DNA of 64,000 bases from Haliotis rufescens. Lineage: Eukaryota. The position numbers and the translations under genes are program-made. Shown here one piece after another: positions 1 through 64,000 of the stretch. Every line of letters starts with the position of its first letter. Positions within the stretch are counted from its first letter, which is position 1. The notes under the pieces were generated by a model that was given only the letters and a program-made list of their open reading frames with translations, did no database searches and was not told the DNA's origin. The stretch lies in assembly GCF_023055435.1 (NCBI RefSeq), contig NW_025964001.1, positions 30,504,001 to 30,568,000 on the forward strand. The letters run 5' to 3'.

Positions 1-1534
1 AGACCGGAATATCCAGTGACCTGACCGCGCATTTGCTGGTTTTATTGATACTTAAACTGAAATGTTACCTTGGGTGAGTGAGAGTGAAATTTAACGTCAC
101 ATCGGCAATATTCCAGCCATATCGTGACGATGTTACTTTTAAATTACGTCTGCTGTTAAATGCATGTAAAGACAATTGTTTATGAAATACGTTCGTTTCG
201 CAACACAGTGGGGGCAGTTTTTATGCCTCGGCTCAAATATTTCTTTTGTAGTTGACTCTGATGAAACTCGGGGACTTCAGTCCATCAGCATAAACATCGA
301 TCCATTGCAACTAAATATAAAACGGCAACGTCAAATTATATTGAAACACGTAGTTTTAGGTTTACAATAACAAAAGGCAATACAATGGGTAAAATAAGTG
401 ACAGCAACAATAAATAATATATGACAGTCATTCGAATTATTCTGGGGCAGTTTGGCCACTAGGTATTGTACGAGCGCTTCATACATTTGCTGCCACCAAC
501 ACTCGTCAAATCCTACAACAATATCTACTGCCACATAACACTCTCTCCCTTCAAAAAGTAATCTTTGAAAACAGTGAAAACCTTCTTTAAAGTTGGACAA
601 GGATTTCAAGGATAAAAGACTTTACATAACACGTTCTGTTAAACATGTTAAAAGAACATAAAATACATGCTACCATTATACATGCATAATTTAGCAAAAC
701 GGTTTTTGTGTACTGATCCAATCAACTGACTCTTGATAGTGCATCTGCCATTACATTCTCTGCCCTTGATATGGTTTGGAGATTAAACCGTTCCAAAGAC
801 AAACTCCACCTAAACAACCTCTGATTTTCGTTCTTCCTAGTACATTTTGTCTAAGTGGCCAACAAATGTTTATTTGTCGGATCTGGTAAAAAAGGCAATA
901 GGTTCTACTTTTGCAATGATCGGTTGTACCTGACCTTGACCGAATGCATGCCCGAAGAACACTTTTGCAAGACTAACACTTAATGTTACCTGAGAAAGTA
1001 TCTCAAAGAAGGCACGGACCCCCTTCAACTGATCGTCTCGATGTTAGTCTCTGTACCCTGTAGGCCTGACGTGGCGTCAATGGTGAGTAACCGGGGCATT
1101 TTTTAACCCAAATGGCATAACATGAGTGGGTTGGTGCGATACGGATGCTGTTTCACAGGCAATGCTACACTTAGGCCTGTCATGACTAAGTCGGCATGAC
1201 CAGGTACAACTGGAAACATATGTACAAACATGGCAGTTAAAACTGTCTTTGTTGTGCTGGGGTAAAGAGAGCCAACTTCACATTAAGATTGTTTAACACC
1301 TCACAATTTGTAAGGATGGGGCTAGCCTTCTGATCTGTTTAAAATCAAACTTCACGCGCTCACTTCTAAAGACAAATTGACAAATGAGACAACTTGTCGT
1401 TTTCGGTGACCTGGAGTTTCATCGACCTTCTTACCTATTATCGCATAAGGACCTTGGTATCTAGCCATCAATGTTCAACTCGGGTAGGAAACAACACTAA
1501 AACACGCCATGACTAAAATGCCGTTCTTTGGAAA

Positions 1535-1718
1535 TAGGCGACTGTGCTTGTCGTAAGAGGCGACCAACGGGATCGGGTGGTCAGACTTGGTTGATGCATG
1601 TCATCGATCCCAATTGCGTGGATCGATGCTCATGATATCAATCACTGAATTGTCTGGTCCAGACTCGATTATTTACAGACCGCTGTCATATAGCTGGAAT
1701 ATTGCGGCGTTGAACAAC
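1535..1718 (+). mobile_element. Short retroposon family C, 5'-truncated
   Basis: GTCGTAAGAGGCGAC motif, shared body and GCTGGAATATTGC tail. Confidence 0.78.
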
Positions 1719-2052
1719 AGAAAAGACAAGAGTAACACCACATTGCCGAAACAGTATTGTGATCGCAGAAAATGTTTCTTTGTATCCGCGATCTCTAGGG
1801 ACAGTATTACTCTACAGCATACTATCATAAAGTTAAAAATATATGACTGTGTGATCTTTGATGAGATATTTGAACTGACAAGTACAATTGTATAATTATG
1901 TACGGGAGAGATGTGCCTATATAACAGTAACATATATAAACAAATAATTCGCCGATACTTGGAGGAGTGAGCTGATGTAAATAAAAGCGACAAAACACTT
2001 TCCATATTCATTAGAAATCTCTGGGCAAAAGCAGGGATTGCACGATACCGAC

Positions 2053-2434
2053 TAGGGCTGGGACGAGTCCAACTTTACTACCCGGGTACCCGATCCCCTA
2101 TTACCCGGTCCTACCCGGTACCCACTGCAGGTCTCAAGATTTGGGAACAAAATGTCTGATTGGGAATTATTTTATCGCAGCCCTGTCAAAAACTAATTAG
2201 ATTCTTGTATCAAACGATCAATACACTGAAGTTGACTGGAGTTTTATCTTTACTCAAACATATACATGTCAAAAGGAATGTATGCATCGTCAGAAAGAAA
2301 TGCGAAGTGAGTGAGTTTTTGTCATCAAACAATATATCACGTGACTAACCACGGGTCCGGGTAGTCCTGTGGGTACCCGGGTCCTACTCAGGACCTACCC
2401 GACCCAAGTACCCGAGTTACCCGTTCCAGCTCTA
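2053..2434. mobile_element. Non-autonomous hAT-type DNA transposon (MITE)
   Basis: Termini TAGGGCTGGGACG / CGTTCCAGCTCTA, repeated subterminal TACCCG motifs, 8-bp TSD ataccgac/attccgac. Confidence 0.75.
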
Positions 2435-2474
2435 ATTCCGACTATATCATGAGCATGTGTTTATGAATCACTTT

Positions 2475-2642
2475 CACATGGCGATGATACCAGGAGTTAG
2501 CGAAAAGGTACCGAATCCGACAAGTGCTGCTTTAGTCCGAGACCGTGTTTTCAGCCACGTATGTGGTGCTATACTTCCGGAGGGCTTACTGGTCAAAGGG
2601 AGGTAATTCCACGTTAGACCGAACGGAAGATTGCCAGAGAAC
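2475..2642 (+). promoter_or_regulatory. MNAT1 proximal promoter / 5'UTR
   Basis: CpG-enriched, no obvious TATA box; YY1-like ACATGGCG (2476) and ETS-like ACTTCCGG (2573) upstream of the ATG. Confidence 0.45.
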
Positions 2643-2731
2643 ATGGACGAACAAGGTTGTCCAAGATGTAAAACAACAAAATATCGGAACCCCTCACTGA
2701 AATTACTAGTCAACGTTTGTGGACACTCATT
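2643..2731 (+). CDS. MNAT1: MNAT1 (CDK-activating kinase assembly factor MAT1) coding exon 1; full CDS join(2643..2731,6022..6174,7779..7852,9056..9159,10215..10355,10937..11053,12319..12446,15670..15826), 320 aa
   Basis: Translates [29 protein letters not shown], nearly identical to the vertebrate MAT1 RING N-terminus; donor GTGCGT at 2732, phase 2; exons total 963 nt in one frame. Confidence 0.96.
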
Positions 2732-3597
2732 GTGCGTGAATGTTTCATGTGTATCCTAATAGTCCTACTTCATTTTTTCATATAAAGAAAGGAGCATATA
2801 ACATATAGATTGTCCTATTTTCGATCAGAACAAACGTGCCCTCATCATGCTATGATTTATATTTTATCATGAAGTACTGGTAGAGAAAATAAACCTGTAC
2901 ATGGTTATTGTCAAAAAAGACATATAAGCAAAACTAGTCATATGTTACGAAGAAAGTAAAAAGTATTCCGAAGACGTTACTTTGAATTGAAGAATTTGAA
3001 CTCAAGAGAAAAAACAAACAACATTGATAAACAACACAGACTTATCAGGACAAAAAAAACATTTGGGATATCTCATTTGGGAAAAAATGCTGATGTTTTA
3101 TTGTTTAGTGCAGTTTTATTATCCCTTTACCATCATTCATAAATGTTAAATTTTTTCTCAACCAAGAATTGTTTTACAAAAACGTTTACTTCAAAATAAC
3201 ATTTCTCCTACAAGCAAATGTACAACAGAATCAAGTATGACAGTATGTGTCCTCACTCTCCGAAGGTTCACACTCCAATGAACTCACACATCCCGTTGTG
3301 GTCCATTAAAAGATATATACACATGTTCATTTGGTATGTTTAGCCTCTTGTTTCACTGATGGCTTTTCCACTTGAACATTTTGCTTTATATAAGTTACAG
3401 AACTTTAGGTATTGTGATGTGTTTAAGCTTTCCAATGGGCATTTATTGTTTTGTTTTTTCAAAAGTCAGCCTTGTCTTGCGTTCCTAGTGAAGACGACTA
3501 CATATACCCTATAATCACATGTTTATGCACAGAACCTCAAATTCCCCTATAAATCCTATGTACATCATTCTGTATGTTCTTGCCTCTTATCCTGTGT

Positions 3598-3881
3598 GGG
3601 GGCACTGGTGGCCCAGTCGTCTAAGGCGCTGCAATTCGCTGTGCAGAGTTGCGTCCCTTGGGCATGCCAGAAACCTATGATTGTGGGTTCGAATCCCGGT
3701 TTGCCCCAATTATGTTTCTAGGTTTGTCAGCACCATACCAGTGCTCGTGGGTTTCACCGAAGTGGTAAACGTCTAAGACCTGCATCACTTCGGGCTTTCC
3801 TCCCACATTAAGCTGACACGCCGCGATATATCTGGAATACTGTTAAAAGTGGCGTTAAACCCAACTCACTCACTCACTCAC
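3598..3881 (+). mobile_element. tRNA-derived SINE family A
   Basis: A box TGGCCCAGTCG, B box GGTTCGAATCC, (CACT)n tail, TSD cttatcctgtgt/cttaccctgtgt; 4 copies in window. Confidence 0.85.
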
Positions 3882-4493
3882 TTACCCTGTGTAGGGGTGG
3901 TCATAGCCTGTGTTAGGTAATCCATGCATGTTGACAGTCAAAAATAGTCAGTGTTGGAAGCATTTCGGGTTAAGGCAGTGATGGCGCTGCCTTTGTTTTG
4001 TGTGCATTTGCAAACATTCTTTCTTGTTACAGTATTCACAGGTGTCACGTCAGACTTGCTGTTGTTCTATAGTAACTACTCTAAATGTAGGCATTATGAT
4101 ATTCAGCCATACTGAATAGTCAAATGTAGGTGTTCTGTAGGGACGATACACCAACTGTGCGATCTGATACTTGCATGTGCACTTATCTGTGGTGCGTAAG
4201 CCATCTTTTTCATAGACGGGATAGCCAAATACCTGTCACACTAATGATTAACAGTTGGCAGTGTCATGAAATGGATGAAAATAATTATGTTTTCACTACT
4301 CATTTTCACTAGTAATTAGTGTTTGGTGTAACACTTATTCAAGAAAACACTTAAGGTAAGAATTGAAACTTTTTACAAAGTGTGTGACTGTGATCTATAC
4401 TTGTATCGAGAAGTTAAAAATCACGATCCACCGATGCATTGGTGTATCGTCCGACCACTAGTTTTCTGACATGTACAATGTACAATTTCTACA

Positions 4494-4722
4494 ATGTACT
4501 CTCAAATGTAGGTGTTATGGCATACAGCTACACTGTACTCTCAAATGTCGGTGTTATGGCATACAGCTACACTGTACTCTCAAATGTAGGTGTTCTGACA
4601 TACAGCTACACTGTACTCTCAAATGTAGGTGTTATGGCATACAGCTACACTGTACTCTCAAATGTAGGTGTTCTGACATGCAGCTACACTGTACTCTCAA
4701 ATGTAGGTGTTATGACATACGT
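4494..4722. repeat. 42-bp minisatellite, about 5.5 copies, abutting the 40-bp array
   Basis: Unit tgtactctcaaatgtaggtgttatggcatacagctacac and variants; an isolated related copy near 4077. Confidence 0.85.
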
Positions 4723-4726
4723 GCAG

Positions 4727-6049
4727 TTTTCACTGTTGTAGATGTGAGAGCTGTGTGGACCTGCTGTTTTCACTGTTGTAGATGTGAGAGCTGTGTGGAC
4801 CTGCAGTTTTCACTGTTGTAGATGAAAGAGCTGTGTGGACCTGCTGTTTTCACTGTTGTAGATGTGAGGGCTGTGTGGACCTCCTGTTTTCACTGTTGTA
4901 GATGAGAGAGCTGTGTGGACCTGCTGTTTTCACTGTTGTAGATGTGAGAGCTGTGTGGACCTGCTGTTTTCACTGTTGTAGATGTGAGAGCTGTGTGGAC
5001 CTGCTGTTTTCACTGTTGTAGATGTGAGAGCTGCGTGGACCTGCTGTTTTCACTGTTGTAGATGTGAGAGCTGCGTGGACCTGCTGTTTTCACTGTTGTA
5101 GATGAGAGAGCTGTGTGGACCTGCTGTTTTCACTGTTGTAGATGAGAGAGCTGTGTGGACCTTCTGTTTTCACTGTTGTAGATGAGAGAGCTGTGTGGAC
5201 CTTCTGTTTTCACTGTTGTAGATGTGAGAGCTGTGTGGACCTGCTGTTTTCACTGTTGTAGATGAGAGAGCTGTGTGGACCTGCTGTTTTCACTGTTGTA
5301 GATGAGAGAGCTGTGTGGACCTGCTGTTTTCACTGTTGTAGATGTGAGAGCTGCATGGACCTGCTGTTTTCACTGTTGTAGATGTGAGAGCTGTGTGGAC
5401 CTGCTGTTTTCACTGTTGTAGATGTGAGAGCTGTGTGGACCTGCTGTTTTCACTGTTGTAGATGAGAGAGCTGTGTGGACCTTCTGTTTTCACTGTTGTA
5501 GATGTGAGAGCTGTGTGGACCTGCTGTTTTCACTGTTGTAGATGTGAGAGCTGTGTGGACCTGCTGTTGTCATTGTTGTAGATGTGAGAGCTGTGTGGAC
5601 CTGCTGTTGTCACTGTTGTAGATGTGAGAGCTGTGTGGACCTTCTGTTTTCACTGTTGTAGATGTGAGAGCTGTGTGGACCTGCTGTTTTCACTGTTGTA
5701 GATGTGAGAGCTGTGTGGACCTGCTGTTGTCACTGTTGTAGATGTGAGAGCTGTGTGGACCTGCTGTTTTCACTGTTGTAGATGTGAGAGCTGTGTGGAC
5801 CTGCTGTTTTCACTGTTGTAGATGTGAGAGCTGCGTGGACCTGCTGTTTTCACTGTTGTAGATGTGAGAGCTGTGTGGACCTGCTGTTTTCACTGTTGTA
5901 GATGTGAGAGCTGTGTGGACCTGCTGTTGTCACTGTTGTAGATGTGAGAGCTGTGTGGACCTGCTGTTTTCACTGTTGTAGATGTGAGAGCTGTGTTAAC
6001 CTGCTATGTTCACTGTTGTAGATGTGAGAGCTGTGTGGACCTGCTGTTT
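4727..6049 (+). repeat. 40-bp tandem array (33 copies) made of the MNAT1 intron 1 / exon 2 junction
   Basis: Unit ttttcactgttgtag|atgtgagagctgtgtggacctgctg; AG ends at 4741+40n up to 6021, with no indels. Confidence 0.97.
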
Positions 6050-6174
6050 ATCAAGGGGTCGGGGACATGTCCAGAATGTGGCACAGCTCTCCGGAGAAAC
6101 AACTTCCGACTACAGATCTTCGAGGACTCCAATGTGGAGAAAGAACTTGACATTAGAAAGAGAATACTTAGAGA
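6022..6174 (+). CDS. MNAT1: MNAT1 exon 2 (C-terminal half of RING finger)
   Basis: [50 protein letters not shown]; acceptor ttgtag (6021), donor gtaagg (6175). Confidence 0.95.
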
Positions 6175-6470
6175 GTAAGGAACCTTTGATTAAATCGTAA
6201 AAGAAGCTTGTTTACACTACCGATAAGCATGTAAACTACCTGACTGTACAAAGAATAGAAGGTTAATACATCGCAAATAATGATGCATCTTGATAAATGC
6301 AGGGTTTCAAATTTCCATATAAGGTTTCCAACAGCATGCTTAAAATAATAATGGCATGGTTGACATAAGTTGTGTGTCCCTACAGGACACACTTAGTAAT
6401 CATATTCTTTTAATACCTAATCTGGTGGGAGGTTGTAAAAGACTCTCTTTATTTTTTTACCAAAAAAAAA

Positions 6471-6800
6471 GACTGCTTCCGTGGTCTAGTGGTAGAGCAT
6501 CCGCCCGGAGAGTGGATGTTCGATCCCCGGCCGCGTCATACCAAAAGACGTTTAAAGATGGTACTTATTTACACTGCTTGGCGTTCGGCATAAAGGGCTT
6601 ATTACAAGGACTGGTCAGCATGGAGTCGGTATGCTGTGCCTGAGTGGGGTATTCATGTTAAACTGCTGCATGGTATCTCAGTAGACTAGCACTATTAAAT
6701 GGGCTAGTACAAGCAGCCTCACTCACACGTGCATTCACGTCGCTTTATAAGTGCAATAGTCTTAAAAGCCACGTTAAACCCTATTTTACCTCACCTCACC
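6471..6800 (+). mobile_element. tRNA-derived SINE family B (Meta/MESC-like central domain)
   Basis: TGGTCTAGTGGTAGAG A box, GTTCGATCC B box, then GTCATACCAAAAGACG...ATGGTAC core; superfamily assignment from memory. Confidence 0.75.
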
Positions 6801-7037
6801 AAAGAAAAGGTAATGCTATCCCTCTGTAACTGGTGTGGTTTGTATAGATTTCTAGTGCCGTATACAAGGGGCAATGAAGGGGCTACTTATATTTTTGCAA
6901 ATACTAATCAACACTTTTCTAGATTTCTAATGGCTGTCAGTGGCAACTGCTACAGTGGATGGACCTGTAATGCTGTGTTATGTTGGACCAGTGAATGATA
7001 TTAATTTTAAGAAAAGAAGCTAAACATCTCAAATATC

Positions 7038-7767
7038 ACTCACCCACTCTGACCAGACATGGCATCAGACTCACCCACTCTCTGGCTATACATGACATCA
7101 GACTCACCCACTCTCTCACTATACATGGCATCAGACTCACCCACTCTCTGGCTATACATGGCATCAGACTCACCCACTCTCTGGCTATACATGGCATCAG
7201 ACTCACCCACTCTCTGACTATACATGGCATCAGACTCACCCACTCTCTGGCTATACATGGCATCAGACTCACCCACTCTCTGGCTATACATGGCATCAGA
7301 CTCACCCACTCTCTGACTATACATGACATCAGACTCACCCACTCTCTGGCTATACATGGCATCAGACTCACCTACTCTCTGGCTACACATGGCATCAGAC
7401 TCACCCACTCTCTGGCTATACGTGGCATAAGACTACCCCACTCTGGCTATACGTGGCATAAGACTACCCCACTCTGGCTATACGTGGCATCAGACTACCC
7501 AACTCTCTGACTATACATGGCATCAGACTCACCCACTCTCTGGCTACACATGGCATCAGACTACCACTCTGGCTATACATGGCATAAGACTACCCCACTC
7601 TGGCTATACATGACATCAGACTACCCAACTCTCTGACTATACATGGCATCAGACTCACCTACTCTCTGGCTATACATGGCATCAGACTCACCCACTCTCT
7701 GGCTATACATAGCATCAGACTCACCCACTCTCTGGCTATATATCACATCAGACTCACCCACTCTGAC
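7038..7767 (+). repeat. 33-bp minisatellite (about 22 copies) ending 11 nt before MNAT1 exon 3
   Basis: Unit actcacccactctctggctatacatggcatcag. Confidence 0.95.
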
Positions 7768-7778
7768 TTGTGTTCTAG

Positions 7779-7852
7779 TTTCAACAAGAAAGAAGAGGAC
7801 TTCAGTTCGTTGAGGGATTTCAATGACTATCTGGAGATGATTGAGACAATAG
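7779..7852 (+). CDS. MNAT1: MNAT1 exon 3
   Basis: FNKKEEDFSSLRDFNDYLEMIETI; ttctag / gtaaac; phases 2 and 1. Confidence 0.94.
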
Positions 7853-8601
7853 GTAAACACTCACAACCAGTATACCGTAATGCCTGTTTGGTTTTAGTTA
7901 AAGAGAAAGAGAAATGTTCCAATATCATTTCATTTGTACAAAATATTCACTGTTCAATTAAGGATTAAATACTGAATTTACTTTTAGATATAAATATCTT
8001 TCGTGAAAATTTGCCTTTTGTGTACATATTTGCCTTTTTGTGTACATATTGACTTCAGTGTGTTAGTGGTGCTGAAATTATCCTGAAATAGAAAAGGTTT
8101 CTTTGATGTATGAAAGTGTAACTTTCCAATGGTCCTGTATATCCTAACCAGTTTGGCTGCCTGTATCATTCACCATAACTAACCTTTCCTTGCTCTGAGG
8201 AAGGCAGATGCATCCACATCTTGCCGTTGTTGGCTAGTGATCTATTGTGCAAGTCAGGGGAGAGCTACAGTTCCTTCTGACAAGTAACATATTGGTGTAA
8301 TTTCCAACACTGCTGTGGAGAAAGTGTTGAGCCACATGCTGTTCTTCTGTCTACTCGTGGTTGACTTGATGTGTATGTTCTGTGTCACTTCCCTTGTTAG
8401 TGCTACTGTGGCCAATATCTTTGAAATCACATCTTTTACTCTGATATGAATTACAATATCTGACTGTATTAAGGTCTTAGGACACCTCCACAGAAGGTTG
8501 TATCCAATCTAAATACATGTGTAGGTTCTTTCAAAAACAATTTGGCTTCATTTCTTTACCCCCTCGAAATAAAGATACCCTGCACAGGACACAAGTATGA
8601 T

Positions 8602-8687
8602 GATGATACTTCGATGATACTTTGATGATACTTTGATGATACTTCGATGATACTTCGATGATACTTCGATGATACTTCGATGATACT
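8602..8687. repeat. 11-bp tandem repeat
   Basis: (gatgatacttc)n. Confidence 0.9.
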
Positions 8688-9055
8688 CCATTTTTGGTGT
8701 AGATAACATGCAGCTCAGACACGAACAGTGAAAGGGGGATCTAGTTATGGGTGCTGTTCTTCTGTCTGTCCATCCGTCACATTTCGTTACAGGGCAAAAC
8801 TAAAAAACTATGAGAAATATCTTTACCAAACTTGGCACATACATAGGTCTATTGGTGAACTGGTGCCTTTTGGTAGTTTGGAAATTAAAAAAAAGAATAT
8901 TTTTTTTAGTTTCCATGGCAACGACTTTGACTTAGACTGAAAGTGGGGATCAGCCCGTTGTCTGAATATGGCCTTGCTGGTGCATGTGTGTCAACTATGT
9001 TTTATTTTTCTTGTTTATAAAATATCAACTATTTCTACTTTTTATTTGAGAGCAG

Positions 9056-9159
9056 TTTTCAATCTGTCCAATGGTATTGATGTCGAGAGCACACGCAAGA
9101 TGATAGAACAGTACAGGAAGGACAACAAAGATCAGATCAAGAAAAACCTTTCAAAAATG
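9056..9159 (+). CDS. MNAT1: MNAT1 exon 4
   Basis: VFNLSNGIDVESTRKMIEQYRKDNKDQIKKNLSKM; gcag / gtaaac. Confidence 0.93.
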
Positions 9160-9340
9160 GTAAACAATTTTATTTTATTTTTATTCCTGTTTTCTAGCAC
9201 TGATCTACAATGCAATTTTGTGTGTCCAAAGGCATGATGTCAGTGTACTGTGTTTACAGATGGGCAAACACCCCTCGCTTACTTACTCTCACTAACTGAC
9301 ACAATAATTGAAAGTATTTACCTGTGTTATAAACATACCT

Positions 9341-9626
9341 GGGGGGCACTGGTGGCCCAGTCGTCTAAGGCGCCGCGATTCGCTGTGCAGAGTTGCGTCC
9401 CTTAGGCACGCCAGAAACCTATGATTGTGGGTTCGAATCCCGGTTCACCCCGATTATGTTTCTAGGTTTGTCAGCACCATACCCGTGCTTGTGGGTTTCA
9501 CCTAAGTGGTAAACGTCTGAGACCTGCATCACTTTGGGCTTTCCTCCCACATTAAGCTGACACACCGCGATATAACTGGAATATTGTTAAAAGCGGCGTT
9601 AAACCCAACTCACTCACTCACTCACT
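9341..9626 (+). mobile_element. tRNA-derived SINE family A
   Basis: Near-identical to the 3598 copy; 13-bp TSD tataaacatacct. Confidence 0.88.
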
Positions 9627-9776
9627 ATAAACATACCTCACTACTTTGCCCCAGTGTAACATGCCAGAAGTGTGTAGACCTTGGATTATGTTGAAAAAGA
9701 TTTAGCAACCCATTTCAACAATGGTGTCCACCATAGTTAGGTTCAGACCGTTTCAGCACTTCTCATATGCTCCAGG

Positions 9777-10067
9777 ACCGCCTCTGTGGTCTAGTGTTAG
9801 TGCGTCCGCCCGGAGAGTGGAAGGTCTGGGGTTCAATTCCCGGCTGCATCATACCAAAAGACGTTAAAATATGGTACCTTTTGTTACCCTGTCTAGCACT
9901 TAGCGTTAAGGGGCCAAAACTGCGGCATGGTTTCTCAGTCGTCTAGAACTATAAAATCAGCATCTGTCCGGACATGTACAAGCAGCCACACACACACACA
10001 TGCATGCACGTGCTGTGTAATTGCAATAATCTTGGATGTGACGTCAAACCCCATTTCACCTCACCAC
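9777..10067 (+). mobile_element. SINE family B
   Basis: Same head, core and tail as the 6471 copy. Confidence 0.75.
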
Positions 10068-10214
10068 ATATGCTCCAGTTCAGTTTTTTCATAAGAAAAC
10101 ATGAATTATTTATCATCACCACTTATCTTTGGTCCTTGTGTTTTATCAACTTGTGCAAATGTATTCTTTCAGTAATTCTTCATGATATTGTGAAAATTCA
10201 TATATTTCTCCCAG

Positions 10215-10355
10215 AGTAAAGACCAGGAGTACCTCGATCTGCTCATTGAGCAGGAGAAACATGAGACCGCAGTTCGACTTCAGATGATGGAGGAAGAGGC
10301 CGCCAGGGATAAAGCCTTGAAGAAGAAGAACAAGGCTGCCCTGATTGATGAACTG
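10215..10355 (+). CDS. MNAT1: MNAT1 exon 5 (coiled coil)
   Basis: SKDQEYLDLLIEQEKHETAVRLQMMEEEAARDKALKKKNKAALIDEL; ctcccag / gtgggt; phase 0-0. Confidence 0.92.
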
Positions 10356-10404
10356 GTGGGTAGTGTGCACATGATGCCCTTCCTGTAGGTGAAGGCCAGC
10401 TATG

Positions 10405-10830
10405 TTGTCTCCTGCCACGAAGGGGAAGGGGGATATAGGAATGGTTGCTGTCCGTCCGCCCCTCCGTCCATCCGTCACATTTCGTTTCCGGAGCCGAACT
10501 CAAAAACCATGAGAGATACCTTAACCATACTTGGCACAAAGATAGGTCTTGTGGTGAACTGGTGCCTTTTGATAGTTGGGGATTTCTGCCATGGCAACGA
10601 CTTTGACTTAGACTGAAAGTGTTGGTAGTGCTCCTTTCCGGAACAGAACTTGAAAACTGTACAATATTTCTTCACAAAACTTGGCAAATAGACAGGTCTA
10701 GTGGTAATCTGGTGCCTTTTGATAGTTTGCAATTTTTGAAAGATTTATTTTTCGAGTTTCCATAGTCACGACTTTTACTGATATTGAAAATGGCAGTAGT
10801 CGTCTGGAGGGCTAATGCCTTGCACACAAC
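10405..10830 (+). mobile_element. HINE/DINE-1-like (Helentron-associated) element with internal repeats; relatives at 8725-8960, 21330-21530 and 58990-59430
   Basis: (GTCC)n seed, ACATTTCGTTTCCGGAGC motif and repeated GTGAACTGGTGCCTTTTG / CCATGGCAACGAC block shared among four loci; class assignment from memory. Confidence 0.55.
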
Positions 10831-10936
10831 CAGACATGTCATATTGACGGGATATGAGTATTTCAAGCTTGTTTAAATCATCCTGTATCTCAACATGGAT
10901 TCTGCTACAGTGCAGTGCAGTGTTTGGCTGTTACAG

Positions 10937-11053
10937 ATGTTTTCGGAACTGCCTGCCACGGACATTGTGGCCACCCACAGAGAATGTGTGACCCAACTTG
11001 AGGCTGCCACCCGTGCAACTGCTGCCACCACCTTCTCTACCGGGATAAAGATA
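10937..11053 (+). CDS. MNAT1: MNAT1 exon 6
   Basis: MFSELPATDIVATHRECVTQLEAATRATAATTFSTGIKI containing the conserved FSTGIK; ttacag / gtcagt. Confidence 0.9.
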
Positions 11054-11304
11054 GTCAGTATTCAGTTTAGCATTGCCTATTTATGTAAGGCTTCATGGTA
11101 AAAGTCTAAGATGGTTTTTTCCTGTGTTTCAGTCTTTGTAACCATCATGTAAAAAGACTTAACACTTTCACCATACATTTTACTATTCATTATATGAGTC
11201 CAGTTTGTGGTTAGAAACTGCTGAAAATTCATCGTTGATGATTTCCTTGATGACAGCAATTTTCAATTTATATGAATCACAGATAATATCTGAATGTTAA
11301 TTGA

Positions 11305-11815
11305 CACCCCTGTGGGGATTCCAGGGCAAAATATGTTCCTCGTACCCTCTGCTTGTTGTGAGAAAATAAGGATCAGGGTGCCGTTGTACAAAGCAATCTT
11401 AGTGTTAAGGTAGGGTAACTCCCATACCTTAACATAGACTTAGGGACAGTCGGGTAGCCTAGTGGTTAAAGGTAAAGCTCATCACGCCGAATGCCCGGGT
11501 TTGATTCCCGACGTGGGTACAATGTGTGAAGCCCATTTCTGGTGTCCCCCGCCATGATATTGCTGGAATATTGCTCAAAACAGCGTAAAACCATATTCAC
11601 TCACTGACATAGACTTAGGACATTCGTAGTGCTAAGGTTGTTTTGTGCAACGACACCCAGGTGGTTAAAGTGTGTGACCTGGCTGATAATGTGTCCCCTG
11701 GCCCCAAATACTCACACAGTCAATCACTGGATTACCCGGCCGACACTCAGTTATATATGGGCTGCCATGATATAGCTTGCATATTGCTTATGGTTATGTA
11801 AATCAACATTCACTT
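11305..11815 (+). mobile_element. Nested insertion: old family C copy > Harbinger-like MITE (11377-11657) > tRNA-SINE family D (11445-11606)
   Basis: MITE TIR ggtgccgttgtacaaagcaatcttag / ctaaggttgttttgtgcaacgacacc with CAG TSD; SINE TSD acatagacttagg; family C sequence resumes after the MITE. Confidence 0.75.
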
Positions 11816-11833
11816 GCTGATCTTTTTCAATTG

Positions 11834-12282
11834 CAATCTCATTAAAATCGGATCTTAGTTCTCGCTATCATTAAACAAAGAGGGCATCCCATTAGGGGGC
11901 ATGTCAGAAAGACTTTTCATCCAACCAATCAGAGCGTCGCTTACCAGATCATGAATATGACAGTCGGAATGTGATTTCTGAAAGATTAAACACGGTTATC
12001 CGAGCGACAGTTACAGGCTTTATGACTGAATCCATACAATCTAGGCCATCTATTAGCCACTCCAGAATGTTTGTTTGTTCTGTTTTCAAATTTTTAATCG
12101 AGAATTTGTCAAAATATGTTTCAAAGCGTAGTCACCAGTTTGAAACTAGCGCCATGAAGCAGGAAAAAGCTGCCTTCCGATTGGGTAATGCGACTTCTTG
12201 TCAGTCATTCCATTGGTCGGTCAAAATTCACGAAAGGTTGTTTAGCGATAGCAAGAATTAAGATCTGATTTTAATGAGATTG
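11834..12282. mobile_element. MULE-like MITE
   Basis: Long TIR CAATCTCATTAAAATC...; 9-bp TSD tttcaattg/ttccaattg. Confidence 0.8.
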
Positions 12283-12318
12283 TTCCAATTGTAATATTGC
12301 TGTGAACTAACCTTGCAG

Positions 12319-12446
12319 GGTCATCACGACACCGTTCTGCCACTTCCTGGTTGTGAGGACAATGACGATGCATATATGTACCTGCCCTATAACTTGAACA
12401 ACAGCGGCCCCAGACTTGTTGCCCAGGAAGATATACACAACCTAGG
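12319..12446 (+). CDS. MNAT1: MNAT1 exon 7
   Basis: GHHDTVLPLPGCEDNDDAYMYLPYNLNNSGPRLVAQEDIHNL; branch point actaac then ttgcag; donor gtaagc; phase 0-2. Confidence 0.88.
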
Positions 12447-12505
12447 GTAAGCATCACTTGAATTAGATACATGTAATTATTTATAATCCTTCTAAGACCC
12501 TTGCG

Positions 12506-12822
12506 ACCGCCTCCGTGGTCCAGTGGTAGAGTGACCACCCAGAGAGCGTTAAGTCCGGGGTTGATTCCTGGCTGCGTCATACCAGAAGACGTTAAAAGAT
12601 GGTACTTGTTGTTACCCTGTGTGGCGCTCAGCATTAAGGGGCTAAAACAACGTCTGGTCGGCTCGTAGTCAGCATACTGTGTCTGAGTGGGATATTCATG
12701 TTAAAGTGCGGCGCATGGTATCTCAGTGAGCTAGCACTATAAATCAGTATCAGTCCGGACTAGTGCGCACGCACGCACTGTGTGCATGCACGTTGCTATA
12801 TAAGTGCAATAATCTTAGACCG
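12506..12822 (+). mobile_element. SINE family B
   Basis: Same head and core as other copies. Confidence 0.75.
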
Positions 12823-13200
12823 TTGCAAATTCTTACTTAGGACACTTGTTCCTGAATCCAATTCAATTTGAGTGTCAGTTATGAATGCCTCACAACAAAA
12901 ATAATGAATACCGTATTCAACGTAATAAGCGCCCAGAGCACTCTCAAAATTAGAAATAGGAATTATTAGAATATTATTTTGGTGGAAAAAAGAGAGTTGA
13001 AAGATAAATTTCATGGTTTATGCTGACACACTGAAATGTTTATATGCGACAGATACATATTTCCAGAATTTAATTGCCCATAATTAAGAATGCATATAAC
13101 ACATGAGTGTGTATTATATGCGAATAATTAAGTCTTGTGTACATTGATCAACCAGAAGGAGTGCTAATTGGGATTGTTCAGTAGCCAATATATTAGCAAA

Positions 13201-13375
13201 GCCCCAAGTGATGCAGGTCTCAGACGTTTACCGCTTCAGTGACATCCACGAGCACGGGTACGGTGCTGACAAACCTAGAAACATAATCGGGGTAAACTGG
13301 GATCATAGACTACTGGCGTGCCCAAGGGACGCAACTCAGCACAGCGAATCACGGCACCTTAGATGACTGGGCCAC
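13201..13375 (-). mobile_element. SINE family A, partial
   Basis: Reverse complement of the family A head and body. Confidence 0.75.
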
Positions 13376-13955
13376 TGAACAGTAGAAGTTGTAAACACTC
13401 GTAGTGTAATAAGACAAGTGTCCTTGTTGCTGCCATGTTAGATGCTCGTGTAGACAGCAGTGAAATATCGAAGTAACAAAATCCACTTAATCTTCTCATT
13501 TTGCTTCTATTTTCTAGTGTCTACAGTTGTGATAATTCACAAACACAAATACACAAATTTGGATTGAGAAACACAGGAAACAGGAGAAGGTGCTAAATGT
13601 GCTTGATAGAGGGCTTCTGATACAATCTGATAGTGATAACAATATTTTATGAGTGTTTCATTTGTTACCACAAACAACTTACAGGACACCATGGAAACCG
13701 GTTATCAAGAGTGATAATTTTTGTCACCGTAATATGTTTGAAGCTTCAAATTAATAATGTACTATTATTTTCAAAATATAAAAAAAAATATTAAGACTTT
13801 AGTTTAGTCCACCACTTGTTTTCAGGAAGCTTATGACCAAGAGAATGGAAGCATGGAAATGTACAGGGTTAGGAGGTAGGTATGTTGTAGAAGTACCTGT
13901 AGTGTTGGTAACGGTACCTCTACAAAATACCTACTACCTGTACATGATTTTTAAG

Positions 13956-14186
13956 ACCCGTGAAGATCTGGGGTAGAATAGGTCTTCAGCAACCCATCCT
14001 TGTCGTAAGAGGCGACTAACGGGATCAGCTCCTCAGGCTCACTGGTTGGTGCATGTCATTGTATCCCAATTGCGTGGATCGATACTCATGATTCTGGTCC
14101 ACACTCGATTATATACAGACCGCCGTCATATAGCTGGAATATTGCTGAGTGCGGCATTAAGCAACAAACAAAACAAACAAACAAAC
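13956..14186 (+). mobile_element. Short retroposon family C
   Basis: ACCCGTGAAGATC head to (AAAC)n tail. Confidence 0.82.
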
Positions 14187-14389
14187 ATGATCTTTAAGTG
14201 GCATTCTAGAAGATGTACTGTTAATGCAAACAGAGTTGACATGTGGATTTTAGCTTCTTTTTTTTTCTAAGCAACATTTCAGCTCAGGTGCTCATACACA
14301 TATCTTACAACTGAAGAACAAATGGTTAGGGCTTGGTTACATAGCAACACTTACATTTTTATGGATATTATCAAATAGAACAAATATGG

Positions 14390-14673
14390 AACCCGTGAAG
14401 ATCCGGGGTAGAATAGGTCTTCAGCAACCCATGCTTGTCTTCCCCGTGAAGACGTAAGTGCGACTTTGCTTGTCGTAAGAGGCGACTAACGGAATCGGGG
14501 TGGTCAGGCTCGCTGACTTGGTTGCTGCATGTCATAGTATCCCAATTGCGTGGATCGATGCTTATGATGTCAATCACTGGATTGTCTGGTCCAGACTTGA
14601 TTATTTACAGGCCGCTGTCATATAGCTGGACTATTGCTGAGTGTGGCGTTAAACAAAAAACAAACAAACAACA
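14390..14673 (+). mobile_element. Short retroposon family C
   Basis: Full-length copy with an expanded hairpin module. Confidence 0.85.
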
Positions 14674-14943
14674 AATAATGTCAGGGAATAAAGCCTTGGA
14701 ACAACAGTTTGTATTAGTTTGTAGTTCTAGGTCGTTGTGACCCCTGATCACATATGATTCTAGTTGATAAGGTGAGGGTAGGCTGATTGGTTGAAGAAAC
14801 CCTGGTCTATGTTGATGGCCAGTTGGAATGTTTTATGTGGATGGCCTCTGTTAGATTTCTCATGTTGAGTCCAGGAATATTCCAGCTGTATGACGGCAGA
14901 CAGTGATTAATGTTGTGAACATCAATCTGGGTCTGATGACATG

Positions 14944-15432
14944 CAATCTCATTAAAATCAGATCTTAGTTCTCACTACCGCTAAACAAAGATCTGAGGAC
15001 ATCCCATTACGGTTCACGTCAGGCCAACCTTGCGCGAACTTTGACTGACCAATGGAATGATCAATCAGAAGGCAGCTTTCTCGTGCTTTACGGCACTAAT
15101 TTCAAATTGGCGACTACGCTTCGCAACATATTTTGACAAATTCTCGATTACAAATTTGAAACCTAAACAAAAGGACATTCTGGAATGGCTAAAAGATGGT
15201 CTAGATTGTATGGATTCAGTCGTTAAACCCGTAACTATCGTTCGGAATACCCCGTGTTAAAGTTTTCGAGGTTGTATGATAAGAAATCACATTCCGAATG
15301 TCACTTTCATGATCTGGTAAGCGACGCTCTGATTGGTTGGATGAAAGGTCGTTCTGACGTGAACCCTAATGTGATGTCTTCAGATCTTTGTTTAGCGGTA
15401 GCGAGAACTAAGGTCTGATTTTAATGAAATTG
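14944..15432. mobile_element. MULE-like MITE, same family in opposite orientation, inside an old family C copy (about 14875-15536, - strand)
   Basis: Same TIR; perfect 9-bp TSD gatgacatg; internal sequence is the reverse complement of the 11834 copy. Confidence 0.83.
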
Positions 15433-15669
15433 GATGACATGGATCAACCAAGTCACTGAGTCTGACCGTCCGATCCTTTTGGTTGTCTCTTGTGACCAGC
15501 ATAGGTTGCTGGGGACCTAACCCAAAATCCCCACAAGAAGAATGTGATCTGAGATGGCAGGTTTTGTGTCTTGTTCATTTGTTGATCTGTGGTGTTGGTG
15601 GATGGTGAGAGGTGAGTGGGGTTACTGTTTTTTCTGATGTATGTACATGTAACGTTGCTTGTCTTGCAG

Positions 15670-15826
15670 GTACCTCTCTCATGTCCGCCCAGCAACAGAC
15701 ATGGAACGTGGTGGAGGTTTTGAAGCCAGGATAGCCTGCCAGCGAGCTCTCCATGATGCTCTTAGCGGACTTTTCTACTTCCCGGAAACTGACAGCAGTT
15801 CTGGGCTACAACCTATGGTCACATGA
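15670..15826 (+). CDS. MNAT1: MNAT1 exon 8 (CDK7/cyclin H-binding C-terminus) with stop
   Basis: (G)YLSHVRPATDMERGGGFEARIACQRALHDALSGLFYFPETDSSSGLQPMVT*, matching the MAT1 C-terminal GYLxHVR...ACxRAL...SGLF motif. Confidence 0.94.
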
Positions 15827-16162
15827 CTTATCTAGCAGGCAGCTCTCTGAACAGTGGCAAGCTGTCAACAGATTCGAGATTAGTCTGTTTTGAGGTGGCC
15901 GATACACTTCCGCTCTGCCTTGTCCAGAAGTATTTGCTGGTCTTCATATCCAAACAATAGTGGAAAGGTGCGCAGTGTCCAGCAAGTATATATCATTTGG
16001 TGCACAGACATTCTCCACCTCGACAGCTCTGACAAGCCTCTGATGAAGGACTTGTGATATAGTGTTTCAGGGATGTGTGTAAGGCAAGGATGTGTGTGTG
16101 TATGTCTCTGTTTAAGATGGAATGAAAATTGACACTTGGTGAACACGCGTCCACACTGCATC

Positions 16163-16168
16163 AATAAA
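16163..16168 (+). terminator. Probable MNAT1 polyadenylation signal
   Basis: AATAAA about 340 nt after the stop codon; ATTAAA also at 16201. Confidence 0.55.
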
Positions 16169-16274
16169 ATAGCCATGTCCGTAGGGTTGAAACCAATCCT
16201 ATTAAAATAACCCTGTCTATAGGGTTAAAACTGGTTCTCACTGCATCATCAAAATACACTATAATGCCCTATAA

Positions 16275-17772
16275 TGCATTACATAATGTCCTTATCTGCA
16301 GGGTATGTTGTGGTCCTGCAGAACATGATGTCCTTATGTGCAGGGTATGTTGTGGTCCTGCAGGACATGATGTCCTTGTGGACAGGGTATGTTGTGCTCC
16401 TGCAGTACATGATGTCCTTGTGGACAGGGTATGTTGTGCTCCTGCAGTACATAATGTCCTTGTGGACAGGGTATGTTGTGCTCCTGCAGTACATAATGTC
16501 CTTGTGGACAGGGTATGTTGTGGTCCTGCAGGACATGATGTCCTTGTGGACAGGGTATGTTGTGGTCCTGCAGGACATGATGTCCTTATGTGCAGCGTAT
16601 GTTGTGGTCATGCGTTACATAATGTCCTTGTGTGCAGGGTAAATTGTGCTCCTGCAGAACATGATGTCCCTGTGTGCAGGGTAAATTGTGCTCCTGCAGA
16701 ACATGATGTCCTCATGAACAGGGTATGTTGTGGTCCTGCAGAACATGATGTCCTTATGTGCTGGGTATGTTGTGGTCCTGCAGAACATAATGTCCTTATG
16801 TGCAGGGTAAGTTGTGGTCCTGCAGAACATAATGTCCTTGTGGGCAGGGTATGTTGTGTTCCTGCAGAACATGATGTCCATGTGTGCAGGTACATTGTGC
16901 TCCTGCAGAACATGATGTCCTCATGAGCAGGGTATGTTGTGGTCCTGCAGAACATGATGTCCTTATGTGCAGGGTATGTTGTGGTCCTGCAGAACATGAT
17001 GTCCTTATGTGCAGGGTAAGTTGTGGTCCTGCAGAACATAATGACCTTGTGGGCAGGGTATGTTGTGCCCCTGCAGTACATAATGTCCTTGTGGACAGGG
17101 TATGTTGTGCTCCTGCAGGACATGATGTCCTTGTGGACAGGGTATGTTGTGCTCCTGCAGGACATGATGTCCTTGTGGACAGGGTATGTTGTGGTCCTGC
17201 AGGACATGATGTCCTTGTGGACAGGGTATGTTGTGCTCCTGCAGGACATGATGTCCTTGTGGACAGGGTATGTTGTGGTCCTGCAGGACATGATGTCCTT
17301 GTGGACAGGGTATGTTGTGGTCCTGCAGTACATGATGTCCTTATGTGCAGCGTATGTTGTGGTCATGCGTTACATAATGTCCTTGTGTGCAGGGTAAATT
17401 GTGCTCCTGCAGAACATGATGTCCGTGTGTGCAGGGTAAATTGTGCTCCTGCAGAACATGATGTCCTTATGTGCAGGATAAGTTGTGGTCCTGCAGAACA
17501 TAATGTCCTTGTGGACAGGGTATGTTGTGGTCCTGCAGTACATGATGTCCTTATGTGCAGCGTATGTTGTGGTCATGCATTACATAATGTCCTTGTGTGC
17601 AGGGTAAATTGTGCTCCTGCAGAACATGATGTCCTTGTGTGCAGGGTAAATTGTGCTCCTGCAGAACATGATGTCCTTATGTGCAGGATAAGTTGTGGTC
17701 CTGCAGAACATAATGTCCTTGTGGGCAGGGTATGTTGTGTTCCTGCAGAACATGATGTCCATGTGTGCAGGT
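16275..17772. repeat. 42-bp minisatellite with higher-order blocks
   Basis: Unit tgcagggtatgttgtggtcctgcagaacatgatgtccttatg. Confidence 0.95.
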
Positions 17773-18728
17773 AAATTTTTTATGATACACTATTACATTT
17801 TGTACAACCACGAACTTGTAATTTTGTTTTCTTATTCTTATTACAAAGAAGCCACTATTTACAGGTAATAACTTATATTATATTGTAATAGCAATGTTTC
17901 TGTATAGATCTTTATACCATTGTCAAGCAAGACTGAATGTGTTTCATTTGTCCTACCTCTATTACATCACAGCCGTAATTCCTGTCTTTGCCTGACCTCA
18001 CACCATAAACTCTCAACAACATGATGCCTATTCCCCTTGATTATGATAGAGTTTGCAAGAAATTCAACATTGAAAAACAGACTGACACGCAAAAGAAAAC
18101 GCTCAAAACCCTTTTTGTGGAAATGATGTCTTCATGACCTCATGTCCTTATATTACACGTTTCCTTTGGCCTTATCTTGACATTTGATTGGTTGGTAAAA
18201 TGTAAATGAAAATCAAGGTTACTTATCAGTATCCAATATGTACTTTTGAATTTGATCACTTTGTGCCGAAAAAAAATACATTCTTTTGTGCTTCATGTGA
18301 CATCGATTCTTGCCTCACATACACATGAAAAATCTTTCCTTAGGGGCGACATCTAACGATATAGAGACAAACCCATACCAATAACTCTTGAAGAAGTACA
18401 GGAAAAATTACTTGCGGAATTCTGAAATACATAATGCCAAATGACATTTAAGTACACATATTTCAGAAGTAAAGAACAACATTTACACTATCAATTCTAA
18501 ACGTGGAGAACTGGAAGACTCTGTTATAGAACTATATACATAGTGATCGAATCACAATTAAACACAACCATGATAATATGTATGAGGACATTGATGCACT
18601 TTCGGGCAATGCTGATACTGTTTGATCAGATGTCAAAATTTGATACAAAACTATATAGACTTGAGTCGAATAGCGGACATATTATTATTTTCCCGGAAGG
18701 TGCAGGCAAAGAATAATCAATGGTATGT

Positions 18729-18978
18729 TGGTTGGTTGGTTGTATGTGTTTAACGCCGCACGCTGCAATATCCCAGCTATATGACGGCGGTCTGTAAATA
18801 ATCGAGTCTGGACCAGACAATCCAGTGATTGACATCATGAGCGTCGATCCACGCAATTGCGATACGATGACATGCATCAATCAAGTCAGCGTCCCTGACC
18901 ACCCGATCCCGTTTGTCGCCTCTTACGACAAGCATAGGCGCCTTTTACGGCAAGCATGGGCTGCTGAAGACCTATTCT
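18729..18978 (-). mobile_element. Short retroposon family C
   Basis: Full-length reverse copy; TSD caatggtatgt. Confidence 0.85.
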
Positions 18979-19503
18979 ACCCTGGATCTTCTCGGGTCCA
19001 ATGGTATGTGAAGATGCCGTGTTATCTGTCATCAGTTAACATGCTAAATTCGAAACGTGGCAACCATTGGACACAATAGGTGGACACCGGCTTAGCGTTA
19101 ATTGTGAAAATGCAAATCGACTTCGTCCAATGATTGAAAAGCCACGTGTCTCACGGCAAAGTACAAACCTTGAAAGCGGGATCCACATTCAAGGAAGGTG
19201 GACTTGGAATTTCCAGTGACCTAACGTCACGTCAACATCAACAGCTGCAGGCACTTTGAGGAACCAACACTTTTGGATTTTTCAAAAGAGGGACGGTTTG
19301 TGCAAAAACTTCTCACAATAGAAACAACACCAAAATTGATTATGTTTAACTCTGCAGACACGACACGAGAAAGCCTATCTTTGCCTAGAAGAAAAAAACA
19401 GTGTCAAATGCTTCTGTAAGCTTTGGTATTGGATGAGGCCCGACGGTCAGGTGGTATTTGTGCAAGTAAATTAAATAAGATGTTTATAATCTCCTGTGCC
19501 TGA

Positions 19504-19833
19504 GACCGCCTCCGAGGTCTAGTGGTAGAGCGTCTACCCGGAGCGGAAGGTCGGGGTTCGATTCCCGGTCGCGTCATACCAAAAGACGTAAAAGGATGGC
19601 AGTTGTTACCCTGCCTGGAGCTCGCCATTAAGGAGTTAAAACAAGGACTGGTCGGCTTGGAGTCCGTATACTATGTCTGAATAGGGTATTCATGTACCTG
19701 CGGTATGGTATCTCACTATTAAATCGGGTTTATTCCGGACTAGTACTAGCAGCCACAAACACACGCACGTGCATGCATGTCGCTATGTAAGTGCAATCAT
19801 CTTGGACGGCAACGTTAAACCCCATTTCACATC
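19504..19833 (+). mobile_element. SINE family B
   Basis: Same head and core; clear GGTTCGATTCC B box. Confidence 0.78.
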
Positions 19834-20559
19834 ATTTTGCAAATCCGAGCAGAAGGTCTAATTCATATACATGAAGAAACAGATCAACAAGAAGAGGAGC
19901 GCACATGATGCTCATGGGGACGCCTACTCCTAGCCTAAATGTCTTGCCCCCAATCTTTTATTTTCCCATGGTTTTTGTTTTATTTGGTTATGTCACTCAA
20001 TTGGAAATGGGTTTCTTAAAGAATTGAGAAAACGGTCTATAAATATGTTCTACCAAGAATGACATTCCACTTGAGAGGATAGTTCACATTATGAATATTA
20101 CAAAACTTTCATAACTTTTTAAAAATTTTTTATCAGAACTCACTACGGAAAACTTAAGAAAACATATAATTAAATATCGACTTGGTTTACTAGACCTATT
20201 TGTAAATGAAGGATGAAAAATGTCCATTGAAAAATCGAAACGAATTTGTCCATTATGCAATATAGAAATAGAAAATGAATTCATTTTGTGTTTATCCATT
20301 TTACAGTAATCTTCAAAAGAAATATATCAAAGATTATTTAGTATCAATGTCACCGATCAACGTTCTTTTGTATTTATTCTGACGACAAAGAATTGATATA
20401 TAATATCTTTATTTATACGTTATACACGCCTCAACCAAAAGGAATGAACTAATTAAACAACATGTATGCCCCTATGTGTAACATTTATGATAATATTGGA
20501 CTCTCTCTTGTGTATGGGCCGGAAAACTTTTGTACAATAAATTTCTTATGACTTTGACT

Positions 20560-20890
20560 AAGATAGCTCGGCGTGGCCAAAAAGGATGGTACACCTGGAT
20601 TTTCCCACTCCTCATGGTACCACCAATAAGACTTCCTGAATGTAGGGCTCTATTGCACAAAGCAAGATCAGACGTATTCCATGGCAACCTCCATTGCCTC
20701 CACCTACACGCTTGGTAGTTATCACGTCCAAGAAACAGGCATCGATATTCTCTGCCTCTGCAGCAGTGGCACGATCATCGAGGCCATCCTCATCTGCCAT
20801 GTATGACACAAGATGGAAAATGTTCTGGCAGTGGAGAATAGCAGGGTCACTGGAATACGTGGAGATAGCCTTTCCAATGGCTGCCTAAAA
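20560..20890 (+). mobile_element. DIRS-like retrotransposon fragment
   Basis: Overlapping frames give FHGNLHCLHLHAW and RSSRPSSSAMYDTRWKMFWQW, resembling the DIRS pol end and the tyrosine recombinase N-terminus. Confidence 0.55.
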
Positions 20891-21122
20891 TATTACCTAT
20901 TACTGCATGGGATATATTTTCACATTCACACCCTGTACGGAAATAACTAGTTAGTTATTTTACTGCACTGTTTTGAATATACGACAGCACACATTTAGGT
21001 GGGCAGTTTTCACTTTACAGCTCCGCTTATTACATCCTCCTTTAAAACACCAGGTTAGTCTTGAATTCAGCTTCTGGGAAAAGTAATAAAGTTGCTTTAC
21101 CCCAGCGTGTAGTCTAATAAAG

Positions 21123-21312
21123 TACAGTAAATTACGTTTATAACGAACGCGCTTATCACAAACTGACGGATATAACGTACTGTTTTTGTTGTCTCATTCA
21201 GCTAAATAGAATCCCGTTCATCCCTCTATGTTACTACAGTAAACTACGGTTATAACGAACACAAAGGGTCACTTTGTTCGTTATGACCGTATTTCGTTAT
21301 AAGCATGTATAC
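21123..21312. mobile_element. Degenerate, compound copy of the CAGTAAACTACG MITE
   Basis: Two TIR-like starts and GTTCGTTAT motifs. Confidence 0.6.
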
Positions 21313-21539
21313 AGCATATACACAGCACCGTCAGTATGTAACTTCATACCGAAGGTTCTCTCAACTAAGGCCTAAGTTCGAAATCCCGTCCGCTTTCGGA
21401 GCAGAACCCCCAAACCGTTGAATATTTCTTTTTGAAACTTGCTTTACAGATCAGTTGAATGGAGAAACGGTGCTTTTTGATAATTTTGGATATTTTTTAT
21501 TTTATACGTTTTAGGTTTTCATGACGACAATTAAGAATT

Positions 21540-21542
<3 letters not shown>

Positions 21543-21578
<36 letters not shown>

Positions 21579-21828
21579 AAAAGTGAGGTAGAAATGGTCA
21601 AAACTCCAATTCCAAATCGCATATATATAGAAATATATGTATATATATATATGAAAAGTTAGGTAGAAATAGTCAANNNNNNNNNNNNNNNNNNNNNNNN
21701 NNNNNNNNNNNNNNNNNNNNNNNNNNNNNNNNNNNNNNNNNNNNNNNNNNNNNNNNNNNNNNNNNNNNNNNNNNNNNNNNNNNNNNNNNNNNNNNNNNNN
21801 NNNNNTCAAAACTCCAATTCCAAATCTC

Positions 21829-21907
<79 letters not shown>

Positions 21908-21949
21908 AAAAGTGAGGTAGAAATAGTCAAAACTCCAATTCCAAATCTC

Positions 21950-22020
<71 letters not shown>

Positions 22021-22210
22021 AAAAGTTAGGTAGAAATAGTCAAANNNNNNNNNNNNNNNNNNNNNNNNNNNNNNNNNNNNNNNNNNNNNNNNNNNNNNNN
22101 NNNNNNNNNNNNNNNNNNNNNNNNNNNNNNNNNNNNNNNNNNNNNNNNNNNNNNNNNNNNNNNNNNNNNNNNNNNNNNNNNNNNNNNNNNNNNNNNNNNN
22201 NNNNNNNNNN
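21543..22210. repeat. (GT)n/(AT)n-containing tandem repeat with two assembly gaps (21677-21805, 22045-22210)
   Basis: Repeated tcaaaagtgaggtagaaatagtcaaaactccaattccaaatc spacer between microsatellite runs; N runs. Confidence 0.9.
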
Positions 22211-22596
22211 CAAATCGCACGAGATCGGGATGGATATGTCGTCTCCTGATGATGCTTGTATTTTGTTATATTTTTGATGATGCTTGTATCTGTGTTTGGA
22301 TAGGTCAGGTGAGCTTAAGGAAAGGTAACATTTCGTGCTTTTCAATTTGCCGTGGAAAAGAAAACATGTCTAACGATTCATCAAGTTTATTAAGTTCAAC
22401 AACATACAAGTAATATACTTAGTGTGCACGAACAAGCAACGTTTCTTCGTCCGGTATGTGACGATGTAATGACAATAGAGACACCGACATCAGTATCAGA
22501 ACACGGTATTACATCAACAGTGCATCTTCCAGACATTCAACACACAGGAAACAAACAATAACGTCGGATAAGAGTTTTTCATGTTGTGTTCGCCTG

Positions 22597-22700
22597 GTGC
22601 CCCTGTACAGAACAACCTTAGTGCCACGACTGTCGTCAGTCCATGTTAAGGACTGGGAGTTGCGATCACCGTTACGCTGAGATCACTTTGAACAACGGCA
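22597..22700. mobile_element. Harbinger-like MITE, same family as 11377
   Basis: gtgcc...ggcac termini flanked by CTG. Confidence 0.55.
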
Positions 22701-23114
22701 CCTGATCTGCGAAATGAACACCCTTACGTTTGATTAAAGTGCCACCCACATACATCGAACACCACGTTCAAAACATTAAAACGATCAATTGAAAGCTGTT
22801 GTATAGTAGAGATTTGAAAATCACTTGGGCTTGGAAGTCCCACAGAGTAAGTATAAAACATGGTCGCTCTTTCGTCATTTGATTAACAGTCTGCCAACAA
22901 GATGTCAAGCTCGCATTTGTGAACATCGTAGAGATACTCTGTATTGGAGAGTCGAGATTAATGAAAGAAATTATAAGAGTAACATGCTTCGGACGCTCAT
23001 TGTCTCAAGGTGTAGTTATAAACAATGTGCGATTAAGCTTGTAGTTCAAGAGGGGGTCCTTGGACACTGGATTCGTAATGCGAGGGAGAACTAGTAGAGA
23101 AGATGCATATGATT

Positions 23115-24188
23115 CATGTTACATGTACACGGTCTGTGTCATCAGGTTATGTGTACACGATCTGTGTCATCGTGTTATGTGTACACGGTCTGTGTCATCG
23201 TGTTATGTGTACACGGTCTGTGTCATCAGGTTATGTGTACATGGTCTGTGTCGTCGTGTTACATGTACACGGTCTGTGTCATCAGGTTATGTGTACACGG
23301 TCTGTGTCATCATGTTATGTGTACACGGACTGTGTCATCAGGTTATGTGTACACGGACTGTGTCATCAGGTTATGTGTACACGGACTGTGTCATCAGGTT
23401 ATGTGTACACGGACTGTGTCATCAGGTTATGTGTACATGGTCTGTGTCATCATGTTACTTGTACACGGTCTGTGTCATCAGGTTACATGTACATGGTCTG
23501 TGTCATCATGTTATGTGTACACGGTCTGTGTCATCATGTTACTTGTACACGGTCTGTGTCATCATGTTACTTGTACACGGTCTGTGTCATCAGGTTACAT
23601 GTACATGGTCTGTGTTGTCATGTTATGTGTACATGGTCTGTGTCATCATGTTATGTGTACACGGTCTGTGTTGTCGTGTTACATGTACACGGTCTGTGTC
23701 ATCAGGTTATGTGTACACGGTCTGTGTTGTCGTGTTACATGTACACGGTCTGTGTCATCATGTTATGTGTACACGGTCTGTTTTATCATGTTACATGTAC
23801 ACGGTCTGTGTCATCAGGTTATGTGTACACGGTCTGTGTCGTCAGGTTATGTGTACACGGTCTGTGTCATCATGTTATGTGTACACGGTCTGTGTCATCA
23901 GGTTATGTGTACACGGTCTGTGTCATCATGTTATGTGTACATGGTCAGTGTCATCATGTTATGTGTATACGGTCTGTGTCATCAGGTTATGTGTACATGG
24001 TCTGTGTCGTCGTGTTATGTGTACACGGTCTCTGTCGTCGTGTTACATGTACATGGTCAGTGTCATCATGTTATGTGTACACGGACTGTGTCATCGTGTT
24101 ACATCTACACGGATAATGTCATCGTGTTACATCTACACGTCTATGTCATCTTGTTACATGTACACGTCTGTGTCATCCATGTTACATC
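23115..24188. repeat. 28-bp minisatellite
   Basis: Unit gttatgtgtacacggtctgtgtcatcag. Confidence 0.95.
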
Positions 24189-24976
24189 TTGTAGTTTTAA
24201 ATATTGAATACTGCTGAGTGCGGCGTTAAACAACAAACCAAACCAAACCCAAAACCCCATCCCCGCCTTCATAGACGGACGCTCAAATGGTCGGCCTTCT
24301 CTATATAAATCCTGTGCATATCTTTGTCACAGGTGTTAAGTGTGTGACATCTGGTTGCAGATCGCGTCATTTACCTGACACATCTATATGATGATTATTG
24401 GCTACCGTTTTTGAATATCAGTACATTCTTTACAATCATCAAGTGAGTCACGTTAAGAGTTTAGAAGAACTAGCTGTACTGAGTTGAAGTTGAATTATTA
24501 TGATATCATTTAAAACATCTGCATATGCTACTCATACAAACAGAGGCAAGTATGTTTTACATTAAAGGAATGGGTACACAACGGCGATGGAAACATATAT
24601 TAAATCATATCACAGATATTCAAGTGTACAACAACCAGTGTAGGATCACAGGGCCCGGCGTTCACTACATTTTCAATACTGAGATTCACTCACATATGAT
24701 GTTTATAACAACGGGGAATTCCATTGCTGAAAACACCAGATAATCAATTCACTTGTTTGAAAAAGCACGCTATTTTCAAAAGAAGAGAAACCTCTGTCCA
24801 CATTGTAGTCAGGTTTAATGTTTATATTCCACACACAATGTAGAATCGTCTCTCTTACTTTGTGTATTATCAAGTGCTGCTGTAGGCCCGTGAGATGAGA
24901 GGCTGCCATTGGTGCCTCTAGCTGCACAGCCGTGTGTAACGTACCAACCAGGGTGTTTACTGGTTCCAGCGTAGAT

Positions 24977-25209
24977 CTACTCCCCCTCAGCGGGAACTGT
25001 TTGTCCCTGGTAACTCTGTGTGGGCTCTGGTTCGTCAACATGTTTGGTATATTTAGGACCTTTGGATTCATTTGATGATTTCAGACTAACACGCTCAGAT
25101 TCAATGCCGTCGCTCTTCAGGTAAAAATGAAAGCCTATATTGAGTTCTGGGATGTCGTAAATAACCGCAACTAGCAGCATCATCATTATAAGTCCAAGGA
25201 GGAGGTACC
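24977..25209 (-). CDS. KCNK1: K2P channel exon 4 (M4 + C-tail) with stop
   Basis: (G)YLLLGLIMMMLLVAVIYDIPEL...PAEGE*; acceptor TGTTTCAG; YLLLGL is the TWIK M4 motif. Confidence 0.92.
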
Positions 25210-25277
25210 CTGAAACAGCAACACGTGCAGTGTAACATTGACAGTGTGTGTCAATTTCCAGTGGCTTCAGTAACATC

Positions 25278-25446
25278 AAACTACGGTTATAACGAACTCA
25301 AAGGGCCACTAATTTTAGTTCGTCATAACCGTAGTTCGTTATTAGCATACATACAGGATAAACACAGCAAATGCCCGGGAACAAAAAACAGAACGTTATA
25401 TCCGCCAGTTCGTTATAAGCGTTCTCGTTATAAACGTAGTTTACTG
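25278..25446. mobile_element. Tc1/pogo-type MITE filling most of K2P intron 3
   Basis: Same TIR and body as the 46528 copy. Confidence 0.8.
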
Positions 25447-25464
25447 TATATAAGGTGTACCTAC

Positions 25465-25863
25465 CTGTGGTGGCAACTTTGTACAGCGCCCTGTAGTGTT
25501 GTTGCCAGTTGTCGCCGGGGATGTAGTCGCCCAGACCGACGGTAGTGAGGGAGATGAAGCAGTAGTAGAAGGCGTCCAGGTAGTTCCAGTCGGGTTCAAG
25601 TGCAGTGTAAATACCAGCGGGGATGAGGAAGAAAAACGTGAAGATGAAGGAGAAGACGATGAAGAGGTGGAGGAGCTGGATGTGGAAGACCTTGTAGATG
25701 TGCCCCAGCTGCCGGAACAGGAAGTACAGGAACATCTTGGTGGGGAGCATGAGCCGCTCCACCACAGCCGTGAACAGAATGAGTGTCAGGGGAATGCCTA
25801 TCACAGCGTACACGATACAGAACGCCTTGCCGGCGTCAGAGAGTGGAGTCACTCGACCGTAAC
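25465..25863 (-). CDS. KCNK1: K2P channel exon 3 (GYG, M2, M3, pore 2)
   Basis: YGRVTPLSDAGKAFCIVYAVIGIPLTL...WNYLDAFYYCFISLTTVGLGDYIPG; GLG in the second filter is typical of the TWIK subfamily. Confidence 0.95.
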
Positions 25864-26145
25864 CTACAATAGAATACTCATCAGTAACTTATTTGGCAAT
25901 AAAATTGTATTGTAAGAATCCTTCAAGATGTCACTTGTAGAAATTCAACAGAATGGCAATATATATGTTCAGCTGGCATGAACTGCAAGACAGTTGAAAT
26001 ACCAGTAATCTCCTGGAAACAGCAGATATACTCAGCCAGTAACTGTAGGGTCATCATCGGCACACAGTTGAGATACTCAACCAGCAATTATGAGATCAAC
26101 ATCTAAACACAGTTGAGATACTCAACCAGTAATTATAGGGTAATT

Positions 26146-26427
26146 ACCGTATTTAATATTTTGGCAAGGTGACAATCCCAATTTGCACCCCTTCCGATTG
26201 ATTAATGTACCCAAGACTGTATAATACGCACTCGCATTTTATATGCACCCATAAATATATATTATGGGCAATTAAATTATGGAAAAATACATCTGTCGTA
26301 TATAAACATTTCAGGATGTCAGCATAAACCACGAAATGTACGATCTTTCACCAAAATAATTTTCTAATGAGAGCCCCAATTTCTAATTTTGAGAGCGCCC
26401 TGGGCGTTTATTACGTCGAATACGGTA
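26146..26427. mobile_element. Degenerate TA-flanked MITE
   Basis: TACCGTATT ... AATACGGTA termini. Confidence 0.45.
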
Positions 26428-26544
26428 TATCATATTTTTCTCAACTCTGAGGTAATAACAATTAGCAACACGTCGCTTGTCTGAGTAAAGCACAATCCTT
26501 TTAGCACATTGTCTCCAAAGCACTTGAGAGGAGTCAAGTCTTAC

Positions 26545-26688
26545 CTATGGTCGTGAGCACAGTCCCAGCAAAGAACATTGATTGGCCGAAACTCCAGTTG
26601 GGTTCAGACATGGACACATTGCGAGCTGCCGAGACTCCCCTGTTAGCAGCCTCAACGACCTCAACAATGAAGGCCTCTAGAGCTTGCT
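26545..26688 (-). CDS. KCNK1: K2P channel exon 2 (second cap helix, pore helix 1)
   Basis: (E)[47 protein letters not shown](G); TTTCAG / GTAAGA; not shown in the ORF track. Confidence 0.93.
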
Positions 26689-27217
26689 CTGAAACAACAA
26701 TACAGACAAGTGCTGAAGAACCTTGACGTCACTGTCGCCGTCAACAAAGGCGGGTGATGTTTGTGCGGGGGATGGTGCCACCACCACAACCACCTTTTGA
26801 CATTTTTTTTACATTTTAAGTTATCAAGTTACTCGCTGAAGCGGGAGATATTGTTGTTCAAAGGGATAAAGCGACGTATGTGGTGAAACAGTTCAGAGTA
26901 TGTCAAGTGTTTTCGTTTAGGACGTAAAACGAGTGCTAGGTATATATATATTCAACTACATGGGAAATGGCAATATGTACCTGGCATTCATACTCGATTC
27001 TAAGTTAGACGATCTTTTTGGCGTCTGCATCACTGTGTTGCGAATATTCATCGCCTTTATTACGATAAGTTCAGCAGGATGTAGACTCGATCATGTCTGT
27101 TGTTTGTAGGGAACCTATTTAATGTTGTGTTATCTTATTTTGTATGACCTTTGTTCAAAGCTCAATGTATGCAGTCAAACCATACATTTCAATCACGTGT
27201 ACAACTAAGTTCAATAT

Positions 27218-27339
27218 CGATGACATGCATGAACCAAGTCAGCGAGCCTGACCACCCGATCCCGTTACGACAAGCATAGTCGCCTTTTATGGAAAGCATG
27301 GGTTGCTGAAGACCTATTCTACCCCGGATCTTCACGGGC
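27218..27339 (-). mobile_element. Short retroposon family C, 5' half
   Basis: Reverse complement of the head. Confidence 0.75.
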
Positions 27340-27544
27340 CAGAGAGACAGATGAGAACTACTTGCTGGAAAGTCATTGTCAGAAGCATCTAATATCCCTG
27401 ATGCTAAAGATGAGGTACAACGTCGCGTTCAGTATGGTTGCTAGATATATGGCGACGTGCTCAAAGGTCATATCAGGGTGCTATGGTGAGACAAGTGGTG
27501 TTGGAGGTGTGGTAGGCTTGCTTAGGGTTAGGTGAATGATGTTT

Positions 27545-28382
27545 AGGGTGAGGTAAGTGGTGTGTATGGGAAGGTAGGTGGTGCTGGGTGTGAGGTAAGT
27601 GGTGTGTATGGGAAGGTGGGTGGTGCTGGGGTTGAGGTAAGTGGTGTGTATGGGAAGGTAGGTGGTGCTGGGGTTGAGGTAAGTGTTGTGTATGGGAAGG
27701 TAGGTGGTGCTGGGGGTGAGGTAAGTGGTGTGTATGGGAAGGTAGGTGGTGCTGGGGGTGAGGTAAGTGGTGTGTATGGGAAGGTAGGTGGTGCTGGGGG
27801 TGAGGTAAGTGGTGTGTATGGGAAGGTAGGTGGTGCTGGGGTTGAGGTAAGTGGTGTGTATTGGAAGGTAGGTGGTGGTGGGGCTGAGGTAAGTGGTGTT
27901 TTTGATGAGGTAGGTGGTGCTGGGGGTGAGGTAAGTGTTGTGTATTGGAAGGTAGGTGGTGCTGGGGGTGAGGTAAGTGGTGTTTTTGATGAGGTAGGTG
28001 GTGCTGGGGGTGAGGTAAGTGGTGTGTATGGGAAGGTAGGTGGTGCTGGGGGTGAGGTAAGTGGTGAGTATGGGAAGGTAGGTGGTGCTGGGGTTGAGGT
28101 AAGTGGTGTGTATGGGAAGGTAGGTGGTGCTGGGGGTGAGGTAAGTGGTGTGTATGGGAAGGTAGGTGGTGCTGGGGGTGAGGTAAGTGGTGTGTATGGG
28201 AAGGTAGGTGGTGCTTGGGGTGAGGTAAGTGGTGTGTATGGGAAGGTAGGTGGTGCTGGGGTTGAGGTAAGTGGTGTGTATGGGAAGGTAGGTGGTGCTA
28301 GGGGTGAGGTAAGTGTTGTGTATGGGAAGGTAGGTGGTGCTTGGGTTTGACGTAAGTGGTGTGTATGGGAAGGTAGGTGGTG
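27545..28382. repeat. 42-bp G-rich minisatellite, degenerating to about 28610
   Basis: Unit gaggtaagtggtgtgtatgggaaggtaggtggtgctgggggt. Confidence 0.95.
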
Positions 28383-28908
28383 TTGGGTGTGTAGTAGGTT
28401 ATGCTTGGTGAGAGGTAGTTGGTATTGGGTGTCGGGTAAGTGGTGTTGGGTGTGGGGGTGGTAGGTGATGCTGGGTTAGGGATAGGTGGGTTGGGTGGGA
28501 AGTAGGTGGTGTTGGGCGTGTGGGGGGCCGGTGCTTGGTGTGTAGTAGGTGACGCTGGGTGGGGGATAGGTGGTGTTTGGTGTGATGTATTTGTTGCTGG
28601 GGGTGAGGTTGGTTCCGTTCGAGGGAAGAAGGTGATACCGTTATGGATACCGAAAAGGACATTAAACTACATAAACTACAGAAAAATATGTCGAGCTCAC
28701 TTCCTATTTATCATGTTTTTTCTAAAACAATTTTCAACAAATCGCGAAAAAAACACCGTCAGTTGACTCACGGTCATTCAACTCAGTTGTGACCTTTCAA
28801 GCCAGAAATCAGTTGCCCTTTGGTTACATGAACGTCAGCTAATACTAGTTGTCTAACAGAGTAAATTGTCAATTAACACATTTTGTTATAATTGCGTATA
28901 CATATGAT

Positions 28909-29145
28909 TTGTTTGTTTGTTGACGCCGCGCTCAGCAGTATTCCAGCTATATGACGGCGGTCTGTAAATAATTGAATCTCGACCAGACAATCCAGTGATT
29001 GATATCATAAGCATCGATGCACGTTATTATAATACGATGACATGTATCAACCAAGTCAGCGAGCCTGACCACCCAATCCCGTTAGTCGCCTCTTACGACA
29101 AGTATGGGTTGCTGAAGACCTATTCTAACCCGGATCTTCAAGGGG
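28909..29145 (-). mobile_element. Short retroposon family C
   Basis: Full-length reverse copy. Confidence 0.82.
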
Positions 29146-30261
29146 CGTATAAGTATGGTGACGAGTTGCATTCAAAATGTCTTCCATAGTCTCCAACCTG
29201 AACAAAATCGGTGGCAGAAGTCACACGGGATACAAAAACCGACACTATTATGGCTATTGGACTGTTTCCTTCTCTACCGCATGCACCTTTCGTAAGGATA
29301 ACATGGTGACATGCATCTAATGTGGGCGCATCGACCTATGTAAGGAAACAGTTGCACAAATACAGCTGAATTTTCAATAAGCATATGTTGTTCTATACAC
29401 TACCGATTACAAAGCCAGGCCGTTACAACACAGATGTCAGCGAACGGCTACAACAAATCAATTGATTTCATCTGTGCGAGTTAATTCAGGGTCTCCTCTC
29501 ACTGTAATGCTACAGTCACTAACCGTGAGTAATCAAAATATAAATTGTCAATGCAAGAGAATAACCAGCCTTAGATTTTCTGCAGAAACAGATTCCACTT
29601 GGTGTAAAGGGAAAAAAATGTGGAAATTATACGAATGAACCACTGAAAATCAGTGATGAAACCAGGTGTTCGCGAAAAGGGTAAGCATGTCCTAAGCTGA
29701 GGGTTAGCCTTCCTTCTTTCGTCTCTAGGAGAAAGCTTATAATAGCCACGGAGTCATATACACTTACCGACGAAAAACGATACATGTTGGTTAATATATA
29801 AAGATATACTCATATTCTAGATATATTAGATTAGTTCGACGAACTAACGAACATACTGGTTTTTCGCGAAAAGGGTTAACATGTCCTTCCCTCCCGGTAG
29901 CACCCGCCATTAATACAATTTGCATAAAAAACGTAGGTATTTATTGCCTGACGCAGCACAACAGTAATCCTGCCATGCGTCGTCAGCCTGTAAACAAACC
30001 AGGAAATCAAGTGATCTATGTCACAGAAAATCCTGTGACCCGAGAGTACCGTTACTGATTTTGTTGGAACCAATACAAACGGTACGTTAATTTTGAATTA
30101 CGTCTGTTGTGTACAAGACCTGAGAGTTTGCTGCTTATAAGTAAAGGAAAGCGCTAAGAAATTTATTCTTTATTTAAAGTCTCGGTTGATTTGTTTGTCT
30201 TAACGACAGAAGCTGTTTCAGTTTGGACATGGTCCCACGAGGTTCATATTTGCCTTGCAAC

Positions 30262-31838
30262 CAGTCCTGCTTGCACCCATCCACATAGTCAGTCCTGCTT
30301 GCACCCGCCCACATAGTCAGTCCTGCTTGCACCCACCCACATAGTCAGTCCTGCTTGCACCCACCCACATAGTCAGTCCTGCTTGCACCCACCAACATAG
30401 TCAGTCCTGCTTGCACCCACCCACATAGTCAGTCCTGCTTGCACCCACCAACATAGTCAGTCCTGCTTGCACCCATCCACATAGTCAGTCCTGCTTGCAA
30501 CCACCCACATAGTCAGTCCTGCTTGCAACCACCAACATAGTCAGTCCTGCTTGCAACCACCCACATAGTCAGTCCTGCTTGCACCCACCCACATAGTCAG
30601 TCCTGCTTGCACCCACCAACATAGTCAGTCCTGCCTGCACACACCAACATAGTCAGTCCTGCTTGCAACCACCCACATAGTCAGTCCTGCTTGCAACCAC
30701 CAACATAGTCAGTCCTGCTTGCAACCACCGACATAGTCAGTCATGCTTGCAACCAACCACATAGTCAGTCCTGCTTGCAACGAACCACATAGTCAGTCCT
30801 GCTTGCAACCAACCAACATAGTCAGTCCTGCACCCACCCACATAGTCAGTCCTTCTAGCAACCACCGACATAGTCAGTCTTGCTTGCAACCACCCACATA
30901 GTCAGTCCTGCTTGCACCTACCAACATAGTCAGTCCTGCTTGCAACCACCTACATAGTCAGTCTTGCTTGCAACCACCCACATAGTCAGTCCTGCTTGCA
31001 ACCACCAACATAGTCAGTCCTGCTTGCACCCACCAACATAGTCAGTCCTGCTTGCACCCACCAACATAGTCAGTCCTGCTTGCAACCACCAACATAGTCA
31101 GTCCTGCTTGCACCTACCAACATAGTCAGTCCTGCTTGCACCCACCAACATAGTCAGTCCTGCTTGCACCCACCAACATAGTCAGTCCTGCTTGCAACCA
31201 CCAACATAGTCAGTCCTGCTTGCACCCACCAACATAGTCAGTCCTGCTTGCAACCACCCACATAGTCAGTCCTGCTTGCACCCACCAACATAGTCAGTCC
31301 TGCTTGCAACCACCGACATAGTCAGTCCTGCTTGCAACCACCAACATAGTCAGTCCTGCTTGCAACCACCAACATAGTCAGTCCTGCTTGCACCCAGCAA
31401 CATAGTCAGTCCTGCTTGCAACCACCTACATAGTCAGTCCTGCTTGCAACCACCCACATAGTCAGTCCTGCTTGCACCCACCAACATAGTCAGTCCTGCT
31501 TGCAACCACCATCATAGTCAGTCCTGCTTGCAACCACCCACATAGTCAGTCCTGCTTGCACCCACCAACATAGTCAGTCCTGCTTGCACCCACCAACATA
31601 GTCAGTCCTGCTTGCAACCACCAACATAGTCAGTCCTGCCTGCAGCCACCGACATAGTCAGTCCTGCTTGCAACCACCAACATAGTCAGTCCTGCTTGCA
31701 ACCACCAACATAGTCAGTCCTGCTTGCAACCACCAACATAGTCAGTCCTGCCTGCAGCCACCGACATAGTCAGTCCTGCTTGCAACCACCAACATAGTCA
31801 GTCCTGCTTGCAACCACCCACATAGTTAGTCCTGCTTG
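30262..31838. repeat. 28-bp minisatellite
   Basis: Unit cagtcctgcttgcaaccaccaacatagt. Confidence 0.95.
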
Positions 31839-32146
31839 AGTATTACACTCTCAATAACCAGTTGACAATTATCTGCACCCCATAGTACCTATAAAACAAC
31901 GGGTTAGAGACAACACGACAAAGACCCAAAGTGTATGACAAGAACATTGCGTATGATGTTCTCGACCTGTTATTTTGGCCAATTGGTGGAAAGATATCAA
32001 ATTGAACAAGGCACATATAATTTACCCTCACTGATACAGTGGACATATTCCTTGGGACAGACATTTCATTTCATGGGGCGGGATGGTCTCGGTGGCCGGG
32101 GAGTCCTTTTCAAAGTTTTTTCCACAAAAAGAAGAAATTCTATGTT

Positions 32147-33541
32147 TTTCTTAACAGATGTGTGTTCTGTCTCACACCGGACATAATGGGTGTTCTTAAC
32201 AGATGTGTATCCTGTCTCACACCGGACATAATGGGTGTTCTTAACAGATGTGTATCCTGTCTCACACGGGACATAATGGGTTTTCTTAACAGATGTGTAT
32301 CCTGTCTCACACCGGACATAATGGGTGTTCTTAACAGATATGTATTCTGTCTCACAAGGGACATAATGGGTGTTCTTAACAGATGTGTTTTCTATCTCAC
32401 ACCGGACATAATGGGTGTTCTTGACAGATTGTATTCTGTCTCACAAGGGACATAATGGGTGTTCTTAACAGATGTGTATTCTGTCTCACACGGGACATAA
32501 TGGGTGTTCTTAACAGATATGTATTCTATCTCACACAGGACATAATGGGTGTTCTTCACAGATTGTATTCTATCTCACACGGGACATAATGGGTGTTCTT
32601 GACAGATGTGTATTCTGTCTCACACCGGACATAATGGTGTTCTTAACAGATGTGTATCCTATCTCTCACGGGACATAATGGGTGTTCTTAACAGATGTGT
32701 ATTCTGTCTCACACGGGACATAATGGGTGTTCTTGACAGATGTGTATTCTGTCCCACACGGGACATAATGGGTGTTCTTAACAGATGTGTGTTCTGTCTC
32801 ACACCGGACATAATGGGTGTTCTTAACAGATGTGTATCCTGTCTCACACGGGACATAATGGGTTTTCTTAACAGATGTGTATCCTGTCTCACACCGGACA
32901 TAATGGGTGTTCTTAACAGATATGTATTCTGTCTCACAAGGGACATAAAGGGTGTTCTTTACAGATGTGTATTCTGTCTCACACAGGACATAATGGGTGT
33001 TCTTAACAGATGTTTATTCTGTCTCACACCGGACATAATGGGTGTTCTTAACAGATGTGTATCCTGTCTCACACCGGGCAAAATGGTGTTCTTAACAGAT
33101 GTGTATTCTATCTCACACAGGACATAATGGGTGTTCTTGACAGATTGTATTCTGTCCCACACCGGACATAATGGGTGTTCTTAACAGATATGTATTCTGT
33201 CCCACACCGGACATAATGGGTGTTCTTAACAGATATGTATTCTGTCTCACACCGTACATAATGGGTGTTCTTAACAGATGTGTATCCTGTCTCACACCGG
33301 GCAAAATGGTGTTCTTAACAGATGTGTATTCTGTCTCACACAGGACATAATGGGTGTTCTTAACAGATATGTATTCTGTCTCACACCGGACATAATGGGT
33401 GTTCTTAACAGATGTGTATCCTGTCTCACACCGGACATAATGGGTGTTCTTAACAGATGTGTATCCTGTCTCACACCGGACATAATGGGTGTTCTTAACA
33501 GATTGTATTCTGTCTTACACAGGACAAAATGGGTGTTCTTC
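32147..33541. repeat. 45-bp minisatellite
   Basis: Unit ttcttaacagatgtgtattctgtctcacaccggacataatgggtg. Confidence 0.95.
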
Positions 33542-34079
33542 TCAGTGAGAACATACGTTGCCAAAAAGATATTATCAGATATACATCACATGATGAACAT
33601 GTGTCATATTGGATAACACGACCGTATTGATATTCAAAACAAATTATGAATTGGGAATATTATGAATGTCTACAAGCATCTCATGAAAGTATAATGTCAT
33701 TATTTTGTAATGTGATGTAAACGTACACATGCGTTATGCAGTATGCTGGTACCAGTCGCCATGGTAATTATCACTATGGCAGTTTTCAATATAAGGAAAG
33801 AGTGTCCGTCATGAAATATTAGAATGTTTTTTGCATCACTGACTGTACGTAATGTTCATTATATTGCATATGAAATTACATTCATTCAATCAAACAGCTT
33901 GAATTCCGAAGCAAAAACCTATTTTTATTAATTCAGGAACTAAACACCCATATATACAGTGAGGTTTCAAGTCTGTCTCCATCTGATATAGGTTTCAGTG
34001 TTCTGCTGGGTATTCCTAACATGTCGGTCGGGTTACAGTACTGTTACGGTTTTGTTACCATCTACAGTACAGTACAGTA

Positions 34080-35392
34080 CAATATTCCCATCTGCCTTAT
34101 AGGCTATGAATGTTGCAGCAATATTCCCATCTGCCTTATAGTCTATGAATGTTGCAAAAATATTCCAATCTGCTATATAGTCTATGAATGTTGCAACAAT
34201 ATTCCCATCTGCCTTATAGTCTATGAATGTTGCAGCAATATCCCCATCTGCCTTATAATCTATGAATGTTTCAGCAATATTCCCATCTGCCTTATAGTCT
34301 ATGAATGTTTCAACAATATTCTCATCTGCCTTATAATCTATGAATGTTGCAACAATATTCCCATCTGCCTTATAGTCTATGAATGTTTCAGCAATATTCC
34401 CATCTGCCTTTTAGTCTATGAATGTTGCAACAATATTCCCATCTGCATTATCGTCTATGAATGTTTCAGCAAAATTCCCATCTGCCTAATAGTCTATGAA
34501 TATTTCAGCAATATTCCCATCTGCCTTATAGGCTATGAATGTTGCAACAATATTCTCATCTGCCTTATAGTCTATGAATGTTTCAGCAATATTCCCATCT
34601 GCCTGATAATCTATAAATGTTTCAGAAATATTCCCATCTGCTATAAGGTATATGAACGTATCAGTGTACGTATCTGCCATATAGTCCATGTGTGCTGCGG
34701 CAATGTACCCATCTGCTATATAATCATCTGTTATATAGTCTATGAATGTTGCAACAATATTCCCATCTGCCTTATAGTCTATGAATGTTTCAGCAATATT
34801 CCCATCTGCCTTTTAGTCTATGAATGTTGCAACAATATTCCCATCTGCATTATCGTCTATGAATGTTTCAGCAAAATTCCCATCTGCCTTATAGTCTATG
34901 AATATTTCAGCAATATTCCCATCTGCCTTATAGGCTATGAATGTTGCAACAATATTCTCATCTGCCTTATAGTCTATGAATGTTTCAGCAATATTCCCAT
35001 CTGCCTGATAATCTATAAATGTTTCAGAAATATTCCCATCTGCTATAAGGTATATGAACGTATCAGTGTACGTATCTGCCATATAGTCCATGTGTGCTGC
35101 GGCAATGTACCCATCTGCTATATAATCATCTGTTATATAGTCTATGAATGTTTCAGCAATATTACCATCTGCCTTATAATCTATAAATGTTTCAGAAATA
35201 TTCCCATCTGCTGTATAGTCTATGAATGTTGCAGCAATATTCCCATCTGCCTTATAATCTATGAATGTTGCAGCAATATTCCCATCTGCCTTATAGTCCA
35301 TGAATGTTTAAGCAATATTCCCATCTGCTATAAGGTATATGAACGTATCAGTGTACGTATCTGCCATATAGTTCATGTGCCCACCTGCTATA
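34080..35392. repeat. 39-bp minisatellite with a 402-bp higher-order duplication
   Basis: Unit aatattcccatctgccttatagtctatgaatgttgcagc; variant block recurs at 34651, 35053 and 35338. Confidence 0.95.
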
Positions 35393-36545
35393 TACCACTT
35401 CACTTCCACAGTTTTAAAGAGACGTCATCTTTGAATACTATAGTTGAAAGCACTTAAACTCAAGCTCAAAGATGATCCTACATGATCTGTATTTCATGTC
35501 TATGTATTGTATTCCCCACACCCCTATTGGATAAGTACTATCCAAGAGAAACCATCGAGTCAGTGAAATACATTTCCTCATTCGCAATCGCATAAACCTT
35601 GTTGTACATTAGCCTTGACGTGAATGTCCTCCTATATCCTCCCGCTCCTTTGATGACGGAGTGTAAAGATGCGTTAATAACGCACTGCTGATACGTGTGG
35701 ATTGTAAGTGTTAATTATATGTCTCCTGGTATTGTTTATGAATCTGTGTTGGTTCCGACCGACTAGACTTGCACATCTGTCTCCTGTACTTCCCTAGCTG
35801 TGCACAACGCTAATACACTACACTAGGTCAAACAAGTTCCGTAGCGTCATCATATAAGCATCAACATGTTTTCTACTCGTACATCGAAATATGATCCGTG
35901 GTTGTCTGCATGGATGGGATCACCTTCATGTATGGATTAACTGCGCTTTGTGAAGCATGGTTGATTCAGATTGAACTTAAATAAAGGATCTAGTGATGAG
36001 TAAAATTGATTTATTCATCAGCAGTCATTAAAACGGTATAACGCGTTAGAGAAAGAGATTGATATTACCATTGAGGAACAGTTATTCATTATTTCGCTGG
36101 TTATATTTCACAGCAAAGGATTCAAATATAACTTCATCATTTCAGATACATTCATGTCACGTTTTAAGTCGATGCAACAGTAAAGATTATCTACAGGCGG
36201 TAAATGATTCGGATAATTCACATCCTTATCCTGACTAAATGCTCAACAAAGGCATTATCTCAGTTGGAAACGAGAGCACATTATCACAGTTGTGTGACAA
36301 AAACAAAATCACGCATTTATACTGATAATCGTAAACAAACCCCAAAGCAGTTTCTCCCGAAAGCTCCTCGTTGCAACTAACCAATGCGTTATCTGCTGTT
36401 GCTTCGACCTGACAATTGACCACGAAGCTACAGGATTAATTACAGTTTATATTCACAACACCTTTATGCGCGACATATGGTGAACCGCCTCTCCAGAATT
36501 GTCAGTTATGTACATATGTTGTTTAAATCCCATGCTGATACTTAC

Positions 36546-36750
36546 CAGATAAACAGGAATTTTCCTTAAGAAACTTTTTCCTCTCAAATTTCAGGTTTTT
36601 GACTATGTCATCTTCCAGCGGACGCTCTAGCACTTGGAAGATTGCTGCCCCAAAGCAGATGTAAAGTACGAGAAACAGACAGAGTGAAATAAACTTGATA
36701 GTCGGTATGGCACAGCGGCGCTGCAAGCTGTCATCCATGTTGGAGTGCAT
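36546..36750 (-). CDS. KCNK1: TWIK-family K2P channel, alternative first coding exon 1b (M1 helix + cap helix)
   Basis: (MHSN)MDDSLQRRCAIPTIKFISLCLFLVLYICFGAAIFQVLERPLE...KENSCLS; phase-1 donor CTG|GTAAGT; start at 36750 or 36738. Confidence 0.88.
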
Positions 36751-37163
36751 ACCATATGAAATGTCACCAGATATAATCACCAACAACTACATCATTTCGG
36801 AGAGTCTACTCAGTAGAAGGGGCGTCAGGTTGTAATCGATGCTAGGTTATTTATTATAACACCTGTTTCTCCATTAACAAGAGACTGTCATGTGACACAT
36901 ATTGAGGAGAGGGTGTGATCTATTGCAGTTTACCTGCCATTGTCGATGTTAATGGAACATGAATGCAAAATTTTAGCTGAGGCATACTGTTGTAATTACT
37001 CAGTCGGCCGAGTGCATCTATTATCTGACACACACCACGTAAATAACAGAGAGAAAAAGGAATTCCAAAATCAGTTGATTTTCGCGTTTACCGTCGTTTA
37101 GCAACTGTTCCATTGGAGATTCATCATGCCTTCTCACGTTCAGGTTTACTAGCTAAATGAAAG

Positions 37164-38940
37164 TGTCCCGCACACCCGTGTCATGCTACACAATAACACT
37201 GTCCCACACACTCGTGTCATGCTACACAATAACACTGTCCCACACACTCGTGTCATGCTATGCAATAACACTGTCCCACACACTCGTGTCATGCTATGCA
37301 ATAACACTGTCCCACACACTCGTGGCATGCTACACAATAACACTGTCCCACACACATGTGTCATGCTATGGAATAACACTGTCCCACACACTCGTGTCAT
37401 GCTACACAATAACACTGTCCCACACACTCGTGTCATGCTATGCAATAACACTGTACCACACACTCGTGTCATGCTACACAATAACACTGTCCCACACACT
37501 CGTGTCATGCTATACAATAACACTGTCTCACACACCCGTGTCATGCTACACAATAACACTGTCTCACACACTCGTGCCATGCTATACAATAACACTGTCT
37601 CACACACCCGTGTCATGCTACACAATAACACTGTACCAAACACTCGTGTCATAATACACAATAACACCGTCTGTCACACTCGTTTCATGCTATACAATAA
37701 CAATGCCTCACACACTCGTGTCATGCTACACAATAACACCGTACCACACACTCGTGTCATAATACACAATAACACTGTCTCACACTTGTGTCATGTTATA
37801 CAACAACGCGGTCTCACACACTCGTGTCATGCTACACAATAACACTGTACCACACACTCGTGTCATGCTATACAATAACGCGGTCTCACACACTCGTGTC
37901 ATACTACACAATAACTCTATCTCACACATTCGTGTCATGCCATACAAAAACACTGTCTCAAACAATCGTGCCATGCTATACAATAACACTGCCCCACACA
38001 CTCGTGTCATGCTATGCAATAAGACTGTTCCACACACTCGTGGCATGCTATGCAATAACACTGTACCACACACTCGTGTCAAGCTATACAATAACACTGT
38101 CTCACACACTCGTGTCATGCTACACAATAACACTGTACCACACACTCGTATCATAATACACAATAACACCGTCTCACACACTCGTGTCATGCTATACAAT
38201 AACACTGTCCCACACATTCGTGACATGCTATACAGTAACACTGTCTCACACACTCGTGTCATGCTATACAATAACACTGTCTCACACGCTCGTGTCATGC
38301 TATACAATAACACTGTCTCACACACTCGTGTCATGCTATGCAATAACACTGTCCCACACACTCGTGTCATGCTATATAATAACACTGTCTCACACACCCG
38401 TGTCATGCTATGCAATAAGACTGTTCCACAAACTCGTGGCATGCTATGCAATAACACTGTACCACACACTCGTGCCATGCTATACAATAACACTGTCTCA
38501 CACACTCGTGTCATGCTATGCAATAAGACTGTCCCACACACTCGTGGCATGCTATGCAATAACAATATCCCACAAACTCGTGTCATGCTATGAAATAACA
38601 ATGTCCCACACACTCGTGTCATGCTATACAATAACACTGTCTCACACACTCGTGCCATGCTATACAAAAACACTGTCTCACACATTCGTATCATGCTATA
38701 CAATAACACTGTCTCACACATTTGTGTATGCTACACAATAACACTGTCTCATACACTCGTGTCATACTATACAATAACAATGTCCCACACACTCGTGTCA
38801 TGCTATACAATAACAATGTCCCATACACTCGTGTCATGCTACACAATAACACTGTCTCACACACTCGTGTCATGCTACACAATAACACTGTCTCATACAC
38901 TCGTGTCATGCTACTCAATGGTACTGTCCCACAAACTCGA
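37164..38940. repeat. 36-bp minisatellite
   Basis: Unit cacacactcgtgtcatgctacacaataacactgtcc. Confidence 0.95.
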
Positions 38941-38981
38941 GTGAAACTGCACCACGCAGTTAAGTAGTGCTTCACAGTCGT

Positions 38982-39886
38982 ATTGACAGGGGCTAGATGA
39001 CTCCGTTGCAGGGATGTTTAGTGCACATATAGACAGATGCTAGATGCCAGACTTGCTGGGATATATAGTGCACATATTGACAGGGGATATTCAGCTGGGC
39101 AGAAGGCTGATTTACTCCACATATTGACCAGAGATAGATGCCTCGGTTGCTGGGAGATCTAGTGCATATAGTGACAGGGGATAGATATCTGGCCTGCTGG
39201 GTGATCAAGTTCACATATTGACAAGGGCTAGATGCCAGACTTGCTGGGAGATCTAGTGCATATAGTGACAGGGGCTAGATATCCGGCCTGCTAGGTGATC
39301 AAGTTCACATATTGACAAGGGCTGGATGCCAGACTTGCTGGGAGATCTAGTGCATATAGTGACAGGGGCTAGATATCCGGCCTGCTGAGTGATCAACTTC
39401 ACATAATGACAAGGGCTAGATGCCAGACTTGCTGGGAGATCTAGTGCATATAGTGACAGGGGCTAGATATCCGGCCTGCTGAGTGATCAAGTTCACATAT
39501 TGACAAGGGCTAGATGCCAGACTTGCTGGGAGATCTAGTGCATATAGTGACAGGGGCTAGATATCCGGCCTGCTAGGTGATCAAGTTCACATATTGACAA
39601 GGGCTGGATGCCAGACTTGCTGGGAGATCTAGTGCATATAGTGACAGGGGCTAGATATCCGGCCTGTTGGGTGATCAAGTTCACATATTGACAAGGGCTA
39701 GATGCCAGACTTGCTGGGAGATCTAGTGCATATAGTGACAGGGGCTAGATATCCGGCCTGCTGAGTGATCAAGTTCACATATTGACAAGGGCTAGATGCC
39801 AGACTTGCTGGGAGATCTAGTGCATATAGTGATAGGGGCTAGATATCTGATCTGCTGGGTGATCAAGTTCACATTATGACAAGGGC
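38982..39886. repeat. 94-bp repeat (diverged 47-bp dimer)
   Basis: Alternating tgacaagggctagatgccagacttgctgggagatc / tgacaggggctagatatccggcctgctgagtgatc halves. Confidence 0.92.
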
Positions 39887-40630
39887 TCTCACAGACTAGA
39901 CAGACAGGTCCATGCAGCCACGAGGCCACTCTCACAGACTAGACAGACAGGTCCATGCAGCCACGAGGCCACTCTCACAGACTAGACAGACAGGTCCATG
40001 CAGCCACGAGGCCACTCTCACAGACTAGACAGACAGGTCCATGCACCTACGAGGCCACTCTCACAGACTAGACAGACAGGTCCATGCAGCCACGAGGCCA
40101 CTCTCACAGACTAGACAGACAGGTCCATGCACCTACGAGGCCACTCTCACAGACTAGACAGACAGGTCCATGCAGCCACGAGGCCACTCTCACAGACTAG
40201 ACAGACAGGTCCATGCACCTACGAGGCCACTCTCACAGACTAGACAGACAGGTCCATGCAGCCACGAGGCCACTCTCACAGACTAGACAGACAGGTCCAT
40301 GCACCTACGAGGCCACTCTCACAGACTAGACAGACAGGTCCATGCAGCCACGAGGCCACTCTCACAGAGAAGACAGACAGGTCCATGCAGCCACGAGGCC
40401 ACTCTCACAGACTAGACAGACAGGTCCATGCAGCCACGAGGCCACTCTCACAGACTAGACAGACAGGTCCATGCAGCTATGAGGCCATTCTCACAGACAA
40501 GACAGACAGGTCCACGCAGCTATGAGGCCACCCTTACAGACAAGACAGAGAGTTCAATGCAGCCACGAGGCCACCCTTACAAACAAGACAGACAGGTCCA
40601 TGCACCTACGAGGTCACTCACATACACAAG
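39886..40630. repeat. 43-bp minisatellite
   Basis: Unit ctctcacagactagacagacaggtccatgcagccacgaggcca. Confidence 0.95.
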
Positions 40631-40982
40631 ACAAACGTCGATTAGTCGTTCCTTTTCCCTTGTCTCTGTCTTAGCATAGACGTATCTTGATGGCTTACCT
40701 TAGATCTGTTGCCATCCCCAAATTCTTCAGTCAAATTGCAGTCTCTCAGTCAAAATATTCAGCGAAACCATACAATACTAACTAGTTATTATGCTCAGCT
40801 GGACCTTTCACGGCCAAGTAGTTCAGCAAAGAAGTAAGTCAAACGAAATTTAACATTTTATGAACGCATCTACAAGAAGATGAACAGAAGTACACATCCT
40901 GGTACCATTAACATGTATCTGAAATAGCGGATACCGGTATGTGCGAGCGTACATGTTCCTTCATTGCCTGGTATCATACATG

Positions 40983-41464
40983 TATATGTTACACCCAATG
41001 TGTGCAACTGCCCATTGCGTGTCATGGGCAGGCCCTTTGCCCAGCTTGCCCAATGCTTTCAATTGACAGTGACGTGTATGAGTTTTAAACTCTTATTCAC
41101 AAAAGTCAAAAGGACAAAGTTATTTTATAAGGATCTATTCACCGAGTCTTAAGATCACATATTTGTTTGGATGTTATTTATTACAGTTTATTCACTTAAT
41201 AACAGAGTTTACTTTATTTAAAACCAAACATGTAAAACAATACCAATTTCAATTGCTGCTTTGGACAGAACAATTACCTGCCTATTGCGTGAAATGAGCA
41301 AGCTGGTTGCCCATATTGTGAACTATTTGGATAATTACTTTTCATTCACAGCTATTGCTCATTGCATGCAATACGCAGATAATTGTTTGCCCATTGCACG
41401 CATTGGGCAAACGGCCTGCCCAATGCACGCAATGTGCAGTTGCACAGATTAGGTGTAACATATA
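40983..41464. mobile_element. Foldback / long-TIR MITE
   Basis: About 60-bp imperfect inverted termini tatatgttacacccaatgtgtgcaactgc / gcagttgcacagattaggtgtaacatata. Confidence 0.7.
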
Positions 41465-42488
41465 CATATGAACAATATGATTCGTGTTGTATATGTATCT
41501 GATATCAGATGGTATCGTATATAACATCATAGTGTAGGATTCAAATGTATCGCGCATTTCCTGAAAATACTTTCATTGTCAGTATGTGGCTAATATTAAT
41601 AATAACAATTTGCGCGGTTCAAACATGACTGTGGCAAGGATACCCTGGAGAATACAAACGGAACACAGGCCGGGGTGGAATACAACCCCATCGGCCACGC
41701 CCGTCCCTTCCTCGCGCCACAGTTACCCTTGGCATTAACTAAATCGATTGTTCCCATGCAATAACACAAATCTCTTTGACATGAGAATAAATCGTCTTTT
41801 TTATGATAACGCCATTGTGAACTTTAGACTCGTTTCTATTGAATCATTACCAATTGGTACAACAATTGGTAAATACCCCGGGGACACAGAGAATGGATGA
41901 CTGCTACAGAAAACTGTTAATCCCGGGACATCACAGCTACAGCTGATATCGGTAATTCGGTAATTACCTAACCATAAACTATATACTTCAATGAGTCGGG
42001 GACATTTAGCCGACACCTTCCACAGTTTGACGTCTGCGCCAGAAGCTGGTGAATATACTTTCCGTCTGTTATTTTACCATTGATTATGAAATGACCGAAT
42101 AATGACTGCCTAATCGCTACGAATATAGTGCTGACATTTCTCCAACATAAAAAGGAGAGCCAGCTAGTTTGATAGTCTAGGAAACAGTGTTTCGCCATAG
42201 TAAGTGTTGCCACGGCCTTACAGATGCCCACAAATGTCCAATAAACAAGATAATGCAAACAGAAGCTGACACAAGTCATGCAGAGACAGGCACCGTCAGA
42301 CTGAATCACCAATCACCAGTCTGCTAGACCTGGTCGAGGACTGCTGCTGGCCGTTCTCATTGACCTTCCACCAGCCCACCATATGGTAGCATCATGTGCC
42401 GCTGTTTTCAAGCGTAACCTCTTTTGGAGGTGTCTGTGTTGTGTGAGAATGATTTAATAACATGGAATCTGAAATGAGAGAGTGTTAC

Positions 42489-42672
42489 CTGACAGGCAGT
42501 GTTGATAGGACGCACGGAATGTGTTTCTGACAGTCTGGAGATGCTTGACCAGGCTTGATTCTCGAGGGCCTTCTATTGCTGCGAATATCGCTGCTCCGAT
42601 GATAAGGAACAGAACATAGAATACGCACAAGGCAATCAGTCGCACGTTACTACGTCTCAGTTCGGTGAGCAT
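42489..42672 (-). CDS. KCNK1: TWIK-family K2P potassium channel, alternative first coding exon 1a (M1 helix + cap helix)
   Basis: MLTELRRSNVRLIALCVFYVLFLIIGAAIFAAIEGPRE...YQHCLS; GAxxFxxxE-x-P-x-E M1 motif and cap Cys; phase-1 donor CAG|GTAACA; upstream acceptor TTCCTTGCAG at 42761. Symbol denotes the KCNK1/6/7 co-orthologue. Confidence 0.88.
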
Positions 42673-42977
42673 GTTGCTTACTGTATGTCGGGTCCGTTCC
42701 CTCTCAGCACCGACGTGCACAACACGAGCAGACGACGCTAGCGGGATCAGTGTAGTGTTCCTGCAAGGAAACTGGGTGCTGTATTGATCGCGAAAGACAG
42801 GCCTTGACGCAGCTACGTCCAGTGATCAGGGATTCCTTCAAGGTCAAGCTTTGGGAAATCCCACTAATGGCGTCATACAATATCTGTCAGCGTACTATTG
42901 AGTTGTGCATGTGGACTAGTGTTTGGGATGGTATCACCGTCTGGGGAGGTCGATGGTGGCAGTAGGGATTGGGCGAA

Positions 42978-45478
42978 GACACCGGCGGTATAGTGTTGGT
43001 CTGGTGACACTGGCAGTATAGTGTTGGTCTAGTGACACTGGCAGTATAGTGTTGGTCTGGTGACACTGGCAGTATAGTGTTGCTCTAGTGACACTGGCAG
43101 TATAGTGTTGGTCTGGTGACACTGGCAGTATAGTGTTGGTCTAGTGACACTGGCAGTATAGTGTTGGTCTGGTGACACTGGCAGTATAGTGTTGGTCTAG
43201 TGACACCGGCGGTATAGTGTTGGTCTGGTGACACTTGCAGTATAGTGTTGCTCTAGTGACACTGGCAGTATAGTGTTGGTCCAGTGACACTGGCAGTATA
43301 GTGTTGGTCTGGTGACACTGGCAGTATAGTGTTGGTCTAGTGACATCGGCGGTATAGTGTTGGTCTGGTGACACTGGTAGTATAGTGTTGGTCTAGTGAC
43401 ACTGGCAGTATAGTGTTGGTCTGGTGACACTGGCAGTATAGTGTTGGCCTGGTGACACTGGCAGTATAGTGTTGGTCTGGTGACACTGGCAGTATAGTGT
43501 TGGTCTGGTGACACTGGCAGTATAGTGTTGGTCTAGTGACACTGGCAGTATAGTGTTGGTCTGGTGACACTGGCAGTATAGTGTTGCTCTAGTGACACTG
43601 GCAGTATAGTGTTGGTCTGGTGACGCTGGCAGTATAGTGTTGGTCTAGTGACGCTGGCAGTATAGTGTTGGTCTGGTGACGCTGGCAGTATAGTGTTGGT
43701 CTGGTGACGCTGGCAGTATAGTGTTGGTCTGGTGACGCAGGCAGTATAGTGTTGGTCTGGTGACGCTGGCAGTATAGTGTTGGTCTAGTGACACTGGCAG
43801 TATAGTATTGGTATAGTGACACTGGCAGTATAGTGTTGGTCTAGTGACGCTGGCAGTATAGTGTTGGTCTGGTGACACTGGCAGTATAGTATTGGTATAG
43901 TGACACTGGCAGTATAGTGTTGGTCTAGTGACACTGGCAGTATAGTGTTGGTCTGGTGACACTGGCAGTATAGTGTTGGTCTGGTGACACTGGCAGTATA
44001 GTATTGGTATAATGACACTGGCAGTATAGTGTTGGTCTAGTGACACTGGCAGTATAGTGTTGGTCTGGTGACACTGGCAGTATAGTGTTGGTCTGGTGAC
44101 ACTGGCAGTATAGTGTTGGTCTGGTGACACTGGCAGTATAGTGTTGGTCTGGTGACACTGGCAGTAAAGTGTTGGTCTAGTGACACTGGCAGTATAGTGT
44201 TGGTCTAGTGACACTGGCAGTATGGTGTTAGTCTAGTGACACTGGCAGTATAGTGTTGGTCCAGTGACAATGGCAGTATAGTGTTGGTCAAATGACACTG
44301 GCAGTATAGTGTTGGTCCAGTGACACTGGCAGTATAGTGTTGGTCCAGTGACACTGGCAGTATAGTGTTGGTCTTGTGACACTGGCAGTATAGTATTGGT
44401 CTAGTGACACTGGCAGTATAGTATTGGTCTAGTGACACTGGCAGTATAGTGTTGGTCTGGTGACACTGGCAGTATAGTGTTGGTCTAGTGACACTGGCAG
44501 TATAGTGTGGGTCTAGTGACACTGGCAGTATAGTGTTAGTCTAGTGACACTGGCAGTATAGTGTTGGTCCAGTGACAATGGCAGTATAGTGTTAGTCTAG
44601 TGACACTGGCAGTATAGTGTTGGTCTTGTGACACTAGCAGTATAGTATTGGTCTAGTGACACTGGCAGTATAGTATTGGTCTAGTGACACTGACAGTATA
44701 GTATTAGTCTAGTGACACTGGCAGTATAGTGTTAGTCTAGTGACACTGGCAGTATAGTGTTAGTCTTGTGACACTGGCAGTATAGTATTGGTCTAGTGAC
44801 ACTGGCAGTATAGTGTTGGTCTAGTGACACTGGCAGTATAGTATTGGTCTAGTGACACTGGCAGTATAGTATTAGTCTAGTGACACTGGCAGTATAGTGT
44901 TGGTCTAGTGACACTGGCAGTATAGTGTTTGTCTAGTGACACTGGCAGTATAGTGTTGGTCTAGTGACACTGGCAGTATAGTGTTGGTCTAGTGACACTG
45001 GCAGTATAGTGTTAGTCTAGTGACACTGGCAGTATAGTGTTGGTCTGGTGACACTGGCAGTATAGTGTTGGTCTAGTGACACCGGCGGTATAGGGTTGGT
45101 CTGGTGACACTGGCAGTATAGTGTTGGTCTAGTGACACTGGCAGTATAGTGTTGGTCTTGTGACACTGGCAGTATAGTATTGGTCTAGTGACACTGGCAG
45201 TATAGTGTTGGTCTAGTGACACTGACAGTATAGTGTTGGTCTGGTTACAATGGCAGTATAGTGTTAGTCTGGTGACACTGGCAGTATAGTGTTGGTCTAG
45301 TGACACTGGCAGTATAGTATTGGTCTAGTGACACTGGCAGTATAGTGTTGGTCTAGTGACACTGGCAGTATAGTATTGGTCTAGTGACACTGGCAGTATA
45401 GTATTGGTCCAGTGACACTGGCAGTATAGTATTGGTCAGGTGACACTGGCAGTATAGTGTTGGTCTAATGACACTGGC
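42978..45478. repeat. 28-bp minisatellite, about 89 copies
   Basis: Unit gacactggcagtatagtgttggtctagt with internal ACACT/AGTGT inverted repeat. Confidence 0.96.
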
Positions 45479-46527
45479 TCGTTAAACATGTTATTTTATA
45501 CATCGTCGGAATAGATATAAATTTTCAGAAACATCCCAACATGTATTTGTTTACGTCTTTTTAAAATCGATTTTGAAGTCGGGTATTGCATTTGTTCAGC
45601 CTCTTCCCCGTTAGGAGCATATTTCGTACTTTATACCAGTTATCGCTAGTTTCAGAAAACCTTAGACACTAATCAATGAAGGTGAGTATTCGTGTCTTTT
45701 TGCTAATTAATACTTAATATATTTTCTATTATAAGCGCTTTCCATGGAAACGTGATTAACTTGAATATGTGTAAGGGTGTTCTTGTCTGGGATTATATCT
45801 TCTAAACTATACTTTCTAGTTTACTTTACTTTACTTTATAATCACCAGTTAGTGTTGAGTACTGATTACTTCGCTATAAAATGATTTTCCACGGTATTTC
45901 CCACAAATTTTCACGGATGTGTCAGTCTGATGGCTCTTCATTAAGACAGTGGCATCGAAGATCTTTTTTTTAATTTAGTAAAAATTAATGTTTTAGCCAT
46001 CAAAATCTTGTAACACCGAAATTGCTGATATCCTTAATAATGTCATTTTACCCGTTCTGAAATTGGATGTCATTTTAAAGAAAGAATAACAGTTAACAAA
46101 ACTAACATGGCAAAAATAAACTAGCCGAGGGCATCTTTGACAAATACCACAGGGGTATTCCCGACATGCAAATCCTTATCTGGATTTGTTGGCGAAGTGT
46201 TCATCAAAGTTTTCCCAATCACCTAAAATGTTTAACATATTTGGATGCATTTCCTTTGCATACGCTTCCATTCCTCTGATCATGTAGGGGACCAGTGAAC
46301 CGTGTTACCAGTGTCCTGTTGAATGATCCGTTTTGTTCAAGAATAGCCTCGTCGTGGTGGTTGTCAAGAAGTGCAGCGTCTAGTGTTCCAGGTGAAACCA
46401 GATTCCTGTACGTACAAGGAACGTAAGTGCTCCTGGATTCGGAGGTATGGTTTTCGACCGAAAGAAGCGATCTTTGCACTCCGATTTGAAGTTCTGGCTC
46501 GAAATGAGAATACGGATTCTGGATGTA

Positions 46528-46701
46528 CAGTAAACTACGGTTATAACGAACTCAAAGGGACCACTGAGTTTAATTCGTTATAACCGTAGTTCGTTAAAAG
46601 CATATTTTCAACATAAAAACAGCGAATGGACGGGACCAAAAACCAGTTCGTTATATCCCTCAGTTCGTCATAAGCGTGTTCGTTATAAACGTAGTTTACT
46701 G
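46528..46701. mobile_element. Tc1/pogo-type MITE
   Basis: TIR CAGTAAACTACGGTTATAACGAAC, TA TSD; relatives at 25278-25446 and 21125-21312. Confidence 0.85.
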
Positions 46702-47702
46702 TAAATGCATTAATCTGAGTCATGACTGGGTGATTGTAGCAGCTTGTTTAAAGCCATGGAAGCTGCAAATATCCAGGTTGGTTTTCGCCGTGGGTGGCAA
46801 GATTGGATGTATTTCGGGGAACACAGAGGAAAAACCTACCAGCTCTGTGCTGTAAATTGCTGCTTCACGATGACCGTATATCCCCCATGTAGAGTCACAA
46901 TATAGAAGGACAGCTTGTACGCAGCGCTCCTACAGTTTTATGTAAACATTATAGGTCATGTCACCATTCTGTATTTGACGTTTAAAAGGTGACAACGCTC
47001 TACTTGCACTTTTTGCAAATTCCCCTACATATTTAATATGTAATGTTAAATGAACCAGTGTTCTAGGTACTTGTAGGATTCTACAAAGTTAAGGTCACAT
47101 TGCTACAGACGAACTGTACATATGAACGATCAGTACCCTCCTTTCTCAAGTGCACAAGTCACGATATGGCTGCAATACTGCCGATGTGACTTTAAATATT
47201 AACTCACTCACTCAAGTGCACAATACTGGACTTGTCAGCGTTAAGGCAAAGTTGTCATTTATTCATTGAGCTTTTCTTCTGATCGAGCAATTAAAACAAT
47301 GACATCAATGTCACGATGACATCAACTGGACAGGGCGAGAGCCTTGACATTGACAAACCAACTGATTGATTAAGGATTTATTAACACGAGGCAAACAATC
47401 AAGGTAATACTTATGACAAGGTAAAAGAGTAATACTCAATCAAGGCGATGATGAGCATACAACTGACCAAAGTCGGACACAAATACTGTTATCAGTATTA
47501 AGGATTTAAGTAAACAATTAACAGTAAGACTTGTCAGTTCTAATACACGGATGACCTGAGCTAAAGAGGGTATTGAATCAAAAGGGGGTATTAATAATCT
47601 ACAGAGGTATAAGTTGCCGAGACTAAATAATTTTAGTAAACATCGGAACGCCACCACCTGTCTGTAACCAGTTGACTGTAGGTGCGACTGGACGCCCTCG
47701 AA

Positions 47703-49347
47703 TGAGGCCTGGTCTAAAAGTTCTAAGCCTGACTAACTATCAAATAAACAAAGTGAACTAGTCAATGTAGTACATTGTTTGTGTAGTTCATTGCAAGTAT
47801 ATTTAGTCTGTTGACGCCGTTTGTATTTTAGTGACAGCCAGTTGAATGTAATAGGGGTCCAAATAGACACAGAAATGGAAAAGAATGAGTACCGTGCAGA
47901 GTACCGTACTCCCCAAGAAATTCATGACCGCATGTCAAAAGTGTATGGGTATAAGTGCTCTACCTATTCCACTGTTAAACGCTGGGTAGCTATGTTTAAG
48001 GCTGGGAGAACAAGCCTTGATGATGACCCTAGGTCTGGACGTCCCTCAACTTCCATCAATGAAGATTCAGTCACGATGATAGAAACATGTATACTGTCAG
48101 ATAGACGTATTACCATTGCTTGAGCTGAGGAGGACACAGGTCTAAGCCATGAAACTATTGAAACTATTGTTCATGACTACTTACAGATGAATAACATAGT
48201 TGCTAGTTGGGTACCAAAGTTTCTAAATTCTGATCTTAAGGAAAAAGGAACTGACATTGCCAGAGAAAATGTAGAGCTAAGTGAGGAGGATTTCGTCAAA
48301 ATCATAAAAAGATTAGTAACGGGTGATGACGAATGGGTCTACCACAATGCTTCCGAGTTAAAACGTCAATCCATGCAATGGCACCATTCCACTTCTCCGG
48401 CACGAAAGAAATTTAAGTCTTTAAGATAAGTGAAGAAAGTTGTGGCCACTGTATTCAGGGATGCAAAGGGTGTTACTTGTTGATTACTTACAAAGATTAC
48501 TTACAAGGTAAAAGACGATTACCGGTGCCAGCTATGCTGATTTGCTTCATCGCCTGAGAAATTCTATAAAAGAAAAGTGGTGAGGAATTGTGATTACTAA
48601 TTATGACAATGCCTCTCCTCACACCTCTCGACAAAGGCTGTTGTGCAACAATGTGGGTTCGAAAAGCTTCCTCACCCTCCATATAATCATAATAATAATA
48701 AGTGCATTTATATGCGCCAGATTCCGTCATGCACATAGCGCTACGCTATTATTACCCCGGTCAATGGATCAGTGAGCACTCTTACATTCCCTGGTGAGTA
48801 TACAACCAAAGCTGCCTGTGAGGCGCTAGAAGATTAACAGACACCGGGTACCCACGTAACAAAGTCACTTGCCAAAGGAGACACCACATGTTGTATGTGC
48901 TTAGGTGTGGGTCAGGACCGAAGCCCCAGATACTGTGGTTTCGAAGCTGGAGTCAAGCTGCTTAACGTGGTCACCCATCCAACTACTCTCCGAGGCCGGC
49001 GTTGCTTAACTTCACCTGATTTATGATCTGTACGCTGTGCACAGGACCACGTGCCACCACGTAAGCCAGACGTGGCACCAAGTCATTTCGACCCGTTTCC
49101 TAAGCTGAAAGAACACCATGGAAAGGGCTAAGACGACAACGATGACCTCAATTGCCAAGCTGCCTTGAATGGGTTTTTCAGGGGGGCTTCAGAAATCTTC
49201 TTCCTGACTGGAATTGAAAACCTTCTTCACTATCGATATGAGGAGTTTATTAAAAAACAGGGAGATTATGTTGAAAAATAAAAATATAAACACTTTCACA
49301 ATTGTTGGTTTTGTTTGTTAGCCTTGGAACTTTTTGACCATCTCTCC
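47703..49347 (+). mobile_element. Full-length degenerate mariner transposon (pseudogenised DD34D transposase)
   Basis: HTH region TVKRWVAMFKAGRTSLDDDPRSGRP, WVPK, LVTGDDEWVYH, DNASPH and HPPY//KPDVAPSHF; imperfect TIRs tggtctaaaagttctaag / cttggaactttttgacca; stops and frameshifts. Confidence 0.9.
48685..49062 (-). mobile_element. 5S rRNA-related SINE (SINE3-like) with L2/CR1-type tail, inserted in the mariner
   Basis: Minus strand GAAGTTAAGCAACGCCGGCCTCGGAGAGTAGTTGGATGGGTGACC resembles 5S box A/IE/C; ends GCGCATATAAATGCAC(TTA)n. Confidence 0.7.
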
Positions 49348-50342
49348 TAGAGGGTTGTTTTTGTTGTTGATTTAAATGTTTCAGAGGTCGCCTTCTTTGT
49401 CAGCAACTTCGGCTGACCTGTCCCTCTTTGGGACTCATGTGTTTGAGTAGGGTACACATATCTATTGTGAGTTTTAGTATTGATAAAATTTCTGTTTTTG
49501 TATTGATAATTATTTTTTTCGTATGGATATGTTTTCATTCTTTATTTTTAGAAATTGATAGAATTTCTTTGGCTACTCAGTGAATATATATAAAAAATAG
49601 ACTTCGTTTGGCCTTCGCTATTGAATCTCTTGGCCCCGGGCTGAGGCATGATCTTGACATTCCAGTAACAGGTTCAGTAATGGATTCAGGTTGATTGCAA
49701 GATGGGTATACCTTGTCTTTGTGCTTTTTGTGATGGAGTCTGAGGCGTGAGATGGCTGCTTCAACTTTCTTTTCATTTGAGTATGAGTATTGCTTTTTGT
49801 GGGGTTTTTTTTGGTTGAAATTTGTGTAGCCATCTACTGTTCTTACTTGCGTCCCATTGGGCTTGCTATGGAGACTTTGATTTTGCCTTTTATCTCTAGT
49901 TGGCTGAACTTGTCCTACACTAGAGATGTAACATGCTAAAGGAGATTATAAAAAATTGAATTTGAGAGATTCTTTACTTTCTCTAGATTTCAGACCGAAG
50001 ATTACAAACGCAATCTTTACAAATTTACAAATATACAAACACATACTAAGAGCATCAGTGAAGCGTAACATTGAGATCAGGTTTAAATATAGAACACTGA
50101 GGTAGAAATAATAATCCAGTTGTGGTTTGAGAGAAAACAAGTAGTCAGCAAAGTTGAGAAATACTTCAGATTTGGTTTACCCATCAATTGTTTGACTATA
50201 TGTGGTACTACCCCCGAGCAAGAATGACACCTGTCCTCTTCAACAAGTTTACCATCGTACTCATATCAAGAGCATCACTATGTATTGAAAAGAAACTGTA
50301 GAGAAATCCACAATGTAATATGGCACGTTTGTCATAGGCCTT

Positions 50343-50580
50343 TGTAGAATAGGTCTGCAGCAACCCATGCTTGCCGTAAAAGGCGACTATGCTTGTCGTA
50401 AAAGGCGATTAAAAGGCTGGCTTACTTGGTTGATGAATGTCATCATATCCCAATTGCATGGATCGATGCTAATGATGTCAATCACTGGACTGTCTGGTCC
50501 AGACTCGATTATTTACAGACCGGCGTCATAAAGCTGGAATATTGCTGAGTGCGGCGTTAAAAACCAACCAAACAAACAAA
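50343..50580 (+). mobile_element. Short retroposon family C
   Basis: Slightly 5'-truncated; TSD cataggcctt. Confidence 0.85.
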
Positions 50581-51149
50581 CATAGGCCTTAGCGTGCTTG
50601 TGACAGAAGTTACTCTCTGTAAACTGTTTGGGTCGCGAGGGGAGTTTCACAAACAGTTGAAGTTTTGTTCGATATTTGGGATAGTCAAAAGCCAGAAGCC
50701 AGTACACATGAAAGGTTAGCCTTGTATGAATATTTTTGTAGCGGGACAACTTAAATTAACTGAAACATTGTGAGCCCATTGCTTTTCTTCGCAGCTAAAG
50801 GCTCCTCTGTTAACTATAGTTCCCCACGTTGATTTGTTTGGAAACACTCCACAAGTAAGATAAGAACACAAGTAGTTATTTAGATTACATCTGACATAAG
50901 ATCTACAGCAATGTTTTTATTTTTATGGGTAGCAGATGCAGTTAGTGCACAAAATATGTTCAGTTGGGCTAGAACGCAGCTCATTCTGAGCAGTCGGCCG
51001 AGAAACTTAAGTTTGCGTGTATAAATATAACCCATCATTGTAATTAATCCAAGGTTAGCAAAATTGTGCATTCTCTCGAAGATCTTTTTTTCAAATTCTT
51101 GAATAGTTCTAACCAAATACCTTTGGGTCGTTTCTGATAAGACGAGGTC

Positions 51150-52130
51150 TTTTCGTATGACATTGTTGATAGTTCACAGCCATAGAAAAGAATCAAGAAA
51201 TTGAATAAAAAGGCAGTACGAACTAATAGGAATCAAGATATGTTGACATATCGTAAACAGAGAAATAAAGTAAATAATATAGAAGTATTATGCAAAATTT
51301 ATATATTTATTATGTGTAAGGAAAACAAGCCCTATAAGTGGAAAATCTTAGGTCATCTTGTTAAAAGTTCTGGAACATCAAACTCTTTTCTTTCACTTAA
51401 TCTAGTGAACACAATGATCACCCGACGGTGTTTTCGGATATAGGCAAGGGGAAAACAGGTATCGTTAAACGAATATGCTGCCTCTATCTGTAATACAAAT
51501 GTAGATAAGGAAACGTGACCTTACTTTGAGCCATGTACACCTTGCTTCTGATATACAATTACAGTTACGGAAACAGATATACTGATGTAACTAAGAGTCT
51601 CCATGCATGTGAGCCAGACAGAATAAGTCACAGTCTATCAAAATACATGTATATTGCAGATTCAATTATCAAACCACTTTGTCTATTGTTTAATAAATCA
51701 CGGTCAACTTGCCGGTACCCTACTTGTGGACTGAGGCACATATCACGCCGCTTTACAAGAAAGGCAATAGAATGATTGCATCAAATATCACTAATTAGTT
51801 GTGTTGGCAACATTTTTGAAAGGGTAATTTTTAAGTAAAAACTATATGTCTAATTATTTTTTTGATAATAAAATATCAGTCAGGCTTCCAAATTGGACTT
51901 TCAGCTGTTCATCAACTTATTGAAATCTACCAAGGCCGTTGTTATGATTTAGATAAGCAGAGGTTTATTGTATTATATGTTGCGATGTGTCAAAGACCTC
52001 TGAACGTGTTTGGCACAGAGGACAGTTGTGAAAACTTAAAAGATATGGATAACTTGTTCAACTGGCTAGAACGTTATTTGGGTAATTGACATGGAAACAT
52101 ATATTTAAATGGGACATTGTCCAGTAAGAG
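51150..52130 (+). mobile_element. Degenerate CR1/L2-type LINE reverse transcriptase fragment
   Basis: Broken-frame motifs IADSIIKPLCLLFNKS, ISLISCVGNIFERVIF and KYQSGFQIGLSAVHQLIEIY. Confidence 0.75.
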
Positions 52131-52379
52131 GCAGCTCCAATAGCTACCAAGTCATCATAATATGCTCCCCGAGAGGCTGTCTATTTCGAACCTGGTTGGA
52201 ATACACTGGAAACAGAAACTTGAAGTTAACACACTTACACACAAAGAAAAATATATAACATTAACAACAATGTAACCCCTCCCTTCTTGCGTGTTACCAA
52301 ATAATGTTAATGATATTCGTACAACTTAAGGAATGCACGAAATATATCAATAACATTCAGCAGAACACGATTATTTTAT

Positions 52380-52606
52380 GTTTGTCGCTTAATTCCGCAC
52401 TCAGCAATATTCCAGCTATATGACGGCGGTCTGTAAATAACTTAGTCTGGACAAGACAATCCAGTGATTGGCATCATGAGCATCGATCTACACAATTATG
52501 ATACGATGACATGCATCAACCAAGTCAGCGAGCCTGACCACCCGATCCCGTTAGTCGCAAGCATGGGTTGCTGAAGACATATTCTCTTCCCGGACCTTCA
52601 CGGGTC
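52380..52606 (-). mobile_element. Short retroposon family C
   Basis: Reverse copy lacking part of the hairpin module. Confidence 0.8.
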
Positions 52607-53499
52607 TTCTGATGAAAAGAACTAGTGTAGACGAATAACTTGATATGTAAAAAAATGTCCCAACATGTATACTTTTTGTTGTTGCGTGTATACTATTTGT
52701 CTTTGAAAATCCCTCAATAGATTAGTTCGATGTGGTTGTCTTTTCTCATGCAACACCTAACACCCGTCTATCAAACATGGCGCAAAGTTTACAGCAAGGT
52801 GACAAAGTGTATTCTAAATTCTGCCGCTAATTTTCAAAAGATGTCACAGCCTCATGTTCGTGAGGCAGCTCTGCTGTGTATTTGCTCTGGGAGTGGTAGC
52901 CATTGCGATATTTTACTGCAGCTTCAAACACTAGGATTCGGTAACTCGACTGAGAAATATGCGCTCAGAATCCTCAGATGATTGTTAACTTATGAATGAA
53001 GGAACTACCTGGTCACAATTTAATGTAGAACTACCGAGTGACGAAGAATTTTGACTCCTCGTCGCTGACTCCACGCCAGTAAGACCAGGGCGTTCACTCA
53101 AACACAGTGCACTGAAACACGGTGAATGATACCAAGCTCCTCACAGCGACAGTCCGTTCGCGGAGCTCTCTATATCACAAACGAGTGACGACTGCCGTGA
53201 AGCCGATACTCTTACCCCTGCTTAATAATTTTCTTTGTTTGTCAATTTCTATTTCTATTTTATTTCAGTAAGAATGAAAGGGGGAAGTTGTCATTCGATC
53301 GAGTGTCATGGTGAATCGGGGTACAGGGTATCCGAGCACGCCAACCGTACTATCGAATGACATTGACGCCACAACACCCATATAAGACGTTGATATGGGC
53401 CGGGCAGGTTCGGCGTTGGCGGGTTCGAGACTGGAGACGAGTCCAGTTCGAGTTGATGGTCAGTGGCGTATTAAAGACGTCAAGGTTGATGCCTAGGGC

Positions 53500-53830
53500 T
53501 GACCTGTGTCATTAAGTTCAGCAATTTGGAGGCGGAGTCGTGATCTGGAGAGGAATATCTGTGTAGGTTTGAAGACGAAGCTGGTTATCTTTCAAAGCAA
53601 CATTACTGCACAGAGCTATCGGAATGAAGTTTTGCGATCCGCAAACAGACACGCAGTATTGTCTTTCAGCATAATAATGCTAGACCCGTTACTGCAAGGA
53701 TGACACGGAACTTCCTCAACAAAATGAACGTTCATGTGTTTCCATGGCTGGCATGTTCTCCTGACATGAACCCCATCGATCATTTGAGGGATCATCTTGA
53801 CAGGTCTTGCCAGTCTACCTTCAGGACCTG
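53500..53830 (+). mobile_element. Tc1 transposase fossil, C-terminal DDE part
   Basis: FQHNNARP and VFPWLACSPDMNPIDHLRDHLDR. Confidence 0.8.
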
Positions 53831-54130
53831 GAGCTATGTCTCATCGACCACAGGGGCTTGTAACGCAAAAAATAGCAGCTACAAGATATATGGTCATATA
53901 TGATATATGCTATATGAAAGGATATGGTATACTGACACTGGGTGTGACCATATATCTTGCAGCTGCTATTGTTTGTGTTACAGCCCCTGTGTCACGAGGT
54001 GGACATACTCAATATTACACCTGTGATTTATGACTTTGCAGTGACTTGTCTGTTGTCACACACATGTTTTGACAATGACGAAGTGAATGATCTTGACCCC
54101 CTGTATCTTTGTGCCATTGTCATGATTGTC

Positions 54131-54950
54131 ATGAGACAGTATCTCAATGAACAGACAAAATGGCGAATTGTGGACACGGTAGAGGGGGAAGGGACATCAA
54201 TGTCCCAAGTTGCCCGAATGTTTGACAAATCAAAAGGTTTAGTTTCTCGACTGTGGGACATATACTGTCAGAGGACTGGGGTTGCAGTGACACCTGGGAG
54301 TGGCAGGCCTAAAAAGGATACCGAGACAAGATCGTCTCATTACATTAATTACACTATGTAATAGATTCAAATCTGCTCCTGTTATCAATGGAGAACTCCA
54401 TACAATAACAGGAAAGTGAATGTCAACATCTACCGTTAAAAACCAGTTCTATGCAGCCAGCCTGAAAGCATGGGGTCCTGTGAAGGGTGTGACCCCAACA
54501 GCATACCATAGGTGGCAATAATTGGGGTGGGCTAGGCAACATCAGGGACGGGCTTTGTGCCAATGGCGTTTTACCTTCAATTCACAGATGGCAGAAAACG
54601 TTGTGGGCGAGGTAGCAGTGAGCCGGTATACCAGGGCAACCATTCTTGACCATGATCGGTATGGGGGCGGTAGTGTCATGGTGTGGGGTGGTATTACACA
54701 TGACGGGCGAACTGATTTGGTTATGTGAATGGACATTTGTCTGGTCAGCGATGTGATGTCGACATTTTGCGTCATGTCACTGTTCTATTCACTAGAATTA
54801 TTGGCAGAAAATTTGGACTGCAAGATGTCAATGCCAGACCACATAGTGGCCAGGTCATCAATGATTATCTCTGACGAGAAGACATACGGACATTGGACTG
54901 GCCCGCTAAGCACCCTGACATGTGCCCAGTAGACCCAGTGTAGGATGTTT
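54131..54950 (+). mobile_element. Second Tc1 transposase fossil, near full length and frameshifted
   Basis: Paired-like HTH SQVARMF...GSGRPKK, YGGGSVMVWGGIT, QDVNARPH and WPAKHPD. Confidence 0.82.
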
Positions 54951-55236
54951 CCGAGAACGGCCGAGATTTATTTCACAGATATTTTACCTTCATACTATCA
55001 TTTCATCAGCTCCCTTATTTTTTGTCGGTAGTATATGTAAGTATGTTTTAACTTCCAAGATGCTTGTTTCATTCGTCTCTCGGTGTCTTGGTGTACTGCG
55101 GGAAGGGGAGGTCGGAAGACTAATATGGGAACGTTGTTTAGGAACTGAAGGGTTAGTTTGGCTCATGGTATAGCTGTACAATGACGTCACTCAGGGTACC
55201 AAGTCGGTTCTTCTTTCATCAGACCGTAGTCATGTA

Positions 55237-55492
55237 AGTGAGTGAGTTGGGTTTAAACAGTATTCCAGTTATATCACGGCGTGTCAGCTTAATGTGGGAG
55301 GAAAGCCCGAGGTGATGCAGGTCTCAGACGTTTACCACTTCAGTGAAACCCACTAGCACGGGTATGGTGCTGACAAACCTAGAAACATAATCGGGGCGAA
55401 CCCGGATTCGAACCAACAGTCATAGGTTTCTGGCGTGCCCAAGAGACGCAACTCTGCAAAGCAAATTGCGGCGCCTTAGACGACTGGCCCCC
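55237..55492 (-). mobile_element. SINE family A
   Basis: Reverse-complement copy with GAGT-repeat tail. Confidence 0.82.
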
Positions 55493-57120
55493 GTAGTCCT
55501 GTAATTTCCCCTTGGTAGCTGGTAGGTACTGGTCCCTTCCCTAACACGGGTCTTCAGATGGACAAGGAACTTGTTTAATTGGAAGTTTGCATCTTCAGCA
55601 ACATGTTTATGGGCGGTCTTATAGGTTGGTGTTGAGTGATGCATGGCAGGTCCTCTTACAACAGCTGCAGTACATCCGGAATTTATATCCTCCATACACT
55701 AAATTCTCTCTGCCTAATGAACTTATTTATGCATTACCATGGCTAAACCGTAATTAAAATCCTCTGTCAGGCAATACTGAGATTATTTTCTTATCACCTA
55801 CACCATGAATTTAAAATTACTCATAGGCAAATATTCTCTTTTGATCATATAAATTTTCTCCAGGATTATTCATGCACACGAAAAATTACATGTGTATACC
55901 ATCCATTTCATGTTTGAAAAATCTATCATTTAGATAAACGTAAATTTATATGTCAGGAAATAGTTAACTTTTATTTTTTTAAATTATATATATATAATTA
56001 TTTTACTGATGTATCCTTTGTTTAAAATGGCTGTACTGAACCATGTTGTTCACGTGGCACAGAAGTTTAAAATAAGACAGATACTCAGTCAATTATTAGC
56101 ATACAAAATCGCTTTTTCAAACATAACATTAATTGCACCCGCCATTATCACACTGACCTTTTCAAACCCTTTTCTGTTTCACATCGCGAAAACGCACCCC
56201 CGCTGCTTTCATTCGGGATGTATCGGCCTATTCCGATGTTTCCAATGGCGCTCCTTTGTTCCGTTCATAACTCCGAGATATGCGAATCGTTGTCTTGAAA
56301 TCTGAATTCATTGACAACATAGTTCGTTGAAACATATTGGAAATATTTATCATTAGATTTTGTAAATAAATCTAAAACGTGTCAGCATATTTTCAATACC
56401 ATATATAGGTTACCAATCAATCCAGGTACTTGGTTTTCTCAAGGACGCTATAATAATATGCTGTAGACTGGTATCCTGTACAGCGGCGATGAGCGCAAGC
56501 GCTCTAAGGCAGGCAAACCAGTCTATACATATAGTGCTGCGTAGTGATATTGGTATTTTAAAGTGACAGGTTGCCGCGGAATTTGACTGCACTTCCGCTG
56601 TAAACACAGCTGTGCACACTTGATCATTGAGACATTTGAGTTTAATTACAACAGGTAACACTTACCTTCATCTCCCCTTACCCCTTCAATACACTTAATT
56701 TATCATGTCCCTTTATTCCGACCAGATTACATACACTTGCTCGGACCACAGGACCATGTAACTAATAATAATAATCAACAAATTCGCAGAAGAGGCCGAA
56801 TGTAGTTACGACTTACGTTGCTCCCAATACAGATTTAAATCGATTTAAAGCTCTACTTAAGTTAAAATAATAGGAAAGGAAAAAAAATATCTATATGTCT
56901 ACGTCAATTGGTGGTGTTGGTATATGTGATGGACAACAAAACTTGATAGTTCCTAAATACATGTAATATACCTTTGTGAATGAAAATCGGTGTACATGTC
57001 ACTTTTAATTTGGAAAAGAATTATGAAGTAGGTAGATAAAAAATAATTGAATGATCTCAATGCAAATAGCTTCTTATTATATTTGTGTCTGTTGATTAGT
57101 GACGAAAGATATTGGATGAC

Positions 57121-57332
57121 ATTTTGACACTTGTGGGTGTGCTGTTTCCTGAACAATTTTTGTTTTGTGTGTTTTCGAGTAACCTATAATGTTGGTGTTT
57201 TCACCACTAGACCACTAACAAAACAAACTTAACAGCTTGACATTTTGACACATGTGGGTGTGCTGTTTCCTGAACAATTTTTGTTTTTTTTGTTTTCGAG
57301 TATAATGTTGTTGTTTTCACCACTAGACCACA
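57121..57332. repeat. Local tandem duplication, period about 121 bp
   Basis: attttgacac...caccactagaccac occurs twice. Confidence 0.8.
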
Positions 57333-58464
57333 TAGGCGGTCTCAGTATACATAAGACTTGAACACATATCTTGAATGCTGAATGTCTGCTGTTCGATCAA
57401 AGGTATCATAATTTTCATTGGAATAACGTCCCATACTTTTGCTCTTCCTTGACTTTGTGCGTGGTGTTTGCCCAAAGTCACTGTGTGTTTGCGAGAGGAT
57501 TTAAAGGGAAAATAGTGAAGGATCTTTTGGCACATTTTTTCAGTTCTAGGAGCAATAGTGTGGTAACATTACACTTATTAATTATGACATTTCTTGGGTT
57601 TGAGAAATGGGAAACACCCCACTTGTTCTATCTCAACACAAATGAGTTCTGTCAGAGCTACGATAGCTATCATAGCTCTGACGATCTGTGATAGGTTTAA
57701 GATAGTTTGGAAACTTAAGATATATCTGTACCTAAATTGTTAAGACTAAGTTGTTTAGAAAATCTGGACCAAAAATGTTTTCTGTAAAAGCAGCACTAAC
57801 CATTGTGTGAGCTCAGAGGAATTCTCTGAGAAGGCTTTACGAAAAAGTTGAGATTACCTATAAGTGTCATATACTACCAAAGTGTGCTAGATATATTCAG
57901 ATTTTTTTTTAGATGTTGACTCTAGCACACACAGGAAAGAAGTGAGGTTTTCCTGCCTTGCACATGCACTAAAGCACTGATGGAGGAAAACACAACTAAT
58001 TAGAGTCAGCTGACGGTGAAGAGGACTTCTGTTGAAATTCTAAAAGATTTTTATAGTGTGATGACAGCCAAAATACAGGATTATTGCAATGATGTTATAG
58101 TGGTAGTATTCTTAGAATTATTCATTATGATATCTGTTGTTTGATGTTTCTGATGGGAAAGTTTTGGGACATTCAGATTGGGATTGGGCGGTTCCGTTTT
58201 TGCATGTAACAAACACTCTTTACAGTTATTGAGTTACCCTTAATCAGTTTATGAGAAAATGACGACAATTGAGTTCAGTGTTGCAATCTATCTGTCACGT
58301 TAAATTTCAAATGGGTCCAGCAAAGGCATTAATGGAGCTGGCCCTATTTTGCAATTACCTTTCTTGCTGTTCACATTCTCTTACTGAACATCGAGTCACA
58401 GATTATTTGACTTATGCCATCACTGATTTGTGTGTTGCAGCATGTGTGTGACTGGGTGGCCAGC

Positions 58465-58653
58465 ATGAGACTGTCCTGTGAGGTGGATGTCGTTAACAGA
58501 CTGCTACCCTCGCACAATGTCCGTAAGGCCAAGAGGGGGTGTCATGCCCAGGTGTCTCTTGGGCGAAAGCCAGCTGCCAGTGCCTCTCGATCTGGCAGTC
58601 AACTGTTCCTTATGGTGTGTACCGCAAAAGACAGGAATGGTGCAAAGTATGTG
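58465..58653 (+). CDS. LRR1: LRR1 (PPIL5, CRL2 substrate receptor) coding exon 1; CDS join(58465..58653,60108..60206,61613..62340,62955..63207), 422 aa
   Basis: MRLSCEVDVVNRLLPS...FLMVCTAKDRNGAKYV resembles the human LRR1 N-terminus; acceptor ttgcag at 58440 implies an upstream UTR exon; donor gtaggt. Confidence 0.9.
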
Positions 58654-60107
58654 GTAGGTATTGCTCAAGTGTGAAAGGCATGGTGTTGTTTTAATCATTG
58701 GTTGAACTTTACAGGTCTGTTGTTTTCATATCCTGATACAACATAGTGCAAATGACCTTCTATCTTCAATACTTAAACACACAACCAGAGATGCCAACCA
58801 TTACACTTTGGTGTAATAATCATGCTTCTCAGCCTACAATTACGCTATTATGCTTATGCTTGTTCTCCCAAATAACCCTTTTTGACAATTCAGTCACAAA
58901 TAATTTACATTCGTTAAATATCACCGGTCCCATGGTCTATACAAACCAGTCTATTAGTGAAGTGTTTTTTGATGATTTGGGATATTTTTTTTATATTTCA
59001 TGTTTTTATGACTTGATGAAACCTTTAAATGTTTCTTTGAATAATGTCTTGCTGAAACTTGCTATGCAGATCAGGCTGGTGGTGAACTGGTGCGTTTTGA
59101 TGATTTGGGAATTGTACTTTTTTTATTTATTCTTTTCATGACGACAAGTTGGACTTCTACTGAAAACAAAGGGAACTCCAAAACCTTTAAATGTTTCTTT
59201 GAATATTTCTCAATGAAAGTTGCTAGGCAGATCAGTCTAGTGGTGCGATGATTTGGGTCTTGTATTTTTATATTCTTTCAGGACGACAAGTAGGACTTAT
59301 ACTAAAAATGAGGGTAGTGCTCGTTTCCAGAGCAGAACTCCCAAACCGATGAATAGTTCCTTTTGGATCTTGCTAGGTAGATCAGTCTAGTGATGAACTG
59401 GTGCCTTTTGATGATTTGGGATTTTTTTTAAACTGGACAGCATAATTATTTTTTCCACTTAACTTGGCATGTAGGCAAATAAGGCAGCTTGCACTTTGCC
59501 CAGTCAATTTGTTTAAATAATTCACTTGTAGAAAATATATATGTGTATAAGACTGGAACTGGAATACCGTCTGATCACAAGATAATCTGGATATCTGAGA
59601 GGCAGTAACGTAAACATTGACGTCCCTTTATAATTTACATGATAGATACTATAATTATGCAGAGAAGAAAAAATTGTAATAAAAGTACTATTCTTTAATC
59701 CTTAGCGAACCATTTCAATGCAGTGTCTCAATACGTATGTTGTCTTGTAGCTGAGTCATGTTGCTTTATTTGCCCCAACTCTATCAAGAGCCTGGGTACT
59801 ATGTGTGAAGCCCATTTCTGGTGTCTTCCACCGTGAGCTTGCTGGAATATCGCTAAAAGCGGTGTAAAACCATTCTCACTCACTATCAAGGACATGTTGA
59901 ACAAAGGTATGCAACGGCAATCTCCTAATTGTAGATTGATGGCTCTGAGTGTAGAGTAAAACATTGGTGCATCAAATTATACAGGTTTTCCCCTATCAAA
60001 CTGTAACACATCCACAAAATAGTGTGCAAAACAGTTATTATGATGCATATCATGACTTAAAAGTGTTTAGTTACTAAGTTACTATCCACTTGCTTTTGTT
60101 TCCACAG

Positions 60108-60206
60108 ATAAAGAATAATGTCAGTCAGGTGTTTGCAAAATTTGTGAATGAAGGAAAGGCAACCATTCGATTCAGGGAGCCAGAAGAAGATCTGTGTTTA
60201 AGCAGG
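60108..60206 (+). CDS. LRR1: LRR1 exon 2 (PH-like domain)
   Basis: IKNNVSQVFAKFVNEGKATIRFREPEEDLCLSR with the conserved KFVxEGKAT motif; ccacag / gtaagt. Confidence 0.93.
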
Positions 60207-60233
60207 GTAAGTTCCTCTATGCAATATGCTTAA

Positions 60234-60767
60234 CACATCTTCCCGAGGCAAGCGGGTTAACTGACTCTAAAAGTCCTGTTTCCACCCTTGCTGAACTTGG
60301 CTGGAATTATGGAGTTATATTTTCACTAGATTTGTAAGTCTATGCATAGTCCAATCAAAATCCCCATCACGAAATCAAATCTGGTTCGTAAACAACATGG
60401 CAACCGCCGTTCCGAATTTGTTCAACTGCAGGACTTGCAGAGCATGTGTACCGTTAATTGGGCGTTGACAGATATTTTCCAAATCTTTTAATGTTTTTAA
60501 TCAAGGTGCTCAAGTGATTTAATGCACTTCACCAGGTAAACCCCGCTTTATTACAATAAAGAGCTATATTATGGTTTAAAATTGTCTTGACTGGGCACAG
60601 CCATTTAGTTTGAAGCAAGTGCAAGAAATATGAGAGGTGGAATCTGGTTGGTCAGTAGTGGGGACATAACTCGTAATAGTAACTGGTCACACTACAATCA
60701 AGCCCAGAAATTCGTGCCTAGTTCAGCAAGGGTGGCAAGTTAACTCCCTTGTCTCGGGAAGATGGCT
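60234..60767. mobile_element. TTAA-flanked MITE (piggyBac- or Kolobok-type)
   Basis: TIR catcttcccgaggcaag / cttgtctcgggaagatg, internal inverted repeat ccacccttgctgaact, TTAA on both sides. Confidence 0.72.
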
Positions 60768-60929
60768 TTAACATGAATTGATATACATTTTCTCAAACCT
60801 CAGTCACCTTTGGACGGTGGCTGAAGCTGGCAAAGGCACAGGTTCGATTCCCCACAGAGTACAGTGTGTGAAGCCCATATCTGGTGTCCTCTGCTGTGAT
60901 ATTACTGCAATATTGCTATACTCATCATC

Positions 60930-61207
60930 TTTGGTTTGGTTTTGGTTTGGTTTGTTGTTTAACGCCGCACTCAGCAATATTCCAGCTTTATTACGGCGAT
61001 CTGTAAATAATCGAGCCTCAACCAGACAATCCAGTCATTAATATCATGAGCATCGATCCACCCAATTGGGATCGATGACATGCATCAACCAAGTCAGCGA
61101 GCCTGACCACCCGATCCTGTTAGTCGCCTTTTACGACAAGCATAGTCGCCTTTTACGGCAAGCATGGGTTTCTGAAGACCAATTCTACCCCGGCATTTTC
61201 ACAGGTC
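60930..61207 (-). mobile_element. Short retroposon family C, inserted at the tail of a family D SINE (60813-60920)
   Basis: TSD actcatcatc. Confidence 0.82.
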
Positions 61208-61612
61208 ACTCATCATCACTCTCAACACAACACAAGTGATTTTGTTCTTGATGTCCAGCGATGGTACTTACTTCCATCATTTATGTTATGTTAATCAAAC
61301 AATAACGACAACTGTAAAAAGACAATACACTTCCATCCCTAGACGTGAAGTGGCTATGTTGTGCATGTTGGAAAACAGTTTTCAAAGGATTATCTGATAA
61401 AACTAATCATAGTTATCTACACTTTTCCACCAGTATTCGGAAAGCAAACTTGGCAACCATCAAATGGCTCTTCAATGCGCCAAATCATTTGTTGAATAAA
61501 ATAAACTTATACTTTTAGTATAAATGGTGCAGCAGATTCTCAGCATTATTATTTGTAGATAATGTTTAAACTTGTTGAAAGCTTGCAGTTTAGCATTACA
61601 TGTGTGTTACAG

Positions 61613-62340
61613 GCTGACCCCTTACAACTGAAGAGTTTGTTGTCACTGGTGCGAGCAGGTGCCCAGGGCCAGGATCTAGATAGAGTCACCTTGTCCTCAC
61701 TTGCACCAGCGTCCACTAAGCAGGTGGAGAAACCAAGGACTGAGCTGACTGTGACGTCCAGGAAGGAGTACCCAGTGACCAGCCGATTCCCGGCCAGCCT
61801 GGAGGTGCTCACTGTCCACTCCTGTGGCATGAAGCGCCTCGACCCCCGCATCTTGCATCTGTCCAGAATACACACACTTGACCTGAGTCTGAATGCTCTC
61901 ACATCCCTCCCAGATGACTGGGGTAGACTCAGCTGTGTGAGCACACTCATCCTCACTGACAACCAACTGTCAGAGATACCCTCTGCTCTGTGGAAGAGCC
62001 AGTTGTGTGAGACCATTGCCGTGTTGGATGTTCGTAACAACCATATAGCAACCATTCCCCTTCAGATATGTGAGCTCCACAAACTGGCCTGTCTCAGACT
62101 TGATAACAATGGTTTTGATTCACTGCCACCGACTATTGGCAAGCTTACCAACTTGAAAGAACTGGCCGTTGCGCAAAATAAGATAAAGGTCCTTCCAGCA
62201 GGATTTGCCCAACTCCGACTTGAAAATCTGGATGTGTCAGACAATCCATTTGACCTGAGTGTGGAAGGTGTGACAGGAGAAGAGCGACTTGTGTTCCCCA
62301 CCTTGATGGAGTGTGTGGCAAGAGCCATCAGAAAATACAG
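61613..62340 (+). CDS. LRR1: LRR1 exon 3 (leucine-rich repeats, BC-box region)
   Basis: Several LxxLxLxxN repeats followed by VFPTLMECVARAI; ttacag / gtttgc; phase 0-2. Confidence 0.93.
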
Positions 62341-62954
62341 GTTTGCCACACAGCTTTGTCTTCAGCTCAACCATTTCATGTCCCTACCATTTCAGCCATT
62401 TGAATTTTGTTTTGTTTTATAGATGACTTATGTATTCCTTGAGGAGACATTAGAACTTGTGTAATATCAATAGATATTATTGAGATCTAGCTGTTACCTT
62501 TTTTTCGTTTGTTGGAAATTTGGATTAAAAAAGTTCTTCGTGAAAGGCACGCACATTAGATAGACAATAATACTCATACATATAAGTAAGCTCAGTGTCG
62601 CATGTGGAAAAGTGAAACATGCCTCAGACTTGTTTCTGGATGATGACTTGCACAATATCGGAAGAGGTATTATTGTACCTGAAGCCATTATAAACTTTCT
62701 TGTTATGGTAACTGGATGCATAGGACGTTCACCAGAGGCAATGATATCACACTTGAAATGTATGCATATATATTATAAAACATTTTTATTTGGCATGCAC
62801 TTGGGGGACATTGGTCCAACAATTGTTTTTGTTTTCAGCATAAGAGCAGTTTGACATTAAGGCATTGTCTTAGGTCACTCATAACAGGTGTTATTAGCAA
62901 TCACTACTAATGTGTTGGAAATAAGTTGAGTATAATGGACTGCTGTTGTTTCAG

Positions 62955-63207
62955 GATCCCCTACACTGAAGAAGACTTGTTCCCCCAACTGTTCCACTAC
63001 CTGGCTGCAGCCCGCCAGTGCTGGTGTGGCAACTTCTGTTTCACCTGCAGTGCTCGTTACTTCAGTCATGTCAGTCTGCGTCACTTAGTGAGCAACAGTT
63101 ACAGTGCCAGCCCAGGAATCACTACTGCTCCAATAGAGGGCTTTCTCTGTTCCCAACATTGTCTGACACGCTTCAAGAACAACCCAAGGGCATACTGGAG
63201 GAATTAA
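62955..63207 (+). CDS. LRR1: LRR1 exon 4 (Cys-rich C-terminus) with stop
   Basis: (R)IPYTEEDLFPQLFHYLAAARQCWCGNFC...FLCSQHC...YWRN*. Confidence 0.92.
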
Positions 63208-63627
63208 AATTAACACTTACATCTTTTATTCGTCAATGTCAAGGTGCTGCTAAGATGCTTCTATCAATAATGTCATTGAAACCTTCATATTTGGTGAGTT
63301 GTCAGGCAACATCAGTGAAAGATTTGTTAAACCTCATCATGAAAACCAGAATTTTTTTTAAAAGGACAAACAGATTGCAATTCAAGGTTGTTCAATATTG
63401 GCACTCACTTGTAGCATTGTAGGAATTTTTGTTCTTGCAGCAAAATCACAAAAGGGACACAAGCTATAAATAAACAAAAGACTTCCAAAATATTTGTCTT
63501 CGCTTCTTTGTTGGAATAATTCAATTCAAATTTGACACGCAGTGGCTGTGGCCTTAGCAATCTTAGCAGCAGTCATGAATTCGGAACCCAGATGTTGGTT
63601 TTGTAAAAGATTCTCTGATTGGACTCC

Positions 63628-63893
63628 ACCCGTGAAAATCCAGGTTAGAAGAGGTCTTCAACATGCATGCTGTAAAAGGCGACTTTGCTTGTCGTAAGAG
63701 GCGACGAATGAGATCAGGTGGTCAGGCTCTCTGACTTATTTAATTTATGTCATCGTATCCAACTTACATAGAACGATGCTAATGATGTCAATCACTGGAT
63801 TGTTTGGTCCAGACTCGATTATTTACAGACCACCATCATATTGCTGGAATATTGCTGAGTACGGTGTTAAACAATGAACAAACAAACAAACAA
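63628..63893 (+). mobile_element. Short retroposon family C
   Basis: Full-length copy with (AAAC)n tail. Confidence 0.8.
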
Positions 63894-64000
63894 ATCTCAT
63901 ATGTGGGCTAGACCTCTCCTAAGCATGCCTGCTTTAGCACATAAAGATGGCTTGAAAGGGCAAGGGTGAAAACTATCCTTTGATATTGGCTCGTTGACAT

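Follow-up and report, generated by a model that had tools for sequence, protein, structure and literature searches.

Intron 1 of the MNAT1 gene of Haliotis rufescens ends in a tandem array that repeats the acceptor itself, and this locus raises two linked questions: how one AG is chosen among 33 near-identical ones, and what part in that choice is played by a branch-point-like motif, TTAAC, lying in front of the last of them. The analysis covered a 64,000-nt window (the whole stretch examined; assembly GCF_023055435.1, contig NW_025964001.1, positions 30,504,001 to 30,568,000, forward strand), together with the contigs of 8 of 24 listed sequencing runs, from organisms labelled A to E, and a sample of introns and arrays from elsewhere in the genome.

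MNAT1 (MAT1) is an essential gene required for cell-cycle control. Eight coding exons, spanning 2643-15823, were assigned by tblastn; the translation of 6023-6172 covered the latter half of the RING finger and matched MAT1 (human chain, E 1e-20), its best database match being a Haliotis MAT1 (94%), and exons 1 to 3 joined via the AG at 6020-21 agreed with H. rufescens entry P0055 at 105/105 residues. The features of the junction were as follows:

2643..2731, plus strand: MNAT1 coding exon 1, with donor GT at 2732; loose ends of RNA contigs coincide with its 3' end.
4489..4720, plus strand: 39-bp array of 5.9 copies, with the surroundings of the ancestral branch motif included in its unit; the array's last 17 bases agree with the letters found upstream in an array-free relative.
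4704..4741, plus strand: ancestral intron end, composed of a TGAC motif (A4715, at -27), a tract, and the first AG (4740-41), recognized by its match to organism D.
4722..6049, plus strand: 40-bp mirage minisatellite of 33.2 copies with 96% matches, from repeat analysis.
6020..6021, plus strand: functional acceptor AG, from RNA contigs and as the sole AG giving no premature stop.
6022..6174, plus strand: MNAT1 exon 2, encoding the C-terminal half of the RING finger, with donor GT at 6175, from homology and RNA contigs.

The 40-bp unit was composed of exon 2 nt 1-28 plus the final 12 intron nt (20 intron nt when the microhomology is counted), and all 33 copies in 4722-6049 carried a TAG acceptor. 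The array represented a single locus, as a 191-base query from it matched nowhere else in a genome search; by contigs it was present in organisms A, B, and C (in C as a collapsed 70-nt contig) and absent in organism D, and the depth ratios of its contigs were 277/22 in X15 and 445/9.9 in X11, depth not being equivalent to copy number. The first AG (4740-41), left as a decoy 1280 nt ahead of exon 2, was preceded by TTATGAC (A4715, at -27) in non-unit sequence.

Several further repeats and variants were recorded at this locus. The 39-bp array at 4489-4720 abutted the 40-bp array and was built around the ancestral branch motif. A 33-bp array at 7038-7764 stopped 14 nt short of the AG of exon 3; its units each have a branch-like CTCAC plus a CAG, which makes a second decoy-rich intron end in MNAT1. 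A 42-bp array at 16281-17771, just 3' of the MNAT1 stop, had a unit with the donor-like CAGG|GTATGT, to which no exon could be matched. At 6003 (unit position 22), T was found in the array contigs of X5 and X6 and as a minority variant (4/32) in the window, hinting at quick turnover between animals. At 6049 in exon 2, organisms A and B had T and organisms C, D, and E had C, the corresponding array unit position being T; this synonymous change may reflect conversion of the exon by the array.

The AG used in mRNA was read from three runs whose RNA-type status was guessed and whose contigs were spliced. All three (organisms A, B, and E) joined exon 1 to the last AG: X5 and X19 each gave a single contig composed of exon 1, 6022..6174, and exon 3, and X6 agreed across two contigs, so that the end of exon 1 preceded 6022 and exon 3 followed 6174. 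The contigs are, as we take it, built from 31-letter words with a 30-nt word overlap; since the repeated part of the exon (28 nt) is shorter than this overlap, a contig that connects exon 1 with the unique part of exon 2 reveals splicing at the last AG. In addition, exon 1 spliced to any of the 32 upstream AGs was computed to reach a stop at residue 30 or 42 (32/32). The last AG is therefore functional, as the first-pass annotation had held. Because contigs lose rare forms and decay would remove the others, these data establish the productive choice and not its fidelity, and low-level mis-splicing may occur.

The sequence comparison of the units was then centred on the exon-proximal copy:

5982..6021, plus strand: last full unit with four private changes, from unit alignment; the same letters are found in X6 contig 11 (organism B).
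5994..6000, plus strand: derived branch-point-like motif TGTTAAC, with the predicted branch A5999 at -23, from the sequence and the branch model.

The stretch 5991-6021 read ctgtgttaacctgctatgttcactgttgtag. Compared to the majority, the last full unit differed by 5997 G>T, 5998 G>A, 6006 G>A, and 6008 T>G, and the remaining 31 full units had 0-2 differences, mostly shared. The metazoan U2-type branch point reads yUnAy; TTAAC conformed to this, and it was the only YTRAY inside the array (at 5996). A5999 lay 22 nt from G6021 (position -23), hence within the expected 18-40 nt of the used AG, and the AG at 6020 was the first one downstream of it. The predicted U2 pairing count was 5.0 of 6 for TTAAC versus 3.5 for the decoy heptamer.

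The first-pass annotation had described much of this correctly, namely the TGGAC in the other units (31/32 full units, with TTAAC in the last one only) and the 22-nt distance of A5999 from the AG. The TGGAC>TTAAC change that it reported is real, but the last unit has four private changes and not two; TTCAC, which it placed in every unit as a caveat, was present in 29/33 copies, and since none of 347 introns had a TTCAC with its A at -13..-7, it is no serious competitor. An assembly artefact was rejected as the origin of TTAAC: a 76-nt contig of X6 (contig 11, depth 3.4) agreed with the reference letter for letter at 5997-6012, within its span of 5967-6042, and shared a 30-nt overlap with a contig running into unique exon 2. 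The TTAAC unit is thus common to two organism labels, as seen in this one low-depth contig. No contig with the TTAAC unit was seen in X1, X11, X15, and X5, which is uninformative because contigs collapse the array and lose single-copy variants. At 6033, in the middle of a RING cysteine codon, the contig ends of X6 implied a different letter in the unspliced TTAAC contigs, possibly an error given a depth of 3-4.

A branch-point model of this genome was built from 16 dynein heavy-chain gene regions (1.76 Mb), in which junctions were called by aligning 106 of 270 dynein proteins (those of at least 1300 residues), yielding 544 introns at first and 729 after extension, 525 of them of high confidence. 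In 347 introns, the stretch -35..-18 held YTRAY at 1.8-fold enrichment, most of all at -24..-21, and TGGAC at 0.68-fold. An EM branch model from 446 acceptors yielded the motif TNA[C/T], with 87% having T at -2, and positions peaking at -25 to -21, so that A5999 (-23) falls at the modal branch distance of the genome. Branch motifs were weak overall, the median best score being 4.25 at real acceptors versus 3.75 in control windows. Scoring with the position prior put the first AG highest (84th percentile), then the last copy (65th), with decoys 2-32 lowest (8th-14th). Without the prior, the other real MNAT1 acceptors ranged from the 0.4th to the 84th percentile, those of exon 4 (~10th) and exon 6 (0.4th) being no higher than the decoys; a good motif is therefore not required, and an acceptor may be used despite a weak score. 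Of 114 single changes, just five brought the unit up to the median, the largest gain coming from 5997 G>T (95th percentile); 5998 G>A took the PWM score back down from the 95th percentile to the 65th, yet it improved the predicted U2 pairing. An improved pyrimidine tract at the last acceptor was ruled out, its -20..+2 score (26th percentile) being slightly below those of the decoys scored (28th-34th).

The state before the array was sought in organism D. Both of its DNA runs (2/2) gave one contig running from exon 2 to 6002 and then departing from the reference, and the next 18 letters matched window positions 4704-4721 at 17/18, so that the intron end of D resembled that at the first AG of the window, with TGAC at -27 and no TTAAC. 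As judged from these contigs, organism D has no array adjoining exon 2. The window had no match, at up to 3 mismatches, to the 15 letters lying furthest upstream in the loose end as displayed. X17 had G at 6006, and T at 6008 was deduced by counting the differences left unlisted. Whether D is ancestral or collapsed, the pre-array end had no TTAAC either way, and TTAAC is therefore derived within exon-born sequence; its retention as an ancestral branch point is ruled out by the same intron end. The heptamer TGCTGTT was common to the intron end and the exon, 40 nt apart.

The comparison was also applied to arrays spanning other junctions. Among adequately supported introns, 9/665 acceptors and 19/665 donors lay in arrays, with 11.2 of each expected under uniform seeding, and a tenth acceptor array (93-bp unit) was added by eye; four acceptor rows with an alignment margin of at most 5 were excluded, being artefacts that repeated pieces of exon had produced. 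The acceptors of these ten arrays were assigned by protein alignment and not by RNA, and all the genes belonged to one family, searches of the kinase and myosin families having yielded no exon sets fit for use. The arrays, of 3-30 copies, were:

G000:C334:4425822, plus strand
C334:4449646, plus strand
C68:4562271, minus strand
C46:22231516, plus strand
C605:44790667, minus strand
C312:2642818, minus strand
C583:6798620, plus strand
C583:6772987, plus strand
C179:3585588, minus strand
C179:3537339, minus strand

Their last copies contained no private change in seven cases, one change at a far site in one, and 3-4 private changes in two, in which no branch gain resulted and the branch score dropped in one. 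In 0/10 arrays did the exon-proximal copy exceed the best decoy in branch score, and two arrays retained 19 and 29 decoys with an intact AG. The next decoy would be frame-shifting in 7/10, and of the three in frame, the two tested both had stops. Evidently, and by analogy with human donor VNTRs, the exon-proximal copy is able to win unmarked. The ten arrays did share one property that MNAT1 lacks: each of their units contained 27-44 intron nt with the branch zone included, compared to 12 in MNAT1. Donor arrays had less than 26 intron nt per unit in 10/20 cases (versus acceptor arrays, Fisher p 0.011; uniform-phase p 0.0008), with the 26-nt threshold chosen after the data were seen, small numbers, and donor values taken by hand with duplicates and one unresolved row excluded.

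Other properties of these arrays were recorded in passing. AG|GT was found in 6/10 acceptor arrays versus 150/525 of all acceptors (post hoc p 0.04), which makes rescue by stepwise re-splicing a lead; zero-length recursive splicing was rejected for MNAT1, whose units read AG|AT and not AG|GT. In the dynein gene regions, arrays ending 0-40 nt upstream of an acceptor AG numbered 24/168 versus about 10 expected, the ends given by the repeat finder being noisy, and arrays starting at most 40 nt after a donor numbered 10, at expectation; the 3' ends of introns may thus be favoured sites for the seeding of minisatellites. The left edges of the C583:6798620 and C312:2642818 arrays started with exon-derived sequence instead of an ancestral intron end, suggesting that their original first acceptors were deleted later.

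We consider it reasonably probable that a 40-bp duplication gave rise to 33 acceptors with 12 intron nt per unit, that the last copy is used, likely by position, and that TTAAC serves as a replacement branch point. Slippage at a 7-8 nt microhomology between intron end and exon, for which TGCTGTT would by our inference be a sufficient seed, may have produced the first duplication; by the sequence itself, the short unit brings no branch site to the last acceptor and the intact ancestral one now lies 1280 nt from the exon, and exon-derived TGGAC would have stood in the place of a branch site. Exon definition (downstream donor plus exonic enhancers) would favour the exon-proximal AG, and since the ten other arrays lack a marked last copy, position probably picks the site. 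The T at -25 would supply the U at -2 required for U2 pairing; 5997 G>T alone would suffice by score, the other three changes probably being passengers. Selection would then shield the last unit from array homogenisation, and nonsense-mediated decay would hide residual mis-splicing. Since the MNAT1 unit has 12 intron nt where those of the ten other arrays include the branch zone, TTAAC is a candidate that most likely, with somewhat better than even confidence, restores the lost branch point, and its part is likely to be repair and not labelling.

That repair is set against an account in which position secures the last AG, a weak site does the branching (e.g., the TGA at -35 that all units share), and TTAAC arose by chance as an edge unit drifted neutrally out of reach of homogenisation; we regard this as unlikely, though it deserves serious weight. 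The edge effect in this genome is strong: across 62 arrays, that of the window included, private changes per unit averaged 0.86 in the outermost, 0.66 in the second, and 0.13 in interior units, and at least four private changes were found in 8/124 outermost and 5/124 second units. Boundary units of mirages are likewise left out of homogenisation in the portion of PMC3087553 drawn on here. Drift is also in keeping with the low branch scores at other real MNAT1 acceptors, with a PWM score that three of the four changes did not raise, and with simulations in which four random changes gave a branch gain by chance in 4-12% (YTRAY in window in 4%, the PWM score equalled in 10-12%). Against it, edge clusters matched for position were rare: at least four private changes occurred in 3/138 depth-matched array ends, in 1/38 where the outer 28 nt were clean, and in 0/30 ends of homogeneous arrays with clean outer 28 nt. 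The gain moreover sits at the modal distance, includes the best of 114 single changes, and occurred in the sole array of 11 having no native branch zone in its unit. Compared to the divergence from D in intron 2 (about 2%), the Poisson probability of at least three events in 40 nt was 0.006-0.06. The joint chance of such an edge cluster and of a branch gain within it was roughly 0.1-0.3%, for a feature picked post hoc. These tests, each modest individually, jointly favour selection over drift, if not decisively.

Two further accounts give the private changes an active part in acceptor choice or acceptor exposure. Scanning from a branch point to the first AG downstream is an established principle, to which PMC1557585 refers, and it counts for the proposal that TTAAC itself selects the last AG, in which case the acceptor would move with the motif; TTAAC is also the sole YTRAY in the array and precedes the used AG. 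This was essentially the position of the first-pass annotation, which took the motif as a new branch point found only before the functional acceptor and marking it among 33. The new branch point stands insofar as the motif is derived, formerly exonic, at the modal distance, and before the used AG; its exclusiveness does not, as the first AG is preceded by the higher-scoring native TTATGAC (84th percentile versus 65th for TGTTAAC), and the marking role is not supported either, because that first AG is nevertheless absent from the mRNA contigs and because the last copy has no private change in 7/10 other arrays with up to 29 decoys. We hold selection of the AG by TTAAC to be improbable. More improbable again is that the four changes were kept for loosening a predicted unit-to-unit RNA pairing over the true acceptor: three majority-type units are predicted to fold strongly (z -3.1) and the terminal stretch is not (z 0.09), with a predicted unpaired fraction in the last 30 nt of 0.46 versus 0.36 with majority letters, but equal opening arose in 33/300 random four-change sets, decoys reach 0.35-0.42 unpaired, and the YAG itself is less open. 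RNA structure may help, by an effect that the models place within the range of random changes.

The replacement reading places this array beside three known systems. The amphioxus mirage minisatellites (Adh3 and the globins BflGb6/BflGb9; PMC3087553) are, in the part of that source consulted, tandem copies of an intron 3' end plus the 5' part of the exon in front of the real exon, in which AG signals are repeated, splicing is normal, and boundary units escape homogenisation. The same was found here: the unit spanned the exon-intron boundary (28 exon plus 12 intron nt), the splice signal was repeated by the units (33/33 TAG), regular splicing was kept (3/3 RNA-type runs), and the boundary unit escaped homogenisation (last full unit, four private changes). 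Unlike the amphioxus mirages, the abalone array sits in a gastropod, has 33 copies and a unit too short for the branch zone, can be compared with an array-free relative in which the ancestral end is visible, and bears a derived branch-like motif in its exon-proximal copy. Branch points are not discussed for mirages in the consulted part of PMC3087553, and PMC2812944, in the portion consulted, concerns intron gain and not acceptor choice. Donor-spanning human VNTRs are described at F7 IVS7 (37 bp), CBS IVS13, IFI6, LMNB2, and PDGF (PMC1557585); as far as the sections used here go, they likewise place identical splice sites in series within the intron, and it is position, not sequence, that singles out the one nearest the exon. 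What those VNTRs repeat is a 5' splice site, which is self-contained; a copied acceptor depends in addition on a branch point 18-40 nt in front of it, and this is the constraint met at MNAT1. TTAAC resembles the metazoan U2-type branch point in its T at -2, its A at -23, its C at +1, and the use of the first downstream AG, and differs from a typical one in being built, as a candidate only, from exon-derived sequence after a duplication. A literature search found neither a branch-point gain in a mirage nor abalone mirages; it probably missed the primed spelling of the 3' splice site, and subscription papers lay outside its scope.

MNAT1 offers a natural experiment in how the spliceosome chooses 1 of 33 near-identical acceptors, with the before (organism D) and after (organisms A and B) states existing in living relatives, and position, branch motif, and structure could be distinguished there in a three-way test. 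By the survey, roughly 1.4% of the acceptors and 2.9% of the donors in the sampled genes would lie in such arrays. A wider picture can be offered tentatively, at slightly less than even confidence: abalone genes would contain thousands of junction-spanning minisatellites, selection would retain acceptor arrays only where each unit has a branch zone, and MNAT1 would represent an escape, in which a branch point was born de novo from exon-derived sequence in an essential gene, an event datable to the Haliotis radiation. To our knowledge, few functional branch zones have been mapped in this phylum. If the branch-zone filter holds genome-wide, functional branch zones would be mapped by the repeat units of such arrays, and short-read assembly and annotation would face a systematic hazard from them.

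Follow-up and report, generated by a model that had tools for sequence, protein, structure and literature searches.

A 33-copy mirage minisatellite spans the intron 1–exon 2 junction of the single-copy MAT1 gene in the red abalone, Haliotis rufescens

Tandem repeats whose unit includes an exon–intron boundary have been described in amphioxus under the name of mirages. Those located in the globin genes BflGb6 and BflGb9 do not disturb splicing (PMC3087553), and undisturbed splicing was also reported for the mirages in TnC and PGBD5 (PMC3902484). For the amphioxus Adh3 gene, the account of Cañestro et al. (2002) cited in PMC3087553 gives repeat units of 10–72 bp, length polymorphism, and somatic instability; splicing is reported to be undisturbed in this gene as well. 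A comparable arrangement on the donor side is present in the human F7 gene, in which the 37-bp VNTR of IVS7 spans the exon 7 donor: between five and nine identical donors are available, and only the exon-adjacent copy is used (PMC1557585).

An array of the same type was identified in the gene of H. rufescens encoding MAT1. This protein is an essential subunit of CAK/TFIIH. The array was analysed within a 64-kb window, i.e. the whole stretch of genomic DNA under study, to which all coordinates refer (Table 1). Tandem Repeats Finder (TRF) reported a single array at this position, with a period of 40 bp, 33.2 copies, 96% matches, no indels, and a score of 2439. Each unit combines the 3′-terminal 15 nt of intron 1, which end in AG, with the first 25 nt of exon 2, as read from the sequence and the unit table, and the exon part encodes the residues CESCVDLL of MAT1. 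A motif scan located TTGTAG/ATG (the slash marks the junction) 33 times at a spacing of exactly 40 nt, the G of each AG lying at 4741 in the first unit and at 6021 in the last. The first-pass annotation of this DNA had described both the composition of the unit and the strict 40-nt register of 33 acceptors, and both descriptions were confirmed. No further copy of the 40-bp array was detected outside the MAT1 locus in a search of the 1.33-Gb assembly. The acceptors are numbered below from AG1 to AG33 in the direction of transcription.

Table 1. Location of the features of the MAT1 locus and of the minisatellite arrays within the window.
Feature	Position	Strand	Basis
MAT1 exon 1	2601–2731	+	ATG at 2643, ends in phase 2, MAT1 N-terminus on translation; tblastn with Haliotis MAT1 proteins; 5′ end putative
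Intron 1 donor GT, phase 2	2732–2733	+	Read from sequence
Left copy of imperfect 8-nt direct repeat, TGCAGTTT	4722–4729	+	Read from sequence
Junction-spanning (mirage) minisatellite, 40 bp x 33.2	4722–6049	+	TRF, unit table, uniqueness in the genome, excess of depth in DNA runs of other samples
32 decoy acceptor AGs, one per 40 nt, all leading to a premature stop	4740–5981	+	Frame table of units
TTAAC, candidate branch-point-like motif	5996–6000	+	Motif scan
Acceptor AG used (33rd copy)	6020–6021	+	RNA-like contigs; RefSeq XP_048258796.1
MAT1 exon 2, second half of RING finger	6022–6174	+	RNA contig; HMMER and tblastn matches to MAT1
Right copy of imperfect 8-nt direct repeat, TGCTGTTT, inside exon 2	6042–6049	+	Read from sequence
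Exon 2 donor GT (AGA/GTAAGG)	6175–6176	+	Sequence; RNA contig match ends at 6174
MAT1 exon 3	7779–7852	+	Sequence, tblastn
Starts of minisatellite arrays (span 4489–45478)	4489, 4722, 7038, 16281, 23114, 27546, 30262, 32148, 34080, 37164, 39020, 39886, 42978		

The abalone repeat is a head-to-tail tandem array of a minisatellite-size unit (TRF), and this unit contains a real exon–intron boundary with the splice signal and adjoining exon sequence. It is, accordingly, an unusually long mirage minisatellite, a repeat type that is already known. The features shared with the amphioxus mirages are the following: the unit spans the boundary and multiplies the splice signal together with a part of the exon; normal mRNA is produced from the authentic, exon-attached copy; and the edge units are the most divergent ones. 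The 40-bp unit also falls within the size range quoted for Adh3 in the account cited above. The differences concern the host, which is a mollusc and not a cephalochordate; the copy number, which is 33 in the abalone compared to 3–6 in the globin mirages; and the affected gene, which in the abalone encodes the single essential CAK/TFIIH subunit MAT1. None of the papers accessible to the literature search describes mirages in molluscs, and the present array indicates that repeats of this kind are not limited to amphioxus.

In common with the human F7 VNTR, the abalone unit contains an exon–intron junction, and the copy adjoining the exon is the one in use; the remaining F7 donor copies are functional but silent. 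The geometry is, however, reversed. The F7 repeat multiplies a donor, of which the copy farthest upstream prevails, whereas the abalone repeat multiplies an acceptor, of which the copy farthest downstream prevails. In addition, a branch point and AG scanning take part in the choice of an acceptor, unlike in the choice of a donor in F7.

Two further types of splice-site competition show a partial likeness to the abalone locus. One of them is represented by the poison sites of AS-NMD, with which the decoys share the consequence of their use: the stop codon would come to lie far upstream of later exon junctions, making a classic NMD substrate. What defines an AS-NMD switch is the proof that its poison site is used in a regulated manner, and deep conservation is usual. 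The abalone element, in contrast, is a young (96% identical), lineage-restricted repeat, and its contigs display no use of decoys. The other type is represented by NAGNAG sites, at which several AGs also compete for one donor. Those AGs follow one another at 3 nt, rely on a common branch point and pyrimidine tract, and keep the frame, whereas the abalone AGs are 40 nt apart, possess a tract each, and are all but one out of frame or stopped.

The host gene was assigned to MAT1 (MNAT1) on the basis of its eight exons within the window, which match MAT1-like proteins of Haliotis and form a single locus in the genome. The exons are 96–100% identical to the H. rufescens RefSeq MAT1-like protein, and the identities to proteins of other Haliotis species are lower (tblastn). 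The Haliotis MAT1-like proteins were retrieved by a profile search in which the exons of the window appeared as separate rows. The comparison was made exon by exon, and the full-length comparison was made via the public RefSeq protein. A 90% cluster of MAT1-like proteins comprises sequences from H. asinina, H. cracherodii, H. rubra, and H. rufescens, and related MAT1 proteins carry the domains PF17121, PF06391, and PF25811, in agreement with the make-up of MAT1 from an N-terminal C3HC4 RING, a MAT1 core, and a C-terminal domain. MAT1 proteins from across the animals were matched when the exon 2 peptide was used as a query, while a query with a shark MAT1 protein returned vertebrate proteins only. 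When the whole assembly was searched in six frames with H. rufescens MAT1, these eight exons were the only matches and no retrocopy was found, so that MAT1 is a single-copy gene in this genome. With respect to the first-pass annotation, a small correction applies to exon 2, whose limits and donor are those given in Table 1 according to the sequence and the RNA contig.

One of the RefSeq proteins of H. rubra, the MAT1-like isoform X3, is N-terminally truncated and starts with a Met within exon 2 (CVDMLF); this position is occupied by Leu in the red abalone. The truncated isoform could stem from a different 5′ structure at this junction in H. rubra.

Parts of the window were found in ten sequencing studies. 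The comparison with read contigs covered positions 5600–7030, which include 11 units of the array, exon 2, and part of intron 2. The runs X15 and X19 are RNA-like and originate from different studies; each of them yielded one contig over exon 2. Record 18 of X15 (241 nt) matches positions 6022–6131 and has 131 unmatched letters upstream, and record 25 of X19 (544 nt) matches exactly positions 6022–6174, with 127 unmatched letters upstream and 264 downstream. Unique intron 2 sequence had no depth in either run. These contig edges at 6022, together with the empty intron 2, identify the contigs as spliced RNAs in which exon 2 begins after AG33. Exon 1 is located upstream of the compared stretch, and the approximately 130 unmatched letters point to it as the partner of the boundary at 6022. 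The same letters (131 and 127) suggest that exon 1 starts near 2601–2605 and is about 130 nt long. The sequence of RefSeq XP_048258796.1 corresponds to exon 1 joined at AG33, and the continuity of the frame between the terminal TT of exon 1 and the initial A of exon 2 agrees with this H. rufescens MAT1-like protein. Thus, the dominant mRNA uses the last AG, as evidenced by the two RNA-like contigs and the RefSeq model, and the regular mRNA originates from the authentic, exon-attached copy.

The frame table of the units revealed that AG33 is the only one of the 33 acceptors to open the MAT1 frame. Joining exon 1 to a decoy results in a tail of 13 residues followed by TAG, or in a one-residue variant of this tail, in 24 of the 32 cases. 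The remaining eight decoys (units 3, 5, 10, 11, 12, 14, 15, and 19, which carry T>A) lead to an immediate stop, TGA. The earlier claims that every upstream AG is a premature-stop decoy and that the 33rd AG is the sole productive acceptor are thereby borne out, the immediate TGA in eight units being a detail that had not been spelled out. A donor-like GTGAGA is located 2 nt past the AG in each unit (positions 4744–6029, every 40 nt), within the codons for C-E-S, and is destroyed by the T>A variant in eight of them. Its use after splicing to a decoy would add 2 nt and shift the frame, and could therefore not rescue the reading frame.

Judged by its 3′ splice-site sequence, AG33 is not superior to the decoys (unit table), and its pyrimidine tract carries two purine changes. 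The discrimination must, therefore, come from the sequence context. Two elements of this context are candidates. One of them is exon definition: AG33 alone adjoins the true exon body and the strong donor AGA/GTAAGG located 153 nt downstream, and would be recognized as one end of this exon. The second candidate is a privileged branch point. The published consensus for branch points is nnyTrAy, in which T and A are the most constrained letters, at a distance of about 29 ± 12 nt from the splice site; according to the published AG scanning rule, the first AG more than about 12–15 nt downstream of the branch point is used. The motif TTAAC, read from the assembly at a position where the contigs have a hole, is the only perfect yTrAy between 4690 and 6021. 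The distance from its A5999 to G6021 is 22 nt, a stretch free of AG, and AG33 is the only acceptor preceded at this distance by such a motif, which may serve as its branch point. All other units carry TGGAC at the corresponding position and are missing the critical T. Weaker TNA motifs occur in every unit, namely TGTGAG at 34 nt and TTCAC at 9 nt before each AG.

Exon definition combined with a privileged branch point would, in our view, best account for the choice of AG33. Taken singly, neither of the two would explain the preference for AG33 over AG32: AG30 to AG32 would still give exons of less than 300 nt, which are compatible with exon definition, and AG1 keeps the whole ancestral context of the upstream intron. 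According to the proposed mechanism, exon 1 would be joined to AG33, the only copy that still sits on the real exon body, and the 32 upstream copies would behave as intronic sequence. Any transcript spliced to a decoy would acquire an early stop and be removed by NMD. The first-pass annotation had mentioned neutralisation of the array by exon definition as one of its alternatives, and this is the reading favoured by the RNA contigs and the RefSeq model. We consider it probable that the array is a mirage minisatellite of single-copy MAT1, which was born by slippage, expanded, and is spliced at its last AG, and that it is most likely neutral or slightly costly baggage and not a regulator.

The locus offers a natural system for examining acceptor choice, as an essential gene present in one copy carries a row of 33 almost identical 3′ splice sites, of which only the last is used. 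Just as the human F7 VNTR with its multiplied donors served the study of 5′ site choice, this counterpart on the acceptor side could reveal to what extent position and the order of transcription are overridden by exon definition and one branch-point motif.

The best surviving alternative is that many or even most MAT1 transcripts are spliced to decoys and destroyed by NMD, as an unregulated drain for which transcription compensates. All 32 decoys retain a pyrimidine tract and an AG that are at least as good as those of AG33, they are transcribed before it, and AG1 keeps the ancestral upstream context. No decoy boundary was present in the contigs of X15 or X19, in which rare isoforms are dropped, and the products of such splicing would be hidden both by NMD and by contig assembly. 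Words of the array do occur at low depth in X15. This run contains one 70-nt contig from the array with a depth of 2.6, compared to 6.56 for exon 2; given that the words are repeated about 15-fold, this corresponds to approximately 0.17 per copy, or about 3% of the exon depth. Such a low depth fits trace amounts of pre-mRNA, but also a small decoy-spliced fraction. The level is, however, the one expected of pre-mRNA, and X19 contains no array contig. The extra sites are reported to be unused in the amphioxus mirages and in F7. In addition, a heavy loss of transcripts from the only MAT1 gene should select against long alleles, yet the second species label among the DNA runs (see below) has a similar load. 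A drain of this kind is, therefore, unlikely. The 70-nt contig from X15 also displays T>C at position 5688, which is absent from all assembled units and represents either a variant of another individual or an error.

A more far-reaching interpretation had been offered in the first-pass annotation, in which the array figured as a copy-number-tunable AS-NMD rheostat that sets MAT1/CAK dosage. The architecture of the locus would permit it, and the depth ratios of 8–11 in other samples, compared to the 15.45 expected from the assembly, hint at differences in copy number or variants between individuals. Against this interpretation, no decoy junction was found in either RNA assembly, the boundary at AG33 being the only one in RNA from two studies as well as in the RefSeq model, and the use of decoys is not known to be regulated under any condition. 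Signs of selection on the AGs of the units are lacking: that none of about a dozen independent variants hits them is unremarkable. The same architecture is described in amphioxus as leaving splicing undisturbed. The abundance of unrelated arrays in the window points to a mutational process rather than a designed regulator. A rheostat thus appears very unlikely, and we did not retain it.

If the array were nonetheless a working dosage device, acting by decoy capture and NMD according to VNTR length, this length would tune the supply of CAK/TFIIH between individuals. In a milder version, the change of TGGAC to TTAAC would be a compensatory gain of a branch point before the last copy, which rescued the gene after the expansion. 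We give little credence to either version.

The depth of the array in DNA was evaluated in two runs. X1 bears the same species label as the window and comes from a study different from that of the probable assembly sample. It contains a 70-nt contig identical to the cycle of the consensus unit, with a depth of 127.8, and the flanking single-copy contigs have depths of 12.5–15.8. In X12, which bears a second species label and whose sequence is approximately 1–2% diverged in intron 2, the consensus unit has a depth of 358.5 compared to 31.5–37.5 for single-copy sequence. The 31-mers of the consensus have a mean multiplicity of 15.45 in the assembly, compared to 8–11 times the single-copy depth in these two samples; contig depth is not a copy count, and the exact number of 33 comes from the assembly alone. 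If the density of variants is similar, the alleles of the other samples may comprise about 17–24 units, or be more variant-rich. A single-copy contig of X1 starts exactly at 6020, i.e. at the start of the first unique 31-mer, as expected at a repeat boundary. The 8–11-fold excess in another individual and under a second species label rules out that the array is an artefact of one or two copies, a possibility that the first-pass annotation had left for raw reads to decide, and the array stands. Mis-assembly of 33 units from a true locus with one or two is, accordingly, the least credible of all readings: short-read contigs are unable to span 1.3 kb of repeat and the copy number is not directly readable from them, but the excess in depth, the contig break at 6020, and the irregular distribution of unit variants, some of them private to units at either edge, as is the case in genuine arrays, leave it hardly any room.

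The array is bracketed by two copies of an imperfect 8-nt direct repeat, TGCAGTTT and TGCTGTTT, which are identical in 7 of 8 positions and exactly 1320 nt (33 x 40) apart. This arrangement fits a slippage-type origin and agrees with the earlier suggestion that the duplication was seeded by microhomology. The first duplication of the 40-bp junction segment probably occurred by slippage or unequal exchange between the 8-nt repeats. Expansion to about 33 copies may then be attributed to the local minisatellite process that filled around a quarter of the region. The variants of the unit are clustered: the ATGAGAG units are found in the left half of the array and a G variant in units 22–31, while private changes are present in the edge units 2–4 and 32–33. 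Clustered variants and private edges are typical of arrays that grow and homogenise internally. The proposal that copy 1 represents the ancestral acceptor is not decidable, as copy 1 keeps the intron context and copy 33 the exon context.

In a survey of the window, no fewer than 13 minisatellite arrays of unrelated sequence were counted; their units measure 28–94 bp, they comprise 6–89 copies, and together they make up approximately 25% of the length of the window. Given this very high density, an array that spans a junction is unsurprising in this genome. A polymorphic 27-bp intronic minisatellite has been reported in another abalone gene. One of the neighbouring arrays (39 bp x 5.9, positions 4489–4720) directly abuts the 40-bp array, and the blocks CACTGT and ATGTrrG are common to both units. 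The similarity is weak, as 2 of 60 shuffles attained the score of the best rotation, and the 39-bp array may be either an older, decayed generation of the junction repeat or unrelated to it. A further array (33 bp x 22, positions 7038–7764) has CAG in every unit and ends 14 nt before the acceptor AG of exon 3 at 7777–7778; it is intronic and contains no exon 3 sequence.

The start of exon 2 contains GAGAGCTGTG (positions 6026–6035), which is present in 27 of the 33 units and is the perfect reverse complement of CACAGCTCTC at positions 6082–6091, inside the same exon. The two segments are paired in the predicted RNA fold of the last units and exon 2 (z = –2.6). Finally, tRNA-like, SINE-like sequence was observed at positions 6464–6850 and also at 3590–3880. 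The summed contig depth of the SINE-like region amounts to 10^5–10^6 in the DNA runs and to 10^4 in the RNA runs, which points to a very high-copy, transcribed retroposon family.

Follow-up and report, generated by a model that had tools for sequence, protein, structure and literature searches.

We have identified, on the minus strand of a 64,000-nucleotide stretch of Haliotis rufescens DNA (the window), a gene for a TWIK-family K2P channel in which a single-copy body is served by two intact, homologous first coding exons, 1a and 1b (Table 1). Taken as a whole, it is likely that each first exon has its own promoter and is spliced onto the same three pore exons, that the animal makes two subunits which would be alike except for the N-terminus, M1 and cap helix 1, and that these would pair into a/a, b/b or a/b dimers, giving up to three versions of the channel.

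Table 1 Features of the K2P gene in the window
Feature	Position	Strand	Boundaries and evidence	Content
Putative acceptor-like polypyrimidine+AG (ends 42761), upstream of 1a	42760..42780	-	sequence scan	
1a 5' leader	42673..42702	-	covered by run-X9 transcript contig 42489-42702	
Exon 1a, coding part (61 codons + 1 nt)	42489..42672	-	ATG 42672, last base 42489, donor GTAACA	short N-terminus, M1, cap helix 1, apex Cys; slowly evolving 'a' type
Exon 1b, coding part (64 codons + 1 nt)	36546..36738	-	ATG 36738, last base 36546, donor GTAAGT	N-terminus, M1, cap helix 1, apex Cys62; faster evolving 'b' type
Shared exon 2	26545..26688	-	acceptor TCAG, first base 26688; spliced in 4/4 runs; single copy	cap helix 2, N-glycosylation sequon, pore helix 1 up to first filter
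Shared exon 3	25465..25863	-		end of filter 1, M2, M3, pore helix 2, filter 2
Shared exon 4, coding part	24977..25209	-		M4, C-terminus, stop

Both first exons finish with C-L-S and one G (phase 1), which fits exon 2, and neither spliced translation (1a+2+3+4 or 1b+2+3+4) contains an internal stop. The 1a form (P0004) is identical to RefSeq isoform X2 of H. rufescens, and the 1b form (P0005) to isoform X1. The sequence-only reading had proposed two intact exons with a CLS end and a phase-1 donor, both joining one exon 2 at 26688, and the splice sites and translations bear this out. An additional in-frame ATG is present in exon 1b at 36750, and after exon 4 contigs run on through the 3' UTR to at least 24500. 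In an Rfam scan of the window no family reached its gathering score.

The homology of the two exons, estimated by eye at about 40% identity, was confirmed by BLASTP (22 of 52 residues, 42%, E 6e-08) and by a Smith–Waterman score of 104, where 5000 shuffles reached no more than 49. The body proved to be single, as had been suggested: when exons 2 and 4 were searched against the window by tblastn, the only significant matches were the exons themselves. A search of genome G000 with the whole protein matched the four TWIK exon places at 76-95%, exon 1b at 42% and all remaining places at 23-37%; exon 2 alone gave five matches, one of them significant, and exon 1b matched itself, 1a and one further place at E 0.1.

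Isoforms X1 and X2 are annotated in all four Haliotis species of the cluster (H. rufescens, H. cracherodii, H. asinina and H. rubra) as 'potassium channel subfamily K member 1-like' (XP_046371559.2, XP_046371567.1 and orthologues); both are therefore already in public RefSeq annotation, though an automatic one. Spliced contigs cover the body in four of four runs, which carry no recorded RNA label and were taken as transcripts from their splicing at GT-AG joints, so that their RNA status is a guess. The join of 1a to exon 2 is seen directly in run X1, where a 917-nt contig links 67 nt of 1a to exons 2-4. Together with the paired RefSeq isoforms and the single-copy body, this contig supports the proposal of two alternative M1/cap exons sharing one pore body. 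In run X9 the body contig stops exactly at the exon-2 boundary and a separate 1a contig overlaps it by 29-30 letters; the contig depths in this run (12.6 vs 21.5) are not a basis for ranking isoforms. The body contig of run X6 bears 204 extra letters that were not placed on the 1a stretch. Run X6 lacks a 1a contig, possibly owing to a filter gap. For 1b, the join to exon 2 comes from the RefSeq models in four species and from indirect contig evidence.

Contig support for the 1b–exon 2 join is indirect, as might be expected if one exon were the orphan of a paralogue or an assembly artefact. This explanation is nonetheless very improbable: genome G000 contains no second TWIK body, the window sequence has no N from 26688 to 42672, and annotation gives both isoforms for four independent Haliotis species, as it does for many further taxa. 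As to how the choice of exon is made, 1a and 1b are probably driven by alternative promoters, since both start with an ATG of their own, set in an identical CAAC context, and the AGs upstream of 1b (36809 and 36806) are weak, so that 1b would be skipped in any transcript initiated at 1a. The same two isoforms would arise if a single promoter served a shared upstream non-coding exon and 1a and 1b were spliced to it in mutual exclusion. This would be in keeping with two acceptor-like sites ahead of 1a (42761 and 42941), with a reading frame open from 42828 and with the 5' variation of Lingula X1, Patella X1 and Cryptotermes X1, which are N-terminally extended versions of the same exon. We regard it as distinctly unlikely, as 1b is preceded by weak AGs only, the 1a contig of run X9 is unbranched to 42702 with no loose end, and each exon has a start codon. 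The contigs cannot reveal transcription starts or tissues; those of 1a end upstream at 42702, and the acceptor-like AG at 42761, which adjoins the bound of 42760 set in the sequence-only reading, lies beyond their reach. A candidate internal donor at 42682, which could link the 1a leader to 1b, gained no support, as the run-X9 contig crosses it unbranched.

Each isoform contains two Ion_trans_2 stretches, in line with the four membrane helices and two pore domains of a K2P channel. The AlphaFold model of the 1b form has a helix at 12-59, a loop with Cys62 and a helix at 65-80, which corresponds to a two-helix cap; the 1a form was placed by alignment only. Cys62 of the 1b form aligned with residue 69 of rat TWIK-1. 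The end of the first exon falls in the turn that links cap helix 1 to cap helix 2, so the exon would encode the element that K2Ps swap between subunits. The domain swap of M1 is covered in the accessible text of PMC8436263, and, as judged from model and alignment, the duplicated exon is exactly the domain-swapped part, M1 and cap helix 1 up to the apex Cys. An earlier claim that the M1/cap region 'governs extracellular access' overstates direct control by the swapped exon. In TWIK-1 the walls of the extracellular ion path are situated beneath cap helix 2 and the filter linkers (PMC9184524), which the abalone gene encodes in its shared exons, and some K2Ps can do without the cap cysteine (PMC4726246). 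A kink motion of TM1/CH1 in TWIK-1 is also described in PMC9184524.

The closest solved K2Ps were KCNK1 and KCNK6 (248 and 195 bits vs 149 for the next subfamilies), and the TWIK traits of a GLG second filter, an apex Cys and an M1 Pro kink are present; the subfamily placement comes from these structures and motifs and not from a whole-protein family tree. The abalone body has Arg at the TWIK-1 pH sensor His122 and Ile at Thr118, and TWIK-1 acid gating is therefore not expected; both residues are traits of TWIK-1 rather than of the subfamily, as TWIK-2 chains differ too. A TASK-like basic N-terminal motif was observed in exon 1a and is a lead only; the corresponding terms are absent from PMC7617898.

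Protein pairs with the same body and different first exons were found in molluscs, an annelid, a brachiopod, a nemertean and arthropods. They come from the full-length search; as queries for longer proteins, exon 1b alone retrieved one cluster and exon 1a alone none. The layout thus spans five protostome phyla, and to call the duplication ancient, as the sequence-only reading did, was an understatement. Bodies are 99-100% and first exons 28-42% identical in Littorina, Babylonia (two genes), Mercenaria, Aplysia, Lineus, Nilaparvata and Clastoptera; further pairs, in Octopus, Patella, Lingula, Owenia and Tenebrio, were recognised by cluster and N-terminal reading. Six deuterostome clusters contained no paired first exons, and only the a-type was read in the inspected members from Mytilus, a spider, a scorpion and an aphid. 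Exon 1b keeps 49-62 of its 64 residues in the three other Haliotis species, and between H. rufescens and H. asinina it evolves faster than 1a (49/64 vs 54/61 residues kept). The Gly, Glu, Pro and Cys landmarks are conserved in 22-23 of 23 a and b exons; the M1 position before the invariant Glu is Ile in 21/23 a exons vs Leu in 16/23 b exons. Two homologous exons in one gene and the long-term conservation of both copies are both seen here, and are features of tandem duplicated exon substitution (PMC9741552).

A single duplication in the spiralian ancestor is likely, with quartets within spiralians recovering a shared duplication in 191/200 bootstraps; the a/b labels were assigned by similarity, which biases such counts towards a shared event. 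The exon tree (56 columns) was poorly supported (a/b split 27/81), with long b branches and one long b row misplaced, and a tree of M1 only brought no improvement. Among six AU tests only a mollusc-only duplication was rejected, marginally (p 0.033); a Haliotis-only duplication (p 0.126) was not. That the spiralian duplication is shared with arthropods is favoured slightly. There is a possibility, somewhat short of even, that the layout is real and has multiple origins, arthropods and spiralians having duplicated separately, and the phase-1 intron at the cap apex making M1 with cap helix 1 an easy module. The arthropod-vs-spiralian quartets lean towards independent origins (149/200), arthropod a+b as one clade was not rejected (p 0.214), arthropod–spiralian b-b identity (0.295) is below a-b identity (0.328), and ion channels often duplicate exons independently, according to the accessible text of PMC9741552. 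However, this signal stems from the cap columns (194/200), where a and b of the same species co-vary (apex p 0.015), whereas the M1 columns incline towards a shared origin (121/200), and a clade of all a exons costs just 1.1 log-likelihood units. Spiralian-b profiles also outscore a profiles on 9/9 arthropod b exons, a weak result because the b profiles are broader. On the derivation of vertebrate TWIK-1 from a or b, profile scores lay 3-4 bits apart and a tree with eight deuterostome rows, of which P0208 and P0266 were labelled vertebrate through their resemblance to PDB chains, was unsettled.

Heterodimers probably form where a and b are co-expressed. A functional difference between the forms also seems reasonably probable, and would be likeliest in surface delivery or in filter gating via M1 packing on the partner's pore helix; a difference in selectivity is less likely, because both filters are common to the two forms. 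It is rather improbable that 1b is a functionally neutral spare, the proteins being alike and the duplication giving only two expression patterns. The faster evolution of b in Haliotis, its long branches and the taxa in which only the a-type was read would agree with a spare, but b retains all structural landmarks in five phyla, a and b differ at M1 positions such as the one before the invariant Glu, and the gain of a promoter needs no second 60-residue coding exon. More tentatively, M1 with cap helix 1 may have been kept as two exons since the protostome ancestor to give three functionally distinct channels, with apices co-evolving in each lineage; such apices would allow a and b to stay matched both to one another and to the cap helix 2 that they have in common.

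The literature searched (titles and the starts of abstracts, with most subscription papers outside its scope) held no description of the duplicated-exon layout, and KCNK, Task6, Task7, Ork1, sandman and twk are absent from one 15,271-character supplement of PMC9741552. The roles of domain swapping and of M1/cap in K2Ps were termed unsolved in the accessible text of a 2021 review (PMC8436263). The a and b forms are natural subunit pairs, occurring in five phyla, in which filters, M2-M4 and cap helix 2 are identical and the swapped element is about 60% different; the contribution of this element, and an asymmetric a/b channel, can thus be tested without designed chimeras. Should three distinct channels exist, they would make a natural chimera system for the swapped element and cap in K2P gating and assembly. 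With this gene, K2Ps join the ion-channel families in which duplicated exons form an ancient switch. A further warning is that work on the expression or function of invertebrate 'KCNK1' pools two distinct proteins.

Vertebrate TWIK-1 and TWIK-2 (KCNK1, KCNK6) share the apex Cys, the M1 Pro kink and the GLG second filter with the abalone channel, and we know of no alternative M1/cap exon in them. A similar arrangement is found in exons 12a/12b of Cav3 T-type channels (Lymnaea LCav3, Drosophila Ca-alpha1T): these are tandem homologous exons whose product is a cysteine-bearing extracellular segment next to the pore, and the pair has been retained throughout protostomes but is missing from vertebrates (PMC4436565, PMC9741552). 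They are, however, mutually exclusive exons in the interior of the gene, the channel is one chain of four domains, and the exchange alters its Na+/Ca2+ selectivity, whereas in the abalone K2P first coding exons of a dimeric channel are exchanged, a whole membrane helix is swapped, the filters are unchanged and mixed dimers would be possible. Exons 15a/15b of invertebrate NALCN represent duplicated-exon substitution in another leak channel (PMC9741552, PMC4436565), but there the selectivity filter itself is swapped, while the abalone K2P filter is shared. Two different M1/cap elements per channel also occur in the K2P heterodimers TASK-1/TASK-3, TREK-1/TWIK-1 and TASK-3/TWIK-1 (accessible text of PMC13087257); heterodimers of the TASK-1/TASK-3 type combine products of separate genes, whereas the abalone subunits would come from one gene and differ in the swapped element only.

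The TWIK-family two-pore potassium channel (K2P) gene on the minus strand has two alternative first coding exons, 1a and 1b, each encoding the first membrane helix (M1) and cap helix 1, and a common pore body of exons 2–4. The homology proposed in the sequence-only reading is borne out: 22 of 52 residues are identical, and the alignment score of 104 compares with at most 49 in 5000 shuffles. Both exons were also held to be intact and to share a single pore body. Each ends in Cys-Leu-Ser and one G before a GT donor, compatible with exon 2, and the two assembled frames (1a or 1b plus exons 2–4) contain no internal stops and equal, letter for letter, P0004 and P0005, the proteins of the 1a and 1b forms. 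No second exon 2 or exon 4 was found within the window, the interval holding the exons is free of N, and the body is single-copy in the source assembly, G000. The introns flanking both first exons carry minisatellite arrays (27546-45478; units of 28, 36, 39, 42, 43, 45 and 94 bp), which account for most long ORFs there.

Features located in the window (window positions)
Feature	Position	Strand	Remarks
Exon 1a, coding part	42672 (ATG) to 42489	minus	K2P first helix in short frame
Exon 1b, coding part	36738 (ATG; also ATG 36750) to 36546	minus	K2P first helix in short frame
Exon 2	26688-26545	minus	common to 1a and 1b forms
Exon 3	25863-25465	minus	downstream of exon 2
Exon 4	25209-24977	minus	downstream of exon 3
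MAT1 (CDK-activating kinase assembly factor) gene exons	5948-9234	plus	three frames match consecutive parts of the PF06391 profile
287-codon frame with leucine-rich repeats	61559-62419	plus	profile search
Broken mariner-like transposase remnant	47815-48429	plus	weak HTH_48/HTH_32 matches

The leucine-rich-repeat frame presumably resembles LRR1. By eye, a Tc1-type remnant (53628-54358; no Pfam match) and a short stretch like a 5S rRNA-derived element (about 48960-49030, minus; no Rfam match at gathering score) were also seen.

Among solved structures, those closest to the abalone channel are KCNK1 (248 bits) and KCNK6 (195), followed by TREK-2 and TASK-2 (149). Unlike TWIK-1, the common body lacks His122 and Thr118, so TWIK-1 acid gating is not to be assumed. 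Both isoforms are already present in public annotation (P0004 as RefSeq X2 and P0005 as X1 of the Haliotis rufescens KCNK1-like gene), and an eight-member cluster holds the same type of pair in H. cracherodii, H. asinina and H. rubra. Between H. rufescens and H. asinina, 54/61 residues are kept in 1a, 49/64 in 1b and 247/258 in the body. The contig carrying this H. rufescens gene also bears a cluster of several other K2P-like genes (G000:C223:14545868-14643618).

Exons 2–4 occur in contigs spliced at both introns in all four sequencing runs compared. The 1a–exon 2 join is present in transcripts: in run X1 a single 917-nt contig spans exons 4, 3, 2 and 67 nt of 1a, and its loose end at the 1a stretch reads into exon 2. 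The 1a stretch gave a contig in three of the four runs compared, none extending past 42702. Support for the 1b–exon 2 join is indirect. In run X9 the body contig breaks off precisely at the boundary of exon 2 and shares a 29-letter overlap with a distinct 1a contig; this branch needs a second upstream sequence, either 1b or unspliced intron. The body contig of X6 has 204 further letters without match on the 1a stretch, a length that fits 1b up to 36750, and that of X5 has 48.

The two-first-exon layout is real and ancient, older and more widespread than the sequence-only reading had claimed, with protein pairs in five phyla: Mollusca, Annelida, Brachiopoda, Nemertea and Arthropoda. Among 127 proteins compared, near-identical bodies with first exons only 28–42% alike were found within species in Littorina, Babylonia (two genes), Mercenaria, Aplysia, Lineus, Nilaparvata and Clastoptera, and across close records in Schistocerca, Rhipicephalus and a cephalopod. 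Further cases came from cluster look-ups, in which N-termini and the first post-junction residues, not whole-body identity, were the basis of judgement: Octopus, Patella vulgata, Lingula, Owenia and Tenebrio. Pairs outside the window come solely from protein records; genomic exon order was seen in the window only. In P0136 (Mytilus) and P0178 (termite-like), short DNA-derived records, the match ends directly behind Cys-x-x-Gly, as the presence of the same intron would predict. The b type was not read in the inspected Mytilus, spider, scorpion and aphid members (a only), nor was an alternative M1 found among members of six named deuterostome clusters; these are weak blanks, since 90% clustering can hide a partner. 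In Babylonia areolata both TWIK genes (P0026/P0047 and P0034/P0046) keep both first exons. The bodies of heterodont clams (P0033, P0035, P0037, P0038, P0039) are 91–96% alike and their b exons only 38–58%, and Mercenaria isoform numbers reach X5; the b-type exon may itself be present in several copies in this group.

The age of the duplication was addressed with 23 a/b pairs, 15 within one named species and eight matched across species or records, the myriapod pair by eye. The split between a and b in a 56-column exon tree was weakly supported and was broken by one long row. AU tests gave p values of 0.47 for all-a, 0.21 and 0.126 for arthropod and Haliotis a+b, 0.063 for gastropods, 0.058 for insects and 0.033 for molluscs. 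Quartet sums, in which a/b labels assigned by similarity bias toward sharing, favoured a shared duplication for Haliotis versus other gastropods (183/200), molluscs versus Lingula/Owenia/Lineus (191/200) and insects versus ticks/myriapod (166/200), and independent duplication for arthropods versus spiralians (149/200). This last signal lies in the cap columns, while M1 columns lean to sharing (121/200). Within a species, the apices of a and b vary together: their identity is 0.444, against 0.399 in block permutations (p 0.015; one of four regions tested). Tenebrio, for example, lacks the Cys in both exons. A single spiralian-wide origin is likely, and the chances of one protostome origin are about even.

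In the model of the 1b form a single helix (12–59) is followed by a turn with Cys62 and by cap helix 2 from residue 65. In K2Ps M1 is swapped between subunits, so that in pore domain 1 the M2, pore helix and filter of a chain are joined by the M1 of its partner (PMC8436263), and TWIK-1 is likewise domain-swapped (PMC9184524). Since exon 1b ends at residue 64, between the modelled cap helices, the duplicated exon encodes, on this model, the very element swapped between subunits. Its landmark residues Gly, Glu, Pro and Cys persist in 22–23 of 23 a exons and b exons. Near the cap apex, 6/23 b exons and 0/23 a exons have an N-glycosylation sequon; abalone 1b has none. According to published work, the gating of TWIK-1 involves a TM1/CH1 proline kink that displaces both the cap and the pore helix (PMC9184524), TASK-1 cap mutations reduce surface expression and dimer abundance (PMC4726246), and K2P heterodimers occur even between subfamilies (PMC13087257). 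We infer that two promoters, one for each first exon, would yield two subunits from one gene, which could pair into as many as three dimers; these would be distinguished by their trafficking or filter gating rather than by selectivity. The putative functional difference between a and b forms is directly testable.

The substitution of duplicated exons is an established class that is enriched in ion channels; of 236 human events, 40 are N-terminal (PMC9741552). Section 16 of that paper names no K2P, and a description of alternative M1/cap first exons in a TWIK gene was not found in the portions of the literature surveyed. Exon 12a/12b of Cav3 is a pan-protostome case of such substitution (PMC9741552, PMC4436565).
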